From positions 139 to 64,138 of the forward strand of contig JABLTJ010000005.1 of NCBI GenBank assembly GCA_013166775.1: a DNA stretch of 64,000 nt, read 5' to 3'. This document shows, piece after piece, positions 1-64,000 of the stretch. How positions within the stretch are numbered: position 1 is the first letter of the stretch; every line of letters begins with the position of its first letter. Source of the stretch: Promethearchaeati archaeon (GTDB lineage: Archaea; Asgardarchaeota; Heimdallarchaeia; Heimdallarchaeales; Heimdallarchaeaceae). The translations under genes and the position numbers were made by a program. The notes under the pieces are model-generated. The model was not told where the DNA came from, made no database searches, and saw only the letters and a list, made by a program, of their open reading frames with translations.

Positions 1-89
1 AAATATCTTGCTGTATTAATTTGCTGTGTAAACATAAATTTTTTAAGATAGGTTAGTAGTTCGAAACATAAGAAGCTAAGGCGATAATT

Positions 90-1415
90 ATGGAAATAAA
101 GAGACGTAAAATAATAATTATGGGTGCAGCTGGAAGGGATTTTCATAATTTCAATACTTATTTTAGAACAAATGAAATGTATGAAGTAGTTGCTTTTACA
201 GCTACACAAATCCCAGATATTGTAGATCGTAAATATCCTCCTGAGCTCTCAGGAGATTTGTATCCAAATGGCATTCCCATCTATGATGAGAGCGAAATAT
301 CTCGGTTAATTATAGATCTAGATATAGATGAAATCATTTTCTCATATTCTGATGTATCACATGAATATGTGATGCACAAAGCATCACTAGTTAATGCACT
401 TGGTGCTGCTTTCTCCCTACTAGGAACTAAAGGAACCATGATTAAGAGTGTTAAACCTCTAATTAGTGTTTGCGCTGTAAGGACTGGAAGTGGTAAATCC
501 CAAACCTCAAGAAAAATCGTTCAATTACTTCATGATGCTGGAAAGAAAGTCGTAGCAATACGCCATCCTATGCCTTATGGAGATTTGGTAAAGCAAGCAG
601 TGCAAAGATTTGCAGATTATTCTGATTTAGATAAACATGAGACAACCATTGAAGAAAGAGAAGAATATGAACCCTATATTGATAAGAATTTAATTATCTA
701 CTCCGGTGTTGATTATGAAGCAATTTTAAGAGAAGCGGAAAAAGAAGCGGATATAATCTTATGGGATGGAGGGAATAATGATTTCTCTTTCTATAAACCT
801 GATTTACAAATAGTTGTAGCGGATCCACACCGGGTTGGGCATGAACTTCGATATCATCCAGGGGAAACAACTCTAATTTTAGCAGATGTTGTAATAGTCA
901 ACAAAATTACAACAACTGATTACAAGAATGTTTTGCAGCTAGAAGAGAACATTCGAAAAGCAAATCCAGAGGCTATTATTGTAGAGGCTTCTTCCCCTAT
1001 TTTCGTAGATAAACCAGAATTAGTAAAGGGAAAACGAGTTTTAGTTATAGAAGATGGTCCAACTTTAACTCATGGAGAAATGAAATATGGAGCTGGAGTT
1101 GTAGCAGCTAGACGATATGGTGCTAAAGAACTCATTGATCCTCGTCCCTATCTTGTTGGAAGTATGAAAGAAACTTTCGATCATTATCCTGACATTGGTA
1201 CTCTATTGCCAGCAATGGGTTACTATGAACAACAGCTTAAAGATCTTGAAGATACAATAAACAACACAGATTGTGATGTTGTTGTTTCAGCAACTCCTAT
1301 AGATATAACAAGACTAGTGAATGTTAACAAACCTATTGTCAGAGTAAAGTACGAACTTGAAGAAATAGGATATCCAAAATTAAAAGATATTTTAGAAGAA
1401 AAAGGCTTTCTCTAA
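90..1415 (+). CDS. COG2403-type predicted GTPase / cyclic 2,3-diphosphoglycerate synthetase-like protein
   Basis: 441-aa ORF. MGAAGRDFHNFN...VVAFTATQIP, the P-loop-like CAVRTGSGKSQTS and RHPMPYGD match my memory of the archaeal COG2403/CPGS-like family. No search was run. Confidence 0.55.
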   Translation: MEIKRRKIIIMGAAGRDFHNFNTYFRTNEMYEVVAFTATQIPDIVDRKYPPELSGDLYPNGIPIYDESEISRLIIDLDIDEIIFSYSDVSHEYVMHKASLVNALGAAFSLLGTKGTMIKSVKPLISVCAVRTGSGKSQTSRKIVQLLHDAGKKVVAIRHPMPYGDLVKQAVQRFADYSDLDKHETTIEEREEYEPYIDKNLIIYSGVDYEAILREAEKEADIILWDGGNNDFSFYKPDLQIVVADPHRVGHELRYHPGETTLILADVVIVNKITTTDYKNVLQLEENIRKANPEAIIVEASSPIFVDKPELVKGKRVLVIEDGPTLTHGEMKYGAGVVAARRYGAKELIDPRPYLVGSMKETFDHYPDIGTLLPAMGYYEQQLKDLEDTINNTDCDVVVSATPIDITRLVNVNKPIVRVKYELEEIGYPKLKDILEEKGFL

Positions 1416-1545
1416 TTTTTTCCTTTTTTCATATTTTACTATTAGTTATATGAATTAAAAAGTATAAAAGGAATGTGCAGATACAAACAGAATATCAAAA
1501 ACAACAATACCAAATAAAATTTATATTATCTTTTTTCAATTACAA

Positions 1546-2355
1546 ATGAACCAAATGACTTCCTCTGATAAGAATACTGATAATATCATCACTGATGCCT
1601 CTTATGTTCTAGTTGTGCTAAATGAACACAAAAGATGGGTTACTAAAGTTGAAAGCGGAAAACAGTTTCATTGCCACAAAGGTTTCTTTGAATTTGATGA
1701 AATAATAGGAAAACCTTACGGTATACGTATCCTCACAAGCAAATCTAATACTGTCAGTATTTACAAGCCTTTACATATAGATTTTTTAACAAAAATTTCT
1801 CATAGCTCGCAGATAATTTATCCAAAAGATGCAGGTTTAATCCTATTGTATGGAGATATAAAACCTGGGTCGAAGGTTATTGAAGCTGGAACAGGTAGTG
1901 GAGCCTTAACATCTATTTTAGCTAGCTATGTAAGACCTGATGGACACATTTACAGTTATGATAATAGGGAACAAGCCTTTAAAACCGCTTCAAAAAACAT
2001 ACAAAAATTAGGATTTGAGAATGTAATTACTCTTAAACTAAAAGATGCATCTGAAGGATTTGATGAAGAGGAAGTTGATGCAATAGTTTTGGACTTAGCT
2101 AGTCCTGAAGAAATAATTCCTCATGCTTTTCGTTCTCTACGCTCTAGTGGAACAATTTCTATTTTTGTTCCTACCTACAATCAGATAGAGAGAACCTATA
2201 AAGAACTCAAAGAATTTGGTTTCGGAGATATCATTGGTCTTGAGTTAATTAAGAGAGAATTACAGCTTAAAACCAATGCAATTAGACCACGAACAAGAAT
2301 CATTGGGCATACAGGTTTCTTGATTTTTGCCAGAAAACGTGCAAAAATGGTGTAA
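1546..2355 (+). CDS. trmI: tRNA (adenine-N1)-methyltransferase, TrmI/Trm61 (Gcd14) family
   Basis: 269 aa. It has the SAM-binding motif VIEAGTGSGALT, preceded by IIYPKDAGLIL, and C-terminal GHTGFL, which are typical of m1A57/58 tRNA methyltransferases. Confidence 0.8.
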   Translation: MNQMTSSDKNTDNIITDASYVLVVLNEHKRWVTKVESGKQFHCHKGFFEFDEIIGKPYGIRILTSKSNTVSIYKPLHIDFLTKISHSSQIIYPKDAGLILLYGDIKPGSKVIEAGTGSGALTSILASYVRPDGHIYSYDNREQAFKTASKNIQKLGFENVITLKLKDASEGFDEEEVDAIVLDLASPEEIIPHAFRSLRSSGTISIFVPTYNQIERTYKELKEFGFGDIIGLELIKRELQLKTNAIRPRTRIIGHTGFLIFARKRAKMV

Positions 2356-2357
2356 GA

Positions 2358-2828
2358 ATGAGAATAGTTTTTCGATGTAATAGTTGTGAAACTATTAATG
2401 ATATTCCAGAAGAATATGTGTTTCGTTTTTGCAAAAATTGTGGAAAAATAATAACATATACAATTGGTGAAGCAATTATTTACGATAAACGTGTTTTGAT
2501 ATGTGAAAAATTCCTAAACTCACAAAAGCTTTCTGTAAAACTTGCAGAGAGATTTTTTAGTTTAGTAGAAGAGGATGAGAATGATATATCTCAAATTATT
2601 TCTAATCATGAAAACAAAGAATTTGAAATGCTTGATTTACCCGCTGCTTCAATTTCTGATACTGTTCTTCTCATTTTAAAGGAAAGTAAATCAGAGATTT
2701 TGGATGATATTTTAAGGAATTGTTCGTTCTTTGACATATCAGAATCACAATTGGAAAAAATACTTTTACAGTTAAAAAAAGAAGGAATAGTTTACCAACC
2801 AAAAGGATGGTTAATAAAACTAGCTTGA
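2358..2828 (+). CDS. zinc-ribbon protein with C-terminal winged-helix-like domain, function unknown
   Basis: 156-aa ORF starting 3 nt after the trmI stop. It has an N-terminal CNSC...CKNC ribbon and a C-terminal LEKILLQLKKEGIVYQ wHTH-like segment. Confidence 0.4.
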   Translation: MRIVFRCNSCETINDIPEEYVFRFCKNCGKIITYTIGEAIIYDKRVLICEKFLNSQKLSVKLAERFFSLVEEDENDISQIISNHENKEFEMLDLPAASISDTVLLILKESKSEILDDILRNCSFFDISESQLEKILLQLKKEGIVYQPKGWLIKLA

Positions 2829-2837
2829 AGATAGACT

Positions 2838-3479
2838 CTAATATTTTCGTTTTGAAAGTTTTTCCTTTAACCAGCCGTAGATAATTATACCAATAACAAT
2901 TATCACAATTACACCAAATGTTACACCAATACCTATTATAACATTAGAGGAACTACCCAAATCAATTACAGAAACAAGTACACCTTCAACGGCTGTAAAG
3001 TTTAACGCGGGGGGACCAAATTCACTAGTTTCATCATAGACATTTTCAGCAACAAAATATATTGAAACAGTATAACTTGCTTCTGCATTAATTATTATTT
3101 CTTCCATGGTAGCAGTAAATGAGTCTTCTGGTCCAATTGATCTGTGATCCCTATCAAATTCCACGCTGTATTCACTGTTAAATTGGCTACTGTTTTCTGT
3201 ATGTACAAATTCTGCATTTAGAGAAATCACTGTTACTGATTGATCACCTAAATTAGCTAGTGTGGCATGAAAATAGATAGTCTCCCCCCTTATAATTGAG
3301 GTATCAGACATGTTGCCATTAAAAGCTTGTATTAGTTCTCCTGTTTGGGAAAATGAATTTTCTGTAATTGGCAAGGAATCTTTTGCAATGGATACGTTTG
3401 AAAACGGAGTAGTTGCAAATAATACAATAATTAAACATAAGCCTGCTTTCAAACCAAATCGTTTATTCATCTTATTCAA
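2838..3479 (-). CDS. membrane-anchored extracellular protein (CARDB-like beta-sandwich)
   Basis: 213 aa with an N-terminal signal/anchor. The ectodomain segment GETIYFHATLANLGDQSVTVISL looks CARDB-like. A C-terminal TM helix is followed by a basic tail. Possible starts are TTG at 3479 and ATG at 3470. The stop of the upstream gene overlaps the start (TTGA). Confidence 0.45.
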   Translation of the reverse strand: MNKMNKRFGLKAGLCLIIVLFATTPFSNVSIAKDSLPITENSFSQTGELIQAFNGNMSDTSIIRGETIYFHATLANLGDQSVTVISLNAEFVHTENSSQFNSEYSVEFDRDHRSIGPEDSFTATMEEIIINAEASYTVSIYFVAENVYDETSEFGPPALNFTAVEGVLVSVIDLGSSSNVIIGIGVTFGVIVIIVIGIIIYGWLKEKLSKRKY

Positions 3480-4123
3480 CCTTCTTCTTGGATAAGCATT
3501 AAAGAAAGTTTTCTTTTCAGCTCTTCTAATGACCTTTCTATACGCTTCTCATAAGTGTTATTAATGCTGATTTTTCCATCAATTGTTTCCAAAATGACCC
3601 CACCAATATTTGTGATGTGTTTTTCTGAAACATTGATTTTAACATCTAATTTCTGCTCTTTCTTTATTTCAGCTGATATTGAATCGAGAAACTGTTTAGA
3701 TAAAATGCTTTTGTCCTCTTTTCGACAATAAACATTTATTTCCTGTTGTTTGAGAGTAAGAATAGCTTCTAATATCATATTTCTCAAACTTTTTTCATAT
3801 TCTTTGGTTTTTATTAGAGATTCTATTTTTTTATTTGCTTTCTGAACGAATTCGTATACAATTTCATCTCTAAATTTTGTAATTTTTAAACGAAGATCTA
3901 AATCTTGTTTAGCTTTCTCATTCAAGAATTCAGATTCGGCCTCATTCTCAGCTTCTTTAACGATATCTTCCTCAATTTTCTTAATTTTTTCGTTAGCCTC
4001 CTTGTTAATCTTATCAATCTCTTCTTCTTGTTCAGCTAAGATTTTTTGAATAATTACATCTGTGTTTTCTTCAATTTTTTTTGTTATTTCTGGATTGAAT
4101 CGCTCTTCGCTCATTAACAACAC
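3476..4123 (-). CDS. atpE: A1AO/V-type ATPase subunit E-like protein (orphan copy)
   Basis: 215 aa. The N-terminal half is charged and helical. The C-terminal GGVILETIDGKISINNTYEKRIERSLEEL matches the conserved globular end of archaeal subunit E. No other ATPase genes are in the window. Confidence 0.6.
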   Translation of the reverse strand: MLLMSEERFNPEITKKIEENTDVIIQKILAEQEEEIDKINKEANEKIKKIEEDIVKEAENEAESEFLNEKAKQDLDLRLKITKFRDEIVYEFVQKANKKIESLIKTKEYEKSLRNMILEAILTLKQQEINVYCRKEDKSILSKQFLDSISAEIKKEQKLDVKINVSEKHITNIGGVILETIDGKISINNTYEKRIERSLEELKRKLSLMLIQEEG

Positions 4124-4227
4124 TTCTTTATAGCATTGGAGAATTTGTTTAGGATTTGAAAAGTTTGCTTATAAAAATTATGTTACGAATGTTTAGCTGT
4201 ACATTTTGTTTTATATTGGCTAGTTTA

Positions 4228-5322
4228 CTATTCAAACAGTGTTTCATCTGTTGCATATCTATAAGCAAGAGCAAAGAGAACAAAGAATACACTAGCTGAC
4301 ACAGCTACTATTGCAGTAATAGCTACATCTGGTCTTGCTGCAAATTTTACCACGAAGTTGACTGCAATAAAGATTAGAACCATGATTCTTCCTCCTCCTC
4401 CTGTTTCCTTCGAAAGTTTCTTTCTCCATCTGATAAATGTTTCAAGACCACTTAAAACAACAGCAATAATGTTAATTATGAACATTGTAGTTCCTGCTGA
4501 TTTCCATTTATCCACAGTACCAAAAAGTGCTAAAATACCCCCAAACAATGCAATTTTAATTATCAAACCTATTCTGTCTGTAACTTCTTTTGTATAAGAA
4601 ACCTGTGATGCTCCTTCACGTAAGAGAATAAAGAAATTACCTATGGCAATAGCACAAGCTAAGCACAAAACAACACCGTAGAAGATAGGTGAATATTCCA
4701 CCCAAGTTTTCCAAATTGGTTGAATAACTAAAGCAAATTCGCTATAAAAAGCAATAGTTACCATTAATGGAATGGCAGCTAAAAATAAACCAGGAATGAC
4801 AATAAGAAGAGCTGGAACATTTTTCTTGACGCCAAAAGCATACAATATTAATTTCACTGCGAAAAATGCACCAAAGACAGCAATGATTGGTGATCCAAAT
4901 GGCAGTATAAAGAAAAACAAACAGAATATAGCATTTATGAAGTAGAAAATTTTTGTATCAATTCTTACTTTTCCCAAAGCTCTCCACATTAATTCATAAG
5001 AGTTCGCAATTTTAGTAGCTCTAACAATTGACGCTAATGTAAATGGTAAAGCAAAAATCAGCGGTGCAACAATTTTTAGAATAATCATATCTCCTGTTAC
5101 TCCAAAAGGACTAAAGGTTGATTCTCTCCAGAAGAAGAAACTTGCAAGACTACTTGGATATGGTCCCAACCATGCCCAAAGGTAGAAATATACTGGAAAA
5201 ATAAATATCTGCAGTAAGACAATTAATCTGTTTATCATTAATCCTCTAAGTTCTACCAAATTTATACACCACTTTGAATTATTAGCATTCCAAATAAAAA
5301 AACATTTGCTTTTCAATTTCAA
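4228..5322 (-). CDS. polytopic membrane protein, unknown family
   Basis: 364-aa ORF with about 9-10 hydrophobic helices. The real start is probably the internal Met (MINRLIV, about 5238). Confidence 0.5.
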   Translation of the reverse strand: MKLKSKCFFIWNANNSKWCINLVELRGLMINRLIVLLQIFIFPVYFYLWAWLGPYPSSLASFFFWRESTFSPFGVTGDMIILKIVAPLIFALPFTLASIVRATKIANSYELMWRALGKVRIDTKIFYFINAIFCLFFFILPFGSPIIAVFGAFFAVKLILYAFGVKKNVPALLIVIPGLFLAAIPLMVTIAFYSEFALVIQPIWKTWVEYSPIFYGVVLCLACAIAIGNFFILLREGASQVSYTKEVTDRIGLIIKIALFGGILALFGTVDKWKSAGTTMFIINIIAVVLSGLETFIRWRKKLSKETGGGGRIMVLIFIAVNFVVKFAARPDVAITAIVAVSASVFFVLFALAYRYATDETLFE

Positions 5323-5362
5323 TTAACTAAACTTTATTAAATCTTAACAGTTTTAGTATCAC

Positions 5363-6640
5363 TTGAGGGTTATGACTGAAACTCAAATCTCAATAGAGGA
5401 CTTGTTTAAGAAGTACAATATCCAGCCTCATGATTTGGAATATATTCTTAATTTTATGCAAAAAGAGAATATTACTCCTCAATTAGCTATGCGAAGAATC
5501 AAGATGTTTGAGAAGTTACAAGAAAAGATGGAACAATCTCAATCAGATGATAAAGTAAAGGAGTTGACAATGGAACTTGATCATATTTCCAAAGTAGTTG
5601 AGGATTTACAATCAGAAAGAGATTCTTTACAAGAAGAAAAAGCCAAATTAGATAAAGAAATTGAAGAAACAAAATTAGAGCAAGATTTATTCAATGCAGA
5701 GAGAGAGGAGCTCAAAATACAAATGCATGCTCTAATGGATTCAATTGGAGACATTGAACATGAAGCAGAGGAAGGGGAAGAAAAATTATCTTCTGAAAAT
5801 CAAGAACTAAAAAAGAAACTCAGCATGATGGTTGCTGGTAGTCAAACACTCAAAGATAAGCTGCTTAAGATTGGATCAGAGAATCCATCTTTACGTTCAC
5901 TGATTCAGGACATAGAAAGAGGTTTAATTGCTGTAATCGATGGTAAACAGATACCCACAGATATTGGCTTTACTGCCCCCACTGAACTTATAGCAACATC
6001 TGCTCAACCAACCACTTCTATAATTGAAACTCCAGTAGCAGTTAAAGAAGAAACAGTGTCGGAAACGATATCTCCTGATCAAATTCAATTTGTTACTCCT
6101 TCCACCTCAACTGAAACTACACCTGAAGCAAAAACCGCTGAATCTAAACCAGCATCTACTCCAGCTGTATCAACACCTCCTCCAGAAAAGAAAGAAGCTT
6201 CTGCATCTTCCAAGCCTATAATTAAAGAAAAACTCTTTGCTGAACCTGAGGAAATAGAGGAGGTAATACCTGAACCTGCACCAACTTCTGAACCCGCGTC
6301 CGTACCCAAAACTGAACCGGAAAAACCCAAACCTAAACCTGTTCCAGTAGAAGATACTAAGAAAGTAGATGTTACTAAGAAGCCTGTTCCAGAAGGTACA
6401 AACGTTTCTGCCAAAATCGAAAAAATTCTCAAATTGTTTATATCATATGCAGAACAAGCTGATACAGATGAAAATTGGAAAGCAAGAATTGCAGCGATAT
6501 GTGATATGGATGAAGCATACATAGAACTTGGGGGATTAGCAATGTCACAAATATATGCATACCAGACTAAAACCATTAAGAAGAAGAGCGAATTTGAAAG
6601 ATTACTAAAATCTTGGATGGAAAACGGTCTTCCTAGGTAA
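5363..6640 (+). CDS. coiled-coil protein with P/T/E/K-rich linker, unknown function
   Basis: 425 aa (TTG at 5363, first ATG at 5372). It has an N-terminal helical domain, a long E/K/L coiled coil, a low-complexity PEPAPTSEPASVPKTEPEKPKPKP linker and a small C-terminal globular domain. Confidence 0.5.
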   Translation: MRVMTETQISIEDLFKKYNIQPHDLEYILNFMQKENITPQLAMRRIKMFEKLQEKMEQSQSDDKVKELTMELDHISKVVEDLQSERDSLQEEKAKLDKEIEETKLEQDLFNAEREELKIQMHALMDSIGDIEHEAEEGEEKLSSENQELKKKLSMMVAGSQTLKDKLLKIGSENPSLRSLIQDIERGLIAVIDGKQIPTDIGFTAPTELIATSAQPTTSIIETPVAVKEETVSETISPDQIQFVTPSTSTETTPEAKTAESKPASTPAVSTPPPEKKEASASSKPIIKEKLFAEPEEIEEVIPEPAPTSEPASVPKTEPEKPKPKPVPVEDTKKVDVTKKPVPEGTNVSAKIEKILKLFISYAEQADTDENWKARIAAICDMDEAYIELGGLAMSQIYAYQTKTIKKKSEFERLLKSWMENGLPR

Positions 6641-6726
6641 ACAAAGTTGCTAATTCTTTCTGAAACTTTTATTTTTTAGTTATTTCAGAAAGAAATAAAT
6701 AAGGAGAAAGATGAGATTACTAAAAT

Positions 6727-6820
6727 GGGCCAGTAGTCTAGCATGGATAAGGCACCGGCCTTCGGAAGCATTGCTGAAGAGAGTCGGAGGTCGCAGGTTC
6801 AAATCCTGCCTGGTCCGCCA
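6727..6820 (+). tRNA. tRNA-Arg (anticodon TCG) with 16-nt intron
   Basis: Manual cloverleaf. Acceptor GGGCCAG/CTGGTCC; D stem GTCT/AGGC; anticodon stem CCGGC/GTCGG; loop C-T-TCG-G with the anticodon at 6762-6764. The intron lies at about 6766-6781, after position 37. T arm GCAGG-TTCAAAT-CCTGC; discriminator G; CCA is encoded; a T5 run follows. Confidence 0.85.
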
Positions 6821-6886
6821 TTTTTCTTTACATCTTTATCATAAAAAGGTTTATTTGAAATGGTTTAATTTTTTTTTGACATTAAA

Positions 6887-7621
6887 TTGAAATCTACTTC
6901 TCAAATTACTATATTCAGTCTTTTTTTACTAGTAATGGTGATTTCATCTTATCCTTGTATTTTTCAAACAGGCTTTGCTTCTTATATTGAGATCGATACA
7001 TGGGTTGATTACACAGTTTTGGAGTCAAGTAATGGTACAAATTATTTTTACGGAGCTTGGCCCCCAGGATACTACTTTGGAAATTGGAACATCTCCAAAG
7101 GAGAGCATATGCATTATACTGTAACATCCTCAGATATTATAGGAATTAACGGAACTTTAGCAATTGGCAATTATACCTTCAATGATGTAAGAAATATAGA
7201 TCTTGCAAGTGCTTTAGCTTTAAGTATTTACCCTTGGAATGGTGGCTTTTTTGCCAATTCGTCTGATTGGCCAGCAATCAGAACTCAGATTGAAGATACA
7301 AATACAAGCATTGAGGAAAGCTCAAACTTAGAACATAAGATCAATGATTTAAATCGATATTTTGACATCATAAAATTCAATACTACAAACTATTATGGTC
7401 AAAATTCTTTGTTCTATTATGATACGGAATCTGGGATTCTCCTATGTGCAAAATCTTATTTTGGTAACTATCTTCTTAACATTTCCTTGTCGATGTCATC
7501 TCTAGAACTTGGTTTTCCCTCAAAAACATATGATTTAAAGACTCCTTACACTTTTTCATATGTATTGGTTTTCTTAGCAATTATAATTTTAAAACGGAAA
7601 GCATGGAAAAAAACAACTTAA
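6887..7621 (+). CDS. secreted, C-terminally anchored putative glycoprotein
   Basis: 244 aa (TTG start). It has a signal peptide, an ectodomain with 8 N-x-S/T sequons by manual count, and a C-terminal TM helix plus a KRKAWKK tail. Confidence 0.5.
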   Translation: MKSTSQITIFSLFLLVMVISSYPCIFQTGFASYIEIDTWVDYTVLESSNGTNYFYGAWPPGYYFGNWNISKGEHMHYTVTSSDIIGINGTLAIGNYTFNDVRNIDLASALALSIYPWNGGFFANSSDWPAIRTQIEDTNTSIEESSNLEHKINDLNRYFDIIKFNTTNYYGQNSLFYYDTESGILLCAKSYFGNYLLNISLSMSSLELGFPSKTYDLKTPYTFSYVLVFLAIIILKRKAWKKTT

Positions 7622-7721
7622 GCTTCTACATCGAATACACAAAGTGTTTTTTTGGATTGTTTGAAATTTCTTGCTATTGACCTAGCCGCAAGAAATATTA
7701 AATATAAAAGAATATAAAGAA

Positions 7722-8552
7722 TTGAACAATATGAGTGAGAGTACACAAAAATGCCCTAGTTGTACTGAAACGGTTCCATTAGAATATTCAATATGCCCTT
7801 TTTGTGGATTTGGTCTTTTGGAATATGAGCTCAGAAGATTTGCTTTTAAACCCTCAATAAAGGAAGTTTTTCTTAGAGTATATGCTTTCTTCCGTTATCC
7901 ATTTAAAACAAGCGAAGAATTCGGTTTTGCAACAGAATCAAAAGGAGGAAATCTATTACTTCTATTATTCTCACTCTTCTTATCCCTGAGATACTATATG
8001 ATAATTATAAAGGCAGGAATTGGATTTTCCTCAATCCAAGTAGGAAATCCAGGAGAGGGTTTTGGATTCATGCTTCCAGTAAGTTTGTTATTGTTCTTCA
8101 TAACTTTACTTCTTATGCCTTTCATAGTGTGGATTATATACAAATTACTGTTCGTAATTGGAACCTGGTTAATGGCTAAATTGGCTTCCATGTTGGGTTC
8201 TGAAGCATCAACAAAACAATTGCGAACTTTAGTGGGTTATTCCATAGCTCCAATAGTTGTTGGAGAATTCATAGGTATCCTTGTTGCACTCATTACGCCT
8301 TCACCTGGTAGTGTTGGAGGGACAGCAGATTTTGAAGCGTTCAGAACATTCATGGAGAGTTTTTATGGCTCTACTATCATGTTCATTTTCAGGATTTTAA
8401 TGCTAATTCTTTGGGCTATTACAATTATATACCTGTCAATTGGTTTGAGAGTTGTGGGCAAGATGGCTTGGGTAAATTCAGTAATCGCAATTACTTTACC
8501 AATAGGATTGTTCGTATATTTCTTCTATATCTCAGGATTAGTTGGAGGATAG
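7722..8552 (+). CDS. zinc-ribbon / Yip1-domain membrane protein
   Basis: 276 aa (TTG at 7722, ATG at 7731). A CPSC...CPFC ribbon is followed by about 5 TM helices. AKLASMLGSEASTKQLRTLVGYSIAPIVV fits the prokaryotic Yip1-domain pattern. Confidence 0.55.
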   Translation: MNNMSESTQKCPSCTETVPLEYSICPFCGFGLLEYELRRFAFKPSIKEVFLRVYAFFRYPFKTSEEFGFATESKGGNLLLLLFSLFLSLRYYMIIIKAGIGFSSIQVGNPGEGFGFMLPVSLLLFFITLLLMPFIVWIIYKLLFVIGTWLMAKLASMLGSEASTKQLRTLVGYSIAPIVVGEFIGILVALITPSPGSVGGTADFEAFRTFMESFYGSTIMFIFRILMLILWAITIIYLSIGLRVVGKMAWVNSVIAITLPIGLFVYFFYISGLVGG

Positions 8553-8653
8553 CAAGTATATTCCATTTTACTATTTTCTTCAATCTAGATAATCATTTTA
8601 TATATAGTAATGAACTATAAATTGAAAGCGTTAGATAGAAAAGGACTGATTAT

Positions 8654-9658
8654 TTGAAAAAGGTAAGCAACGAGAAAATGGAAGATGTGGGTGAAAGGGC
8701 TTTTCTTAAAAGAATAAAAGATTTAGTTGATGAATCCTTGCTACAGTTCAATGATGATGCTTCTGCAGTCTTGTTGCCTTCTGGAGCAGTTATGGTTATT
8801 AACGTAGATATGTTAGTTTTCAAGACCGATGTATTACCTGGTATGTCTTTTGAACAAGTAGGTAAAAAAGCTGTTACAATGTCAATCAGCGATATTATTG
8901 CGAAAGGAGCTAAACCTTACGGATGTTTGGCTAGCCTTGGTCTTAAACCAGACACAAAAACTGAAAATGCTCAAAGTATTCTAAAGGGAGTTAAAGCGCA
9001 ATGTTCCTATTATGATACAAAATTTCTTGGTGGGGATTTGAATGAAAGCTCTGATATAGTTCTCGATGTTGTTTCATATGGTATATGTAAAATAGATAAA
9101 TTAATTCCAAGAAAAGGGGTGAAAAACGGGGATTTAATTTACTCAACTGGTTTATTTGGGCTAACATCTTTGGGTTTTAGGACATTACTAAAAAACTTGG
9201 AACTTCCTTTATCCTTGAAAAAAGAAACCTTATCTTCTGTTTATGAACCTATAGCACGTGTTGATTTTCTTCCTCTATTTGATTCATTTGACATAAAGAT
9301 TTGTATGGATAGTTCTGATGGATTATTAATAACTCTAACAGATCTTTCACAGATTAATAATCTGGGGATTGAGATAAACAACCTTCCAATTCATACAGAA
9401 GCATTAGAATGTGCAGAGGACTATACTTTGAATCCTCTTGAATTGGCTTTCAAAGGTGGAGAGGAATTTGAGCTGATTTTTGCAATAGACTCAGCTAAAC
9501 GCATAGAATTACAAAAAGAAGCAGAACGATTGGGATTGGCTATATATCTTATAGGTGCATTCAATGAAAATGAAAAAGGAATCGTTATCAAAGATTCTCG
9601 TTTTAGTGATTTTAATCTTCCAAAGGAAGGTTTTGAACACTTCAAAAAATTAACTTAA
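8654..9658 (+). CDS. thiL: thiamine-monophosphate kinase (AIR synthase-related)
   Basis: 334 aa. DDASAV, MSISDIIAKGAKP, GGDLNES and DSSDGL are typical of ThiL/PurM-fold kinases. Confidence 0.75.
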   Translation: MKKVSNEKMEDVGERAFLKRIKDLVDESLLQFNDDASAVLLPSGAVMVINVDMLVFKTDVLPGMSFEQVGKKAVTMSISDIIAKGAKPYGCLASLGLKPDTKTENAQSILKGVKAQCSYYDTKFLGGDLNESSDIVLDVVSYGICKIDKLIPRKGVKNGDLIYSTGLFGLTSLGFRTLLKNLELPLSLKKETLSSVYEPIARVDFLPLFDSFDIKICMDSSDGLLITLTDLSQINNLGIEINNLPIHTEALECAEDYTLNPLELAFKGGEEFELIFAIDSAKRIELQKEAERLGLAIYLIGAFNENEKGIVIKDSRFSDFNLPKEGFEHFKKLT

Positions 9659-9711
9659 AGTGATTTAAGAAACCTTAAGAAGTGATTATTGTTTTTTATT
9701 ATCGATTAATT

Positions 9712-10962
9712 ATGATTACAATAACTAAGATTGTTGCAAGAGAAATATTGGATTCGAGAGGTAATCCAACAGTAGAAGTTGATGTATATACCTCTAATGG
9801 TTTTGGAAGAGCTATAGTTCCATCAGGAGCTTCAACAGGGGAACATGAAGCTTTGGAATTAAGAGATAAGAATGATCGTTTCTTGGGTAAAGGTGTTCTG
9901 AAAGCTTTAGATAATATCAATACAAGAATTGCTCCAAACCTAATAAGCAAAGATGTCACTAAACAAAAAGAAATTGATCAGTTAATGCTTGATTTGGATG
10001 GAACTGATAATAAGTCAAATCTTGGAGCAAATGCTATGCTTGGTGTATCACTTGCGGTTTGTAATGCGGCTGCTAATAGCCTTAATTTACCTACCTACAA
10101 ATATCTTAATGAAAATGCAAAAACTTTGCCAGTTCCAATGCTTAATGTTATCAATGGTGGAAAACATGCAGGAGGATATCTGAAAATTCAAGAGTTTATG
10201 CTTATACCTCACGGTTTCAACTGCTATAGTGATGCTATTCGTGCTGGTTGTGAAGTTTACCAAGTTTTGAAAAATAATCTGAAAAAATTTGGTCCTTCAG
10301 CAATCAATTTAGGAGATGAAGGAGGATTCGGAAGTCCAGTTGATACTGCACCTGAAGCTCTTGATATGTTAGTTGAAGCTATAGAAGATGCTGGATATAA
10401 ACCTGGAGAACAAATATCTATTGGATTAGATTCTGCAGCTTCTGAATTTTTCGAAAACTCTCAATATGAGGTTGATGGAAAGAAATTGACTGGTAGTGAG
10501 TTTGTAAATTACTATGTCAATTTAGTAGATAAATACCCAATAATTTCAATTGAAGATCCATTTGATGAAAATGATTTCGAGTCTTTTGCTGAACTCCATG
10601 CCAAAGTACCCAAAATATCTGTAGTTGCAGATGATTTAACTGTAACTAATCCAAAGAGAATACAGATGGCAATTGAGAAGAAAGCTGCAAATTATCTCTT
10701 ACTTAAAGTCAATCAAATCGGAACATTAACTGAATCTATAGAAGCAGCTAATCTAGCAAGAGATAATGGTTGGGGAATTAATATCTCCCATAGATCTGGA
10801 GAAACAGAAGATACTTTCATAGCTGATTTAGCTGTAGCTATTGGAGCCGAAAGAATAAAAACAGGTGCTCCAGCGAGAGGAGAACGTACTGCAAAATATA
10901 ATCAATTATTACGTATTGAAGAACAGTTGGGAAACAAAGCAAACTATCTTGGAACCAAATGA
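9712..10962 (+). CDS. eno: enolase (phosphopyruvate hydratase)
   Basis: The motifs AREILDSRGNPTVEVDV, SGASTGEHEALELRD, IEDPFDENDF, LLLKVNQIGTLTE and SHRSGETED are all present. The ORF-track GTG at 9682 adds 10 atypical residues, so ATG at 9712 is the likely start. Confidence 0.95.
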   Translation: MITITKIVAREILDSRGNPTVEVDVYTSNGFGRAIVPSGASTGEHEALELRDKNDRFLGKGVLKALDNINTRIAPNLISKDVTKQKEIDQLMLDLDGTDNKSNLGANAMLGVSLAVCNAAANSLNLPTYKYLNENAKTLPVPMLNVINGGKHAGGYLKIQEFMLIPHGFNCYSDAIRAGCEVYQVLKNNLKKFGPSAINLGDEGGFGSPVDTAPEALDMLVEAIEDAGYKPGEQISIGLDSAASEFFENSQYEVDGKKLTGSEFVNYYVNLVDKYPIISIEDPFDENDFESFAELHAKVPKISVVADDLTVTNPKRIQMAIEKKAANYLLLKVNQIGTLTESIEAANLARDNGWGINISHRSGETEDTFIADLAVAIGAERIKTGAPARGERTAKYNQLLRIEEQLGNKANYLGTK

Positions 10963-11036
10963 TTGGTTTCAACTTATTTTTCTATTTTTATGGACAATAT
11001 TTTTGAACATCGTTTGATTTCTAAAATTAGAAATAA

Positions 11037-12554
11037 ATGAATAGTGCGTATGAATCTTTGTTGGATAATTATCAAGAAGTACAACTTTTAGGATCAATTA
11101 GTGGTGTTCTTTACTGGGACTTAAACACCCATATACCTCCTGCGGCAGTAGAACATCGATCTAAGCAATTTCAGTATTTAAGTCGGAAAATACATGGTTT
11201 AATAACAGATCCAGATATGGGAACTTTATTAGAAGCATGTGAAAAAGACTCTTCTCTTAATGATTTGCAGAAACGAAATATTGAGCTGCTTAGACGAGCA
11301 TATGATGACAGAACAATTCTTCCTACAGAATTAGTTGGAAAACTTGCTGCACAATCGAACAAGACTTTAGAAATATGGAAAAAAGCTAAGAAAAAATCAG
11401 ATTTTCAGATGGTTCTTCCTGATTTAGAAAAACTATTTGCTCTTAATGTGGAATCCACATCCCTTTTGGCTAAATCAAAAGACATGGATGATCCTTTTGA
11501 TGCTTTAATAGATAGTAGAGATAAAGGATTTAGTGTCAATAACCTCACTAAGCTTTTTGATGAGATGAAATCATTTCTCGTACCTTTTATCAAAAAATGC
11601 AAAGAATCAGGTGTAAAACCTGATAGATCCTTTCTTAACAGAATTGTATCTCGTTCGACTCAAGTTCAAATGGTAGAGAATCTTGCTAAATTCTTGGAAT
11701 ATGACTTCTATTCAGATAATGCAGTTGGTAATATTGCTGAAGTCGAACACCCTCTTACTATTGGTGGTGGTTTTAAAGATGTTAGAGTCACTGTAAAGTA
11801 TCATGAGAAAAATGTTCTATCTGCTTTTCTAGCTGGGGCTCATGAGTGTGGTCATGCAATTCATAGCTTACAGGGAAAGGAAGAGTGGTATAATCAACCC
11901 ATCTATCGAATGTCTTCACCAAGCTTTGGTGAATCACAATCGAGGTTCTTGGAGAATGTTATTGCTAGCTCAAAAGAATTCTGGTCTTATTATTATCCAC
12001 AATTTCAAAAAGATACAATAAGTGTTTTCAATGACATTTCAATTGAAGATTTCAATTTTGCTCTTAATGCTGTAACTCCAGGTTTCATAAGGATTCAAGC
12101 TGATGAAGTAACTTATATTCTGCACATCATAATTCGTTTTGAAATAGAAAGAGATTGGTTTGCAGGAAAATTAGAAGCTAAAGATTTACCTCAGATTTGG
12201 AATGAAAAATACTCAGAATACTTAGGAGTGGATGTTCCTAATGATACTCTAGGATTAATGCAAGATTTACACTGGTATAGCCAGTATTACGGTTACTTTT
12301 TCGGTTATGGAATAGGAGACCTAATCTCATCTCAACTAACAGCTAAAATGTCTAAAGATTTTCCTGATTGGAGAACTTCTCTAGAAAACGGCAAATTCAC
12401 TCCAATTCGTCAATGGCTTAAAATGAATGTACATCAAAGAGGTGGAACTTTAGATTGTCTTGACATGGTCAAAGAAATTACAGGAGAGGAACTAACACCT
12501 AAATATCATATTAAGTATCTAGAAGAGAAATTTTCGTCGCTCTACCATCTTTAA
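11037..12554 (+). CDS. M32 family carboxypeptidase (carboxypeptidase Taq-like)
   Basis: 505 aa with HECGH (HExxH), EHPLT (HPF-like), DVRVT, IRIQADEVTY and GLMQDLHW, the set of M32 signature motifs. Confidence 0.9.
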   Translation: MNSAYESLLDNYQEVQLLGSISGVLYWDLNTHIPPAAVEHRSKQFQYLSRKIHGLITDPDMGTLLEACEKDSSLNDLQKRNIELLRRAYDDRTILPTELVGKLAAQSNKTLEIWKKAKKKSDFQMVLPDLEKLFALNVESTSLLAKSKDMDDPFDALIDSRDKGFSVNNLTKLFDEMKSFLVPFIKKCKESGVKPDRSFLNRIVSRSTQVQMVENLAKFLEYDFYSDNAVGNIAEVEHPLTIGGGFKDVRVTVKYHEKNVLSAFLAGAHECGHAIHSLQGKEEWYNQPIYRMSSPSFGESQSRFLENVIASSKEFWSYYYPQFQKDTISVFNDISIEDFNFALNAVTPGFIRIQADEVTYILHIIIRFEIERDWFAGKLEAKDLPQIWNEKYSEYLGVDVPNDTLGLMQDLHWYSQYYGYFFGYGIGDLISSQLTAKMSKDFPDWRTSLENGKFTPIRQWLKMNVHQRGGTLDCLDMVKEITGEELTPKYHIKYLEEKFSSLYHL

Positions 12555-12611
12555 TTCTCTTTATTTCTGGACACAAATAATTTATAGACCAAATGCTTAC
12601 TTCAAATATCG

Positions 12612-13040
12612 ATGTCAGATATAGAAGACGAGTTACCTATCTTAGATACCATTTACTCTATTTTTAGAGATGCAACAAGAAGAAAAATACTTAGACTTTT
12701 AAGTTCCATGAAGCTAACTGCTGACGAACTAACAAAGGAATTGAATATATCTAGACCCGCAGTGGAAAAACACCTCAAGCAAATGCTGGAAATAGGGTTG
12801 ATTGAGAGAAAAGCAGATACTTATCCGACACTGAAATATATTTATACTATTCCAGAACCTGGTGTAGATCTGATTTCAAATATACAAGACTCAATTGAAA
12901 CTTTCATTGCATCGTTAATGGATGAATTCACAAGAAGACTCGAAAATGAAGAGCAAATGTATCTCCTAGGGATGTCTTCAAAAGAAAGATATGAAGCAAT
13001 TAAGGTGTCATATAATTCTATACTTGACAAATTAAAATGA
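12612..13040 (+). CDS. ArsR-family winged-helix transcriptional regulator
   Basis: 142 aa. DATRRKILRLLSSMKLTADELTKELNISRPAVEKHLKQMLEIGLIERK is a typical ArsR/SmtB HTH. Confidence 0.6.
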   Translation: MSDIEDELPILDTIYSIFRDATRRKILRLLSSMKLTADELTKELNISRPAVEKHLKQMLEIGLIERKADTYPTLKYIYTIPEPGVDLISNIQDSIETFIASLMDEFTRRLENEEQMYLLGMSSKERYEAIKVSYNSILDKLK

Positions 13041-13068
13041 AAATACTGATTCTTTTGAAGGTTTAAGA

Positions 13069-13560
13069 ATGCAAATCAAAGGAAGAAAATTTCTATCTAA
13101 AAGGGATAAGAAACTATTACAATTGAAACTATCTGAGACTTATGGAGAGTCAAAAGTAGATTTCATTCAGAAGACTGATAACTTAGAGGAAGCACGTGCT
13201 GATGAGGGTAAAGTTCTATTAAAAGAAGATAGAATATGGTTTTTTTCTTACAATGACTTGATTATACCATCAATTTATTGTTTACGGGAATCTTCAATGA
13301 AACTTCCCAAAGTAATCGTAGATGTAGGAGCTATTAGATTTATTACAAATGGAGCAGATGTTATGGCTCCAGGAGTTGTCTTTTTTGATGAAATCATACG
13401 TAAGAATGAAATAGTAACAATACATGAAGAAAAAGCTGAAACTATCATTGCAGTAGGAATGTCGCTAATAGATGCTCAAGAATTTGAGAAGACAAAAAAG
13501 GGAAAAGTCGTTAAAATGCTCCATTATCTGAAGGATAATATATGGAATTTTCAGCTCTAA
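13069..13560 (+). CDS. PUA-domain RNA-binding protein (MCT-1/Tma20-like)
   Basis: 163 aa. The C-terminal VIVDVGAIRFITNGADVMAPGV and AVGMSLIDAQE segments are a PUA signature preceded by a pre-PUA domain. Confidence 0.7.
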   Translation: MQIKGRKFLSKRDKKLLQLKLSETYGESKVDFIQKTDNLEEARADEGKVLLKEDRIWFFSYNDLIIPSIYCLRESSMKLPKVIVDVGAIRFITNGADVMAPGVVFFDEIIRKNEIVTIHEEKAETIIAVGMSLIDAQEFEKTKKGKVVKMLHYLKDNIWNFQL

Positions 13561-13562
13561 TA

Positions 13563-15506
13563 CTATCTTAAACGGATTGTTGTTCCATTAGGTGGAGCCA
13601 AGCTCTCTCTTTTAGTATTTTTGTAAATCCAAGATGCAAATTTAGATACTTTTGATTCTTCTCCGTGAATAACAATTACTCTTTCTGGTTTTGGTGTGAC
13701 TTTGTGTATATAGCTCTCAAGCTCCTTTCTATCACTGTGACCGGTGAATCCAGTAATACTGTGTATAGCCATTTCAATATGATACATTACTGTTTTACCA
13801 TTTTCAACCACTTGAATTTCAGTAATTCCTTTCTGGATTTTGCTCCCAAGTGTTCCTTTTCCTTGATAACTCACAAAGACTAAAGCGTTTCTTGGATCTT
13901 GACATAATGCTTTAAAGTACATCACACTTGGACCTCCATTAAGCATACCACTTGTTGCAACTATTATTGCAGGATCTCCATGCATGACCAATTCTCTCTC
14001 TTCCATTGATGCTATTTGTTTAATCTGTTCAGCAAGGAAAGGATTCTGACCAGCATGAAAGATTCTTTCTCTTAGAGCTTTCGAAAGAAATTCTGGATGT
14101 GCTGTAGTGATAGCAGATGCTTCTCTGATCATACCATCGGTATAAACTGGAATATTTGGAAGCTCACCATTCCTCATTAAACCTTCTAATACAACTAAGA
14201 TTTCTTGAGCCCTACCTACTGCAAGAACGGGGATTAATACTTTACCTCCTTTCTTTATTGAATCTAAAATTATATTTCTAAGTTGTTTTTCACATTCTAC
14301 TCTAGGTGGGAGTATATCCTGAGGTTTACCATATGTTGATTCAATGAATAAGGTTTCCAACCTTGGAAATCTTGAATTAGCAGCATCCAGTAGGTTAGAT
14401 TTTGCGAATTTTATGTCTTGCGCAAAAGCTAAGTTGTAGACACCTTCTCCTACATGTAGATGTGGTATAGCACTTCCAACGATGTGACCTGCATTATGAA
14501 AAGTCAAGCGAATATCCGGAGAAATATCTGTCACTTCACCATAGTCTAATACTATAGTGTGAAGAACCGATTCTATGATATCTTTTTTCTCATAAGGTAA
14601 TGTTTTACCTTCTTTGTTTGCCACATCTAAATAATCTATTTGAAGCATAGTCATTAGGTCTCGAGTTGGTCTTGTCGTATAAACTGCTCCGTTATAACCA
14701 TATTTGAATAGATAAGGAACGAAACCTGAGTGGTCTAAATGTGCATGTGATATCACAACAGCATCTAATTTTTCAACATCAAATTCTGGTAGATCGAATC
14801 TCGGAAAAGTGTTGTTTGGAGAATTGCTACCTACATTGATTCCGCAGTCAATCAAAATACTACTCTCCCCTGTTTGAAGCAGTGAACAACTTCTTCCTAC
14901 TTCTGCAAAGCCACCTAATGCAGTCACTCTAATTGTATCATCTCTATATATTATAGGTCTATGGATTCTATGACCTATTACTTTAAGTATCTCTTGTCTT
15001 TTTTTAGAATTTTCTTGATATAAATGTCTAATAGTTTTTATAACTCTCGATTCAATAGGTGGTGTTCTCATAACTCTAGGGCGCCAAAGAGTTTTGGCAA
15101 TGATAGAACGTAACATCTCACCTGATTTACCTATTATTACACCTGGTTTTAATGCTTCAATAATTACTTCCCCGACTAGTTCATCAAAATCGATTGTAGT
15201 TATTTCTCCTTCTTTACCTACTAATTCGTTAACTACAAATATAGTTTCATCCTTGGGTAATCTTACTTCTGGATCTGATCGAATAACAACCCTCTTTCGA
15301 AGTCTTTTTGCAAGTTCTTTTACAATTGTTTCATCATCTACTAGCACTCGGGGATTGCGAGAATAAACCGCTACTTCTGGTCCTTCAAATTCAATTTTAG
15401 ATATTTCAGAATTTTTAGGGAGTTCATCATGTATTTCTTTTATTGTTCGTTCTAATACTTCTTTATAGCTCAAGTTGTCCAACCCTTCATGTTTTATCTT
15501 AAACAA
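13563..15506 (-). CDS. archaeal CPSF1/FttA beta-CASP ribonuclease with KH domains
   Basis: 647 aa. It has N-terminal KH-like modules, the metallo-beta-lactamase motif VISHAHLDHSG, a beta-CASP region, and C-terminal GHSD and VIHGEE. Confidence 0.9.
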   Translation of the reverse strand: MFKIKHEGLDNLSYKEVLERTIKEIHDELPKNSEISKIEFEGPEVAVYSRNPRVLVDDETIVKELAKRLRKRVVIRSDPEVRLPKDETIFVVNELVGKEGEITTIDFDELVGEVIIEALKPGVIIGKSGEMLRSIIAKTLWRPRVMRTPPIESRVIKTIRHLYQENSKKRQEILKVIGHRIHRPIIYRDDTIRVTALGGFAEVGRSCSLLQTGESSILIDCGINVGSNSPNNTFPRFDLPEFDVEKLDAVVISHAHLDHSGFVPYLFKYGYNGAVYTTRPTRDLMTMLQIDYLDVANKEGKTLPYEKKDIIESVLHTIVLDYGEVTDISPDIRLTFHNAGHIVGSAIPHLHVGEGVYNLAFAQDIKFAKSNLLDAANSRFPRLETLFIESTYGKPQDILPPRVECEKQLRNIILDSIKKGGKVLIPVLAVGRAQEILVVLEGLMRNGELPNIPVYTDGMIREASAITTAHPEFLSKALRERIFHAGQNPFLAEQIKQIASMEERELVMHGDPAIIVATSGMLNGGPSVMYFKALCQDPRNALVFVSYQGKGTLGSKIQKGITEIQVVENGKTVMYHIEMAIHSITGFTGHSDRKELESYIHKVTPKPERVIVIHGEESKVSKFASWIYKNTKRESLAPPNGTTIRLR

Positions 15507-15642
15507 ATATATAGAAGAATAAGTCCTTATATTTGTGAATAATAAGAGTTAAAACTAATTTAAATCCTTAAACAGTATTTAAATACTTTTTGTTTATCTG
15601 GTTTTGTCTTCGAGATAAGAAAACCTAATTTAAGAACTTCTT

Positions 15643-16194
15643 CTACCAATTTTCTTCACGTAAATACCAGCCTCTATCCATAGGTTTTCGTTTATATTCA
15701 CTTATTATCACACTACTTGATTTAACATGATCTAGCTCAGAAGAATCGATTTTAGCTCTGCCTATTCCGTAATGTAGATCGTTTTCACCAATTACTATGA
15801 GATAATCATTTTTATTAAAATCTGATTCTATTTTCTCAATATTAGTTACAAAAATCGGTTTTCCGTAAAGAAATTGTCTTGTTTTGACACTTAGTATTTT
15901 TTTTGTTAAGGGTAAAACTAATGTTGCCCCTTCTATCTCAAGTAAAAATCCTTTATCTGAAAAACTTCCTAAGGGTATTCCAGCCGTGTAAATGTCTTCT
16001 TCAATCCTCCTAAGCATTTCACTCACCTCCAGTGGGACGGCGTATACTTCTTTCACTTTTCCTTCTCTAATCCAAAGAATTAAATTTTCAAGAGCAGAAA
16101 GAGACAAAGCGCCAAATTGATTTTTAATAAATCTGAAAATTTGTTCTTCTTCTTCAAGAGATGCTCTTCTGAACTTCAATTGTTTCTCTCTCAT
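15643..16194 (-). CDS. Nip7-like ribosome biogenesis protein (PUA domain)
   Basis: 183 aa. LKFRRASLEEEEQIF and VYAVPLEV resemble the archaeal Nip7 N-domain, and the C-terminal LIVIGENDLHYGIGRAKI is PUA-like. It starts at the stop of the upstream Nop2/Sun gene (16194). Confidence 0.65.
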   Translation of the reverse strand: MREKQLKFRRASLEEEEQIFRFIKNQFGALSLSALENLILWIREGKVKEVYAVPLEVSEMLRRIEEDIYTAGIPLGSFSDKGFLLEIEGATLVLPLTKKILSVKTRQFLYGKPIFVTNIEKIESDFNKNDYLIVIGENDLHYGIGRAKIDSSELDHVKSSSVIISEYKRKPMDRGWYLREENW

Positions 16195-17156
16195 TATAAT
16201 TTCACCATCTTCGCAATAAAAAATCCTTCACCACTTGTTTTGTGAGGGTAAAGTCTTCTTGTTTTAGCTATTTGTGGATTTATATTATAATCTTCAAAAT
16301 CTATTATCCCTGGATTTCCTTCCAAATCTATTTCAACAAGCTGTACAGTTTCTTGCTCTAGTATCTTTGATATAACTAATTCATTTTCTTCGGGTTCTAA
16401 CGAGCATGTGCAATAAACTAATTCACCCCCTGGTTTTACTGTTTTTATTGTTTCAGAGAGTAAAGATACTTGATTGCTGTGATAGTTCATTATATCAACT
16501 CTGCTTTTGGATTGCTTTCTTGATTTATCTGTAACAATAATTCCAGAACCTGAACATGGCGCATCAAGAAGCACCTTATCAAATGCTAGCTTAAGTGAAG
16601 AAATTCTTTTAGAATCCATGTTAATAATAATTGTATTTCTCACTCCCATCCTTGCAAGATTTGAACGCAAAATGCGACATCTGTTTGTACTTATTTCAGA
16701 AGCTAAAATAGTACCTTCATTTTCCATAAGCTGTGCTAGGTGCGAAGTTTTTCCCCCCGGTGCTGCTGCAAAATCCCCTATAAGCTCACCCTTCTTAGGA
16801 TTTAGAATTCTTGAAGGATACAATGAATTCTTACCTTGTAGCATATAATATCCATTGAGATATTCAGTTGTAGCTCCAATAGGTACTGATGATTTTACTA
16901 TTCTTTTTCCTTCGGGCAAACCCTCAATGTCCTCTAGTTCAACTCCTTTCTTTTCGAGTAGTAATTTTATCTGTGGAATTGGTATTCGTAAAGAATTGAG
17001 CCTAATAACTTTGTGAAGTTTTCGTTCATTAAAATACAGTAGTTTCTTTGTTTCTGCTTCTCCTATCATCTCTATAAAACGTTCAATCATATATCTCTGG
17101 TAACCATATTGGTCCCCAAGATTGAAAGTATCGCTGTGAGAGTTAGAAGAACTCAT
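16194..17156 (-). CDS. NOL1/NOP2/Sun-family RNA (cytosine-C5)-methyltransferase
   Basis: 320 aa. Motifs: DFAAAPGGKTSHLAQLM, LLDAPCSGSG and VYCTCSLEPEENE. Confidence 0.85.
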   Translation of the reverse strand: MSSSNSHSDTFNLGDQYGYQRYMIERFIEMIGEAETKKLLYFNERKLHKVIRLNSLRIPIPQIKLLLEKKGVELEDIEGLPEGKRIVKSSVPIGATTEYLNGYYMLQGKNSLYPSRILNPKKGELIGDFAAAPGGKTSHLAQLMENEGTILASEISTNRCRILRSNLARMGVRNTIIINMDSKRISSLKLAFDKVLLDAPCSGSGIIVTDKSRKQSKSRVDIMNYHSNQVSLLSETIKTVKPGGELVYCTCSLEPEENELVISKILEQETVQLVEIDLEGNPGIIDFEDYNINPQIAKTRRLYPHKTSGEGFFIAKMVKL

Positions 17157-17271
17157 ACTTATCTAATTTTATTGTAAAAAGATAATAATTGTTGTGGTTT
17201 ATCGTATTCTATTTTATTTTGTAAATAGAGAAACTAAATAAACCCTATTTATTTATGTTTAGTGAAGATTT

Positions 17272-18075
17272 ATGATAATACCAATATTATGGTCTACACT
17301 TGCTGTTTTTGGTCTCTTCATAATTTTCTACTTTATTGGATTTATGCAAAAAAGTTTCAATACAGTAGATATTGCTTATGGGACTAGTTTTATTCTTGCA
17401 TCTATTGTAGTTTGGATTTTAAGTGAGAGTGCCTTCCTAATTGAAAGAAAAATCCTTGTAACTGGATTAGTAATTCTTTGGGGAATACGAATAGCAGTTT
17501 TCTTGACTATAAGGAAATTTGGTAAAGACGAAGATACTGGAGAAGATCGAAGGTTTAAGAAACTAAGAGATGAATGGGGAAAATCACTCTGGTGGAGAGG
17601 TTTGTTAACTGTTTATGTCTCCCAAGTGATTTTAGTTATTCTCATTGGACTTCCAGTTCTTGTTGTTAATGCTAATCCCCTTTTAGAAAGAGGGTGGTTA
17701 GTAACCGATTATATTGGCATAGGTATCTGGGTTCTAGGTTTCATCTTTGAATTCACTGCTGATTTACAAATGCTAATTTTCAAGAAAAAACCAGAAAATA
17801 AAGGAAAAATTATGATAAAAGGACTATGGAAATACAGTCGTCATCCAAATTACTTTGGAGAAATAACAATGTGGTTTGGTTTGTTCGTAATTGCACTATA
17901 TGAGTTCAGAGCATGGAATATTTTATCCATAATCGGTCCAATTGTAATTGCTTTAATTTTAGTATTTGTATCAGGATTACCTTTAGCTGAAAGACGGTAC
18001 AAGAATAATAAAGAATATCAAGATTATAAACAACGAACTAGTGCAATAATACCTTGGAAACCAAAGAAGGAATAA
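17272..18075 (+). CDS. DUF1295 / steroid-5-alpha-reductase-like membrane protein
   Basis: 267 aa, multi-TM. GLWKYSRHPNYFGE is the DUF1295/ICMT-like signature. Confidence 0.7.
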   Translation: MIIPILWSTLAVFGLFIIFYFIGFMQKSFNTVDIAYGTSFILASIVVWILSESAFLIERKILVTGLVILWGIRIAVFLTIRKFGKDEDTGEDRRFKKLRDEWGKSLWWRGLLTVYVSQVILVILIGLPVLVVNANPLLERGWLVTDYIGIGIWVLGFIFEFTADLQMLIFKKKPENKGKIMIKGLWKYSRHPNYFGEITMWFGLFVIALYEFRAWNILSIIGPIVIALILVFVSGLPLAERRYKNNKEYQDYKQRTSAIIPWKPKKE

Positions 18076-18495
18076 TTCCTTCCTTCTTATCATTTATTTC
18101 ACTTCTTTTCTTCTTCTGTTTTTTTGCAAACCAAAGAAAGACAGTATTGGTTCTTTTCTTATATTCCTGAAATTCAGGATTGTTCTCGTATTTCTTTTCC
18201 AATAAAGGAATTCCAGAAATCTGTGATGAAAAACGGAGCTAAAGTTAGAATCACATAAACGAAATCATAAGTTGTATCCATTATGGCATTGCTCTTTATA
18301 GTGTATGAAATAAAATATACAAAGTGAATAAAACTTAACACAGATTCTGCAGGGATAATGAAATTAACCACAAATCCATATCAATGAACTAGAAGAAATT
18401 TTAATGATTTTAGACGTCTTTGGTTAGACAACAATGCTTTATGAAGAAAAAAAGAGGAATCCCTTTAATATAAGCTGACAAAGAATTCTATTATA

Positions 18496-19566
18496 ATGAC
18501 TGGTGTAATAAATGAATTCAAGCATGTAGAGATGCCCCAGCTTCTGTCTCTCGGAACAGATATGATACAAAGTTTACCTGAAATAATTGATAAACTATCA
18601 CTCAAAAAAAATTGTCTTCTCATTACAGATAAATTTCTTAAAGATAAATATGCTAAGATTACAAAGGAAATTTTAGAAGATCATGGGAAGTTCAGAGTCG
18701 TTTTGTCTACAATCGAGGATAGTACTTTAGAAGAAGCAGATAAGCAAATCATCCTCTTAAATGAGGTGAAAACTGACTTTGTAATTGGTTTAGGTGGAGG
18801 AAAACCAATCGATGTAGCAAAATTAACTTCTTTTAAGGCTAATCAAAGGTTTATATCCATACCAACAATTGCAAGTCATGATGGAATAGCTAGCTCTAGA
18901 GCTTCGTTAAAAGGAATACAAGAAAGACACTCAATTCAAGCTCGACCTCCGATTGCTGTAGTAGCCGATACTACTATTTTAGATAATTCTCCATTTAGGT
19001 TTACTTCCTCTGGTTGCGGAGATATAATAGCTAAACAGACCTCTCTTAAAGATTGGTTATTAGCTCATCGATTGAAAAATGAACCCATCTCTCCTACTTC
19101 TATTGCTCTTGCGGAAATGACTGTAAAATTAGTGATTCAATATGCAGATCTAATTAAAAGCAAAACAGAAGGATATAGTCGAATAGTAATGAATTCACTA
19201 ATTGGGAGCTCCTTGGCAATGTGTGTGGCTGGATCTTCAAGACCAGGAAGTGGTTCTGAACACATGTTCAGCCACGCTCTAGATTCTATTTTAGAAAGAC
19301 CAGCATTACATGGAGAACAATGTGCACTTGGATCTCTAATGATGGCATATCTTCATGATCTTGACTGGGAAGAAATCAAAACTACAATGCTAAAATTAAA
19401 TCTACCAGTTAAAGCTAAAGATCTTAATATAACAGATGACGATATAATAAAAGCTCTGAAAATAGCACATACGATAAGACCAGAGAGATATACGATTTTA
19501 GGCAAAGATGGCTTAACTCATGAGGCTGCAGTAAGTGTAGCAGAGAAAACTGGGGTCATAGATTAA
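18496..19566 (+). CDS. egsA: sn-glycerol-1-phosphate dehydrogenase
   Basis: 356 aa. GLGGGKPIDVAK, ISIPTIASHDGIASSRAS and GCGDIIAK..DW are characteristic of the archaeal G1PDH (Fe-ADH fold). Confidence 0.85.
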   Translation: MTGVINEFKHVEMPQLLSLGTDMIQSLPEIIDKLSLKKNCLLITDKFLKDKYAKITKEILEDHGKFRVVLSTIEDSTLEEADKQIILLNEVKTDFVIGLGGGKPIDVAKLTSFKANQRFISIPTIASHDGIASSRASLKGIQERHSIQARPPIAVVADTTILDNSPFRFTSSGCGDIIAKQTSLKDWLLAHRLKNEPISPTSIALAEMTVKLVIQYADLIKSKTEGYSRIVMNSLIGSSLAMCVAGSSRPGSGSEHMFSHALDSILERPALHGEQCALGSLMMAYLHDLDWEEIKTTMLKLNLPVKAKDLNITDDDIIKALKIAHTIRPERYTILGKDGLTHEAAVSVAEKTGVID

Positions 19567-19616
19567 TTATCACCATTCTCAAGATTAAAAAACAGAATCA
19601 AAGAAGACTACCTGAA

Positions 19617-20054
19617 ATGGTTATCACATTAGTACCAAAAGACGTTGCTGATATAGGATATCAGTTTACACATTTAGGGAAAACTAAAATCTGTAACCAA
19701 TGCTCTCTTCTGAAAGTTTGTGTTGACGCGTTGAAAGAGAATTTTTCGTATACAGTAACTGAGGTTAGAGAAAAAGAACACGTGTGCTTAATTGATGATC
19801 AAATAATGATTGTATGTAATGTGGAAGAGACAAGTGACATTATTTCAGTAAGGAAACAGAAATTTCTGAAAAACATAGTGCTAAGCAGAGAATTACTGAT
19901 CTGCAACGAAATACTGTGTAAGTACTATGAGAATTGTATGTCTCCTGTTTATAGTAAACAAGAAAAAGTCAAAATAATAAATATAATTGAAGATATCAAG
20001 TGCCCATTAAAATACGATTTGGTTCTTGTTGAGGCTGAAAAAATATCCAATTGA
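19617..20054 (+). CDS. UPF0179-family cysteine-rich protein
   Basis: 145 aa. ITLVPKDVADIGYQFTHLG...CNQCSLLKVC...YTVTEVREKEHVC matches my memory of the archaeal UPF0179 family. Confidence 0.6.
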   Translation: MVITLVPKDVADIGYQFTHLGKTKICNQCSLLKVCVDALKENFSYTVTEVREKEHVCLIDDQIMIVCNVEETSDIISVRKQKFLKNIVLSRELLICNEILCKYYENCMSPVYSKQEKVKIINIIEDIKCPLKYDLVLVEAEKISN

Positions 20055-20069
20055 ATTGTAATGAGAGTT

Positions 20070-20792
20070 TTATTTCTTCTTTTTCTCAATTTCATAATGT
20101 TCAATGAAAGTAACTTTATTGTATTTGGTGGATACCTCTCCCAAATCTCTAGTTACACCATTTCTTATGAATTGAATATATTCCATAAAACGTGTGTTCT
20201 TAGGTAACTCTACAATTATACTCTTGTCTTTTAGTTCAATTTTAGTGGATGAAAAATCAACCCCTGGTAGTCTCTTCTCAAGTAAACAGACAAACTGCTC
20301 TGTAATGTCTGTGATCTTCTTCACTATTTCTATTTCATAAATTAGATCATGTCCTGCCAAATCGTGATTGAAGTCAACTTTTACTCTGCTGCTTGAAACC
20401 TTCAAAATTCTCCCTGATTGACCTCCTATCTCAACTTTCATATCTTCTTTAGGCTTGATTTGATGTCTTTGAAACTCCCTTCGTTGAATCAACCTAATTT
20501 TAGATCTATCTCTTAATCCAAAGCCTTCTTTAGCTTCGATATCAAAGGTTTTTGTATCTCCTTCTTTCATACCAATTAGTTTCTTTTCGAATCCGGGTGG
20601 TAGCCAATTCTTTCCAATAATTAGTGTAAATGGACAGTATATAATTTTCTCGTCAAAGATACTTTCTTTCTTAGCTGTACTCTCATAAGTTGTATCGAAG
20701 ACAGAATTATCTTCTTTCATTCTTCCAATGTAGTTTACTTTAACCATATCGCCTGTTTCAAGAGATGTCATTTTTACACCACAATTATACAA
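20070..20792 (-). CDS. FKBP-type peptidyl-prolyl cis-trans isomerase (long archaeal type)
   Basis: GDMVKVNYIGRMKEDNSVFDTT and GMKEGDTKTF form an FKBP core, followed by a C-terminal extra domain. The ORF starts at TTG 20792; ATG at 20771 (MTSLETGD) is the likely start. Confidence 0.8.
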   Translation of the reverse strand: MYNCGVKMTSLETGDMVKVNYIGRMKEDNSVFDTTYESTAKKESIFDEKIIYCPFTLIIGKNWLPPGFEKKLIGMKEGDTKTFDIEAKEGFGLRDRSKIRLIQRREFQRHQIKPKEDMKVEIGGQSGRILKVSSSRVKVDFNHDLAGHDLIYEIEIVKKITDITEQFVCLLEKRLPGVDFSSTKIELKDKSIIVELPKNTRFMEYIQFIRNGVTRDLGEVSTKYNKVTFIEHYEIEKKKK

Positions 20793-20855
20793 TTACCAAT
20801 AACGAAGTAATGCTTCAGTTTTATTTACCTTCTGTTTTTTCACTTAAATATGTAG

Positions 20856-21566
20856 CTATGAAAGTTTTTTAATTGTCATTTCGAAATTTGAATTCTCTAT
20901 TCCGTTTTCAGCTTGTTTTACAAAATCTTTGAGCATTTCTGTTTCTTCCTCTGCTATTTTCTTAGTTAGATCAAATCTCATCAAACCTGAAAGTCTGAAT
21001 AATTTTTCTTCAAAATGCTCTAATGCTCGCTCTAGCCCATATCCATTTTCTACACTATAGCTAATTGTTCTGTAGAGACCAATGGCTCCTAAAGCATCCA
21101 AAGCGTCTGCATCCTTAAGGATTTTACCTTCTTTTGTAGCAGGTTCTCTTTTCTTGCTATATCTATGGCTCAATATTATGTCTCTAATTTCCGGTACCAT
21201 ATCATTAAAAGAATTTTGTATCAAGAAAGAAGATGCAATTTCAGAGCTTGTCTCAGCATGGCATTTACTTAATGCATCTTCTAGTGATCTCCCAACATCA
21301 TGGAAAAGTGCTGCAATTACGACAACATCGACAGCGCCATTCAATTTACATGCAAGATTAATACAAGAATTTACAACCCTGATAGTATGTTCTAAGGAAT
21401 GGGATTCTTTAATATTATAAAGTAGAAATTGCTGTTTAACAAATTGATAAGCTTTTATTAGAAATTCTCTAAATTCAGTTACACTTGAGAAATATTTCAG
21501 ATTCTCTTTTTGAATTTTCATTTTACTATCTCCTTTCATGAATATTGTGAATTTGTCCTTCAACAC
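20856..21566 (-). CDS. HD-domain phosphohydrolase
   Basis: Motifs: HSLEHTIRV, ALFHDVGR and DADALDALG. The likely start is MKIQKE at about 21521, which overlaps the stop of the upstream gene. Confidence 0.75.
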   Translation of the reverse strand: MLKDKFTIFMKGDSKMKIQKENLKYFSSVTEFREFLIKAYQFVKQQFLLYNIKESHSLEHTIRVVNSCINLACKLNGAVDVVVIAALFHDVGRSLEDALSKCHAETSSEIASSFLIQNSFNDMVPEIRDIILSHRYSKKREPATKEGKILKDADALDALGAIGLYRTISYSVENGYGLERALEHFEEKLFRLSGLMRFDLTKKIAEEETEMLKDFVKQAENGIENSNFEMTIKKLS

Positions 21567-22176
21567 TAAAGTCTTCTCTTATCGTAATTACTGCGTAATT
21601 TCCTCTTGTTATAGGTCCTGGATTGACTATTGTACAATTATCTATAACTGAAATTGTTGGAGAATCATGGATGTGTCCAGAAACAATTAGAAATATATTT
21701 TGAAATTTCTCCATAGCTATTTTCACTTTTCTTGATCCAGCGTGACGGTCAAAAGAAACAATGTCCGCTCTTGTTCCATAAGGTGGAGCATGAGTAAGTA
21801 GGCATATTTTTTCATCAATTTTCTTCATCTTTTTCAAGAGTTTAGAGTTTATATTGGGAATATGATCACCAAATCCAATAATTGTAAAAAAATCAAGTTT
21901 CCAAGGGTTTGATTCTACAAATATGGCGCTAGTTGATATGTTTTCTAAATCGAAATAAGGATCACAATTACCAAGAATAAAGAATGTATCTCCAAAATCC
22001 TGTGTTATTCTATTTAATACATAATTCAAGTCCTCATATGATCCAAAATTAGTAATATCTCCAGCTATTAAGCAGATTTCAGGCGGATTGGGTGATTTTT
22101 TCACTTGCTTCAGAACAGAATTTAGAGTTACTGTTTGATTATGAATATCCGAAAGAATTAATATCTTCAAGGGCAA
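21526..22176 (-). CDS. calcineurin-like metallophosphoesterase
   Basis: 216 aa carrying the classic MPE motif series: LSDIHN, AGDITNFG, GNCD, THAPP and SGHIHD. Confidence 0.8.
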   Translation of the reverse strand: MPLKILILSDIHNQTVTLNSVLKQVKKSPNPPEICLIAGDITNFGSYEDLNYVLNRITQDFGDTFFILGNCDPYFDLENISTSAIFVESNPWKLDFFTIIGFGDHIPNINSKLLKKMKKIDEKICLLTHAPPYGTRADIVSFDRHAGSRKVKIAMEKFQNIFLIVSGHIHDSPTISVIDNCTIVNPGPITRGNYAVITIREDFSVEGQIHNIHERR

Positions 22177-22181
22177 CAGAT

Positions 22182-22859
22182 TTACACCACTGTAATAAAT
22201 AGTTCCAAGAAAGTGAATACCCCTGTATAAACAAACTTGTCTTCTTCTGTGTCAAATTTCCATAGTTCAAATACAATCTTTATACTTCTATCTCCTCCTA
22301 GAAAGAGTAAGACATTCCCATTTACATAAAGAGTTGTGTTAGTTGGCTCCCAGATGTAATGATCATTGAACTGGCTAGGTGATTCTTTTTCTGCTTTTGT
22401 TGCATAGGAAAGTATTTTTTCGTAGGTGTTATTTGAGTACATTTGATAGCTTATGGAAGACGAAAGAGGAAACATTGTACTGAGATTCTGTGATAATTTA
22501 GTAAGTTTAATCTGTAATTGGTAATAAGCAACTTTATTTTCGAAATTTTTCACAACAAAGAATATAGATGCATTTCTATCTGTATACAGTCCTGCTGGAT
22601 ATCCAAATGTAACATAAGTATCAAGATCCTCTCTATAGACATATAAAGATAATTCAGAGAATCCTTCATCTGAGAATGGTATGAAAATAACGAACACAAT
22701 TATTAGAGTAGAAGAAATTACAAGAACAGTAAAACTAAGTGCAACCATTTTCTCCAACTTTAAATTATGAAAAAATTTTTTTGGTTTCTTATTCTCTGTC
22801 ATCTTTAACCGCCTTAGAAGTTTCTTCATAAACAATAACGAGTTTGCCATACTCTTCAA
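22182..22859 (-). CDS. membrane-anchored protein resembling the extracellular half of DUF1616
   Basis: It has one N-terminal TM helix. FSELSLYVYRED...YPAGLYTDRNASIFFVVKNFENKVAYYQLQIKL resembles the post-TM region of archaeal DUF1616 proteins (from memory). The likely start is MTENKK at about 22802. Confidence 0.45.
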   Translation of the reverse strand: MKSMANSLLFMKKLLRRLKMTENKKPKKFFHNLKLEKMVALSFTVLVISSTLIIVFVIFIPFSDEGFSELSLYVYREDLDTYVTFGYPAGLYTDRNASIFFVVKNFENKVAYYQLQIKLTKLSQNLSTMFPLSSSISYQMYSNNTYEKILSYATKAEKESPSQFNDHYIWEPTNTTLYVNGNVLLFLGGDRSIKIVFELWKFDTEEDKFVYTGVFTFLELFITVV

Positions 22860-23325
22860 GTTGCTTTGTTTTATACCATGGGTAGATTTTCTTGAAGAAT
22901 ATAAATACTAAAGCAACGGATACTAAAGCAGATATAGAACCCAATAGAGAAAAGATAAGTCTTGATTTCTGCTTTGATGAACCTGCCGTTTCTGTAATTT
23001 CTTCTATAAGTTGATCAAGCTGTTCAGTTGCACTGTTTGCTTTTTGTAATGCTGAATCATAATCCCCCTCTAGATATTTATCGCTAGCTTCTTTGATTAA
23101 ATTTCTAGCAGAATCTGCCCTCACAACCAAATCCTTTATTTCTATCTTTTTTGTTTCGCTTTCTTCTAAAAGAATGATAACCTCAATAAGCTTTTCTTGT
23201 GCATTTTGAATGGAATTTGCCGCATCTTGTTCTAATTGAGCAAAAGAGGATTGAGCTGTTATGACAGTAAAGAAAATAAAAAAGAATCCAAAAGATATTG
23301 GAGATTTTCGTATTTTTGCTCTCAT
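22789..23325 (-). CDS. secreted coiled-coil protein with C-terminal TM anchor
   Basis: 178 aa with a signal peptide ending SSFAQ, a helical ectodomain and a TM helix near the C-terminus. Its start overlaps the stop of the upstream gene by 4 nt. Confidence 0.45.
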   Translation of the reverse strand: MRAKIRKSPISFGFFFIFFTVITAQSSFAQLEQDAANSIQNAQEKLIEVIILLEESETKKIEIKDLVVRADSARNLIKEASDKYLEGDYDSALQKANSATEQLDQLIEEITETAGSSKQKSRLIFSLLGSISALVSVALVFIFFKKIYPWYKTKQLEEYGKLVIVYEETSKAVKDDRE

Positions 23326-23981
23326 TTCATTTCACTTTTTTTGAACAATGAATTGAACCAATTGGTTACTACCTTATGTCTATTAGAACCTAGTAAAATC
23401 CTAATGGCTGTTGAAATTAACAATGCTACTATTGTTAGACAACCAATTACTATAACAAAAGGTATTGAATCAATAATCCAAACAGTATTTAGAATCAGCC
23501 CTGTAAAGATTGAAATTCCTATGTTGATACCTATACTAATTAGCACTCTTTCAGTTTGATCTATTTTTTCATAAATCCTCGGAAAGAGAATATTCGTAAT
23601 AACCCACCCTGGAATAAAAATACCAAATAATATGCCCATAATGACTCTCAAAAACAAAATAGGAGAATCTGGTGGAATAAAAATAATAATGGGAAAGAAA
23701 ATCAAAATCAGAAATCCAATTAACCAAAACTCTATTGAGAAGTAGTGCAATTTAAAAACAAAGCTATAGAGTGTTTCTGGTAGAATTCGCTTAATTTTTG
23801 GTGAACCTAATCGTATGGTTTTTGTTTTTTCCAGCTCTTGAATCAAACTATAAATTTCTTCTTTACTTTTTCCAGTTAAATCTATAGTCTTCTTTACAAG
23901 CTCTCTTACAGTTTTTGGCTTTTCATCAGCTAAAGTTTTCTGAATGATTTTTTTCAAGCCATTCGTTTCTTGCTTATTCAT
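23322..23981 (-). CDS. wHTH + 4-TM protein resembling the N-terminal membrane half of DUF1616
   Basis: The N-terminal segment TVRELVKKTIDLTGKSKEEIYSLIQELEK looks like a wHTH. LRVIMGILFGIFIPGWVITNILFPR...ERVLISIGINIGI resembles the DUF1616 membrane core (LR...PGY...FP...ER). Confidence 0.5.
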   Translation of the reverse strand: MNKQETNGLKKIIQKTLADEKPKTVRELVKKTIDLTGKSKEEIYSLIQELEKTKTIRLGSPKIKRILPETLYSFVFKLHYFSIEFWLIGFLILIFFPIIIFIPPDSPILFLRVIMGILFGIFIPGWVITNILFPRIYEKIDQTERVLISIGINIGISIFTGLILNTVWIIDSIPFVIVIGCLTIVALLISTAIRILLGSNRHKVVTNWFNSLFKKSEMK

Positions 23982-24057
23982 ATTTTGGATAATAGTTAAT
24001 TCGTAATAAAAAAAGGTTTGTGAAAAATGTTGGAAGATTTAATTCCATTCACATATA

Positions 24058-25245
24058 TTATTTTAATTCCTCAACAGTTTTTCGTAGTTCTTCAATTTTA
24101 TCCGTTTTTTCCCAAGTAAATTCGGGAAGATCTCTCCCAAAATGACCATAACAAGATGTTTTCTTATAGATTGGTCTCTTAAGCTTCAAATAATCAATAA
24201 TAAATCCAGGACGGAAATCAAATACTTTCATCACAGCTTCTCTTAACTGATTGATTGGAATTTTTTCAGTACCAAAACACTCAATATTCATAGCTAGAGG
24301 TATGGGTTCTCCTATGGCATAAGAGACTTGGATTTCACATTTAGAAGCTAATCCTGCTGCAACAACGTTTTTTGTTACATATCTTGCTGCATATGAAGCT
24401 GAACGATCAACTTTCGAAGGATCTTTACCAGAAAATGCTCCTCCTCCATGACTGTCGACTCCTCCATAAGTATCAACAATGATTTTTCTTCCTGTTAAAC
24501 CAGAATCTCCATGTGGTCCACCAATAACAAAACGACCAGTTCTATTAATGAATATCTTCGTTTTTTCATCGATGAAATCACTTGGAATTATTGGTTTGAT
24601 TACTTCTTTCATTATTCCTTCGTTTATCTCTTCATTTGAGACTTCTTCAGTATGATGAGCTGCAATAACTACTGCCTCAACTCGAAAGGGAGTATCTCCT
24701 TCATATTCAACAGCAACAAGAGATTTACCATCTGGTCTTAGAAATGGAAGAATACCTTTCTTTCTTACCTCAGTTAATCTCATAGTAAGCTTGTGAGCAA
24801 GAACGATTGGTAAAGGCATAAATTCCGGAGTTTCATCTGTTGCAAAACCAAACATTATTCCTTGATCTCCTGCACCTTGCTGTTCCAATTCTCCTTTCTT
24901 AATGCCTTGTGCAATGTCTGGTGATTGGGAATGAATGGTATTGATTATAGCACAACCTCTATAATCAAATCCTATCTTTGAATCATTGTAACCAATTTCC
25001 TTGATTGTCTCACGAACTACTTTTTCATAATCAATGATAACAGGTTTAGTTGTAGTTATCTCACCACCAATCAACACTAGACCAGTAGTTACGAAACATT
25101 CACAGGCTACATGCGCGTTAGGATCTTTAGACAAAAGCTCATCTAATATCGCATCTGATATTTGATCACATATCTTATCTGGATGCCCCTCTGTTACTGA
25201 TTCTGACGCAATTATCTTTCGTAAACTCAATATAAAACGCTCCAA
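24058..25245 (-). CDS. metK: S-adenosylmethionine synthetase, bacterial/eukaryotic MetK type
   Basis: 395 aa. [50 protein letters not shown] and the rest of the sequence are colinear with canonical MetK, not the divergent archaeal MAT. Confidence 0.95.
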
Positions 25246-25341
25246 GAAATGATATTTTACTGATAAACTAATGATAGATTATAAAATAATTACGGTAATT
25301 ATGTGATAATTCAAAGCACCAGATTTTGCCAGAAATTAATT

Positions 25342-26052
25342 CTATAAATTTCTTGATTCTGAGTTCTGTTTAATCTCTTTAATCCAGCCAATAAGATCAT
25401 CTTTAGTAGGGATGTCCTCTGGATTATTGCTTTTCGCAGCAAAAACTAGTTTTGTTGATAATTTTTCAATTTCATGTAGTAACATGGGGCTGTATCCCTT
25501 TTCTAGAAGACTATCCCTAATCTTTATCAATTGATTGGAAATTTTCAGTAACTCATTTGAGATATCTAGACTTTGTTCTATAAGTAGTTCTATCAAACTA
25601 AATGATTCTTCTATGGTTGATATTTTTGGATGGAATGTTTCATTCAGATGCTTGGCAATGTGATTAATTATATCTCTTTGAGTTTCTTCACGTTTTTTTT
25701 CTGCTTCTTTATGTTTCTTTTCCAAAATAACACTAGAAAGATGTCTTAGAGTATTCTCTAACACTTCTTGAGATTGCAATTCAGGAATTAGATGAATTAG
25801 ATGTGTTTTAACAAGGACTCTTCTTTCATTCTTCAGAAAATAGCTGTATTCATCTTTTGATAAAATTCCTGAGGAAACGAGTTCTTTTATTGATTCTCTA
25901 AAACTCTCTCTATTTCCCCTGCCTTTCCAGTAGGAAGAATCGATGTTTTCTTTTAATTTATAAGTAATTTCATCTAATATTGAAGTTTTGGCAGATTCCA
26001 TGTAAAATACTCTTATTCTTATTGTTAATAAGAATTTCTTAAGCTGAAACAT
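25342..26052 (-). CDS. hypothetical alpha-helical protein
   Basis: 236-aa ORF (likely start MESAKT). It is charged and helical, and I recognise no motif. Confidence 0.4.
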   Translation of the reverse strand: MFQLKKFLLTIRIRVFYMESAKTSILDEITYKLKENIDSSYWKGRGNRESFRESIKELVSSGILSKDEYSYFLKNERRVLVKTHLIHLIPELQSQEVLENTLRHLSSVILEKKHKEAEKKREETQRDIINHIAKHLNETFHPKISTIEESFSLIELLIEQSLDISNELLKISNQLIKIRDSLLEKGYSPMLLHEIEKLSTKLVFAAKSNNPEDIPTKDDLIGWIKEIKQNSESRNL

Positions 26053-26124
26053 TCAACAGGAGTTTTTGAAAACGATTTTAGCATAAATAGCATAAAATAT
26101 TAAATATCCCCTTGAGATATTTAA

Positions 26125-26859
26125 TTGAAAATGTCAGACAATGTTGGAGTTCTTTTTTGTGGTGGCGAAGGGACAAGAATGCGACCTCTTACCTATTATT
26201 TACAAAAAGTTATGATGCCAATAGGAGAAGATCAAATTCCTTTACTAGAATATGTGATTAAGCATTTTAAGAAACATAATATAAATGATTTAATTCTTCT
26301 GGTTAATTATAAGAAAGAGCAAATACAAGGTTATTTTGAAGAAGGTGAAAGGTGGGGTATGAATTTAACATATGTTCCTGATAAACCTGGATTGAAGGGT
26401 ACAGGAACTGCTCTTTTGAACGCTGAGAATTTCATCAATAAACGAAGAATGATAATTTACTACACCGATATCATTACAAATGTTAATCTTTCAGAAATGC
26501 TAAGTTTTCATGAACAACATAAGAAGTGGGCTACAATTCTGCTTTCAAAAGGTTGGCAAATAAGGGTTGGTACTGCTGAAATCGACAAAGAAAACCACAT
26601 CACTAAATTTGCAGAAAAACCAATTCTTCCTCTGTTTGTAAATACGGGGATAAGTATTTTAGAACCAAGTATATTTGATTATCTTAAAAATTTTGAACCC
26701 AATCAGAGTATAGATCTATCGAAAGATATCTTCCCACACTTTGTCCAAAAGGACAACATTATGGCTTATACTCAAGAGGATTGTTTTTGGGAGGACATTG
26801 GTTCAATTGAACGATATGAGAAACTTGATCATAAAAGGATTACAGAGTTAATGAAATGA
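26125..26859 (+). CDS. sugar-1-phosphate nucleotidyltransferase
   Basis: 244 aa. The N-terminal LFCGGEGTRMRPLT is the GxGxR(x)PLT NTP-transferase signature. Confidence 0.75.
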   Translation: MKMSDNVGVLFCGGEGTRMRPLTYYLQKVMMPIGEDQIPLLEYVIKHFKKHNINDLILLVNYKKEQIQGYFEEGERWGMNLTYVPDKPGLKGTGTALLNAENFINKRRMIIYYTDIITNVNLSEMLSFHEQHKKWATILLSKGWQIRVGTAEIDKENHITKFAEKPILPLFVNTGISILEPSIFDYLKNFEPNQSIDLSKDIFPHFVQKDNIMAYTQEDCFWEDIGSIERYEKLDHKRITELMK

Positions 26860-26928
26860 AGAAATTTGTAAAATTAAAAATAAGTTTATAATTTATCACT
26901 TTCCTATGGAATATATTAATTAAATCAT

Positions 26929-27330
26929 GTGATTGAAATGAAACATAGATTGATGGATTTACTTGCTTGTCCTTTAGATAAGTCATGGCCTTTAGAACTG
27001 GAGATTCTTGAAGAGGAAATGGAGCAAGAAGAAATTCCCCTCCCAATAGAGAACAAATTTACCAATGTGATTTGTAGTTTTTACTGTAATTTCAAGAAAT
27101 TCGTTTTAGTAAATCTGCTAGAAGATGAAAGTGAAGAAACAAAGCCAAAAGAAGAAATAGAAAAACACGTTACTCTAAAGGATTGCAAGAATTGTTTTCA
27201 AATAGAGATTCAAAACGGAAAATTATATTGTACAGAAGAAAAAGATAAACATATTTACGAAATAAAAGAGGGAATTCCCATTATGCTTTCTCAGGATCAA
27301 ATTGAAGAGCTTTATAGAAAAAAGAAATAA
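26929..27330 (+). CDS. Trm112-like protein with a long internal insertion
   Basis: 133 aa. The N-terminal LMDLLACPLDK and the C-terminal GKLYC...HIYEIKEGIPIML form the Trm112/DUF343 zinc-knuckle halves. They are separated by about 60 residues containing extra Cys pairs. Confidence 0.55.
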   Translation: MIEMKHRLMDLLACPLDKSWPLELEILEEEMEQEEIPLPIENKFTNVICSFYCNFKKFVLVNLLEDESEETKPKEEIEKHVTLKDCKNCFQIEIQNGKLYCTEEKDKHIYEIKEGIPIMLSQDQIEELYRKKK

Positions 27331-27369
27331 TTGCTCTGAACAACATTCCATTTTTCTCGGTCTTCTTGT

Positions 27370-27681
27370 TTATTCTTTAATTTCATTACTTTCAGTTTTT
27401 TTTACTGAATCTTCATTTTTAGTTTGTCTTTTTCTAATCTCCCATATAAAATATGCAACTTCAATTCCTAACCCTATTGCTAGAAGTACATTTATGATTA
27501 TGATTTTATTTCTTAAACCCTCAAAAGAAAACAAGAACTGTTGTACAGATAAGAATATAATATACACTATCACGGTCAAAAGCAACATAATAAAATGAAC
27601 ACTAGATGCTTGATCCAATCGTGGAAGACTTCTCTTCTTCTTTTTTTTCCCATCCTTTACTATTTCTTTCTCTTCATTCAT
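27370..27681 (-). CDS. small two-TM membrane protein
   Basis: 103 aa with a charged N-terminus (KKKKKR), two hydrophobic helices and a charged tail. Its ATG overlaps the mutL stop (ATGA at 27678-27681). Confidence 0.4.
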   Translation of the reverse strand: MNEEKEIVKDGKKKKKRSLPRLDQASSVHFIMLLLTVIVYIIFLSVQQFLFSFEGLRNKIIIINVLLAIGLGIEVAYFIWEIRKRQTKNEDSVKKTESNEIKE

Positions 27682-29501
27682 CTATAATCCCTTTGAAAGA
27701 TTTCTTCTATATATTTCTCGTTTAGGATAATAATTGTAGGTCGTCCATGAGGACATGTAAAAGGCTCTTTTAAAGATAAAAGTTCAGCGATAAGCTTTTC
27801 TGCTTCTCTAACAGAGATTTTATCACCTGACTTTATAGATCTTCTACAGGCAAATAAAGATACTATCTCCTTTATGAAGTCAAGATCCTCTAGCACAAGA
27901 TTTTCTTTGATTTCCTTATTATGCTCTTTGAAAATATCTATTATGTCTTTTGCAACTTCATGTGAGATAGTTACACCCATTATTGATGGAATAGATCTTA
28001 TCAAAATTTCATTCTTACCAAACACCTCAACATCAAAACCATAGACTTTCAATTGTAGCTTCATTTCTTCAATCATTTGAAATTCTGACGGTTTAAGTTG
28101 CACTGAGACAGGAGCTAGTAATTTTTGTACACTAACCTTCATATTTTCTAATTGTCTTAGATACTTTGAATAATTAATTTTTTCGTGGGCTGCATGTTGA
28201 TCACATAAAAGCAATCCTTCTTCTGTTTCTGCTATGATATACGTGCTTTTGATTAAACCTATAACCCTAATGCTTACTTTTTTCTCGATTTGAATTTCTT
28301 TGTCTCTCCCCTTCTTATCACCTTCTGGAAGGAAATGTTCTATTGGTTGATCTCTTCGTTTAATCATCCTAATTGAGGTTTTATCTTCAACAGTTGATTT
28401 AATCCTAGTTGTATCAGAAAATTGAGTGTTTGCAATTACTTTTTCCTTAGAAATTTCCTTGAAAAGAGTAGGTTGTACTCTGGTATCACTAACTCTTTCA
28501 AATATTTTTAATCCGTTTTCAGTTAATGAATTTTGAACACAAGACTCTACAAGACTAAAAATGAAAGGTTCCTTGCTGAATCGTATTTCTTTTTTAGTAG
28601 GATGAACATTGACATCTACTTCTTCTGTAGGTAAATCTAGAAACAGAAACACTATTGGATATCTGTCACTAGGTATGGCGGTACCATACCCTTGTAAAAT
28701 AGCATCTGATATTAGTTTATTAGAAATCGGTCGTTTATTGACAAATATGTACATATAATCTTTGGATTTCCTGGAAAATTCAGGTTTAGTTATAAATCCA
28801 GTAATTAAATAATCATTTTCTTTCTTGTCTATTGATATACAGGCTTTAGCAACTTTATTACCAAAAATAGATGTGATTTGTGAAATTGTATCTCCTTTTG
28901 GAGCAGTGATCAAGCTTTTACCATTATGATTTAGAGAAAAGGAAATATTTGGATACGCTAATGCAAGTTTGGTTGTAAATTCTGTAATGTGATTAATCTC
29001 TGTTGTAATTGATTTCAAGAACTTTCTTCTAACAGGGATATTGAAAAACAAGTTTCTAACGGCAATTCTCGTGCCGTTTGATGCTGTGGTTTTTTTGTTA
29101 ATTTTGATTTCTCCCCCTTTAATTGAAAGAAGTGTTCCTAGCTCATCTTCTTTTGTTTTAGTTGTTATCTCAACTTGAGCTACGCTTACAATACTAGCTA
29201 ATGCTTCTCCTCTGAAACCTAGACTGTGAATAGAAAAAAGATCATCAGCTGTTCTAATCTTGCTTGTTGAATATCTTTGAATTGCTAAAACCGCATCATC
29301 ATGAGACATCCCATTTCCGTTATCCATGATTTCGATTAATTTTTTTCCTCCTTCTTGGATGTTTATGGTGATTTCTGTACTATCAGCATCTATTGAATTC
29401 TCAACAAGCTCTTTTACAACAGAAGATGGTCTTTCGATTACTTCTCCTGCTGCAATTTTATTTATTGTAAGAGAATCTAATTTGATTATTTTCGTTTTCA
29501 T
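27678..29501 (-). CDS. mutL: DNA mismatch repair protein MutL
   Basis: 607 aa. NKIAAGEVIERPSSVVKELVENSIDA is the GHKL ATPase motif; GFRGEAL and the C-terminal ACRRSIKSGD and CPHGRP are also present. Confidence 0.9.
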   Translation of the reverse strand: MKTKIIKLDSLTINKIAAGEVIERPSSVVKELVENSIDADSTEITINIQEGGKKLIEIMDNGNGMSHDDAVLAIQRYSTSKIRTADDLFSIHSLGFRGEALASIVSVAQVEITTKTKEDELGTLLSIKGGEIKINKKTTASNGTRIAVRNLFFNIPVRRKFLKSITTEINHITEFTTKLALAYPNISFSLNHNGKSLITAPKGDTISQITSIFGNKVAKACISIDKKENDYLITGFITKPEFSRKSKDYMYIFVNKRPISNKLISDAILQGYGTAIPSDRYPIVFLFLDLPTEEVDVNVHPTKKEIRFSKEPFIFSLVESCVQNSLTENGLKIFERVSDTRVQPTLFKEISKEKVIANTQFSDTTRIKSTVEDKTSIRMIKRRDQPIEHFLPEGDKKGRDKEIQIEKKVSIRVIGLIKSTYIIAETEEGLLLCDQHAAHEKINYSKYLRQLENMKVSVQKLLAPVSVQLKPSEFQMIEEMKLQLKVYGFDVEVFGKNEILIRSIPSIMGVTISHEVAKDIIDIFKEHNKEIKENLVLEDLDFIKEIVSLFACRRSIKSGDKISVREAEKLIAELLSLKEPFTCPHGRPTIIILNEKYIEEIFQRDYR

Positions 29502-29546
29502 TTAATCACAAGCAAACGATATCATTACAAATACATCTGCTATTTA

Positions 29547-32213
29547 TTATTTTTTATCCTTTAAAAGCTCTTTAGTTCTTCTAACTAAGTTATTTAAAAT
29601 GTTCAAAGCTTCTATGGGAGCTATCTCTTCAACATCCAATTCAGATATCTCACTCACAATCTCAAGTTGTTTTGAAGGAATTTCTTTATCTTTTGAATTC
29701 TTCAGAGAGTTTTCATTTACAGCTAAAGCAGGAGACTCTTTTATTCTATCTTGTTTATGGAGTTGGGATAATGTATCATTTGCACGATCTATCACTTTTT
29801 TTGGTAATCCTGCCAATGATGCAACATGAATTCCAAAACTTTCACTTATACCACCTTCCTTTAATTTATATAGAAAATGTATTTCTCCATCAACATTCTT
29901 AACCGATACATGATAGTTTTTGACATTGGGCAATCTATCTTCTAATTCAATTAATTCATGATAATGGGTGGCAAAGAGTGTTCTTGGTCCTGTTTTACCA
30001 ATGTTGTTGTGTAAGAATTCTGTAACAGATAATGCAATAGCTACGCCATCATATGTAGAGGTCCCTCTTCCTACTTCATCAAGGATTACTAAGCTTCTTT
30101 CAGTTGCATTATTCAGTATGTTTGCACACTCATACATCTCCACCATAAATGTTGATCTATGTTCTACTAGAACATCATGGGCTCCTATTCGTGTAAATAT
30201 TCTATCGGTTAGCCCTATTTTCGCGAAAGAAGAAGGAACGAAACTCCCCATCTGTGCCATAAGAACTATTAACGCAACTTGTCTCAATAGTGTCGATTTT
30301 CCTCCCATATTGGGTCCAGTTATTATAAGTATTCTATCTCCTTCTTTTTTGAGTAATATGTCATTTGGGATAAACGAAGTGTGTGTAAGAAGTCTTTCTA
30401 CAACTGGATGTCTTCCATCCTTGATTTCAATAATACTCTCATTTGTTATTTCAGGTTTGGAATAATTAAAATAAACAGCATTTTGAGCAAAAGTGGAAAC
30501 AATATCGAGCACTGCAGAATAATACGCATCTTGTTGAATCTTTGTTGCATGAAAGGAGATTTCGATTAAAATCTCATTAAACAATTCTTCTTCCAATGCT
30601 GAAATTTTCTCCTCAGCATTCAGTATTTTCTCTTCATATTCTTTTAATTCAGGAGTAACATATCTCTCTGCATTCACTAGTGTCTGCTTTCTTTCATATT
30701 CTGCTGGAACCTTATCTATTGATGCTTTTGGCACTTCAATATAATACCCAAAAACTTTATTGAATCGAACTTTAAGATTTTTAATCCCTGTACTAACTTT
30801 TTCTCTAGCTTCTAACGAAGTGAGAAACGATTTTCCACTTCTCTGAATTTTCCTTAATTCATCAAGTTCTCCATTGTGTTCATCTCTAATTACGTTGCCG
30901 TCTTTCAAACTAGATGGTACTTCATCAGCGATTCCTGATGAGATAATTGCAGTTACTTCTTTAACAGGATCGAGATTCTTTCTAATTTCTTTGATAAGGT
31001 TTGATTTGAAATCTAACAATAAAGAACGGATATCAGGAATTAATTCTAATGAATCCTTAAGAGCAATTAGATCTCTGGGTCTACTCTTCCCTAAGCATAT
31101 TCTCCCAATTATTCGCTGAATATCGCTCATTTTACTGAGAATGTTTCGTATTTCTTCTCGAGCGATAGTTTCCTTGAATAGAATCTCTGTTGCTTCTACT
31201 CTAGACATTATAACCTCAGAGTTCAAACTTGGTCTTACTATCCAAGAAGTAAGTAATCTTGAACCATTTGGAGTTTTTGTGTTATCTAATATTTGACGAA
31301 GCGTGCCATACTCTGTTCTATCTCTTAGATTTTCTATTAACTCAAGATTCCTAATTGTGTTAGAATCAAGAGACATAAATTCCTGGCCTTCTATTCTGCT
31401 AATTTTAGTAATATTTGGAAACTGCTCGCGTAATTGTGTTTCCTTAATGTAACGCAAAATAGATCCAGCAGCACCTATAGATGGATTATATTCTCCAACC
31501 CCGAATCCTTCTAAACTTAAAACGTTTAGAAGACTACAGACATCTTGTCTTCCTTGTTCTATATCAAAGTAATAATCATCTCTATGTGTTATTGTGCTTT
31601 TGTGCTCATCGTGATAGAATTGAAGATTTTTCCAAAAAGATTCTTCCACTAAGATTTCAGAGGGATTCAATCTAGCTAATTCCAATTCAAGTGAATTGTT
31701 ACTTTCATCACTTTCAAAATCAGTTACTAGAAATTCTCCCGTAGACAAATCAAGAGCAGCCAAACCTATTAAATTCTCGATTTTAGTAATAGAAGCAAGA
31801 TAATTGTTATGTCCCTTTGATAGAGATTCAGGAAGAGTGATTGTTCCACGTGTTACGAGCTGAACAACTCCCCTCTTCACCACTTTCTTAGCTGTCTTTG
31901 GGTCTTCAAGCTGTTCAACAATAGCAACTTTATGACCATTTTCAACCATTTTTGAAATATAAGCATCCACTGCATGATAGGGAACGCCAGCTAATGGAAA
32001 TTTCTTCTCACCCAATGTTCTTGAAGTTAATGTTATGTTTAGAACCTCTGAAGCGATTTTTGCATCTTCATTAAAACACTCGTAAAAATCCCCTGCTCTA
32101 AAGAAGAGTATATACTCGTTATGCTGTTTCTTTATATCTTGCCACTGTTGCATCATAGGAGTTAGCTTAGGTTTCAATTTTCTGTCATCGAATTGCTTCA
32201 TCATAATCACCAT
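29547..32213 (-). CDS. mutS: DNA mismatch repair protein MutS (MutS1 type)
   Basis: 888 aa. Motifs: TPMMQQWQDIK, FFRAGDFYECF, Walker A GPNMGGKST, DEVGRGTSTYDG and THYHEL. The start is one of several Met codons at 32201-32213. Confidence 0.95.
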   Translation of the reverse strand: MVIMMKQFDDRKLKPKLTPMMQQWQDIKKQHNEYILFFRAGDFYECFNEDAKIASEVLNITLTSRTLGEKKFPLAGVPYHAVDAYISKMVENGHKVAIVEQLEDPKTAKKVVKRGVVQLVTRGTITLPESLSKGHNNYLASITKIENLIGLAALDLSTGEFLVTDFESDESNNSLELELARLNPSEILVEESFWKNLQFYHDEHKSTITHRDDYYFDIEQGRQDVCSLLNVLSLEGFGVGEYNPSIGAAGSILRYIKETQLREQFPNITKISRIEGQEFMSLDSNTIRNLELIENLRDRTEYGTLRQILDNTKTPNGSRLLTSWIVRPSLNSEVIMSRVEATEILFKETIAREEIRNILSKMSDIQRIIGRICLGKSRPRDLIALKDSLELIPDIRSLLLDFKSNLIKEIRKNLDPVKEVTAIISSGIADEVPSSLKDGNVIRDEHNGELDELRKIQRSGKSFLTSLEAREKVSTGIKNLKVRFNKVFGYYIEVPKASIDKVPAEYERKQTLVNAERYVTPELKEYEEKILNAEEKISALEEELFNEILIEISFHATKIQQDAYYSAVLDIVSTFAQNAVYFNYSKPEITNESIIEIKDGRHPVVERLLTHTSFIPNDILLKKEGDRILIITGPNMGGKSTLLRQVALIVLMAQMGSFVPSSFAKIGLTDRIFTRIGAHDVLVEHRSTFMVEMYECANILNNATERSLVILDEVGRGTSTYDGVAIALSVTEFLHNNIGKTGPRTLFATHYHELIELEDRLPNVKNYHVSVKNVDGEIHFLYKLKEGGISESFGIHVASLAGLPKKVIDRANDTLSQLHKQDRIKESPALAVNENSLKNSKDKEIPSKQLEIVSEISELDVEEIAPIEALNILNNLVRRTKELLKDKK

Positions 32214-32219
32214 GTAGAA

Positions 32220-33101
32220 TTACTTCAAGAATTTTTCTTTCTTTTGAATATAAAAATCATAAATTTCTTTAGGTTGTTTTTTTGGATCAGCTGCTCCCCA
32301 AGAATAAACTTTTTCTGGCACATCACCTTCAGAATCAAACCATTTTCCCTCATCAATAGTTTTTCTTAGAGAATCAACAATTGCTATTCCTGCACTCGCT
32401 CCTAACCTATTAGCTCCAGCGTTTATCATACGAACGGCAGTTTTAGCATCCTTAATCCCTCCTGCTGCTTTTAATCCGAATTTATCACCTATAGTTTGAC
32501 GCATAAGTAATACATGATCATAGAAAGCACCCATGGGACCAAAACCAGTTGATGTTTTTACAAAATGTGCTTCAGCTTCTTTTACTATTTGACATGCTTT
32601 TATTATTTGTTCGTCTGTAAGATATCCAGTCTCTAAAATAACTTTGACAATTGCACCATCTGCAGCTTTTACAACCTTTTCAATATCATTCTTAATGTAA
32701 GAATAATTTTTATCGTAAAAGGCACCTATATTCAGAACCATATCAATTTCTTGTGCACCAGAGTTAATAGCATCATTTGTTTCGAATTCTTTAGCTTCCG
32801 TTGTGCAAGATCCTAGAGGAAAACCAACTACTGCAGCAACCTCTACATCTGTATTTTTAAGGACTTTAGAGCATAGCTCAACATAACTTGTGTTAACACA
32901 AACAGCAGCAAACTTGTATTCGGCTGCTTCATCACACAATTCTTTGATTCTTTTTCTTGTGGCAAAAGGTTTGAGGTTAGTATGATCAATCAAACCTGCC
33001 ATCTCATCTACTGAAACCTTCTTAGAATACACAAGATGATGAAAGAGTAAAAATACAAAAACATTCCGACTGTTAGGTGGATATTCAAAAACCATAATCA
33101 A
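32220..33101 (-). CDS. deoC: deoxyribose-phosphate aldolase
   Basis: Motifs: LIDHTNLKP, FVKTSTGF (Schiff-base Lys) and LKAAGGI. The first about 30 residues of the ORF look non-native, so the likely start is GTG at 33032 or ATG at 33002. Confidence 0.85.
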   Translation of the reverse strand: MIMVFEYPPNSRNVFVFLLFHHLVYSKKVSVDEMAGLIDHTNLKPFATRKRIKELCDEAAEYKFAAVCVNTSYVELCSKVLKNTDVEVAAVVGFPLGSCTTEAKEFETNDAINSGAQEIDMVLNIGAFYDKNYSYIKNDIEKVVKAADGAIVKVILETGYLTDEQIIKACQIVKEAEAHFVKTSTGFGPMGAFYDHVLLMRQTIGDKFGLKAAGGIKDAKTAVRMINAGANRLGASAGIAIVDSLRKTIDEGKWFDSEGDVPEKVYSWGAADPKKQPKEIYDFYIQKKEKFLK

Positions 33102-33191
33102 GTCTTATGGATAAAAAGTATAAGAAGCCAAAATATTTAAAATCGTTTCTTCTCAATCGGTCAAAGAACAAAAAAGACGAGGTTAGTATTA

Positions 33192-35288
33192 ATGAAAATT
33201 ACTAAAGGTACGTTGTTAACTTTTGCTATACTTTCTATTATTAGTGTGTCATTATTACCCATATTTGGTGTAGGCCAAGAAACCCAAGTATCAAACCATA
33301 ATGACAGCTTACAGAACATCAATGAAAATCCCACTAATCAATTTAGAGACGCCATTTATACTGGTGGTGATTATTATGATTATGGGTTAAATGCTACTGC
33401 TAAATTTAACAGAACAGTTAACTTTGAGCATTTTGGGGTAGCATCCATTTTAGATTCGATTGAAGTAAACATAATTGGCAATGTTAATTTAACCTATTTC
33501 AACTATACATTACCTAATTTAAATACAGGAAATATAACATTCATCAGCTTCCGTGTAGCAAATAATTCACTTGAGGATATCGCATACAAAAACGCAACTC
33601 GAACCTATACCTTTAGTAGTTTAATAAATTACACAACATATCTGGTTCCATTTTATGAAAACAGAACCGAAATTGGTATGGGTGATAAATACTATATTAG
33701 TGTCTACATTGAATTAGCACAACCTTTTGACTATACTATTGTAAACAAAGAACAACTATTGCATTTCTCTGAACTTTTCTATCCTCTCATAAACAACATT
33801 CCAATCATTAGTAATAGTTCGGTTGTGGTGAATAAGCAAGGTAATGACCTTTTTGTTGATAATGAAGAGTTTCGAATAACTCCAAACAATTCAACAGAAA
33901 ATCTCATTCTCCTTAGTTTACCTGAACAAGATAGATTAGAATGGACCAATATCACAAGACATCCTTTCAATTACAGTCAAGAATATGATGATGACTTGAT
34001 TATGAATGTTTATGTCTCATCTGTGAGCACAGTTGAAGCATTAGAAGATGCTACTAACACAATTTTATTCAAAGCAAATTATGTTCATCGCACAGTAGAA
34101 ATTGACCCTTATGGTCTAGCTATTGTAACTGAAGAACAAAATCTTGTTTTCCTAGGACCTGATTGGCCAGAAGATACGTCTCTGATTCTTGTCAAATTAT
34201 ATGGTTTAAATGCATTTACTATTGTTCTTCCTGCAAATGCAACGATTCTAGCATTAGACGATGAAATTGGAGGATTGAATTTGTTGTATCAATTGGATGA
34301 AGACACTTTCTTCGAAAGAGGGTCTTACAATTTACGTGAAAGTATCTTTACAGGACTTCAAGGATTAGTTATATTCCCACGATCCCCTCTTTTCAAAGGG
34401 GATGAGATGACTTTCACAATCAAGTATAAAGTTCCGTTGGATGTATTTTTATCTAGAGAAGAATCAACCACCAATTACAAGTTAAGACTCAGTCCATGCT
34501 CTATTATTAATTGGACAGTGGATGAGTTGAAATTGGATATAATCTTACCTAAAGGTGCAGTATATCGTTCTTACAACTATTTTAGTCCTGACCCATATCA
34601 GGAATTCGTTTTGGGCTATGATAGGACTTTTGATTTAAGCAGTCTTGGTTTCAAAAGAACTCTTCACTTTTCTACAACAGTATTTTCCGGAAGTGATAAT
34701 GCTCCTATTGAAGTGCTTTTTACTTATAATAGAGCAAATCTTTGGATTACTTATTTCTTCCAGATAATTGCAGTTGGTATAATTTTCGCTATTTATCTAG
34801 GAATTAGATACTCTACAAAAGCAGCAAAGGAAATCATTGGTGAAGAGGAGAAAGAATCCATTCCTACTGATGAAGTTGAGGAATTTGTTAAACAATACGA
34901 AGAGGTTTTAGCACTTAGAGAAAGATTACGTGAAACCCGAGCAAAAATAGCTTCCAAGAAACTGAAAGCAAGACAAGGAAAGGAAATCCAAACACAACTG
35001 CAAAAACGTTTACGTGCTGAAGAAGAAGGTTTGAAACTTGCAAAACAAAATCTTGTCCAACATGGAAGAAGATACAAAGAATCCGTTCAAAAAGTTGAGA
35101 TAGCTGAACGAAAACTCCTAGAAGAGAGAAGAAACCTTAGATTACTTCAGCAAGAATATAGAGAAAAGAAAACCATGACTAAGGAATCCTATGTTAAACT
35201 ATTCAGAGAGAGACAACAAACAATTGAAAAACTAAAGAACGAGATCAATGGGATTCTTGTAACCCTAAGAATGCTTTTAGAACCTTAA
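33192..35288 (+). CDS. ribophorin I / OST1-like type-I membrane protein with coiled-coil cytoplasmic tail
   Basis: 698 aa with a signal peptide, a sequon-rich ectodomain, one TM helix (about 34740-34805) and a K/E/R/Q coiled-coil tail. Four colinear blocks resemble mammalian ribophorin I from memory: HRTVEIDPYGLAIVTEEQNL, FTIVLPANA..DDEIGG, FPRSPLFKGDEMTFTIKYKVP and LDIILPKGA. Confidence 0.65.
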   Translation: MKITKGTLLTFAILSIISVSLLPIFGVGQETQVSNHNDSLQNINENPTNQFRDAIYTGGDYYDYGLNATAKFNRTVNFEHFGVASILDSIEVNIIGNVNLTYFNYTLPNLNTGNITFISFRVANNSLEDIAYKNATRTYTFSSLINYTTYLVPFYENRTEIGMGDKYYISVYIELAQPFDYTIVNKEQLLHFSELFYPLINNIPIISNSSVVVNKQGNDLFVDNEEFRITPNNSTENLILLSLPEQDRLEWTNITRHPFNYSQEYDDDLIMNVYVSSVSTVEALEDATNTILFKANYVHRTVEIDPYGLAIVTEEQNLVFLGPDWPEDTSLILVKLYGLNAFTIVLPANATILALDDEIGGLNLLYQLDEDTFFERGSYNLRESIFTGLQGLVIFPRSPLFKGDEMTFTIKYKVPLDVFLSREESTTNYKLRLSPCSIINWTVDELKLDIILPKGAVYRSYNYFSPDPYQEFVLGYDRTFDLSSLGFKRTLHFSTTVFSGSDNAPIEVLFTYNRANLWITYFFQIIAVGIIFAIYLGIRYSTKAAKEIIGEEEKESIPTDEVEEFVKQYEEVLALRERLRETRAKIASKKLKARQGKEIQTQLQKRLRAEEEGLKLAKQNLVQHGRRYKESVQKVEIAERKLLEERRNLRLLQQEYREKKTMTKESYVKLFRERQQTIEKLKNEINGILVTLRMLLEP

Positions 35289-35403
35289 ATTCTCACTCAT
35301 TTTTCTTTTCTTTATTTTTATTCCTTTTTTTTCCTTTGGATACTCTACAAATATTTATAAGAAAATGAATTGAAACTTCTTTAACAGATAACTGAGTGTA
35401 AAC

Positions 35404-35808
35404 ATGCATCTTGAAAGTGTTATTGAAAGTGCCGAAGTCATAAAGAAAGAGGTTCCTGGATTATCTGAAGTAGCAAAAGAACTAGCAAGAGTTCTAAAGA
35501 AGGGAAGATTTTTTTTGAATAAGCTATTTGATATTTGCAGTAGAGAGGGACTGAACATAGATTTAAATCCAGAAGAACAGAATGAAATTTCATTGAAGGT
35601 TGCTTTAGTAACAAATCCAGACCAAGTTTTTCAATATGCACGTGTTGTTCAACTAGTTTTTCAGTTGAACTATTTTACTAAATGTTATGAGAAAGCAATA
35701 GGACACGGAAAATTATCTGATTCTGTGAAAAAAGAAGCAAAAACAATTTTAAAAGAAATTGATAGATTCAGAAAATTAATAGAAAAAGAGTATGTTGCAA
35801 GCATTTAA
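35404..35808 (+). CDS. hypothetical helical protein
   Basis: 134-aa ORF, all-helical by composition, with no recognisable motif. The two antisense ORFs in the track are less plausible. Confidence 0.35.
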   Translation: MHLESVIESAEVIKKEVPGLSEVAKELARVLKKGRFFLNKLFDICSREGLNIDLNPEEQNEISLKVALVTNPDQVFQYARVVQLVFQLNYFTKCYEKAIGHGKLSDSVKKEAKTILKEIDRFRKLIEKEYVASI

Positions 35809-35890
35809 GATATGATAATCACTAGTAAATACAATCTTAAACTATTAAGAGCGAACTGAATTTTTGTGATAAAATCAGTGGGTTATTGGA

Positions 35891-36655
35891 ATGCTTAACG
35901 AGAAAGAAAAAGAGAAATATAATAGACAAACAATAATACCAAATTTTGGTCAAAAGGGCCAAATAAAATTAAAAAACAGCAAAGTATTGGTCATAGGATT
36001 AGGGGGGCTTGGTTCAGCAGTTTTACATTATCTAGTATGTGCTGGTGTCGGATACATTGGAATAGTTGACAAAGACAAAGTAGAACTATCTAATCTGAAT
36101 AGACAAATTCTTCATTATGAAACAAGCGTTGGTAAGAACAAAACTACTTCAGCTAAAGATAAAATGAATCAACTTAATCAGGACGTATTAATTGAGGAAT
36201 TTAATCTAACGCTAGATGAGGAGAATATTGAATCTATTATATCAGGATATGATTTTATAGTGGAAGCTAGTGATAATTTTGAAACTAAATTCTTGGTAAA
36301 TGACACTTGTGTAAAAATAGGGATTCCTTTTGTAATAGGGGGAGTTCATCAATTCGAAGGACAGATAATTACTGTAATTCCCAAATTTTCTGCTTGTTAT
36401 CGTTGCGTTTTCAAAGAGATACCTGAAAAAGGGTCTTATCCAACAACATCTGAGGAAGGAATAATTGGAACAACAGCAGGTCTTTTTGGAGTTGTTGAAG
36501 CAAATGAAGTCATTAAATTTCTTGTTTTCAAGGATTATGGTAAATTGCTAGTTAACAAGATGCTGTATATAGATTTACAATACAATACATTTGATACTTT
36601 CCAAGTAAATAGGGATGAAACTTGTAGTATTTGTTCAGAAAATCACAATAAATGA
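35891..36655 (+). CDS. ThiF/MoeB/UbaA-family E1-like adenylyltransferase
   Basis: 254 aa. It has the GLGGLGSAVLHYLVCAGVGYIGIVDKDKVELSNLNRQ nucleotide-binding motif and two CxxC pairs (CYRC, CSIC). Confidence 0.85.
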   Translation: MLNEKEKEKYNRQTIIPNFGQKGQIKLKNSKVLVIGLGGLGSAVLHYLVCAGVGYIGIVDKDKVELSNLNRQILHYETSVGKNKTTSAKDKMNQLNQDVLIEEFNLTLDEENIESIISGYDFIVEASDNFETKFLVNDTCVKIGIPFVIGGVHQFEGQIITVIPKFSACYRCVFKEIPEKGSYPTTSEEGIIGTTAGLFGVVEANEVIKFLVFKDYGKLLVNKMLYIDLQYNTFDTFQVNRDETCSICSENHNK

Positions 36656-36729
36656 AATCTATAAATCCAAGTTTTTACAACAAATTCTGTTTTAAAAGAA
36701 TGTTTTAAAATCCATAAATATTTCAAAGG

Positions 36730-37422
36730 ATGAAGAGGATGAAACATATACCTATTGATGAAGATAAAGAAATCGAAGATCCTTATTCTTCAACTCCTGT
36801 GAGGAGGATTATAGGGCATCATACTCTCGATATGCTCAGCTTTCAGAATTTGTCAAACATATATATGATAATTGCACCAATTGTGGTTTTAGTAATTCTT
36901 GTAGCTATAAAGTTGGGAACCTTTGCAATTTTGATCAATAAAATGAATTTTGAACCATCATTGAATCCTAATCTAAATGTAGACTTCATGAGAATAAAAG
37001 AAAGTCTCTACTTGGGGATTCTAGTTACTACTATACCTCAAATTCTACTGTGGGCAACATTATTATACCCTCTACTTAAAATGCTGGGGGGAAAAGGAGA
37101 TTATTTTAGAACATTGTCTATATATAGTACAGCCCATATCCCTGTTGTTATAGGTTCTTTCATTTTGTTGTTGATAGCTATTGCTCAACCAATAGCAACA
37201 ATTCCCACAAATGTGGAAAATTTCAACATTGTTGAAGCTTTCAACTATGTAACACAAGGTTATAGAATAGCAAATTTCATCATACTTCCAGTAACATCAC
37301 TTTATACTCATGTAATTGCAGGAACAGGTTTGGGTGCTGAGCATAAAATACCTCAACTTCTTGGAATAATTATAGGAGTTATAGCAAGTATTTTAGCAAT
37401 TCTGTTCTATTTCTTGGTATAA
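36730..37422 (+). CDS. Yip1-domain-like membrane protein
   Basis: 230 aa with about 5 TM helices. LKMLGGKGDYFRTLSIYSTAHIPVVIG repeats the LGGxG....GY..P pattern seen in the ORF at 7722. Confidence 0.5.
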   Translation: MKRMKHIPIDEDKEIEDPYSSTPVRRIIGHHTLDMLSFQNLSNIYMIIAPIVVLVILVAIKLGTFAILINKMNFEPSLNPNLNVDFMRIKESLYLGILVTTIPQILLWATLLYPLLKMLGGKGDYFRTLSIYSTAHIPVVIGSFILLLIAIAQPIATIPTNVENFNIVEAFNYVTQGYRIANFIILPVTSLYTHVIAGTGLGAEHKIPQLLGIIIGVIASILAILFYFLV

Positions 37423-37483
37423 TTTTTTGCTAAATATTCTTGATAAACACTTTTTAAAGCTTTAAAAGAACAAGTATATCATA

Positions 37484-38482
37484 ATGATAAAAACCAATAT
37501 CTCCTTAATTGGCTGTGGTGCTGTAGCCGAATATTATCATCTTCCTGTATTGCAAAGGATGCCAGAGTTTAATATTAAATATCTGGTGGATTTAGACCAA
37601 AACAGATCTACATACTTAAAAAAACTATATAGGTTAGAGTCAGAGACGGTAGATGACTTAGATATTGTTCTAAAAGACGATCAAATTGACGCTGTTTTAC
37701 TGCTAACCCCCCCTAAGTTACATAAAGATCAAATTGTCAAAGCAGCTAAAGCTGGAAAACATATATTTTGTGAAAAACCATTGGCAATGGATAATGAAGA
37801 AACTAAGGAGATTCTGCAGGTGTGCAAACAAGAAAATGTTAATCTTCTCGTAGGTTATCAAATGCGCTTTGATGGAAAATATTCTAAGATTAAGGAATTA
37901 ATTTCCAAAAAATTGTTTGGAGAGATTATTGGAGGTCATGGTTTACATTTTGCTAATGCTTTTGAGTGGCCTAGTATAACAAAGTTCCAGACTGATAGAA
38001 GTCAAGGCGGTGGGGCATTATTTGAAATGATGCATTTTGTTGATCTTACCACCTGGTTTTTTGGTAAAGCAATATCATTACAATCACAAATTTCAACAAG
38101 AAATAAGAAATCTCAGGTAGATGATAGCGCTTATCTTTCAATTAATTTTGAAAACGATATTCATGTTTCTCTTCATATAGGTTGGAACAAATTAACTGTT
38201 AACTCTTTTACAGTTTTTGGAACAGAAGGTTATGTAAGAGCACTTTCTGATACAAAGAAACTACATTTTCATGCTAAAGATCTTCTTGCCCAACCTCCTA
38301 TTTTGATAAGACCTAATCACAGTATTTCCCCCTTCCATGATGAATTATTACATTTTCATAACATAGTTCAAGGAAAAGAAAAACCTATTACAACTGCTAA
38401 CGAAATACTGCAAAATTCTGTAATTATAGAAAAATCATATGAGCAGCAATCAGAAAGCAACTTAATTCACTTGGGGGAATAA
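37484..38482 (+). CDS. Gfo/Idh/MocA-family NAD(P)-dependent oxidoreductase
   Basis: 332 aa. It has an N-terminal Rossmann segment ISLIGCGAVAEYYHLP, the catalytic-region motif EKPLAM, and length and layout typical of the family. Confidence 0.85.
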   Translation: MIKTNISLIGCGAVAEYYHLPVLQRMPEFNIKYLVDLDQNRSTYLKKLYRLESETVDDLDIVLKDDQIDAVLLLTPPKLHKDQIVKAAKAGKHIFCEKPLAMDNEETKEILQVCKQENVNLLVGYQMRFDGKYSKIKELISKKLFGEIIGGHGLHFANAFEWPSITKFQTDRSQGGGALFEMMHFVDLTTWFFGKAISLQSQISTRNKKSQVDDSAYLSINFENDIHVSLHIGWNKLTVNSFTVFGTEGYVRALSDTKKLHFHAKDLLAQPPILIRPNHSISPFHDELLHFHNIVQGKEKPITTANEILQNSVIIEKSYEQQSESNLIHLGE

Positions 38483-38486
38483 TGTA

Positions 38487-39548
38487 ATGTCCTTGGTGGT
38501 AGTAAAAACAGAAGTAGATCTTTCAAATCTAGATAAGAATGTTAGTGATGCTTTGAAGGAACTTAACTTTGAAATTAAGGACAATGACATCATCACCATT
38601 AAGCCAAATCTATGCGATTACAGACCCTCTGAGCAAGGAGGGACAACAGATCCTCTTGTTGTCGAAGCAGTGATCAAATATATTAGAACCTTATCTAATT
38701 GTCCAATAAACATTGTTGAGAGTGATCATGCTTTAGCAATTGCTGATGATGAATTTGAGAGAATGGGATATTTGTATTTGGAGAAAGAATATGAGAATGT
38801 TAAAGTTATTAATTTAACTAAAGAAAAGCACCACAGGTTATATCTCGGTGGATTTTATTTTGATGAATTCTCAGCACCAGAAGTGTTACTTAAAACAACC
38901 AAATTAGTTAATGTTGCTAAATTAAAAACACATACGCAAACAAAGATTACTTGCATTTTAAAGAATCAGTTTGGTCTGGTGTCCCGAAGATACAAGAAAA
39001 GATATCATCCTTTTCTAAGTGAAGTGATTCTAGATCTCATCAAACTGTTTCCCCCAACTCTTTCAATAATAGATGGGCTAGTTGCTATGGAAGGCTCCGG
39101 TCCCTCTGATGGAGATCGAAGAGATTCTAAAATCCTTATTTGTGGTAATGATCCAGTAACAACTGATATTATTGCAGCGCGAGTAATGGGTATTAAACCT
39201 CTGACTGTACCTGTAATAAAGCTGGCAAAGAAAAAGAAGGTTAGTAACCTAAAATACAATCTAATAGGTACTCTGCCCAAACTGAAATTCAAACACATGC
39301 CGTGGTATTCTTATCTTATGCGACGATATGGTTTAAATTCACATAAGAGAGCTGCTAGAAAATATGCAAAGAAGAAAAAGAGATCTGAATTCTATTCAGA
39401 TGTAGCTGCTGGCTTTCTTGTTCTAAAACAAGGAAATTATTCCACTCTACAATCAGGACTTATTGATAGACAAATTTTCTTCAGAGTTTTCAAGGGGATG
39501 CTAAAACGACCTTTTGTTAGAATTAAGTTAAAACTAAAAGGTATTTAG
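38487..39548 (+). CDS. DUF362-domain protein with highly basic C-terminal tail
   Basis: 353 aa. IITIKPNLC, VESDHA, AKLKTHTQT and IIDGLVAMEGSGP fit my memory of DUF362. The last about 90 residues are rich in K/R. It starts 4 nt after the stop of the upstream gene. Confidence 0.55.
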   Translation: MSLVVVKTEVDLSNLDKNVSDALKELNFEIKDNDIITIKPNLCDYRPSEQGGTTDPLVVEAVIKYIRTLSNCPINIVESDHALAIADDEFERMGYLYLEKEYENVKVINLTKEKHHRLYLGGFYFDEFSAPEVLLKTTKLVNVAKLKTHTQTKITCILKNQFGLVSRRYKKRYHPFLSEVILDLIKLFPPTLSIIDGLVAMEGSGPSDGDRRDSKILICGNDPVTTDIIAARVMGIKPLTVPVIKLAKKKKVSNLKYNLIGTLPKLKFKHMPWYSYLMRRYGLNSHKRAARKYAKKKKRSEFYSDVAAGFLVLKQGNYSTLQSGLIDRQIFFRVFKGMLKRPFVRIKLKLKGI

Positions 39549-39600
39549 TGAGGTCTAAAATACAACAAACTTTTTTATTTCTTCTTTCTTTCTGAATCCT

Positions 39601-40170
39601 ATGGGTGAAGAAAAGAATTATTTTGTACATCCTTCTGCATTTGTTGAAGATAATGTAACTATTGGAACTGATACTAAAATCTGGCATCAAGTTCAAGTAA
39701 GGACCGGTGCAAAAATAGGAAGCAATTGCATATTTGGAAAATCAGTCTTCATTGATACTAATGTTACTATTGGGGATAATGTGAAGATTCAAAACCTTGT
39801 TTCTGTTTATCAAGGCGTTACTATTGAAGATGATGTTTTTGTTGGACCACATGTTTGCTTTACTAATGATCTTCTACCTAGAGCGACATCCCCCGAATGG
39901 ACAATAATTAAAACATTAGTGAAAAAAGGTGCTTCAATTGGTGCCAATTCTACAATAATCTGTGGTATAACAATAGGTGAATACTCCATGATTGGAGCTG
40001 GAAGTTTAGTCTCTAGAGATGTTCAACCCTTTACTTTAGTTTTTGGCAACCCAGCAAAGTTGCGAGGGTATGCATGCTTCTGTGGGGAAATTCTTAGAAA
40101 GACAGATGAACCTCTTCCAGCTGGTACAATTCTTCATTGTAGTGAATGTAAACGTGATGTGATGCTGTAA
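39601..40170 (+). CDS. hexapeptide-repeat N-acetyltransferase, WbpD/WlbB-like
   Basis: 189 aa. FVHPSAFVEDNVTIGTDTKIWHQVQVRTGAKIG...KIQNLVSVYQGVTIEDDVFVGP...GANSTIICGITIGEY is colinear with WbpD-type UDP-2-acetamido-3-amino-2,3-dideoxy-glucuronate acetyltransferases (from memory). It has an extra C-terminal CFCG...CSEC ribbon. Confidence 0.75.
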   Translation: MGEEKNYFVHPSAFVEDNVTIGTDTKIWHQVQVRTGAKIGSNCIFGKSVFIDTNVTIGDNVKIQNLVSVYQGVTIEDDVFVGPHVCFTNDLLPRATSPEWTIIKTLVKKGASIGANSTIICGITIGEYSMIGAGSLVSRDVQPFTLVFGNPAKLRGYACFCGEILRKTDEPLPAGTILHCSECKRDVML

Positions 40171-40390
40171 TCATTGAAACGCTTTATTCAATAAGAAAAC
40201 CTTGTTTTTTTTAATCAGCTATTGAACCAAATTTTTGATTAGCTAATTTTCTGTGGATATCCTTTTATAGAATATCTATATGGGGGTACATCACATACAG
40301 CTCGAAGCGACAGTGTTACAAAAATATAAATGTCATAACTGACAAAATAGAAAATGATTCGCTAAAGATAATGTGATTTGGGGTGATCAA

Positions 40391-40600
40391 ATGAATCTAA
40401 TATCGATTAGACTTCCAAGTGAGTTCGTAGAAATTCTTGATGAAATGGTTCTGCAGGGAAAATATGCTTCAAGATCAGAAGCAATAAGACTAGCTTTACG
40501 TGATTTTTATAGAGAGCATTATGCTTCAAAACAATCAACAGATTTCCGATTTCCTAATATGGAATTCGCTTACAAGAATGTGATTTTTGAAGACGATTAA
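40391..40600 (+). CDS. ribbon-helix-helix (CopG/NikR-N-like) DNA-binding protein
   Basis: ISIRLPSEFVEILDEMVLQGKYASRSEAIRLALRDF is a canonical RHH. GGTGAT lies just upstream of ATG 40391. The ORF track begins at GTG 40373. Confidence 0.65.
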   Translation: MNLISIRLPSEFVEILDEMVLQGKYASRSEAIRLALRDFYREHYASKQSTDFRFPNMEFAYKNVIFEDD

Positions 40601-40725
40601 GCTATATTTCTTTACTAGATACCTTGCTGGATAACTTGATATAACGCTAGATTTAACAAAGGGAGAAAGAGAAGAATATTAAACTAGTCGTAAACAATTC
40701 TTTCAAAATAATTTAGAGTAATTAG

Positions 40726-41793
40726 GTGAGTGATTTGGTAGATGGTGAAGAAAAAGAAACTACTCAGAAGAGCCTTACGTCTACAAATGATGAAATTACT
40801 CAAGATGAAAAATCACAAAACTTCTTCAATAGACTAAATTTGAGGTATTCAAATTTCAAACAAAGAACTTCAAATAAATTAGATCCTATAGCTGAAAAGT
40901 TTTCACCTCTTACTTCTTTTCTCAAAAAAAGATATTTACGATATGCAATATCGTCAATATTAGTAGCTTTTGTGATTTATTTTTATGTAATGTACGAAAT
41001 ATCTAGAGGAGCAGAGACGGTGAAGATACTGTTCCGTGATACTAATACTAACCATCTTGTACCCCTTGGATTAGTTTTAGCTTTCATAGCAGTTTTGTAT
41101 GTGACTTGGGATGATAACATATTCAAAAAGTACAGAAAACCTGGTTTATATGTGGTACTTCTAACAACTATCTTCTACGTTCTAATTTTTTCAGGTATTG
41201 ATACATATCTCTTTGAATTATCAATTGCAAAGTGGTTAACTAGGTTAACAGGATTAATTGTTCCCTATACCCTCCGTTTTTTTGGTTTAAATGTTACTAG
41301 TATAGAGTGGAACGAGGCTCGAATTAATACTTTTATAGGTTTAGGAGAGCCAAGTAAAACCCCTGGTCTCTTAATTGATCCAAGATGTAGTGGGATACAT
41401 TCTATGACAATTTTCATTTTCATTTTTCTGCTAATGCTATTTGAAGCAAGAAAAAAGATACATTGGAATCACAAAGCAGTTGGAGTAACCATAATTGGAA
41501 TCCTAGGGACCTATCTAATGAATTTCCTAAGAATCACAATAGTTATGCTCACCTTCTACTATGGAGGAACCAATTTAGGAGAATCAGTACATAATGTTCT
41601 AGGATATGTACTTCTAGTTATATGGCTTCCAATCTTCTGGTTGTTTATTCTACCTTTAGCTGAAAAAGGGAGAATATTCAGAAAGAAGAAAGCTAAGGAA
41701 ATGGAAGCAAGTAGAGACGATATTACAAAAATAGGCGAAAGTGAGGAAAAAGCCCAATCAGAAAATTCAGAGAAAGATCACCTATCCAATTAG
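40726..41793 (+). CDS. archaeosortase/exosortase-family transpeptidase
   Basis: 355 aa (GTG start) with about 8 TM helices. The conserved Cys lies in LIDPRCSGIHS (about 41386), the Arg in MNFLRITIV (about 41530) and a downstream His in ESVHNVLGY. The termini are hydrophilic. Confidence 0.65.
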   Translation: MSDLVDGEEKETTQKSLTSTNDEITQDEKSQNFFNRLNLRYSNFKQRTSNKLDPIAEKFSPLTSFLKKRYLRYAISSILVAFVIYFYVMYEISRGAETVKILFRDTNTNHLVPLGLVLAFIAVLYVTWDDNIFKKYRKPGLYVVLLTTIFYVLIFSGIDTYLFELSIAKWLTRLTGLIVPYTLRFFGLNVTSIEWNEARINTFIGLGEPSKTPGLLIDPRCSGIHSMTIFIFIFLLMLFEARKKIHWNHKAVGVTIIGILGTYLMNFLRITIVMLTFYYGGTNLGESVHNVLGYVLLVIWLPIFWLFILPLAEKGRIFRKKKAKEMEASRDDITKIGESEEKAQSENSEKDHLSN

Positions 41794-42936
41794 CACTTTT
41801 TCATATACTTTTTGGGTGAGATTTACTGTTTCTTTCCAAGAGTATTTTTCCGCAATTTTTAGTGATTTTTCTCTTATTGTATCTAAGGTTTGTTTATTCT
41901 GATTCAGTTCAATGATTTTATCAGCGATATCTTGAATCTCTCTTGGGGCAAGAATGATGGTATCATTATGATCAAAGGTTGCTGCTTGCGGAGTAGAGAT
42001 AATTGGTACTTGACACGCTAATGCTTCCAAAAGAGTTAAATTCATGCCCTCGTGGCTGGAAGGGAGTAGAAAAACATCTAGGGAACTTAAGAAAGCATTT
42101 TTTTTCTCAATATCATAGATATATCCAAAATCTACAATATTCTCCTCAAGACTATGATTTTTTATTATCTTTCGAATATCAGTTCTAGTGTTTAAATCAT
42201 CACCTGCTAGAAGCAGTTTTACATTAGGGATGCTTTTTTTAACTTTCCTAATTATTGGGAAAAGAAGTTTAGCCCCTTTTCCTGCTGTCATTCTCCCTAG
42301 AAATCCTAAAACAAATTCGTCTTCTTTTTTAGTGTAAAGTTTCTTGCTTGTTCTATGATGAGTTGTTAAATCCACTCCATTTGGAATAACAGTAATTTTT
42401 TCTTCAGAGATTGAGTAATTTGTCATTAATTCGTTTTTTATTGTTTCACTAACTGCTATTATGTGTCTTGCTCTTTTTAATAATCTCATCTCAATTTTTT
42501 TTAGCCAAGGATACAGCAACAATACTCTTTTTTCAACCCAACTTAAAGAATGAAAAGGTTCAGATTTAGCACCTCTTCTCTCTCTACTGAAAGTTGTATG
42601 AACCGTCTCAATAATGGGATAATCATCTTTTATTCCTAAAGATGAAAGAAGATTCATATTTCCATGAACAATTTCTGGTTTGATTTTGTTTACCACAGTC
42701 GAGGATTTTCTCCAAAAATTACGAGAGTAAAACAATTTAGATGAAGATGTTGCAACAAGTTTGAGCGATATATTTTTTCCAAACTTCGATTCAGTAGAAT
42801 CTTTTTTTTCTGCAGCAATAATATGAGGTTCCCATATCTGCTCTTTCTTTAATTCACTAGCTAAATGATAACAATAAACCCAAGTAGCACCTTTCAGATA
42901 TTCTTGTGTTAACAAACAAACATTTTTCCTTTTCAT
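41782..42936 (-). CDS. GT4-family glycosyltransferase
   Basis: 384 aa with the E-x7-E region EGMNLTLLEALACQVPIIST and a GT-B layout. Confidence 0.85.
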   Translation of the reverse strand: MKRKNVCLLTQEYLKGATWVYCYHLASELKKEQIWEPHIIAAEKKDSTESKFGKNISLKLVATSSSKLFYSRNFWRKSSTVVNKIKPEIVHGNMNLLSSLGIKDDYPIIETVHTTFSRERRGAKSEPFHSLSWVEKRVLLLYPWLKKIEMRLLKRARHIIAVSETIKNELMTNYSISEEKITVIPNGVDLTTHHRTSKKLYTKKEDEFVLGFLGRMTAGKGAKLLFPIIRKVKKSIPNVKLLLAGDDLNTRTDIRKIIKNHSLEENIVDFGYIYDIEKKNAFLSSLDVFLLPSSHEGMNLTLLEALACQVPIISTPQAATFDHNDTIILAPREIQDIADKIIELNQNKQTLDTIREKSLKIAEKYSWKETVNLTQKVYEKVLIG

Positions 42937-43832
42937 TTTTTTACATCACCAAATAATTGATCATATTCAATAACAGGAAAATCTGTTTGAGTTTGAATAA
43001 ATTCACTGTGAGTTAAAGTTTGCATATCTAGCTTGATTGCTAAATTAACAATTTCCTTTAGTAGATTATTGAGCTTTATTGGTTCATATATTGAATGAAC
43101 ATATAAGCAGATGTATTTTTTTCCTAAATCTACACATTCCTCAAATCGTTTTCTATACTCTTTTTTTATCTGATTTAGCGTTTTTCCTTGAAGGATGAAT
43201 TCTTCGATAGATGTCTCAGTTACAGGTAGTTGAGGAATTTGGAAAGATTTCTTTTGATTTCCTCTACCTTTGAATTGAAGATTAATGGGAATAGGATGAT
43301 ATAGATCGGAACTAAAACTAAAATTTTCTTCCTTTAGCAAGTGAAAATAATGTTTGTTTATCTGAAAATTCGGTGCAGCATTAGCTATGGGTCTCCGACT
43401 AAAGATTTTTGTGTACTCTTCTATTAGTGATTCTACATTTTCTTTTGTTTTCTCATAACTTAATCCACTAAAAGATTTGGACCATTTCACGTGATTGTAC
43501 CCATGAGGATGAAATTCAATTAATTTTTCAGTGTTATATTCCTGAAGTTTCCTTATTTCATTCTCTTTTATTCCTCTAGGTGGTAATAACAAACCTCGAA
43601 CAATGCTTTTAGGATGATTTCTTTTCCATAGAGGTATTCTTTTTTCCGTTATCTCTTTATTTTTAATTATGCGAAAAAGATTTCTTCCAGTGGCATACTT
43701 CCCCAAACTAAGATAAATTGTTACAGAACATTCTAGTTTTAAAGCAAAATCAACCACTTTAGGGATTCCTAATTTTAAACCTTCAAATGTATCAACATCG
43801 ACCCTAAGACAGAAGTTTGTTTCGGTGGTCAT
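42933..43832 (-). CDS. polysaccharide deacetylase (NodB/ArnD-like)
   Basis: 299 aa. The N-terminal CLRVDVDT and the later HPHGYNH resemble ArnD-type deformylase/deacetylase metal sites. It overlaps the downstream GT4 gene by 4 nt. Confidence 0.6.
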   Translation of the reverse strand: MTTETNFCLRVDVDTFEGLKLGIPKVVDFALKLECSVTIYLSLGKYATGRNLFRIIKNKEITEKRIPLWKRNHPKSIVRGLLLPPRGIKENEIRKLQEYNTEKLIEFHPHGYNHVKWSKSFSGLSYEKTKENVESLIEEYTKIFSRRPIANAAPNFQINKHYFHLLKEENFSFSSDLYHPIPINLQFKGRGNQKKSFQIPQLPVTETSIEEFILQGKTLNQIKKEYRKRFEECVDLGKKYICLYVHSIYEPIKLNNLLKEIVNLAIKLDMQTLTHSEFIQTQTDFPVIEYDQLFGDVKK

Positions 43833-43857
43833 TTATTTCGATTCTCTTTGTTTGGAT

Positions 43858-45078
43858 TTATTTCTTCTTTTCTAATGTCTTATAATATATCTGTTCAATT
43901 TCTTTAGCTTTCTTCTCCCAAGTATAGTTTTGTTTAATTTCCTCATAACCTAATGAGGCTAATTCCTCTGCTTTTTGCTCAGATTTCAATAGGTTCAGAA
44001 TTGCATCTGCTATACCCTCGTTTTCTTTTGCAGGCACTAAGACGCAATTTTTACCATTGTTAGTTATCTCTCTTATTCCAGGAATATCTGATGCAACTAC
44101 TGGTTTATTCATAGCCATCGCTTCAAGGACGCTAATGCTTGAAGCTTCTACGATGCTAGGAACAACGACAATATCAGCTACTGCTAAATATGCAGGTACT
44201 TCTTTGTTTGCTACCATACCTATAAAGTGAACATTCTTTACAATCCCCAATTCGTTTATTTCCTTGGTAATTCGTGCTTTCTCTGGTCCATCTCCAATAA
44301 TAATTAATTTTGCTTTTGGGAATTTTTCAACAACTTTCTTGAAAGCTTTCACCAAGTACAACACACCGTTTTTAACAACTAATCGTCTAGTTGTCATAAC
44401 TATAGGTCCTTCTTCCTCTTTCAAGAGTAAATTTGGCTTAATGTTTGGTGAGAATATATCTGTATCCACACCATTTAAAACAGTATTAATTTTTGCTTTT
44501 GCTTTTACATTACACCAATTTTTTACGGTTTCTGCAAAATCATAATCTGTGTGGATTTGGTAATGGCATCTTTTAGCGAGATATGGTGCCAATCTCTTTT
44601 CCATTTGTCTATAAAATAATACAGTTAGAGGATTTTTTACTAATTGTTTCCAATATTTGTAATATGATCCATGAATGGTGTTAATTACTTTGGACTGTCT
44701 TACTTTTCCTAAGGACAAAGCTGTTAATCCAGCAGAGTAGACGTGACCATGAATGATGTCATACTTCTCATTTTCTAGTATCTTGTTTTTTTGTGTTAAT
44801 TTTGTTTTTAAGAGAAAGAAGAGCTGTCTTGTAAAATTCAACTGTTGCGGATTATATGATCGTTTTATTAATGATAAGAAGTCAAGTCTTTTGTAATTAA
44901 CTCCTTCAATAGATATTTTTTCTCTACAATTTGGTATTGCTCCAGTGAAATACGTTACTTTATGTCCCAATTTGACTAGTTCTTTTGATATACTATATGC
45001 GTGAAGCTCTACTCCTCCACCAATGCTTCCGGAGTCATCAGGTCCTAGCTCAAACAACATTGCGATATTTAATGTCAT
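43858..45078 (-). CDS. GT4-family glycosyltransferase
   Basis: 406 aa. Motifs: GGVELHAYSISKEL and EASSISVLEAMAMNKPVVASD. Confidence 0.85.
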   Translation of the reverse strand: MTLNIAMLFELGPDDSGSIGGGVELHAYSISKELVKLGHKVTYFTGAIPNCREKISIEGVNYKRLDFLSLIKRSYNPQQLNFTRQLFFLLKTKLTQKNKILENEKYDIIHGHVYSAGLTALSLGKVRQSKVINTIHGSYYKYWKQLVKNPLTVLFYRQMEKRLAPYLAKRCHYQIHTDYDFAETVKNWCNVKAKAKINTVLNGVDTDIFSPNIKPNLLLKEEEGPIVMTTRRLVVKNGVLYLVKAFKKVVEKFPKAKLIIIGDGPEKARITKEINELGIVKNVHFIGMVANKEVPAYLAVADIVVVPSIVEASSISVLEAMAMNKPVVASDIPGIREITNNGKNCVLVPAKENEGIADAILNLLKSEQKAEELASLGYEEIKQNYTWEKKAKEIEQIYYKTLEKKK

Positions 45079-46082
45079 TTATTTCCCTTCTGTACCTTAG
45101 GTAAGAATATTTCTTGGATTATCCCTAAACTCCAACAAATATGCCCCTCAAAAAACATAATTGGTAGTAGATAAAGGAATTTCCATTTTTTGTAGCGTAT
45201 AGATTGAATTAGGGATGTAAGTAAAATTGTGAGTAGATAAAATCCAAAATATCCTGCTATACCCAATCCAACCCAGTAATTTGCTAATAAAGCTAAAATG
45301 AAGAAAATTCCTGTGATAAAATATAACGGAGGTAGCACGTGTCCAAAATCTAATCCTGCATTATGAGCTCTAAAAAACTGTATTTTACCTCTAGCATATT
45401 TCTTCGCTTTATTTCTATAAGCTTTATGCGTTTGAGGGCGCTGATGATACACTATTGCATTTGGTTCAAAATAGATTGAGTACCCCTTTTGAATCAGTTT
45501 ATAATTGATTTCTGTATCTTCAGCTGTGATTAGATTTTCATTGAAAGGCATTACTTCTTCAAGATAAACACGCTTATAGGCTGCATTGCAACCAGCGGCA
45601 CTTTGGACATACCTATTTTCTTTGTTAAATATACTCTTTATGTGCTCTGTCCAATTACCTCCAATAAATGTATTGTACACCGCACTTACTGCTTTCCCAA
45701 AATCCGTTTCATTTGGATACTCTATGTTAGGTCCAGTAGTGCACACAACTTCTCGTCCATGATCTTCATCAAAAGCTACTATCAAATTCTCGAGCCAATC
45801 TTCTTTTGCTATTGCGTCAGCATCAATGAAAACAATATAGTCCCCCTTAGCTTCTGGAACACCAACATTACAAGCTGCAGCTCTAGATCCTCCTTCTTCA
45901 TAGAGTATTTTACACTCAAATTTCTTTGCAATATCGATAGTTGAATCTTTAGAGTGACCATCGACAATAATTATCTCTTCTGGAGATTGTGTCTGTTTCA
46001 CCAATGATTCTAAACAATCTTCGATTGTTGAACTGCTATTATAAGTTGGAATAACTATAGAGACGGAATTCATACCAATCAT
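45075..46082 (-). CDS. GT2-family glycosyltransferase with C-terminal TM helices
   Basis: 335 aa. VSIVIPTYNSSSTIEDCLESL and IVFIDADA (DxD) are followed by hydrophobic C-terminal helices. Confidence 0.85.
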   Translation of the reverse strand: MIGMNSVSIVIPTYNSSSTIEDCLESLVKQTQSPEEIIIVDGHSKDSTIDIAKKFECKILYEEGGSRAAACNVGVPEAKGDYIVFIDADAIAKEDWLENLIVAFDEDHGREVVCTTGPNIEYPNETDFGKAVSAVYNTFIGGNWTEHIKSIFNKENRYVQSAAGCNAAYKRVYLEEVMPFNENLITAEDTEINYKLIQKGYSIYFEPNAIVYHQRPQTHKAYRNKAKKYARGKIQFFRAHNAGLDFGHVLPPLYFITGIFFILALLANYWVGLGIAGYFGFYLLTILLTSLIQSIRYKKWKFLYLLPIMFFEGHICWSLGIIQEIFLPKVQKGNK

Positions 46083-46087
46083 TCACA

Positions 46088-46597
46088 CTAATTTATTGTT
46101 ATAATCTCTTCCTTCATAAAATGTTTCTTCTTATATCCACCTGACTCATACATAGCAGTTTGATATTCAAAAACAATCTGGGGTTCTTTCTCTAAATAAT
46201 CCTCAATTATTTTTCTAGCTTCTTCCAATAACGTTTCCAAACTGACTTCTTGTGTTAATGGACAATACCAAACCAACCATTCGATTTTATAAGAACCAAC
46301 CTTGTTCTCTTTGATTTTTAGAAAAATAGGAAAGAGTTTGCAATCAAGTGGTCTATTCTCATAAATGCTGCAGAGATTTCTTTCTGTTAAGAAATAACAA
46401 TCTCTTGATTCTTTTTTCTTTTCCACAATATGAACTATCTTTTCCGATTCCTCTATTTTCCTTATCCAATTATCATCAGAAATCTGTTTATTTATTCTTG
46501 AAATATCCTCTGATGTTAAGGCTGGTGGAGTGCTTCTGCAACACTTACTCTCACATCTTTCAGCACAAATTAACAATCTCTGACTTTTTTTTGTCAT
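46088..46597 (-). CDS. YkgJ/UPF0153-like cysteine-cluster protein
   Basis: 169 aa. The N-terminal CAERCESKCC cluster plus later CYF, CSIY and CKLF resemble the putative Zn/Fe-chelating CxxCxxCC family. Confidence 0.5.
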   Translation of the reverse strand: MTKKSQRLLICAERCESKCCRSTPPALTSEDISRINKQISDDNWIRKIEESEKIVHIVEKKKESRDCYFLTERNLCSIYENRPLDCKLFPIFLKIKENKVGSYKIEWLVWYCPLTQEVSLETLLEEARKIIEDYLEKEPQIVFEYQTAMYESGGYKKKHFMKEEIITIN

Positions 46598-46651
46598 ATT
46601 GTTGGTTCATCTCTTTTCTTTTCAAGGAATACGAACTAGTTGAAATGTCAG

Positions 46652-47926
46652 CTAGAAAGCTTCTTCAACCATTTTCTCAAGATTATCTGCTGGTTTGATC
46701 AGCTTTAATTCTTCTTCTTTGTTTAATTCATACACAGCTGGTCTAGGGTATCCGAATTGTTCACTCATTGATAGTGTATATGCACCACAATTCAAAATTA
46801 TCAATATATCTTCTTCTTCCAATTTGAAATTCACAGCTTCATTCGAAATAACATCAACTGGTAAACAGAGAGGTCCTCCTAGATTACAATATTGGTCTTT
46901 ACCTTTGTCATTAACAGGGAGTGCTTTATAGTGTGAATATCTCATTGGAATAAGAGAATTTGCACCTATATCCGTGAAAGCCCATTTTCTTCCCCATGTT
47001 TTTTTTGTTCGTAGTATTTTAGTTAATGCCACAAAACTATCTTCAATTAAATACCGTCCGGGTTCAAAAATTATCAACTTATCTTTAACACCTTCAATAT
47101 TCATTGCAATTTGTTTACCCAGTTTCTCAAGACTAAATTCTTTATTATCTAGTGTGGATTTACTTGCCAAACCTCCACCAAGGTTAATCTGTTTTATTAC
47201 AATATTGTCTTTCTTCTCGAGATCAATAATATATTTGTTAAGAAAAGAAAGAAGTTCATCATAAAAATCATGGGAAGTTAAATTTGTTCCAACATGAACA
47301 TGGACACCAACAGGATCCAGATTTTGGTTATCTCTGGCAAATCTAAAAAACTTTAATCCTCTTGTGAAATCGACACCTAATTTACTATTTTTTCTTATTA
47401 ATAGTCGTTTTTCAGTTTCATCTTTAAATTGCGGATGAATTCTGATTGTTATCGGTTGAATTTTTTGCTCTGTTTCAGCTATTTTCGCAATTAGTTTGAG
47501 TTCATCCAATGAATCAACGTTGATATATCCCACTCCCTTAGATATAGCATATTGTAATTCCTCTGCTGTTTTAGCAGGACCGTTAAAGATTACTTTACCC
47601 CACGAATAACCAGCTCTTTCAGCTAGTTTCATTTCAAACAATGACATTACTTCAATACCTATATCTCTTGTTTTTGCAATTGAAAGTACCCTCCCAAGAT
47701 AATTTGCCTTAATTGCATATGACATAAAGATATTTGGGAGATTTTTTTGTAAAGCTTTTTCAAAGAAATCGATATTATTTAAGAATCTCGTGGGAAGAAA
47801 GATGAACATTGGTGTTGTTTTATCTTTTACAATGGCTTCTGCAAGTTGCTCTCTTATGTACAATTTCTTATTTCTATACGAAAGATAAGGATAGTTTTCA
47901 ATTAATTGATCCATTCTTTGTACCAC
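46652..47926 (-). CDS. PLP-dependent group IV decarboxylase (Orn/DAP/Arg decarboxylase family)
   Basis: 424 aa. Motifs: YAIKANY (PLP Lys), HVHVGT, NLGGGL, EPGRYL and CGAYT. The substrate cannot be assigned by eye. Confidence 0.8.
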   Translation of the reverse strand: MVQRMDQLIENYPYLSYRNKKLYIREQLAEAIVKDKTTPMFIFLPTRFLNNIDFFEKALQKNLPNIFMSYAIKANYLGRVLSIAKTRDIGIEVMSLFEMKLAERAGYSWGKVIFNGPAKTAEELQYAISKGVGYINVDSLDELKLIAKIAETEQKIQPITIRIHPQFKDETEKRLLIRKNSKLGVDFTRGLKFFRFARDNQNLDPVGVHVHVGTNLTSHDFYDELLSFLNKYIIDLEKKDNIVIKQINLGGGLASKSTLDNKEFSLEKLGKQIAMNIEGVKDKLIIFEPGRYLIEDSFVALTKILRTKKTWGRKWAFTDIGANSLIPMRYSHYKALPVNDKGKDQYCNLGGPLCLPVDVISNEAVNFKLEEEDILIILNCGAYTLSMSEQFGYPRPAVYELNKEEELKLIKPADNLEKMVEEAF

Positions 47927-48049
47927 TCTTCATTAACAACATAAATTCTCATTTAAATAATGTTATCGTTAAAATTCTGGTTAAAATAAGTAAATCTCTA
48001 GATGTCTTTATCCAGCAGATTTTTGAATAAGAATCCATGATAATCCATT
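47927..48049. promoter_or_regulatory. divergent promoter region between the decarboxylase-led and BpsA-led operons
   Basis: This is a 123-nt AT-rich spacer between divergent genes. It contains TATA-like TTTAAATA and TTAAAATAAG elements. No experimental support. Confidence 0.3.
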
Positions 48050-49228
48050 ATGGACAGAAAAAAAATCTTCAGTGAACTGTCCGACATTCAAAAAAATGTT
48101 GAGTTAAGAGAAGGCATTTTAGGATTAATACGATTATTAGGTTTAATTGAAAGGTTCCAAAGTGTTACAATGCGTAAAGTATCTCAAGAAAGCAATATAC
48201 CGGTGCCAATTTGTACTGCTGTAAGAAATGAGTTTATTAAACAAAATTGGTGTGAAAGAGATGCAAATGGAACAATAACTACCTCGTTGGGGAAAGAAGT
48301 TTTACAAATTTTAGGCGTTGTAGGTGAAAACATTACATGTTCAAAATGCTCTGGAGAAGGACTGATTTTTCCTAAAGAAAAATATCAAAAAGAACTTGAG
48401 CTGCTCACAAAGTATTGTGAAATGAGAGGAATACCTAATACATTAATTGACCAATCCTATGCTACGTCGGAAACTAGTCTCTCTCGAGTCCTTTTTATGA
48501 ACCATAATTTTGATTTAATTCATCAGAATTTCGCATTTCTAGGAGATAGTGATTTAACGAGTATTGCTTTAGGTATGTTTGCTCCATCTACTTGTAGGAT
48601 AGTAGTTTTTGACATCGACCAAAGATTGAAAGAGATTATTGATTTGGCAAACAAGCAACTTAACCTTTCCATTGAATTTGTAGAAATAGATCTTAAAAAG
48701 CCTTTACAGAATGAATTTATTAATCAATTCAATTGCATAATAACTGATCCACCTTATACTTTGAATGGAACCTCTTTGTTTGTTTCCAGGGGCATAGAGT
48801 TAATAACTTCAGATAATGAAGGGGTTATTTATCTTTCTTTCCCAACAAAAGCTCCAAATGAAATGGTGCAATTCCAGAAAAATCTATCAGAAATGAACTG
48901 TTTAATGACAGATATTATCCCGAAATTTAACAAATATATTGGTGCTCAGAAAATTGGTGGTGTTTCAACACTATTCAGATTATTAGTGGTTCCACCTGCA
49001 ATACCAAAAATAAAAGGTAGTTTTAACAAGCCGATTTATACTGGGGAAGCAAGTCCTACAATAAGATTCTATCAATGTTTAGACTGTCGAAAAACAATAA
49101 AAGTTGGACATAGAGAAAAATATCAGACTATTGAACAACTAAAAAAACAAAGCTGTCCAAATTGTAAGAGTGTAAAGTTTCGAAAAACAGATGAAAAAAA
49201 ACAGAATGATTTAAAATACAGACTTTGA
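48050..49228 (+). CDS. BpsA-like (DUF43) aminopropyltransferase-fold protein with N-terminal wHTH and C-terminal zinc ribbon
   Basis: 392 aa. IDQSYATSETSLSRV, FLGDSDLTSIAL, VVFDIDQRL, ITDPPYT and TDIIPKFNKY are colinear with branched-chain polyamine synthase BpsA/PF01861 (from memory). It carries an extra CLDC...CPNC tail. Confidence 0.65.
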   Translation: MDRKKIFSELSDIQKNVELREGILGLIRLLGLIERFQSVTMRKVSQESNIPVPICTAVRNEFIKQNWCERDANGTITTSLGKEVLQILGVVGENITCSKCSGEGLIFPKEKYQKELELLTKYCEMRGIPNTLIDQSYATSETSLSRVLFMNHNFDLIHQNFAFLGDSDLTSIALGMFAPSTCRIVVFDIDQRLKEIIDLANKQLNLSIEFVEIDLKKPLQNEFINQFNCIITDPPYTLNGTSLFVSRGIELITSDNEGVIYLSFPTKAPNEMVQFQKNLSEMNCLMTDIIPKFNKYIGAQKIGGVSTLFRLLVVPPAIPKIKGSFNKPIYTGEASPTIRFYQCLDCRKTIKVGHREKYQTIEQLKKQSCPNCKSVKFRKTDEKKQNDLKYRL

Positions 49229-49240
49229 TATTAAAGAATC

Positions 49241-49915
49241 ATGAAGATTTTTGATAACATAATTCTAATTCCAGGTGGTGGAAATTGTTATCTTATCGAA
49301 CGAGAGCAAGAGTGCGTGTTAATAGATACTGGAATGTCAAAGAAAGCATCAAAGTTAATAAAGACAATAAATAGAAATTTCCCATATAAACCTCTAGAAG
49401 CTATTATACTTACCCATTCTCATCAAGATCATATAGGAGGGACAGAAGAGCTTAGAAAATTATACAAACCATCAATCATAGCTCACGAAAAAGAAACTCC
49501 ATATATTGAGCAAACAAAAAAATTGCCTAGTTTTGAAGGTTTTGGTGGTTTTATGCTAAAAATACTAGAAGGAATGCTAGGTAGTCCTAGTTCTAAAGTG
49601 GATAAAAAAGTAGTGGACAATGATGTTGTATATGGTTTAAAAATCATGCATCTACCTGGCCATACTCCAGGAACTATTGCATTAGTTGATGTAGAGAACC
49701 AAATTTTATTCTGTGGTGATATCATTAATGCAGACAAGAAAGGGAAAAAAATATTACCACCAAAGAAAGCTTATGCTATTGATTATGAACAAGCATTAAA
49801 ATCATCAATAAAGATGTTGGAAGTAACATCACCGAGTGTTATTTTACCAGGTCATGGATCTCCAATTCTTGAACCAGAAAAGGCAATAAAAATGTATTTA
49901 GATGAATATAGATAG
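49241..49915 (+). CDS. metallo-beta-lactamase-fold hydrolase
   Basis: 224 aa. Motifs: THSHQDHIGG, HLPGHTPG and LPGHG. Confidence 0.8.
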   Translation: MKIFDNIILIPGGGNCYLIEREQECVLIDTGMSKKASKLIKTINRNFPYKPLEAIILTHSHQDHIGGTEELRKLYKPSIIAHEKETPYIEQTKKLPSFEGFGGFMLKILEGMLGSPSSKVDKKVVDNDVVYGLKIMHLPGHTPGTIALVDVENQILFCGDIINADKKGKKILPPKKAYAIDYEQALKSSIKMLEVTSPSVILPGHGSPILEPEKAIKMYLDEYR

Positions 49916-49923
49916 GTGTACTT

Positions 49924-51576
49924 GTGTTTCGTAAATCTGCATACTTCTCTGCACTAATATTGGGGAAAATAGCAATAATTTTTCTCATTCTTTACTTCAA
50001 TTTGGGAATGTTTGGATTTGATTCTTATATCCATCTTCAGTATGTAGATTCTATCTTAACAAATGGTCACATAACAGAACTTAGTATTGCACAATCTTAC
50101 TACGATTTTGTAGGTTTTCATGTTTTTGCATCTGCTATATCATCCTTAACCGGGTTAAGCGCAGAAATGCTTTATGAGTTCATAAGCACCATCCTACCTA
50201 TTCTAATATTCGATTTATCAATAGTTGCCTTTATTCATCATACTGGAAAGAAGAAAAAGGGTTATGATTCTCAAGATTTTAATCTTCAATATCTCGCTCT
50301 TGTGCTCCTATTCCCATCCATTATTGGAATTCAAATGTTCCTAGGTAGACCTAATTCACTAGGAATCAGTTTATTCTGTTTGTGTTTGTACCTTTATCTT
50401 TGCAAACCTGAAAGTTTCAGAGCACAACTTATTGCAGGTTTCCTTGCTATAGTCACTGTTAAAGTTCATCATTTATCTGCTGTTTTCTTACTACCTGTTA
50501 TCCTCTTTGTAAGCATATTCCTTGCTGAAGATTACAAGTCAATTTTATCACTCGTTTATGCCCTACCTGCTGTTATTATAGTCAATACTATACTCAATTC
50601 TAGAGAATTTAATATTGTGAATTATTACTTTACGAGAAACGAGTTCTATGAGGTGCTCTACAATGTTTTTATAAAGAACATGTTCTCATTACTTGTGCTC
50701 TGGGTAATCATAACTTTGATAGGTTTTCTGATAAGAAAACGGTACGGAAAAAGAGTATCGGAATTTTTCACTAAGCAAAAATTTTCAAAAATATCTCTTA
50801 TAATAATAGCTGGAGGGATGGTTATTGTACAAATCATAGGATTATTTTTTTACACTTCCAATCTTCCCTCTTGGTATGTTTCTACAGAGCTTGTAATTCT
50901 TTTTCTTTTAAGTGGGGTAGCCTTAATTAAACCTAATAGAGTGAAATATGCACTTTTTATTCTAGGTTTTTGTTTTTATGGCTTAACTGTAATTTTTTCT
51001 CTTGTGTTTAGTGCTACAGAACATGAGCTTTCTTGGGTAGCACCTAGAACATTTGTTTTTACAATCATTTTTGTTGGAATTCTTAGTTTTCTATCTATTT
51101 CTGGATTCTTAAAATCTCTGAAGAAAAAGTGGGCAACTCTTCTTGTAGTTGTTCTACTCTTTAATTCTTATCTCAGCCTTGCTTACATAGGAGATCAATA
51201 TCTTCCAGGTTATAACCTAACCAATGAGTACTATGACTTAACTTTTGCTTATAATATTGAAACAAATGTTGATTTTGCTAGCTCAACAATCAGTATGCCA
51301 TTTTCTATTTCAAAATTTATTACAGGAATTAATATTTACACTATACCTCAGTTGTTGGATTCTAATTCTTCAATGAAAACGAATGCACTTCGCATGAAAT
51401 CATTCTTTTTCATAAGATATATAGTGATTGGTGAAGTAATGGATCAATGGCTTGGAACACCAATAAAACTTACGCCAGAAGAACTCATGTTTTACGTTTG
51501 CTTGAATTATAATAATATACCTTTATTCCATTTGATAACAAGTAATGGGAAAAATTTCTTACTTTATAGGACTTAG
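49924..51576 (+). CDS. polytopic membrane protein, possible GT-C-fold glycosyltransferase
   Basis: 550 aa (GTG start, with AGGTG 5 nt upstream), at least 12 TM helices and a soluble tail of about 130 aa. The first loop, FGFDSYIHLQY, resembles the acidic first-loop motif of STT3/AglB-like GT-C enzymes. There is no WWDYG motif. Confidence 0.4.
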   Translation: MFRKSAYFSALILGKIAIIFLILYFNLGMFGFDSYIHLQYVDSILTNGHITELSIAQSYYDFVGFHVFASAISSLTGLSAEMLYEFISTILPILIFDLSIVAFIHHTGKKKKGYDSQDFNLQYLALVLLFPSIIGIQMFLGRPNSLGISLFCLCLYLYLCKPESFRAQLIAGFLAIVTVKVHHLSAVFLLPVILFVSIFLAEDYKSILSLVYALPAVIIVNTILNSREFNIVNYYFTRNEFYEVLYNVFIKNMFSLLVLWVIITLIGFLIRKRYGKRVSEFFTKQKFSKISLIIIAGGMVIVQIIGLFFYTSNLPSWYVSTELVILFLLSGVALIKPNRVKYALFILGFCFYGLTVIFSLVFSATEHELSWVAPRTFVFTIIFVGILSFLSISGFLKSLKKKWATLLVVVLLFNSYLSLAYIGDQYLPGYNLTNEYYDLTFAYNIETNVDFASSTISMPFSISKFITGINIYTIPQLLDSNSSMKTNALRMKSFFFIRYIVIGEVMDQWLGTPIKLTPEELMFYVCLNYNNIPLFHLITSNGKNFLLYRT

Positions 51577-52728
51577 GTGAAATTTGTGGATTCGTTGAGA
51601 ATAGTACAAGTAACTCCTTTCTTTGGTTCCAAAAGCTATGGTGGTACTGAAAGATATGTGAGTCATTTATCAAAGGAACTGGCAAGAAGAGGACATTATA
51701 TAGATGTTTTTACAACCAAGAAATCAACAAAGATTCCATATCAAACATATTATGAGAATATGACTGTCCATCGTTTTTATAGTCCATGGAATGTTTTTGG
51801 TATTAATCCAGCTTGTATAATGCTTCATAAATTACTAAAATTAAAAGAAGTAGATGTTTTTCATGTGCATTCTTTCATTTACTTCACAACAATACAAGCG
51901 GCAATTGCAAAGCTGTTCAAACAAAAACCACTTCTTCTGCACATTCATGGCGGTGTAGGATCTCCTCCATACAAAACTGGATTTGTTAAGGAATTTGCAA
52001 AGAAATTCTACGATTATACTTTGGGAAGATTCGTTTTATCACAAGCTGATGTGATTGCTTCGGTTAGTAGTTATGATAAAGATCTTCTAGAACATAGCCT
52101 ACACAGGAATCCAAAAAGACTAACTATTATAAACAATGCAATAAATCCAGAAATATTTCCAGAAATTGTTCCTAGAATAGAGAAAGAATACAACATTGCA
52201 TACATTGGAGATCTTGAACCTTGGAAAGGTGTATCATATTATATACTAGCAATTCAAAAACTTCTAAAAGAAACAAAAAATCTCTCGTTTTGGTTTATTG
52301 GGTATGGTTCACTCTTTCCTTTACTGCAAAAGAAATTTGGTAAAGAGAAAAGAGTGAAATTATTCGGTGCAGTTGATCATTCCAAAATTCCTTCTCTTCT
52401 AGAAAAAGTACATGCGTTAATTCTCCCTAGTTTCTGGGAAGGTTCTCCCACAACAATTATAGAAGCAATGGCAATGGGGATTCCTGTAATTGCTTCAAAT
52501 ATAGGAGATATTCCTAGACTTCTTAGGAGAGGAAAAGATGGAGTGCTTTTCGAAGCGGGAAATGTTCAATCCTTAGAAGATGCTATTCTGAATGTAGTTG
52601 ATAATTATTCTTCATACGTGAAAAAAGCCCAAACAGCTAGGAAGAGAATAAGAAGAGAGTATTCTTTTAATCATGTTACAGATCAGATTGAGAAATTATA
52701 TTATCAGATGGCAGGAAAAACAACATAG
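51577..52728 (+). CDS. GT4-family glycosyltransferase
   Basis: 383 aa. Motifs: RIVQVTPFF, GGTERYVSHLSKEL and EGSPTTIIEAMAMGIPVIASN. The start abuts the stop of the previous gene; alternative starts are at 51586 and 51595. Confidence 0.85.
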   Translation: MKFVDSLRIVQVTPFFGSKSYGGTERYVSHLSKELARRGHYIDVFTTKKSTKIPYQTYYENMTVHRFYSPWNVFGINPACIMLHKLLKLKEVDVFHVHSFIYFTTIQAAIAKLFKQKPLLLHIHGGVGSPPYKTGFVKEFAKKFYDYTLGRFVLSQADVIASVSSYDKDLLEHSLHRNPKRLTIINNAINPEIFPEIVPRIEKEYNIAYIGDLEPWKGVSYYILAIQKLLKETKNLSFWFIGYGSLFPLLQKKFGKEKRVKLFGAVDHSKIPSLLEKVHALILPSFWEGSPTTIIEAMAMGIPVIASNIGDIPRLLRRGKDGVLFEAGNVQSLEDAILNVVDNYSSYVKKAQTARKRIRREYSFNHVTDQIEKLYYQMAGKTT

Positions 52729-52794
52729 AATTCCTTGAAATTCAGAAGAAATTATTTCCATTAAGTTTTAAATGAGGATAAAAGATGTAATTTA

Positions 52795-52893
52795 GGTGGT
52801 AAAGTGGTCGAACAGAGGGAATATGAAATGGTTTCCCGAAAAGGGATTTAGTAACTCTTTTGATCAGTTAGTTAGAGTATAGTATAGACCACC
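52795..52893 (+). other. candidate structured RNA element upstream of metG
   Basis: This is a relatively GC-rich patch in an AT-rich spacer. The closing helix is GGTGGT or GTGGTC (52795-52809) paired with GACCACC (52887-52893). Inner hairpins are GGGAA/TTCCC and ACTCT/AGAGT. I recognise no family. Confidence 0.2.
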
Positions 52894-52906
52894 AAAAATT
52901 TATTAC

Positions 52907-52926
52907 AAACAGATTTATCTGTTTTT
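52907..52926 (+). terminator. hairpin plus T-run (terminator-like) in the metG leader
   Basis: AAACAGAT-TT-ATCTGTTT is an inverted repeat immediately followed by TT, so the 3' arm runs into GTTTTT. Confidence 0.25.
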
Positions 52927-53045
52927 AATTGTTAACTTTATAATAACGAGTGTAGAATCTATCCGAAACACACAAAAAGCAATCAGTTTTCTACAATCTG
53001 GGAAGTGTAACCAATCAAAGAACAATACATTAAGGGTGATTGATA

Positions 53046-54761
53046 ATGTCTGAAGAAAAGTGGGTGATCACAGCTGCTTGGCCTTATGTAAATAATATTC
53101 CTCATCTGGGAACATTTTCACAGTTATTGTGGGGTGATGTAATCACACGTTACCATAAACTTCGAAAACATGATACTCTTTATGTAAGTGGATCTGATGC
53201 TCATGGCACACCTATAGTGGTTGCAGCAGAAGAGGAAGGAGTCTCACCTATCGAATTAGCAATGAGATATCACAATCGAACATTGGAGCTGTTAGACGAA
53301 TGGAATATTGAATTTGATAAGTATACAATAACTCATAATCCATTACACATATCTTTTGTTCAAGAATTTCATAAAAAAATTCATCAGAATGGTTATTTTA
53401 AACTCAAGGAAACTGAACAACACTATTGTGAACACGATCAAAGATTTCTACCAGATCGTTTCGTTGAAGGTATTTGTCCAGTTTGTAATATTAAAGGAGC
53501 AAGAGGAGACCAGTGTAATAATCCAGAATGTGAGGTGATTCTCAAACCTACTGATTTAATTGAGCCGCATTGTATAACTTGTCATAAAACTCCAGTACTT
53601 AAGAAAACTAGTCATTGGTATTTTGATCTTCCTGCGTTTTCAGACGCATTAAAAAAATTCGCAGAAGAGAATCCTCATATTCCCTCATTTGCTAAGCAAA
53701 AACTACTAAGTATGATCGAAGAAGGATTAATAGAACGTCCGATTTCCAGAGATATGACTTGGGGGATTCCAATTGATCCAATATTTGGAGAGGAATATAT
53801 AAACAAAGTATTGTATGTATGGTTTGAGAATGTGCTTGGTTATATTAGCACAGTGAAATTTATTGCAGAAGAACAAGGAAAACCCGAACTTTTTGATGAA
53901 TTCTGGTTGGATAAAAACACAAAAACTGTATTCTGTATTGGAAAAGACAACATAATATTTCATGCTTTAATCTTTCCTGCCATGCTTTTAGCTACAAGGG
54001 ATTCTTATCCTTTGCCTTATGCTGTTGCAACTACAAACTTTATTCAATTTAAAGAGGGGCCATTCTCTAAATCGAAAGGTATTGGAATTTGGTGTGATGA
54101 AGCTACAGCTACACTGCCTGCTGATTACTGGAGATATTATTTAAGCAATAATAGGGCTGAGCTAAAGGACACTTATTTTGATTGGGATGATTTTGCTTCC
54201 AATGTCAATGTTGATCTTAATGATGTAACTGGTAATTTTATTCATAGAACAATAACATTTATTGGACAACATTTTCAGAGCAAAATTCCTGAAAGAGGGA
54301 ATTTAACTGAAGAGGAAAATGGCATTCTTGCTCAGGTAAAGAAGAATATAGATCTTTATCTCAACGCTATGGATAATTTCAAACTTAAGGATGCAACAAA
54401 AATTGCTATAAATGTGGCGAGATTAGGTAACCAATATTTCTCATCAGTAGAACCCTGGCATCTAATAAAGAAAGACAAGAAAAAGACTGCTACCGTTCTT
54501 AATCTATCTGCTAAAATTTCTGAAGTTATTTCAGTGCTTTTATGGCCCATCATTCCTGAAACAGCAGAGAAAATCTGGGGATCTCTTGGTTTTCAAGGTA
54601 AACCAGTTGATAAGGGAATAGACGCAATTGATATGAATGAGACACATGCTGGACAAGAGATTAAAAAAATCAAACCAGTTTTTCATAAAGTAAAAGCAGA
54701 CGAAATTCAAAAGAAATGGAATGAAGTGAGGAAAAAGGTTAAGGGAAAAGAAAAAAAGTGA
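53046..54761 (+). CDS. metG: methionyl-tRNA synthetase (core enzyme, lacking the C-terminal tRNA-binding domain)
   Basis: Motifs: PYVNNIPHLGT (HIGH-like), zinc knuckles CPVC...CNNPEC and CITC, and PFSKSKG (KMSKS). The track starts at TTG 53040; ATG 53046, preceded by GGGTGAT, is the likely start. Confidence 0.95.
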   Translation: MSEEKWVITAAWPYVNNIPHLGTFSQLLWGDVITRYHKLRKHDTLYVSGSDAHGTPIVVAAEEEGVSPIELAMRYHNRTLELLDEWNIEFDKYTITHNPLHISFVQEFHKKIHQNGYFKLKETEQHYCEHDQRFLPDRFVEGICPVCNIKGARGDQCNNPECEVILKPTDLIEPHCITCHKTPVLKKTSHWYFDLPAFSDALKKFAEENPHIPSFAKQKLLSMIEEGLIERPISRDMTWGIPIDPIFGEEYINKVLYVWFENVLGYISTVKFIAEEQGKPELFDEFWLDKNTKTVFCIGKDNIIFHALIFPAMLLATRDSYPLPYAVATTNFIQFKEGPFSKSKGIGIWCDEATATLPADYWRYYLSNNRAELKDTYFDWDDFASNVNVDLNDVTGNFIHRTITFIGQHFQSKIPERGNLTEEENGILAQVKKNIDLYLNAMDNFKLKDATKIAINVARLGNQYFSSVEPWHLIKKDKKKTATVLNLSAKISEVISVLLWPIIPETAEKIWGSLGFQGKPVDKGIDAIDMNETHAGQEIKKIKPVFHKVKADEIQKKWNEVRKKVKGKEKK

Positions 54762-54768
54762 TGATAAA

Positions 54769-55095
54769 ATGGAAAGAATAAATTATGAGGATTTCAAGAA
54801 AGTTAATCTTAAAATCGCAACAATAAGAAGCGCAATTAATATTGACAAAAGTAAAAATTTGATTAAATTACAAATTGATTTAGGTACAGAAGAAAGGCAA
54901 ATACTAGCAGGGATTAAGCAATATTACAAACCTGAGGATTTGGTTGGAAAGCAAATTGTTGTTGTCACAAATCTTAAACCTGCTACTCTAATGGGTGAAA
55001 AATCTGATGGTATGTTATTAGCAGCAGATATTGATGGAGAACCAATTTTACTGAATTTAGATAAACCTGTACCACCAGGAACAGAAGTAAAATAA
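54769..55095 (+). CDS. stand-alone tRNA-binding domain protein (Trbp111/CsaA/MetRS C-domain-like)
   Basis: 108 aa. FKKVNLKIATIRSA...KLQIDLGTEERQILAGI...GKQIVVVTNLKPATLMGEKSDGMLLAA is the OB-fold tRNA-binding domain that is normally fused to long MetRS. Confidence 0.85.
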   Translation: MERINYEDFKKVNLKIATIRSAINIDKSKNLIKLQIDLGTEERQILAGIKQYYKPEDLVGKQIVVVTNLKPATLMGEKSDGMLLAADIDGEPILLNLDKPVPPGTEVK

Positions 55096-55273
55096 TGTAT
55101 TATCTTCCAATATCAAACAGAATGCAGTTTTAGCATGAAGGTGTTAATTTTTCTTCTCGTTTTTTCTATAATGAACATATGGGTAACTTACGCGAAAATA
55201 GAGAAGTATATTCTCCTAATATTACATCTCCTTTAAATAATCGACACAAAGGAAAATTAGAGGTGTCAAAAGA

Positions 55274-55429
55274 ATGAAATTAGTGACAGTACATCTACCA
55301 GATGAGTTCCTTCATGATTTAGATGAATTAGTAAGATTGAAAAGATATCCAAATAGGAGTGAATGCATAAGAGTTGCAATTCGCGATTTACTTAAAGAAG
55401 AAATGTGGAATAAAAACAATGCTTTCTAA
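55274..55429 (+). CDS. small ribbon-helix-helix protein (not in ORF track, 51 aa)
   Basis: My translation is MKLVTVHLPDEFLHDLDELVRLKRYPNRSECIRVAIRDLLKEEMWNKNNAF. AGGTG lies 8 nt upstream. It is a paralog of the RHH at 40391 (LP.EF...LDE.V....Y..RSE.IR.A.RD). Confidence 0.6.
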   Translation: MKLVTVHLPDEFLHDLDELVRLKRYPNRSECIRVAIRDLLKEEMWNKNNAF

Positions 55430-55512
55430 TTCCTATTATTTTCTTCCAAGTTAATGAGTGATCCAACTTTTCACTCTGATTTACCCTTTTACTTGAAATT
55501 GTAAAAAGTTTC

Positions 55513-56157
55513 TTAAAAATGAATTTGAAAAGATCTCACTATTTTTTCTGGGATTGATAAATGAGTTCCACCTGAGGTTGTTTTTCTTTTTCTGATTAAT
55601 TCTAATAATCCTTCAACACTTTCTGTTGGTTCTTCCACGACAGTATACGCCATACCCACATCTTTAGCTCTATGAGCATCGCTGCCTCCTGTTTCAGGAA
55701 GATTATTTTCAAGTACCCAACGTTTTGCTTTTTCATTGAATCTTTGAAAAGGACATGAAGCGTTCTGTGTCTCAATAGCAACATTACTAAGTTTGTATAC
55801 TTTTTTTCCAATTCCTTTTCTGGTAAAATCAAAGGGGTGAGAAATTACAGGTAGTCCCCCTAGTTCATCAATTCTCTCAATTGTTTCTTCTACAGTCATC
55901 CTTTTTGGGATATCTTCAACTATTCCCAATCCAATTATATGACCTTTACTAGTAGAAATTTCAATCCCTGGGATGATCATTATTTTACTCTTGAAGTGTT
56001 CATTTCTATGAAACCTTGTAGTATTATGATCAGTAACAGCAATTCCTGTCAGATTCTTCTTTTCTGCAATTTTAATTAGATCTCTTGGTTTGCTTTTACA
56101 ATCAGTAGAATAGTGGCTGTGAACGTGCAAATCAAAAAGTACGTTTGAAGAGTGCAT
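55513..56157 (-). CDS. PHP-domain metal-dependent phosphoesterase
   Basis: 214 aa. Motifs: FDLHVHSHYSTDC, AVTDHN and GGSDAH. Confidence 0.8.
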   Translation of the reverse strand: MHSSNVLFDLHVHSHYSTDCKSKPRDLIKIAEKKNLTGIAVTDHNTTRFHRNEHFKSKIMIIPGIEISTSKGHIIGLGIVEDIPKRMTVEETIERIDELGGLPVISHPFDFTRKGIGKKVYKLSNVAIETQNASCPFQRFNEKAKRWVLENNLPETGGSDAHRAKDVGMAYTVVEEPTESVEGLLELIRKRKTTSGGTHLSIPEKIVRSFQIHF

Positions 56158-56819
56158 TATTCATCACTTGTTTCTTGTTCCTCTTCTTCAAATACTAAAC
56201 GCTCTAATTCATCTAAATCAGTTATACCTACTAAGTCTTCTTCCTTTGCATGAGAGACCCATAATTTTTCTTTATCACCTTTTAATTCTCTCATCCTCTC
56301 TTCAATATACTTGTAAACAGTACTGTGTTTTGCTCCATTAATTAGTCTAATAATGCCTTCTCTTACGAATTGCAGTTTTCTAAACTCACCAACTAAACCT
56401 ACTGTATTACCGAAAACAGAGATATTTACACCAGCCATCTGTTCAATGGTATTTCTAGTTCTCCCTTTCTGGCCTATTAATCTTGATTTAACTTCTCTTA
56501 AAGAATTTAGGGAAGTTCCAACATAATCTCTTAACTGTATTAAATCAAAGCCGGATCCAGAATCGTTTATCTTGTAGGCATTATGTGGACTGAAACCTCT
56601 TCCAATAGCCTTTATCATATCTCTAGCCTTCCAAAGACTAACTGGATTCTCTAATTCTTCCTCTGCAAGAATAATAACGTCGCCACTATTGCTGTCAATC
56701 TTAAGTGTGCATTCAGTTAGTTCTTCGATTTTCTTCTTTACGCTACCTTTAGGACCAATTAGTACCGCAATCCTTTCAAGCGGGATTCTAACTAGAAATT
56801 CACTTGACATTTTCTGCAC
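56157..56819 (-). CDS. KH-domain RNA-binding protein (Dim2/Pno1 homolog)
   Basis: 220 aa. It has two KH modules (ERIAVLIGPKGSVKKKIE and LIGQKGRTRNTIEQMAGV), AIGRGFSP, and an acidic tail. It lies in the conserved aIF1A-Rio1-KH gene order. Confidence 0.8.
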   Translation of the reverse strand: MQKMSSEFLVRIPLERIAVLIGPKGSVKKKIEELTECTLKIDSNSGDVIILAEEELENPVSLWKARDMIKAIGRGFSPHNAYKINDSGSGFDLIQLRDYVGTSLNSLREVKSRLIGQKGRTRNTIEQMAGVNISVFGNTVGLVGEFRKLQFVREGIIRLINGAKHSTVYKYIEERMRELKGDKEKLWVSHAKEEDLVGITDLDELERLVFEEEEQETSDE

Positions 56820-56821
56820 CT

Positions 56822-57667
56822 TTAAAATTCCATTGATTTAATTTTTTGGCTAGGGGGTGTTTCTGTTATTTGTTCATAAAGTTCATCATTTGAGAGTGTT
56901 TGCACCCCTAGAGAAGTAAAGTATCTATTGATGTTACTTATATCCCTATACAAAAAGACTGAAGCATAAGGATGATCAAGCAAAACTGCTTGTGAAACAT
57001 CAATAATGACAGGTTTTTTCTTATGAAATAGAACGTTATACTCGCTGAGATCTGCATGAACCAAATTTCCGTCATCGAAGAGTTTAAACAAAAAATCCAC
57101 TACTTCAGCATATACTTTATTTGGCTTTTTTAGTTTTACATCCTTTAACAAAGGAGCTGCGTCTTGATTCTCCCCTATGAACTTCATTACTACTACATTC
57201 TTGGAAACCGCTATTGGAGACGGAACAAGAATCTTGGCTTTTTGCATCCTTTGAAGATTTTTATACTCTTTTTTTGCCCAAGTATAGATGAAAGCATATG
57301 TTCCTTTTTTATAACTTTTAAATCTTGGATCACCTTCTACATACATCCAGTTTCTCTTAAATTCAGCTGTAGTTGTGCGATAGATTTTTACTGCTAATTC
57401 TTCGTTTTCAACGCCATAAGCATGGTATACATTAGCTTCTTTTCCTGTTGAAACAACAAAACTAATTTCTTTCAAAACACCTTTATTTATTAGTTTAAAA
57501 ATAACCATTCTTGTTTGATCATCAAAGACACTCTCAATTACTTTAAGCATATCTTTATCCTTTTCTTTGATCCTTTCTTTATCCAATTTTTGATCAATAG
57601 TATCGATTTGCTTATCCGACATTCTTATCACGATATTATTCTGTAATTGAGTGTGAGTTATCATCAA
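56822..57667 (-). CDS. rio1: RIO1-type serine/threonine protein kinase
   Basis: 281 aa. Motifs: VFDDQTRMVIFKL, STGKEANVY, LVHADLSEYN and IDVSQAV. Confidence 0.9.
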   Translation of the reverse strand: MMITHTQLQNNIVIRMSDKQIDTIDQKLDKERIKEKDKDMLKVIESVFDDQTRMVIFKLINKGVLKEISFVVSTGKEANVYHAYGVENEELAVKIYRTTTAEFKRNWMYVEGDPRFKSYKKGTYAFIYTWAKKEYKNLQRMQKAKILVPSPIAVSKNVVVMKFIGENQDAAPLLKDVKLKKPNKVYAEVVDFLFKLFDDGNLVHADLSEYNVLFHKKKPVIIDVSQAVLLDHPYASVFLYRDISNINRYFTSLGVQTLSNDELYEQITETPPSQKIKSMEF

Positions 57668-57812
57668 CAGAGTAAATTTACTCTTGGAGGTGATTAAATT
57701 TATGGCTTGCGCTTATAGTATCATTAACAATCAGAATTAAATAAAACTATTGTTAAAGCTAAAAAACACGCATACAAATTAACTTTTCTTCTCGCATACA
57801 ATTTGTGTTTAA

Positions 57813-58181
57813 TTATGTGACAAAATCCTCAGGAATATGTCCATTATTAATTAACCATTGAACTTCATTTCTTCGAAATCTGTGAACAAGTTCTCCTTTT
57901 TCATCTGGGTTCATTCCATAAAAAGGCATAATGATTACTACATCTCCTACTCTGCACCAAAGACGCTTGCGATATTTTCCAGGAATTCTAATCTGTCTTG
58001 TGAAACCATCCATGCACTTAACCAATAGGATGCTTGCACCAAGAATTTGAATCACAATACCAAAAAACTCGCCTTCACCAGGTAATTGTGCCCTTATGGC
58101 ATCAGAATTGGCAGTAACCCAATCGGTTCCTCTTGTTCCTTTTTTAGGTTTCTTTGCTGGTTTTTTTCCTCTACTACTCAA
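57813..58181 (-). CDS. eif1a: translation initiation factor aIF-1A
   Basis: 122 aa with a basic N-terminus. The OB-fold core is GEFFGIVIQILGASILLVKCMDGFTRQIRIPGKYRKRLWCRVGDVVII. Confidence 0.9.
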   Translation of the reverse strand: MSSRGKKPAKKPKKGTRGTDWVTANSDAIRAQLPGEGEFFGIVIQILGASILLVKCMDGFTRQIRIPGKYRKRLWCRVGDVVIIMPFYGMNPDEKGELVHRFRRNEVQWLINNGHIPEDFVT

Positions 58182-58326
58182 ATATTAACCTCAGACTATG
58201 AATATGGTCTATCTTAAAATATCTTTTGTTCTATGGAGAAAATAATTGGAAAGACAATGTTGAGAAAAGAAGTTCTAAACGAAACAAACAAAAAGGCTAG
58301 AATAAAGAAAGAGATGAGGTAAGAAA

Positions 58327-58737
58327 ATGGAATATGACAAATTGCTGGATAGGGCACGAGGACAGCTTCCTGAGAAAGTCTTTGAAAAGTCGAGATTTGA
58401 AATACCCAAAATTCTTTCAGTGATAGAAGGAAATAAGACTTTCATAACAAACATTAGAGATGTATTATCGAAAATTAACAGGGATGAAAATCATTTTCTG
58501 AAATTTATGGCTGGTGAACTAGCAACTTCTGTGGATATGGAAGGGGCTAGAGCTGTATTCGCAGGTAAACATGCTAAGGTAACACTTCATAATCTTCTAG
58601 AACGTTACGTAAAGGAATATGTTATGTGCGGAGAGTGTGGCAAACCAGATACATCTTTAGTTATAGAAACTCGAATAATGAGGAAGCGATGTGACGCTTG
58701 CGGAGCTTCAACAGCTGTTAAACCTTTGAGAAAGTAA
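58327..58737 (+). CDS. translation initiation factor aIF-2 beta subunit
   Basis: 136 aa. Motifs: YDKLLDRARGQLPEKV, RFEIPK and the C-terminal zinc ribbon CGECGKPDT...CDACG. GAGGT lies 6 nt upstream. Confidence 0.9.
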   Translation: MEYDKLLDRARGQLPEKVFEKSRFEIPKILSVIEGNKTFITNIRDVLSKINRDENHFLKFMAGELATSVDMEGARAVFAGKHAKVTLHNLLERYVKEYVMCGECGKPDTSLVIETRIMRKRCDACGASTAVKPLRK

Positions 58738-58769
58738 TAAAGAATGTGATTTTAATGACAGTTTTTTTC

Positions 58770-59069
58770 ATGAAAATAATAACACAAAGAGGTGAAAGAC
58801 TAGTAGCTGCCTGTGACAAAGATATAGCTGAATTAGAACTAGATAGTCATGGTGTAAAGATAAAGGTCAATCAAACTTTTTATGGAAAGGAATTAGTTAA
58901 TGAAAAAGAACTGTTAGATGAAATTAAGAGATGTACTTCTGCAAATGTAATAGGAACTCAAATAGTACGCTTACTTATTAAGAACAGAATTATTCATAAA
59001 GAGGCTGTACTGTGGTTAAAACATCCAGAGAAGAAGGATAAAATTGGTCATGCAATCCTGATACGATAA
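58770..59069 (+). CDS. DUF424-family protein
   Basis: MKIITQRGERLVAACDKDIAELEL...FYGKELVNEKELLDEIKRCTSANVIG fits the archaeal DUF424 pattern, and the gene has the usual position after aIF2-beta. The track starts at GTG 58746. Confidence 0.6.
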   Translation: MKIITQRGERLVAACDKDIAELELDSHGVKIKVNQTFYGKELVNEKELLDEIKRCTSANVIGTQIVRLLIKNRIIHKEAVLWLKHPEKKDKIGHAILIR

Positions 59070-59091
59070 ACTAATTAAAATCTCTAAAAAG

Positions 59092-60198
59092 GTGATTGAA
59101 ATTTCGGAAAGAGGTAGATTTTGCGCAATATGTGGGACTATGAATGGACCATTCTTAGACAATTTATGCGAGAATTGTTACAAGAAAGAAAATCCCTTAG
59201 AGATAAAAAAACTTGATTCCTTGCAGGTCGAAATTTGTCCTGAATGCGGAACCCTAAAGATACTAAGAAATCGCGTAGATACTTGGAAAAGAGAAGAGAA
59301 TCTAGAAGAAATCATTAGAGAGGTCGCTAGAAGAGCAATTATTGAAAAACTAGAAGTTGATACACCTCTTCAATATGAATTTGAGGATGATATTGAAGAA
59401 AGCAAAATAATGAATTATGGAGTAAAAGAATTTTCAGCAAAAACAAGGATATATGCTAAACCTCACAAAGATTTCAGTGAATTTGAAGAGAGTTTTACAA
59501 CTAGACTTAAAATGAAAAGAGCTATTTGTGATGAGTGTTCAAAGTACAAAACCGGTTATTATGAGGCTATTTTACAGGTAAGGGGAGAGGATAGAAAACT
59601 TACACAAAAGGAAGAAGAAGATATAGAGGCTCTAATAGAAAGAATGATGAAACAATACGATGAGGCGAGGATGGCTTATATTCTTGATTTGGACGTGGAT
59701 CAAGATGGTATAACTGCAAAGGTAAGCACAAAGTTCTTAGCAGAATCTTTGGCAAAAGAAATAAAGGGTTTTTCAGCAGGGAAAATTTCTGTTGCTTACG
59801 AACATAAAACTACATCTAGAGATGGAACAGATGTCTTTACGAATACTTATCTGGTGAAATTGCCTGTTTTCGCTAAAGGAACTATCTTGGAATTTGAAAA
59901 GATACTATGGGTTGTAAAGAGTGTATCTGAGCAACAGATTAAAATGGAATCTTTAGAAAATCACGAAATCAGACACCATGATAGAAAGAGAGTGGAAAGC
60001 AGGGGAAGGAAGAAGGATGATGAAATAGTTAAAAGAGAATATATGATCGTTTCTAAGGAGAAGAATGCGATTGTTATAATGGCTATGGATAATTACGAGA
60101 ATTTTGAGGATAATGTAGAAAGATTACCTCCAAAGAAAGAAGAGGGAGAGAATATTACTGGTTTTATTTATGATGATAAAAATTACTATCTAGAATGA
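59092..60198 (+). CDS. NMD3-family protein (60S export adaptor homolog)
   Basis: 368 aa (GTG start). The zinc clusters FCAICG...CENC, CPECG and CDEC, followed by YYEAILQVRG, are typical of archaeal Nmd3. Confidence 0.8.
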   Translation: MIEISERGRFCAICGTMNGPFLDNLCENCYKKENPLEIKKLDSLQVEICPECGTLKILRNRVDTWKREENLEEIIREVARRAIIEKLEVDTPLQYEFEDDIEESKIMNYGVKEFSAKTRIYAKPHKDFSEFEESFTTRLKMKRAICDECSKYKTGYYEAILQVRGEDRKLTQKEEEDIEALIERMMKQYDEARMAYILDLDVDQDGITAKVSTKFLAESLAKEIKGFSAGKISVAYEHKTTSRDGTDVFTNTYLVKLPVFAKGTILEFEKILWVVKSVSEQQIKMESLENHEIRHHDRKRVESRGRKKDDEIVKREYMIVSKEKNAIVIMAMDNYENFEDNVERLPPKKEEGENITGFIYDDKNYYLE

Positions 60199-60259
60199 AT
60201 ATTGATCTATTCATTTGATAATCTTTTTATTATCTATACAACTCCATCTCTTGATTATT

Positions 60260-62050
60260 ATGAGTGATAAGGAAATAAGCTGGGATCTAACAGAGGTGTT
60301 TAAAGGATCAGACGATCCAAAAATTGCAGTTGTTATTGCGAATCTCGAAAAACGAGCCAAAGAATTTATTGATGATTACAAGAACAAGATAAATTCACCT
60401 AGTTTTTCAATAGATGACTTACTGGTACTTCTACAAGAACAAGAGAAATTCTTAGCTAACCTTTTTGAATTATCTATGTTTTCTCGATTAACTTTTGCAG
60501 CAAATATGACTATACCTTCAAGTAGGGAGCTAAATAACAAAGTGGAAGAATTTTCTGCAAAGATAAGAAAAGAATTAGCATTTCTTGAACTAGAGATAGG
60601 ACAATTGGTTTATGAAAAGGAAAGCTTGGTTTATGATTCTAAATTAGCTAATTATAAACATGCTTTGGAAAAACTTAGAAGAGCTCATCCACATAAGCTT
60701 TCTGAAATTGAAGAACAGCTGATAATAGAAAAAGATCAATATGGAATAAAAGGTTGGCAGCAATTACAATCAAAATGGCTAAACACAAGAAAATTCGATA
60801 TAGAAGTGGAAGGTGAACTAAAAACTCTATCATATGGAGAAGCTAATGGTTTATTATCTCATCGGGATAAGGATACAAGAAAATCTACAAACAAATCAAT
60901 TTATGGTCTGTTAGGACAGGATCAAGATATTTTTTCTGCTGCTATGCATAATATCTGCAGTGATTGGTCAAAAATTTCAAAGAGAAGAAAATATGATTCT
61001 CCAATGCATCAAAGCTTAATAGCTAATGATGTAGACCAAGAAACTATAGATAATCTGATGAAAGCAATTGAGGAACATGCAGTTCTTTATCAGAGATATT
61101 TAAAATTGAAAGCTAAACTTCTAAATATCCCTAAACTAGGATGTGAGGATATAGTTGCACCGTTACCAGATGCCCCTGATATGAAGTATTCTTGGGAAAA
61201 AGCAAAAGAAATAATCCTAGAAGCTTATGGTAATTTCGATGATGATTTTCTATCAACAGCAAAGGATATGTTTGAGAGAAATCATATAGACGCTAGTCCT
61301 AGATTTGGAAAAAGAAATGGAGCTTTCTGTTCAACTTGGTATTCAGGAAAGACATCTTATATTCTTCAGAGTTTTAATGGTTCTCTTGGAAATATCTATA
61401 CATTAGCTCACGAACTTGGGCATGCTGTCCATGGATATATAGCTACAAAAGAGCAAACTTTCTCTAATGCGCGTAGCCCGATGGTTATTGCAGAAGTAGC
61501 TTCAATTTTTGGAGAACTACTTGTAACAGATCTCTTATTAGCTGAAGCAAAAACAGATGAAGAGAAGAAAGCTATTCTAAGTAAAGTATTGGATGGTGCT
61601 GGAATGGCTACATTCCAAGTAAGTGCAAGAGTATGGTTTGAACAGAGCATGTACAAAACAGTAGAAGAAGGTAGTTTTCTAGACGGAAAAACTATTTCAA
61701 AACTCTGGACAGGTGCTAGAGATAAAATCTATGGGGATGCAATAGATTGGTTCGAAGAAATGGACTTTGAGTGGACTATGAAACCGCATTATTACATTCC
61801 AAACTTCAGATACTATAACTATCCGTATGTTTTTGCACAGATGTTTGTATATGCTATGTATCAGTTGTACAAGGAACAAGGTGAAGCATTCATACCAAAA
61901 TTAAAAATGATCTTGAAATCTGGTGGAAGTAAATCTCCAAAAGAATTTGGAGAAATGATGGGATTAGAAATATCCAAACCTGATTTCTGGAAACTAGGGA
62001 TGAAACAATACGAAAGATTTGTGGATGAATTGGAGAAACTAACCGAATAA
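60260..62050 (+). CDS. pepF: oligoendopeptidase F (M3B family)
   Basis: It has HELGHAVH (HExxH) and a downstream EVASIFGE, and the length is typical of PepF. The track TTG at 60215 adds a hydrophobic leader, so ATG 60260 (MSDKEISWDL) is the likely start. Confidence 0.9.
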   Translation: MSDKEISWDLTEVFKGSDDPKIAVVIANLEKRAKEFIDDYKNKINSPSFSIDDLLVLLQEQEKFLANLFELSMFSRLTFAANMTIPSSRELNNKVEEFSAKIRKELAFLELEIGQLVYEKESLVYDSKLANYKHALEKLRRAHPHKLSEIEEQLIIEKDQYGIKGWQQLQSKWLNTRKFDIEVEGELKTLSYGEANGLLSHRDKDTRKSTNKSIYGLLGQDQDIFSAAMHNICSDWSKISKRRKYDSPMHQSLIANDVDQETIDNLMKAIEEHAVLYQRYLKLKAKLLNIPKLGCEDIVAPLPDAPDMKYSWEKAKEIILEAYGNFDDDFLSTAKDMFERNHIDASPRFGKRNGAFCSTWYSGKTSYILQSFNGSLGNIYTLAHELGHAVHGYIATKEQTFSNARSPMVIAEVASIFGELLVTDLLLAEAKTDEEKKAILSKVLDGAGMATFQVSARVWFEQSMYKTVEEGSFLDGKTISKLWTGARDKIYGDAIDWFEEMDFEWTMKPHYYIPNFRYYNYPYVFAQMFVYAMYQLYKEQGEAFIPKLKMILKSGGSKSPKEFGEMMGLEISKPDFWKLGMKQYERFVDELEKLTE

Positions 62051-62087
62051 TCCTGTTTTTCCTAATCTTTTTCGTTTCTTCCGTATA

Positions 62088-62737
62088 TTATACCTGAATA
62101 TCTTTAGGAATTTTTGCTATCATATCTTGAAATTTTTTGTAAATTTCTTCTGGATTCACACTGTCCTCAAGCTTGATTCTTGCCGAATAACCTTTCATGG
62201 TAGCTAAAGTTTGTGTTACTAAAATAATCGTTCCTAAATTATGTTTTCCTTGGTAAAACTTTTCAGATATAAAACCTCTGCAACATTTTCATAAAAAATA
62301 CTTCTGCGTTTAAAAGTGAAAGACCCTACTTGATATTCAATCCTATCTTTGAAAATTCTATACTCTGTTCTATTATGAGATCTTTTTCGTAGCAAACTCC
62401 ATAAGATGGGAAAACCAAGGAGAGATACAACACACACAATTATGAAAGGATACAGCTTTATTCCGAATTCAAATGGTTCAATAGTAACAAGAAATGGTAT
62501 ATTAAAAAGGAAACCAAAGAAACCTGTGCAGAAAAGTGTGGCAAATAAGGTTTTCCAAGTTAAAGTTTCTTTATGTACCCTAAGAACAAATTTAGGTTTC
62601 AAAACCATTAATGGTTCTTCTTCGTCTATCATCCCTTTTGCTTTAGAAAAGGATTTTTCGCATTTTGAACAAAACAAATCATCTTTATCGTTATCAGCAC
62701 CACAATATTCACGTTGCATAATTTTACCCTCTGGCAA
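62088..62737 (-). pseudogene. zinc-ribbon / 2-TM / bPH(DUF304)-domain membrane protein, apparently frameshifted
   Basis: The ORF 62234-62737 ends inside the bPH domain (..VAEVLYLKSF). The -1 frame continues with YQGKHNLGTIILVTQTLATMKGYSARIKLEDSVNPEEIYKKFQDMI to the stop at 62088, which completes the domain. The junction lies at an A4/T4 run (about 62250-62262). Confidence 0.5.
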
Positions 62738-62840
62738 ATATAACTCGATAATCTCTCTATAATATTAACTCAATTTAGGAATACACAAAGCATTTTTATT
62801 TAATGAAACAATGTCAGATTAATCAAAAGAGATTGAAAAA

Positions 62841-63470
62841 ATGATGTTAGATGAGTTATATTTAATTCAGAAGAAAGATGTAGAAAAAGCTACAAAGGTG
62901 TTGACAAGAGCTTTTCATGAAGATCCGTTGGTTAAACTGATTTTTCCAAACTCAGAAGAAAGAAAGATATTTACACCCACTTTGTGGAGGTTTTTGACAA
63001 AAGATGGGGTAAACTATGGAGAAGTTTATTCACCCACAGACAAAATAGAAGGCGTAGCGAAATGGTTACCTCCAGGAAAAGGGTAAATAGGAATATGGAG
63101 AACGATCAAAAGTGGGGGATTAAAAATGGGTATTGTATTAACTAAACAGAAAGATGAAAGAAAGCTATCACCCAGAAGGATTGAGGAGATTACTAATAAA
63201 ATCACACAGATTCACAAAGAGTTAATGAAGGAACCACATTGGTATTTAACAAATATAGGTATAGACACAGAATTTCAAGGAAAAGGATATGGAAGTAAAT
63301 TAATCAAACCAATGCTTGAAAGAATAGAAAAGGAAAGGTATCCAGTATTTCTTGAAACAAATTTTGAAGGAAATGTAAAGTTATATGAACATCTAGGATT
63401 CGAGCTTATAGATGAAACAAAAGTGTTAGATACTGAACTCGTAAATTGGGCTATGGTTAGAAAACCTTAA
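62841..63470 (+). pseudogene. GNAT-family N-acetyltransferase interrupted by an in-frame TAA
   Basis: ORFs 62841-63086 and 63126-63470 are in the same frame and are separated only by TAA at 63084-63086. The read-through peptide (..WLPPGKG*IGIWRTIKSGG..PHWYLTNIGIDTEFQGKGYGSKL) is colinear with a single GNAT protein. Confidence 0.65.
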
Positions 63471-63507
63471 AAAAAGATAAAGGGAACAAAGAAACGAGCA
63501 ACTGGTA

Positions 63508-63611
63508 GGGGACTTGGCTCAGTCCGGTAGAGTGGTTGGCTCCAGAGAACATTGTTAATCAATGTCGGCAAAACCAATTGGTCGGGTGTTCAAATCACCC
63601 AGTCCCCACCA
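63508..63611 (+). tRNA. tRNA-Trp (anticodon CCA) with 27-nt intron
   Basis: Manual cloverleaf. Acceptor GGGGACT/AGTCCCC; D stem GCTC/GAGT; anticodon stem GTTGG/CCAAT; anticodon CCA at 63542-63544. The intron lies at about 63546-63572 and contains the hairpin ACATTG/CAATGT. T arm GGGTG-TTCAAAT-CACCC; discriminator A; CCA is encoded. Confidence 0.85.
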
Positions 63612-63821
63612 TAAAAATTTTATTTTTTCCCCTCTATCACATATATGAATAACTCTTTCAGTTCTTAAAAAGTGATAAATAAGCAGTGAATTGAAATTGG
63701 TTTAATGAATCAATATGATTCCACTCTGGAGCAATGAGCTTGTTTCCACATAAGTAAAACTGAATGAAATTACATTTATGCCGAAGGGTTTATTATCCTA
63801 AAAAAGAATCATTAAGTGAAA

Positions 63822-64000
63822 ATGGTTTCAGCTGCATACATTATAATGCTTTTAGTTTTTATTACACTCATAGTAGTTGGAATTGTTTTCTTTACTATTT
63901 TTTGGTTTAAAATGATTATTCAACTCAAACAGAAAATAGATATGCCATCAACCACAAAAAACATAGACTTAGATAAATCAATTTACGAAAGGATGGCTGA
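63822..64000 (+). CDS. 5' fragment of an ORF encoding an N-terminal TM helix (runs off the window)
   Basis: From the ATG at 63822 my translation is MVSAAYIIMLLVFITLIVVGIVFFTIFWFKMIIQLKQ..., open to the window end. There is no other support. Confidence 0.25.
   Translation, partial: MVSAAYIIMLLVFITLIVVGIVFFTIFWFKMIIQLKQKIDMPSTTKNIDLDKSIYERMA

Follow-up and report, generated by a model that had tools for sequence, protein, structure and literature searches.

Organisation of the locus

The window, by which we mean the whole 64 kb stretch of DNA that was analysed, belongs to a Heimdallarchaeaceae genome. It has a GC content of approximately 33% and is spanned from end to end by called genes with Pfam annotation; no tRNA genes were found in it. 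Its forward strand carries a complete open reading frame (33192–35288, +) with an ATG start, encoding a homologue of ribophorin I/OST1 of 698 aa plus a stop codon. The gene had been the subject of a preliminary description made from the sequence, and we find that the reading frame is real and that all of the features described for it are present. A putative promoter and ribosome-binding region lies upstream (33130–33183, +), with a TATA-like AAAATATTTAAAAT at 33130–33143 and a Shine–Dalgarno-like GAGGT at 33179–33183, both called from the letters and without an archaeal promoter model. On the other side of the gene, a presumed intergenic region (35300–35360, +), likewise read from the sequence, contains a T-rich run (35300–35335) resembling a putative archaeal terminator and then a TATA-like AAATATTTATAA (35349–35360). 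Beyond it lies a gene for a conserved, soluble helical protein of 134 aa (35404–35808, +), to which we return below. An archaeosortase-like gene and a glycosyltransferase cluster are found 5–13 kb downstream of the OST1 homologue.

Identification of the protein as ribophorin I/OST1

Ribophorin I/OST1 is one of the eukaryotic signature proteins that link the beginnings of the eukaryotic secretory pathway with the Asgard archaea. The assignment of this gene to the family was originally made by resemblance to stretches of mammalian ribophorin I (RPN1), and it is borne out by independent searches. The protein scores above the gathering cut-off of the Pfam model PF04597 (41.4 bits versus 25, E = 1.3e-10), in a match that covers only profile positions 291–435 of 437 and corresponds to aa 390–537. 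A profile constructed from an alignment of 29 family members was searched against PDB sequences and found human RPN1 (6S7O_E, 8B6L and others) with E = 7e-12, yeast Ost1 with E = 4e-5 and PDB 8WHN with E = 1.2e-4. The HMMER alignment with RPN1 pairs residues 286–642 of the query with RPN1 219–572, running through the transmembrane (TM) helix and into the tail. Four blocks (34086–34145, 34215–34274, 34374–34436 and 34533–34559) had been singled out as RPN1-like; their positions are exact and all four are paired by HMMER with the RPN1 segments originally proposed.

The structure predicted by AlphaFold (AF2) has a mean pLDDT of 77 and consists of a β-rich ectodomain (aa 68–511) followed by a long TM helix and then another four helices. 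When this model was compared with the PDB using Foldseek, the best eight matches were all human RPN1 (8B6L_O, 6S7O_E, 6S7T_E and 8PN9_E) or yeast Ost1 (7OCI_A, 8AGB_E, 6C26_1 and 6EZN_A), with E-values from 4e-27 to 7e-19; the next fold appeared only at 6e-7. Target TM-scores against RPN1/Ost1 reached 0.75, with an rmsd of approximately 5 Å over approximately 500 columns, and lay between 0.69 and 0.75 for the luminal part of RPN1 and Ost1. The alignments with RPN1 from ribosome-bound OST-A are approximately 165–175 columns longer than that with RPN1 from OST-B, which is consistent with the predicted tail being aligned as well. Since the top Foldseek matches are all RPN1/Ost1, the N-terminal domain of the ectodomain, which is invisible to the Pfam HMM, is also an OST1 fold in the predicted structure. 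A significant PF04597 match is thus accompanied by a model that superposes on RPN1/Ost1, and, as judged by Pfam, by profile-to-PDB comparison and by AF2 with Foldseek, the gene product is a true ribophorin I/OST1 homologue, an identification that these three approaches fully support.

Close homologues number 48, all from Heimdallarchaeota/Heimdallarchaeaceae metagenome-assembled genomes (MAGs) and all with PF04597; the closest, in two MAGs, are 89–90% identical. When the family profile was used in a word-indexed search, it recovered the very 48 Heimdallarchaeaceae proteins that the single sequence had found, and an exhaustive HMMER profile search gave 537 relatives at E ≤ 0.001. The wider family takes in Bathyarchaeota proteins of 609–611 aa.

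Membrane topology, ectodomain and sequons

The protein begins with a signal-peptide-like segment (aa 1 to approximately 28; 33192–33275, +), in which K2 and K5 are accompanied by a hydrophobic core and then GVG/QE. Hydropathy windows exceed 1.6 over aa 3–30, in keeping with the signal peptide anticipated in the preliminary description, and the AF2 model has a helix at 5–25 followed by disorder. As these judgements come from hydropathy and AF2, the signal and its cleavage site are putative. Next comes a linker predicted to be disordered (aa 29–66; 33276–33389, +), which is poorly conserved (26% mean identity across the family) and falls within a region of pLDDT below 50 (aa 21–63).

The ectodomain proper is modelled as two β domains with 56–58% mean identity in the family. 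The first, an N-terminal β-sandwich (aa 67–290; 33390–34061, +), has predicted strands at 68–276 with pLDDT values of 80–90 and gave no sequence match to the PF04597 HMM; it is also the site of most of the conserved sequons. The second is membrane-proximal (aa 291–514; 34062–34733, +), contains the four RPN1-like blocks and was aligned by HMMER to RPN1 219–438 and Ost1 314–445. It leads into a TM helix whose hydrophobic core (aa 517–538; 34740–34805, +) coincides with the single helix predicted earlier at about 517–538. By hydropathy, the surrounding segment (aa 515–541) is the sole TM segment apart from the N-terminal one, making two hydrophobic segments in total, and in the AF2 model this region is a helix at 515–548. 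With its signal-like start, large ectodomain and one C-terminal TM helix, the protein has the layout of a type I membrane protein by hydropathy and AF2.

The ectodomain measures 489 aa, against a first estimate of about 490, and all 17 of the protein's N-x-S/T sequons (x not P) fall within it, where at least 15 had been counted previously. Composition-preserving shuffles gave an expectation of 6.8 ± 2.3 sequons, and the fraction of shuffles reaching 17 was 0.0002, so the number is beyond chance. Ten of the 17 (N67, N73, N104, N124, N146, N233, N253, N260, N349 and N440) recur in 27 or more of 29 homologues, and the median number of sequons per protein in the family is also 17. Given this conservation and the family median, the enrichment reflects selection rather than composition. 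The protein is a candidate type I membrane glycoprotein, whose modelled ectodomain, of two β-sandwich domains, superposes on RPN1/Ost1 together with the TM helix.

The cytosolic tail

The TM helix is followed by a tail of 160 aa (aa 539–698), rich in E, K, L, R and Q and with a net charge of +10 (39 K + R, 29 D + E). No other part of the protein is so well conserved: mean identity is 72% over 29 homologues. In all 29 the tail is 160–163 aa long and its net charge lies between +7 and +15, and many of its K and R residues are invariant in the family alignment. The AF2 model divides most of the tail into a predicted cytosolic four-helix domain (34866–35273, +) with helices at 559–587, 593–622, 626–658 and 664–694 (pLDDT approximately 80–87), each of 29–33 residues, with short loops between them where G and T are conserved; the four helices may pack into a bundle.

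The closest structural reference for this domain is archaeal. The cytosolic domain of OST1 from MK-D1 (residues 449–607) has been solved as PDB 8WHN and is a four-helix bundle, its counterpart in human RPN1 being residues 465–607 (Carilo et al. 2024, PMC11417166). The single sequence of our protein matches 8WHN ('Ribophorin 1 superfamily protein') over aa 554–693 with E = 0.012, and for a profile made from the tail alone 8WHN is the sole significant match among PDB sequences (E = 4.8e-5), extending over 150 of 161 residues with one short gap. The similarity is low (23.6–26.5 bits), and the tail-only profile by itself did not reach the tail of human RPN1 in the PDB sequence search. By sequence comparison, the tail and the four-helix bundle of MK-D1 OST1 are homologous. 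The tail thus represents the canonical RPN1-type cytosolic domain, as is normal for OST1 in Asgard archaea and mammals.

These comparisons revise one element of the preliminary description, which had seen an unusually long coiled-coil tail of about 160 aa. The length and the K/E/R/Q-rich composition stand. In view of the homology to 8WHN, the four predicted helices and the relatives that match to approximately position 693 (as most of the 537 found by exhaustive HMMER do), the tail is neither unusually long, its length matching that of RPN1 465–607 and MK-D1 OST1 449–607, nor a plain coiled coil. A module for coiled-coil oligomerisation or for tethering to the cytoskeleton, in place of a ribosome-docking bundle, would account for the composition and for weak matches to SMC, M protein and kinesin stalks (E = 0.3–6). 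However, the AF2 model splits the tail into four helices with short loops, and in the search of PDB sequences with the tail-only profile generic coiled-coil proteins appeared only at E ≥ 0.1, leaving the solved bundle 8WHN as the only significant match. We therefore consider such a module very improbable indeed, and treat the tail as a predicted ribosome-docking bundle in what follows.

For this function there is precedent in the homologues. The C-terminal domains of MK-D1 OST1 and of human RPN1 both pull down ribosomes, although for archaeal OST1 this result is limited to the Lokiarchaeal domain and to human ribosomes (PMC11417166). In mammals, the bundle is in contact with eL28 as well as with rRNA helices H25 and H19/20, and yeast Ost1p is without the cytosolic four-helix extension (PMC6761772).

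Genomic context

No AglB/STT3 gene had been seen adjacent to OST1 in the preliminary description, and the same is true of the whole window: there are no STT3/AglB or OST3/6 Pfam domains among the called genes covering the 64 kb, and a six-frame search gave no WWDxG AglB/STT3 motif. One W.DYG occurrence was discarded as spurious, lying inside a stop-rich frame. Small OST and TRAP subunits were also sought among the unannotated reading frames of the window; the only match, of a 210-aa ORF (2838–3470, −) to TRAP_alpha, was sub-threshold (E = 0.0045) and unsupported by a single-sequence PDB search, and was rejected.

As the window lacks genes for OST partners, nothing in the gene neighbourhood speaks for the formation of a complex. 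Ribophorin has been classed as a eukaryotic signature protein universal to the Asgard archaea, and it is reported, as are OST3 and STT3, from all Asgard phyla (PMC8813620); homologues of all eight OST subunits have been reported in Heimdallarchaeia (PMC10307638); and the glycosylation genes of Asgard archaea are reported to be dispersed (PMC11284389). Given this dispersal and the Asgard-wide occurrence of OST subunits, the lack of a neighbouring AglB/STT3 gene is expected and normal in Asgard archaea.

The same surroundings raise the question of whether the protein could be a stand-alone surface glycoprotein, associated with the S-layer or involved in adhesion, that has the β-sandwich fold of ribophorin but acts outside an OST complex. 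Characterised archaeal AglB enzymes are single-subunit, which would favour such a role, as would the absence of OST genes from the 64 kb window, the archaeosortase-like gene and glycosyltransferase cluster 5–13 kb downstream, and the 17 strongly conserved sequons, which are typical of archaeal surface glycoproteins. This explanation sits poorly with a similarity that extends over the full length of the protein, with luminal domains, TM helix and cytosolic domain in the order of RPN1, and with a cytosolic tail that is the best-conserved part and would be irrelevant at the cell surface. Heimdallarchaeia also have homologues of the whole set of OST subunits (PMC10307638), and we judge a stand-alone surface role to be highly unlikely.

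A 134-aa protein linked to OST1

Possibly new here is an uncharacterised helical protein of 134 aa that is linked to OST1 throughout the clade; its place in the system is drawn from this linkage. Its gene lies directly downstream of OST1, on the same strand and at approximately +2.2 kb, in 26 of 31 related loci, and within approximately 2.5 kb of OST1 in two closed Candidatus Heimdallarchaeum genomes. The other three loci end at or within the OST1 gene, so that the linkage is seen in 28 of 28 informative loci. The pair stays intact despite rearrangements of the flanks and is inverted as a unit in four loci. The protein is soluble, AF2 predicts five helices with a pLDDT of 92, and its mean column identity (70%) is above that of OST1. 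It has no match in Pfam or NCBIfam; against the PDB, the best Foldseek E-value was 0.67 and a profile search gave E ≥ 0.1. The idea that it is a paralogue of the OST1 tail was tried and rejected (hhalign probability 0.1%).

These observations invite the proposal that the 134-aa protein serves the OST1 tail as a cytosolic partner or regulator specific to this clade, making OST1 a two-protein module. Its presence in all 28 loci whose sequence extends far enough downstream, the survival of the pair through flank rearrangement and inversion, and the fact that it is soluble, confidently folded and more conserved than OST1 all speak for a partnership. Yet gene order is conserved across the region in this clade, with DeoC in 31 of 31 loci and MutS in 29 of 31, and the linkage may be no more than inherited gene order. 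In Candidatus Heimdallarchaeum, moreover, the 134-aa gene and OST1 lie on opposite strands and are separated by ThiF, and the 134-aa gene is missing next to more divergent OST1 genes. The T-rich run and TATA-like element that separate the two genes in our locus suggest, at the level of sequence, that the 134-aa gene has its own promoter, and Pfam, NCBIfam and the PDB offer no functional clue. A two-protein module therefore seems doubtful to us. That the 134-aa protein acts with OST1 in the Heimdallarchaeaceae, and could bind or regulate its ribosome-docking tail, is rather unlikely; if true, it would be a clade-specific accessory factor of an archaeal ribosome–translocon–OST assembly. Because synteny is generally conserved and the gene is absent beside divergent OST1 genes, functional coupling between the two is only a possibility.

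Proposed function

The gene is very probably the Heimdallarchaeial orthologue of ribophorin I/OST1, a non-catalytic OST subunit that would associate with AglB/STT3 and dock ribosomes. Published work on its homologues suggests that, at the cell membrane, it would join the catalytic AglB/STT3 and the other Asgard OST subunits, whose genes presumably lie in other parts of the genome. The basic four-helix bundle of the tail would dock the large subunit of the ribosome at the Sec61 translocon, where nascent chains could be scanned co-translationally for N-x-S/T sequons in the manner of mammalian OST-A. Its own ectodomain is probably N-glycosylated as well, at around ten conserved sequons. We know of no experimental demonstration that an archaeal AglB assembles with an OST1 homologue.

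The protein is a textbook Heimdallarchaeial copy of OST1 with a predicted ribosome-docking tail of the mammalian type. It agrees with the published view that the coupling of translocation and N-glycosylation during translation predates eukaryotes and was lost secondarily in yeast. No new principle emerges; the value of the analysis lies in a multiply verified annotation and in the small lead provided by the 134-aa protein.

Comparison with known OST1 proteins

OST1 homologues have been reported in the Heimdallarchaeaceae group since 2017; a ribophorin I/OST1 of this kind is already known, and its identification here is correct. Ribophorin I homologues of Heimdallarchaeia are orthologues of approximately 695–702 aa with 45–61% full-length identity to our protein; they include HeimAB125_05010 of Candidatus Heimdallarchaeota archaeon AB_125 (P0021) and, at 45% identity, the copies in the closed genomes of Candidatus Heimdallarchaeum aukensis and endolithica. 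There is no structural difference between these proteins and the one described here, which is another species-level member of the group. The Lokiarchaeal MK-D1 OST1 (WP_147663064.1, Candidatus Prometheoarchaeum syntrophicum) has the same order of signal, ectodomain, TM helix and cytosolic domain of approximately 160 aa, but is shorter (607 versus 698 aa), the excess in our protein lying in the N-terminal linker and ectodomain.

Human RPN1 (6S7O_E, 8B6L_O, 6S7T_E) shares with the archaeal protein a two-domain luminal fold, a TM helix and a cytosolic helical domain (Foldseek E = 4e-27, target TM-score 0.74 for the luminal part), at only approximately 15% identity in the Foldseek alignment. The archaeal protein differs in having an additional disordered linker of approximately 40 aa and 17 sequons, and presumably resides in the cell membrane, whereas RPN1 is found in the endoplasmic reticulum. 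For yeast Ost1p (6C26_1, 6EZN_A, 7OCI_A, 8AGB_E) the match takes in the TM helix and the luminal fold (Foldseek E-values from 1.5e-20 to 7e-19), but Ost1p is missing the cytosolic four-helix extension; with this predicted extension in place, the Heimdallarchaeial protein is mammal-like rather than yeast-like.

Conserved gene neighbourhood of OST1

The neighbour of OST1 (35404-35808, + strand) encodes a conserved, soluble protein of 134 aa with five helices, for which no relative was found in Pfam, NCBIfam or the PDB. Wherever downstream sequence is available, in 28 Heimdallarchaeaceae loci, it is linked to OST1; it is also better conserved than OST1 itself. Immediately upstream of DeoC and OST1 lies a bacterial-type MutL-MutS mismatch-repair gene pair (27678-32213, − strand), a position kept in 29 of the 31 related loci.

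In Heimdallarchaeaceae, the pair formed by OST1 and the 134-aa protein gene is neighboured by a gene for the E1-like protein ThiF (35891-36655, + strand), which directly abuts the pair in several loci and in Ca. Heimdallarchaeum. The more divergent Asgard OST1 genes have a ThiS/MoaD-like gene just upstream (5508-5861 and 5168-5455 in loci L036 and L037, respectively, each in its own coordinates). DeoC is close by in both settings, so the proximity of ThiF or ThiS/MoaD-like genes to OST1 may represent ancient synteny.

Glycan biosynthesis and an archaeosortase-family protein

A glycan-biosynthesis neighbourhood (37484-46082 and 49924-52728) encodes three GT4 and one GT2 glycosyltransferases, a GFO/IDH/MocA oxidoreductase, a DUF362 protein and a hexapeptide acyltransferase; an NTP-transferase further upstream (26131-26859) is counted with it. 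The 550-aa product of 49924-51576, which has 11 TM helices and whose only match is a weak one to DUF6541, may be a GT-C enzyme or a polymerase. A gene for an exosortase/archaeosortase-family membrane protein (40990-41793, + strand, start possibly at 40735) separates the OST1 region from the glycosyltransferase cluster, a place it keeps in 17 of 31 loci. Its product matches TIGR04178 (E = 2e-13), and the nearest named type is archaeosortase C, although it scores under the cut-off for that type.

Other membrane and surface proteins

The 210-aa type I membrane protein encoded at 2838-3470 (− strand) has a signal peptide, a sequon-bearing ectodomain, a TM helix towards the C-terminus and a short K/R tail. 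It matches Pfam TRAP_alpha below threshold (E = 0.0045; 16.7 bits, where the cut-off is 24.7) and may be an Asgard TRAP-alpha homologue; a single-sequence PDB search gave no support for this identity. The 228-aa ORF at 6935-7621 (+ strand), with no family match, many N-x-S/T sequons and a C-terminal TM helix, is probably another surface glycoprotein. Two Yip1-domain membrane proteins are also encoded (36730-37422 and 7731-8552, both + strand), one exceeding the Pfam cut-off and the other carrying a zinc ribbon and matching Yip1 weakly.

Fold of the OST1 N-terminal ectodomain

For residues approximately 67-290 of the OST1 AlphaFold2 model, the Foldseek matches ranking next below human RPN1 and yeast Ost1 were the N-terminal beta domains of the M1-family aminopeptidases LTA4H, ERAP1 and IRAP (E approx. 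1e-6 over approx. 240 columns). These matches suggest that this predicted part of the ectodomain shares a fold with a peptide-binding accessory domain.

Follow-up and report, generated by a model that had tools for sequence, protein, structure and literature searches.

DUF43 (PF01861) enzymes are represented among described systems by BpsA, the N4-bis(aminopropyl)spermidine synthase of T. kodakarensis (EC 2.5.1.128, TK1691, structure 5xnc), in which Asp159 and Asp160 form salt bridges with the aminopropyl amine of dcSAM (PMC12979288). A second relevant system is found in microcin C synthesis of E. coli, where the SAM-dependent, methyltransferase-fold enzyme MccD is proposed to transfer a 3-amino-3-carboxypropyl (acp) group that the PLP domain of MccE then decarboxylates (PMC10491745, PMC8503589); the decarboxylase may instead act first, in the reverse order, and make dcSAM (PMC10491745). 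Arginine or ornithine can be the substrate decarboxylated by SpeD homologues (PMC10407285), and in diaminopimelate decarboxylase (DAPDC) the distal-amine residue is a Glu, E315 in TmDAPDC (PMC8277567). Here we describe a locus in a 64,000-nucleotide stretch of DNA (the window) from a member of the Heimdallarchaeaceae, in which a DUF43/BpsA-like gene lies beside the gene of a group IV PLP decarboxylase. The conserved unit is the trio formed by these two genes and that of a CxxCxxCC protein, and not the 11-kb gene cluster in which they are embedded.

Gene layout of the locus

The ten ORFs of the cluster (41782-52728) were all found where the initial annotation had placed them. Its coordinates, the 123-nt spacer and every gap and overlap were identical when re-measured: the minus arm has gaps of 54, 5 and 25 nt plus two 4-nt overlaps, and the plus arm gaps of 12, 8 and 0 nt. 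The domain assignments likewise held, by Pfam and NCBIfam profile matches and, for the 550-aa protein, by ESM Atlas neighbours, and in the present genome the two amine genes do stand first in two compact glycan operons. The same gene-for-gene arrangement recurs in relatives whose DUF43 protein is just ~50% identical, which is more than chance would give, and the trio and the glycan module are probably co-transcribed. The AT-rich spacer between the divergent decarboxylase and DUF43 genes (47927-48049, 123 nt, sequence read directly) has a putative promoter function and contains TTTAAATA (47952-47959), which precedes the start codon of the decarboxylase gene by 26-33 nt.

The core trio comprises the DUF43/BpsA-like transferase P0001 (392 aa, 48050..49228, plus strand; PF01861, 150 bits), the group IV, alanine-racemase-fold PLP decarboxylase (46652..47926, minus strand; PF02784 and PF00278) and a YkgJ-type CxxCxxCC protein, putatively Zn- or Fe-binding (169 aa, 46088..46597, minus strand; PF03692, 44.5 bits). 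In P0001 an N-terminal domain precedes a catalytic domain that carries GDSD (165-168) and DPPYT (233-237), and a basic tail follows a C-terminal CxxC...CxxC zinc ribbon, which was already noted in the initial annotation and is seen in the translation. An MBL-fold hydrolase (224 aa, 49241..49915, plus strand; PF00753, 109 bits) follows. By gene-order comparison this is a frequent yet dispensable DUF43 companion, present in genera g1-g4 and missing from g5 and from loci L005 and L026.

The glycan module occupies the rest of both arms. On the plus strand are a GT-C-like polytopic membrane protein (550 aa, 49924..51576), which has at least 11 hydrophobic segments and ESM Atlas neighbours in the GT-C families PMT_2, DUF6541, AftA and STT3 (TM 0.6-0.76), and a GT4 (51577..52728; PF00534, PF13439). 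On the minus strand are a GT2 with two C-terminal hydrophobic segments by hydropathy (45075..46082; PF00535, 108 bits), a GT4 (43858..45078; PF00534, 133 bits), a 299-aa ArnD-like (NodB-superfamily-like) deformylase/deacetylase homologue (42933..43832) and a further GT4 (41782..42936; PF13692, PF13439, PF00534). The ArnD-like protein matches NF011923 at 56 bits (E = 3.5e-15), far under the equivalog cutoff of 382, and a Pfam profile search gave zero matches for it. Directly left of the cluster, convergent with the minus arm and overlooked in the initial annotation, is a gene for a membrane protein of the exosortase/archaeosortase family (40726..41793, plus strand; TIGR04178, 49.5 bits, cutoff 23), that varies together with the glycosyltransferase genes; its product reaches just 36 bits against the ArtC model (cutoff 100).

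Conservation of the trio and of the glycan genes

Among genomes of the window's family, orthologues of the DUF43 protein were found in 30/30, and those of the decarboxylase and of the CxxCxxCC protein in 29/30 each, always adjacent: in these 29 the decarboxylase gene is always divergent to the DUF43 gene, and the CxxCxxCC gene always adjoins that of the decarboxylase. Because the genomes are related, these family counts are not independent; in all, about two to four events are. Glycosyltransferases adjoin the trio in three genera, g1-g3. In g4 and g5 every glycan-module gene tested is missing from the locus and the trio is still there, CxxCxxCC protein included; it sits between RHH and MetRS in g4 and, in the single-contig genomes of g5, among CysRS, enoyl-CoA hydratase, amino-acid kinase and gyrase. 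The GT-C-like gene was found in g1 and g2 only and the ArnD-like gene in g1-g3 only, and the archaeosortase-like gene, present in 24/24, 2/2 and 1/1 genomes of g1, g2 and g3 and in 0/1 and 0/2 of g4 and g5, tracks the glycan module and not the trio. None of these three genes has a match anywhere in the g4 or g5 genomes.

Pairs of DUF43 and decarboxylase genes recur outside the family on three unrelated contigs. In L024 (72% GC) genes for DUF43 (GDGD), decarboxylase and GNAT have overlapping ends, in L113 DUF43 (GDSD) overlaps the start of the group IV decarboxylase gene, and in L023 the two genes are 3.5 kb apart. Neither a glycosyltransferase near the pair nor a CxxCxxCC protein was found at any of the three. 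Since the trio outlasts the glycan genes in g4 and g5, and the pairs elsewhere are without a glycosyltransferase, it is the amine module that forms the functional unit; its association with glycan genes is optional, and the sugar-transferase genes around the trio were added later. The initial annotation had taken amine and glycan genes together as one cluster. The adjacency it described is real and conserved in g1-g3, but g4, g5, L023, L024 and L113 speak against a single integrated unit. Its remark that group IV decarboxylases are not normal in glycan loci was too strong, as NCBIfam TIGR03099 is an exosortase-A-associated decarboxylase family, of which the window's decarboxylase is not a member.

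That annotation's reading was of integrated glycan decoration, in which the trio would act on the product of the neighbouring glycosyltransferases, for example on an amino sugar linked to a lipid, the ArnD-like enzyme having freed its amine. This would yield a cationic surface glycan or glycolipid bearing aminopropyl or amine groups, and the GT-C-like and archaeosortase-like proteins would help to export or attach it. The two operon-like arms headed by amine genes (gaps of 0-54 nt, two overlaps) and their gene-for-gene retention in g1-g3 favour this, as does the combination of ArnD-like protein, membrane-anchored GT2 and GT-C-like protein, which recalls the Arn pathway, in which a cationic sugar is put on lipid A. 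The housekeeping flanks are likewise syntenic in g1-g3, however, so that the conservation there may be inherited gene order; the trio is family-wide whereas the module is confined to g1-g3, and the pairs elsewhere also argue against it. We consider integrated decoration unlikely; as it concerns the acceptor, it is compatible with chemistry that uses SAM directly.

Decarboxylase, DUF43 motif and source of the aminopropyl group

The partner of DUF43 differs between families. SpeD (PF02675) was found in 0/31 genomes of the window's family, and in 20/22, 2/2 and 10/12 genomes of the sister families f5, f6 and f7, where it is either fused to the DUF43 homologue (f5, ~462-aa frames) or otherwise 56-138 nt away from it. 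The DUF43-linked SpeD domains could themselves be arginine or ornithine decarboxylases instead of AdoMet decarboxylases, to judge from their homologues. The window's genome encodes deoxyhypusine synthase, a pyruvoyl arginine decarboxylase and two arginase-family genes; neither SpeD nor a convincing SpeE was found in it, and a strong SpeE occurs in just 1/83 genomes of the class. Families f2-f4 also have deoxyhypusine synthase and are without every candidate aminopropylation gene, so a need for spermidine alone does not assign the trio's role. A saccharopine-dehydrogenase-family gene scores 40 bits against the carboxynorspermidine synthase model (cutoff 800) and is distributed differently from the decarboxylase.

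The change of partner goes with a change of motif. P0001 aligns with Tk-BpsA (5xnc) at 113 bits over residues 44-302, with LGDSDLTS against LGDDDLTS, and in this alignment keeps the equivalents of Asp160, Asp225 (in DPP) and Tyr290; the residue changed in GDSD is the equivalent of Asp159. In a survey of 96 full-length DUF43 loci from archaea and bacteria, 83 had GDDD (flanking group IV decarboxylase in 0/83, SpeD in 29/83), and the remaining 13 had GD[S/G]D, with the decarboxylase in 13/13 and SpeD in 0/13. L113 is a later, additional GD[S/G]D case and is also decarboxylase-linked. Close orthologues comprised 43 with GDSD and one with GDGD, and all 26 of the distant matches had GDDD. Decarboxylase-linked DUF43 proteins fell into two clades in trees (support 1.0 and 0.985), with GDDD lineages between them. 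A separate bacterial DUF43 subgroup (~250 aa, catalytic domain only) has GDSD or GDND and neither decarboxylase nor SpeD within 5 kb, so the motif alone does not imply a decarboxylase partner; it could be a sign of plain methyl transfer.

The decarboxylase, the sole group IV decarboxylase encoded in the genome, belongs to a DUF43-associated subfamily (signature GGPLCLPVD / LIPMRY / MSEQFGYPRP); its catalytic Lys, GGG, EPGR and Cys...Asp are retained. The TIGR01048 LysA model is its top-scoring named model (231 bits, under the cutoff of 298), DAPDC structures are its best PDB matches (A. aeolicus 2p3e, 159 bits), and relatives of the two proteins are annotated publicly as 'diaminopimelate decarboxylase family' and 'bis-aminopropyl spermidine synthase family'. 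These matches would suit chance housekeeping neighbours, LysA beside a stand-alone BpsA-type branched-polyamine synthase. The LysA identity was rejected: besides the score under cutoff, neither DapA nor DapF was found in the genome (88.7% complete), and the DAP-specific positions are altered, the distal-amine Glu being Leu, as in genuine NspC (Phe in MccE-NTD), with the Arg displaced and the Tyr replaced by Phe. The missing SpeD, the changed GDDD, the lack of an acidic C-terminal carrier cluster and the recurrence of the pairing in unrelated contexts also count against chance neighbours, which we regard as very improbable. In taking the two genes as something other than ordinary housekeeping LysA and BpsA genes, the initial annotation was correct.

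The altered GDDD motif, together with the absence of SpeD from all 31 genomes, makes a dcSAM-dependent, BpsA-type reaction unlikely in this family. The reading that we tentatively prefer, by analogy with MccD and MccE, is a two-step aminopropylation by the trio that uses SAM without SpeD. Conservation, change of partner, change of motif and the rejection of LysA are established here, whereas the donor (SAM, not dcSAM), the order of steps, the acceptor and the part of the CxxCxxCC protein are inferred. In the first step the DUF43 enzyme would transfer acp from SAM to a nucleophile, for which amines, for instance agmatine, putrescine or a longer polyamine, are the likeliest candidates, and the PLP decarboxylase would then strip the carboxylate to leave an aminopropyl group. 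The trio would in this way stand in for the SpeD-DUF43 pair of the sister families and is probably how the family makes spermidine-type polyamines, with a glycan acceptor possible and not required. In the window's genome and across g1-g3 a separate module (archaeosortase-like protein, GT2, three GT4s, ArnD-like and GT-C-like proteins) has been built on both sides of it. The Asp-to-Ser/Gly change could also reflect a different acceptor instead of a different donor.

Alternatively, the decarboxylase could be a new PLP-dependent SAM decarboxylase that replaces pyruvoyl SpeD, with DUF43 a conventional dcSAM-dependent aminopropyltransferase. It would replace SpeD like for like next to a transferase of one and the same family. 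SAM is itself an acp compound, so a pocket whose distal-amine acid is exchanged for Leu would accommodate it as well, and an equivalent route may apply to MccE/MccD (PMC10491745). This leaves unexplained, however, why Ser or Gly takes the place of Asp159 in all decarboxylase-linked DUF43 proteins and in no SpeD-linked one, and no PLP-dependent SAM decarboxylase is named in the literature consulted, the activities given for AR-fold decarboxylases in PMC8503589 included; we think it rather unlikely.

The decarboxylase might instead supply an acceptor amine from an amino acid, which DUF43 would N-methylate or otherwise alkylate with SAM, aminopropylation having been lost in the family. DPPY, present in P0001, is typical of amino-group methyltransferases, and P0001 has a weak PF10237 match; the catalytic-only proteins with GDSD and without any decarboxylase are also consistent with this, as are arginine or ornithine decarboxylase functions of the SpeD homologues beside DUF43 (PMC10407285). 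DPPY is, however, common to SpeD-fused GDDD members and therefore does not mark methyl transfer, the decarboxylase is without the distal-amine acid of ODC/ADC (Asp) or DAPDC (Glu) (PMC8277567), and the pyruvoyl arginine decarboxylase and arginase-family genes already provide for agmatine or putrescine. An acceptor-supplying role is accordingly a distinctly improbable one.

Comparison with described systems

The preferred two-step reading draws on the microcin C genes, insofar as in both cases the gene of a SAM-dependent, methyltransferase-fold enzyme adjoins that of a group IV PLP decarboxylase. The window's decarboxylase and MccE-NTD are homologues (E = 8e-29; 27% identity across 371 aa) in which the catalytic Cys is followed by a hydrophobic residue, and the order MccD, decarboxylase, GNAT is the order of transferase, decarboxylase and GNAT in L024. 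The transferase here is of the DUF43/BpsA family, however, with no detectable sequence similarity to MccD, the decarboxylase is not fused to GNAT, and the MccA, MccB, MccC and MccF peptide-nucleotide machinery is missing; mcc is a plasmid antibiotic operon, whereas the trio is chromosomal and has been conserved by vertical descent in an archaeal family.

NspC/CASDC, which acts with carboxy(nor)spermidine dehydrogenase, also belongs to the group IV PLP enzymes and has a carboxyaminopropyl-amine as its substrate; its catalytic Cys, too, is followed by Leu (C-L-S-G-D in genuine NspC, C-L-P-V-D here). With the NspC model (cutoff 409) the window's decarboxylase reaches just 38.5 bits, with 25% BLAST identity over 205 aa, and the acp group would come from SAM in our model and comes from aspartate semialdehyde in the NspC pathway. 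LysA is the best overall sequence match, with all PLP-binding and catalytic residues kept, and differs at the three distal-site positions given above.

BpsA is of the same PF01861 family and fold as P0001 but has GDDD where P0001 has GDSD, an acidic aminopropyl-carrier C-terminus in place of the zinc ribbon and basic tail (PMC12979288), and SpeD in place of the PLP decarboxylase as its partner; it comes from a thermophile culture, whereas the window DNA was assembled from marine sediment metagenomes. The SpeD-DUF43 fusions and operons of sister Heimdallarchaeia (f5-f7), Patescibacteria, Firmicutes and alphaproteobacteria match P0001 in their full-length DUF43 architecture (N-terminal domain, DPPY, C-terminal zinc ribbon) and in coupling a transferase to a decarboxylase, and differ in that they pair pyruvoyl SpeD with GDDD, whereas the present locus pairs a group IV PLP enzyme with GD[S/G]D.

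Layout of the cluster and its separable modules

We mapped open reading frames across the cluster (41782-52728) and searched the products with Pfam and NCBIfam, which reproduced exactly the coordinates, gaps and overlaps of the initial annotation and confirmed each of its domain calls. The minus-strand arm encodes a group IV PLP decarboxylase (46652-47926), a CxxCxxCC protein (46088-46597), a GT2 and a GT4 glycosyltransferase, an ArnD-like protein and a second GT4. The plus-strand arm encodes a PF01861 (BpsA_C, DUF43) protein of 392 aa (P0001, 48050-49228), an MBL-fold hydrolase (49241-49915), a 550-aa polytopic protein (49924-51576) and a further GT4. The polytopic, GT-C-like protein has at least 11 hydrophobic segments and no Pfam model at or above cutoff; its feature and structure neighbours in the ESM Atlas are PMT_2, DUF6541, AftA and STT3 clusters, at TM 0.6-0.76 for an Atlas model whose mean pLDDT is only 0.59.

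The immediate left neighbour of the cluster (40726-41793) belongs to the exosortase/archaeosortase family (TIGR04178, 49.5 bits against a cutoff of 23), and its product reached no named archaeosortase subtype (ArtC, 36 bits against 100). Sugar-modification genes lie farther left, and the right border of the island is the MetRS gene. At 53040-55095 MetRS is encoded in two pieces, a core of 573 aa and an ORF of 108 aa for the tRNA-binding domain; in two relatives (L005:14356-16407 and L007:9651-11702) it is a single fused 683-aa protein that includes PF01588. Between the two arms, the decarboxylase gene (minus strand, GTG start) is preceded at 26-33 nt by a TTTAAATA box, read by eye at 47952-47959, a spacing that would fit a candidate archaeal TATA box for a leaderless transcript. 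The source names given for homologues place the genome in Heimdallarchaeia. The stretch derives from marine sediment metagenomes; the only sequencing runs found to contain it are three DNA runs of one such study, probably its source.

Each of the 30 other genomes of the window's family (f1) has an orthologue of the DUF43 protein, at 46-84% identity, and no further genome among the 83 of the class has one. Decarboxylase orthologues (56-90% identity) were found in 29 of these 30, always adjoining the DUF43 gene in divergent orientation, and CxxCxxCC orthologues, likewise in 29/30, neighbour the decarboxylase every time. The full cluster is syntenic in genera g1-g3, which by itself proves little because the housekeeping flanks are syntenic as well. 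In genus g4 the order is RHH, CxxCxxCC-decarboxylase, divergent DUF43-MBL, then MetRS, and in the two single-contig genomes of genus g5 the DUF43, decarboxylase and CxxCxxCC genes sit amid CysRS, enoyl-CoA hydratase, amino-acid kinase and gyrase genes. Nearly every g1-g3 genome has the GT-C-like, archaeosortase-like and ArnD-like genes; genome-wide searches in g4 and g5 gave no match to any of the three. The locus thus consists of two modules, a universal trio of DUF43, decarboxylase and CxxCxxCC genes, often with the MBL gene, and a glycan block that is present or absent as a unit; the glycan genes are a separable, lineage-specific module. The initial annotation had proposed a pathway that decorates a surface glycan with amine or aminopropyl groups. 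Such a pathway concerns the acceptor and is compatible with the SAM-direct chemistry considered below; it cannot be obligatory, since the trio is kept in g4 and g5 without the glycan genes.

Some of these loci have further peculiarities. The gyrase A gene beside the g5 trio (L011:18283-19998, genome G006) contains an intein with a LAGLIDADG homing-endonuclease domain. In four g1 relatives the ArnD-like match (G013:C43, G017:C65, G021:C22 and G028:C38) lies inside a 686-689-aa open frame with one in-frame TAG, and the GT-C-like protein of the same genomes gives two matches inside one 593-aa frame; these frames could reflect read-through or fusion with a neighbouring gene, or an insertion.

Identity of the decarboxylase

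The decarboxylase is the sole group IV decarboxylase of its own genome. The initial annotation had allowed that it might prove to be LysA, and this identity was rejected on three grounds. It scores 231.5 bits against the LysA model TIGR01048, below the cutoff of 297.9. DapF (TIGR00652) and DapA (TIGR00674) were not found in the genome, which is 88.7% complete, and are likely absent from it. Third, the residues of the distal substrate site are changed. Aligned with LysA-like sequences, the protein keeps the PLP lysine, the GGG and EPGR motifs and the Cys...Asp pair, but it has C-L-P-V-D where LysA has C-E-x-G-D, so that the Glu for the distal amine of diaminopimelate (DAP) is Leu. In TmDAPDC this residue, E315, binds the distal amine of DAP, and its replacement by Leu or Pro (E315L, E315P) costs the enzyme about 95% of its activity (PMC8277567). 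In addition, LI-PMRY replaces the LysA dl.rP.lY, displacing the equivalent of Arg285, and MSEQFG replaces ss.YN, turning the tyrosine of S-x-Y-N into Phe. All three altered motifs are conserved among 61 members of the family as well as in two groups at greater distance, and the signature GGPLCLPVD / LIP[ML]R[YF] / MSEQFG is common to farther relatives at 35-44% identity.

At the position of the lost Glu a genuine NspC (499 bits) has C-L-S-G-D and the decarboxylase domain of the microcin C enzyme MccE has C-F-E-C-D. A hydrophobic residue is therefore found there in both types of enzyme for which decarboxylation of a carboxyaminopropyl group is known or proposed. The window's decarboxylase is not itself NspC (TIGR01047, 38.5 bits against a cutoff of 409). 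A CASDH/CANSDH partner elsewhere in the genome was also rejected, as the only saccharopine-dehydrogenase-family gene scores 40 bits against the NF043000 cutoff of 800; that family occurs in 78 of the 83 class genomes, with or without the decarboxylase. We weighed an exosortase-A-associated decarboxylase (TIGR03099) owing to the archaeosortase-like neighbour and a match to that model, and rejected it at 145 bits against a cutoff of 478, the decarboxylase being kept in g4 and g5 without the archaeosortase-like gene.

The DUF43 protein and its change of partner

P0001 matches PF01861 at 150 bits (cutoff 27), with the match ending at position 193 of the 243 in the profile, and is homologous to the catalytic domain of Tk-BpsA (PDB 5xnc; 113 bits, E = 1.2e-31), the alignment being unambiguous at the GDDD/GDSD motif. 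Where BpsA has GDDD, P0001 has GDSD (residues 165-168), with Ser at the equivalent of Asp159; the orthologues have GDSD in 43 of 44 cases and GDGD in the other. In BpsA, Asp159 and Asp160 salt-bridge the aminopropyl amine of decarboxylated SAM (dcSAM) and are essential (PMC12979288). One of two acidic residues facing the amino end of the donor is thus lost, a change that would be expected if the donor keeps its carboxylate. The proteins also differ at the C-terminus, where Tk-BpsA has an acidic cluster (E339, D342-E345) carrying the aminopropyl group and P0001 has a CxxC...CxxC ribbon followed by a Lys/Arg-rich tail, and in having DPPET and DPPYT, respectively. We rejected DPPY and the zinc ribbon as distinguishing features because both are common to GDDD members linked to SpeD, the pyruvoyl SAM decarboxylase. 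With GDDD altered, the acidic carrier cluster absent and no SpeD found, P0001 is not taken to be a BpsA, and a BpsA-type reaction with dcSAM is unlikely for it.

A short second DUF43 paralogue is present in every genome of the family and in several genomes of families f2-f4; in the window's own genome it lies at C93:16283-16816 (L002:1450-2304). It is about 287 aa long and about 29% identical, with GDMD and EPPMT motifs, and its neighbours have no Pfam or NCBIfam match. Upstream of the paralogue in genome G037, at a distance of about 1 kb, is a CxxCxxCC-like gene (G037:C198:648-2711), an arrangement that hints at a wider link between CxxCxxCC and DUF43 proteins.

SpeD (PF02675) had no match in the window's own genome (88.7% complete) or in any of the 31 genomes of the family, two of which are single-contig; the eukaryotic-type profile PF01536 was also searched and matched no control genome. 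SpeD was found in other families of the class, in 20/22 genomes of f5, 2/2 of f6 and 10/12 of f7, fused to a DUF43 homologue in f5 and directly beside one in f6 and f7. The own genome has no convincing SpeE, and a strong SpeE occurs in 1 of the 83 class genomes. Taken together, the linkage to SpeD and the rarity of SpeE make the DUF43 family appear to be the aminopropyltransferase of this class. A caveat for the argument from a change of partner is that a SpeD homologue may decarboxylate arginine or ornithine instead (PMC10407285); the DUF43-linked SpeD domains are putative AdoMet decarboxylases.

Motifs, called by alignment, and neighbouring genes were compared for 96 loci with a full-length DUF43 gene; these come from Heimdallarchaeia, Methanocaldococcus, Firmicutes, Xenorhabdus and alphaproteobacteria. 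None of the 83 GDDD loci has a group IV decarboxylase in its flanks and 29 have SpeD; the 13 GD[S/G]D loci all have the decarboxylase and lack SpeD. Three independent cases lie outside the family. In L024 (72% GC) a GDGD DUF43 gene, a decarboxylase gene and a GNAT gene have overlapping ends, in L113 a GDSD DUF43 gene overlaps the start of a group IV decarboxylase gene, and in L023 the two genes are 3.5 kb apart. In trees, the decarboxylase-linked DUF43 proteins form two clades (support 1.0 and 0.985) with GDDD lineages between them. A chance adjacency of LysA and BpsA is contradicted by the data. The motif-partner rule has a limit, in that a subgroup of bacterial DUF43 proteins comprising just the catalytic domain (about 250 aa) has GDSD or GDND without a decarboxylase nearby. 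Our metagenome scan used a pattern preselecting GD[GNS]D and thus gives no estimate of motif frequency. On two metagenome contigs from that subgroup (L131:4935-5693 and L141:4980-5720) the roughly 250-aa GDSD gene lies among NusB, RNase III, YceG and PilO genes, and this branch of PF01861 may consist of plain SAM-dependent methyltransferases.

Bacterial GDDD-type DUF43 genes are often beside a GNAT acetyltransferase gene; among 80 loci, many of those from Paenibacillus and Clostridia show a spacing of 20-75 nt. In Ruminiclostridium cellulolyticum (L009:8001-13414, CP001348.1) the neighbours also include genes for a carrier protein, an epimerase-family protein, SpeD and an MBL-fold protein. Their gene content suggests an uncharacterised pathway for aminopropyl compounds that are acylated or acetylated.

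A possible SAM-direct route and the microcin C precedent

The closest precedent is microcin C synthesis, in which MccD, a SAM-dependent enzyme of methyltransferase fold, is proposed to transfer the 3-amino-3-carboxypropyl (acp) group of SAM, and decarboxylation by the PLP domain of MccE would then yield aminopropyl, although the two steps may run the other way round (PMC10491745, PMC8503589). We located the mcc operon on a plasmid from E. coli. The N-terminal domain of MccE and the window's decarboxylase are homologous (27% identity over 371 aa, E = 8e-29), and, as in mcc, the decarboxylase gene adjoins a gene for a SAM-dependent protein of methyltransferase fold, in 29/30 family genomes and in L024, L113 and, at its greater distance, L023. 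MccD and P0001 give no significant BLASTP alignment (best E = 0.99), so that they resemble each other only in logic and in general fold class.

By analogy, the GDSD-type DUF43 protein would move the acp group from SAM onto an amine, and the decarboxylase would then complete the aminopropyl group. The replacement at Asp159 and the NspC/MccE-like hydrophobic residue give this scheme indirect support. The same gene pair could instead comprise a PLP-dependent SAM decarboxylase feeding a conventional aminopropyltransferase; that less likely reading keeps dcSAM as donor and would leave the replaced Asp159 equivalent unexplained. A further, likewise less likely reading is that the decarboxylase supplies an acceptor for methylation.

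For acp transfer followed by decarboxylation, the acceptor is plausibly agmatine or putrescine and the product spermidine, given that the own genome encodes deoxyhypusine synthase (DHS), a pyruvoyl arginine decarboxylase and two arginase-family proteins. The argument that DHS requires the trio to make spermidine is weakened, because DHS is also present in families lacking every candidate gene. A group IV PLP decarboxylase distinct from the window's (24-28% identity) adjoins DHS in f5 (for example at G049:C12:333133-335345, G064:C19:18239-20418 and G060:C86:13104-15077); genomes with this pair also have the DUF43-SpeD fusion, and most are without a strong SpeE. Polyamine and hypusine wiring in the class seems to run through DUF43.

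Our tentative overall reading, which we regard as possible rather than probable, is that a whole family of Heimdallarchaeia has exchanged SAM decarboxylase for a third, SAM-direct route, in which a BpsA-family enzyme retuned from Asp to Ser works with a dedicated PLP decarboxylase on agmatine, putrescine or a polyamine. This route would have arisen at least twice in unrelated lineages and in g1-g3 would be wired into an archaeosortase-linked glycan operon, perhaps for a cationic, aminopropylated envelope glycan. If so, it would account for DHS in organisms without SpeD or a convincing SpeE, and GD[S/G]D together with a C-L-P-V-D decarboxylase would offer a simple criterion by which hundreds of genes could be re-annotated that at present are called 'diaminopimelate decarboxylase' or 'bis-aminopropyl spermidine synthase'. 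Heimdallarchaeia belong to the Asgard archaea and have been named as a candidate origin of the eukaryotic host lineage; for the ancestor of eukaryotes, the presumed route is AdoMetDC with spermidine synthase (PMC12803844).

The pairing of DUF43 with a decarboxylase was not described in the literature that we searched on DUF43/PF01861, Heimdallarchaeota polyamines and acp-based polyamine routes. The novel element would be the joining of BpsA-family transferase chemistry to decarboxylation of the MccE/NspC type. Two known aminopropylation routes lead to spermidine-type polyamines, one using dcSAM and an aminopropyltransferase and the other using aspartate semialdehyde with CASDH and CASDC. Direct acp transfer from SAM followed by PLP-dependent decarboxylation has, to our knowledge, so far been proposed for one antibiotic only, microcin C; if the trio acts in this way on cellular amines, it would constitute a third general aminopropylation route.
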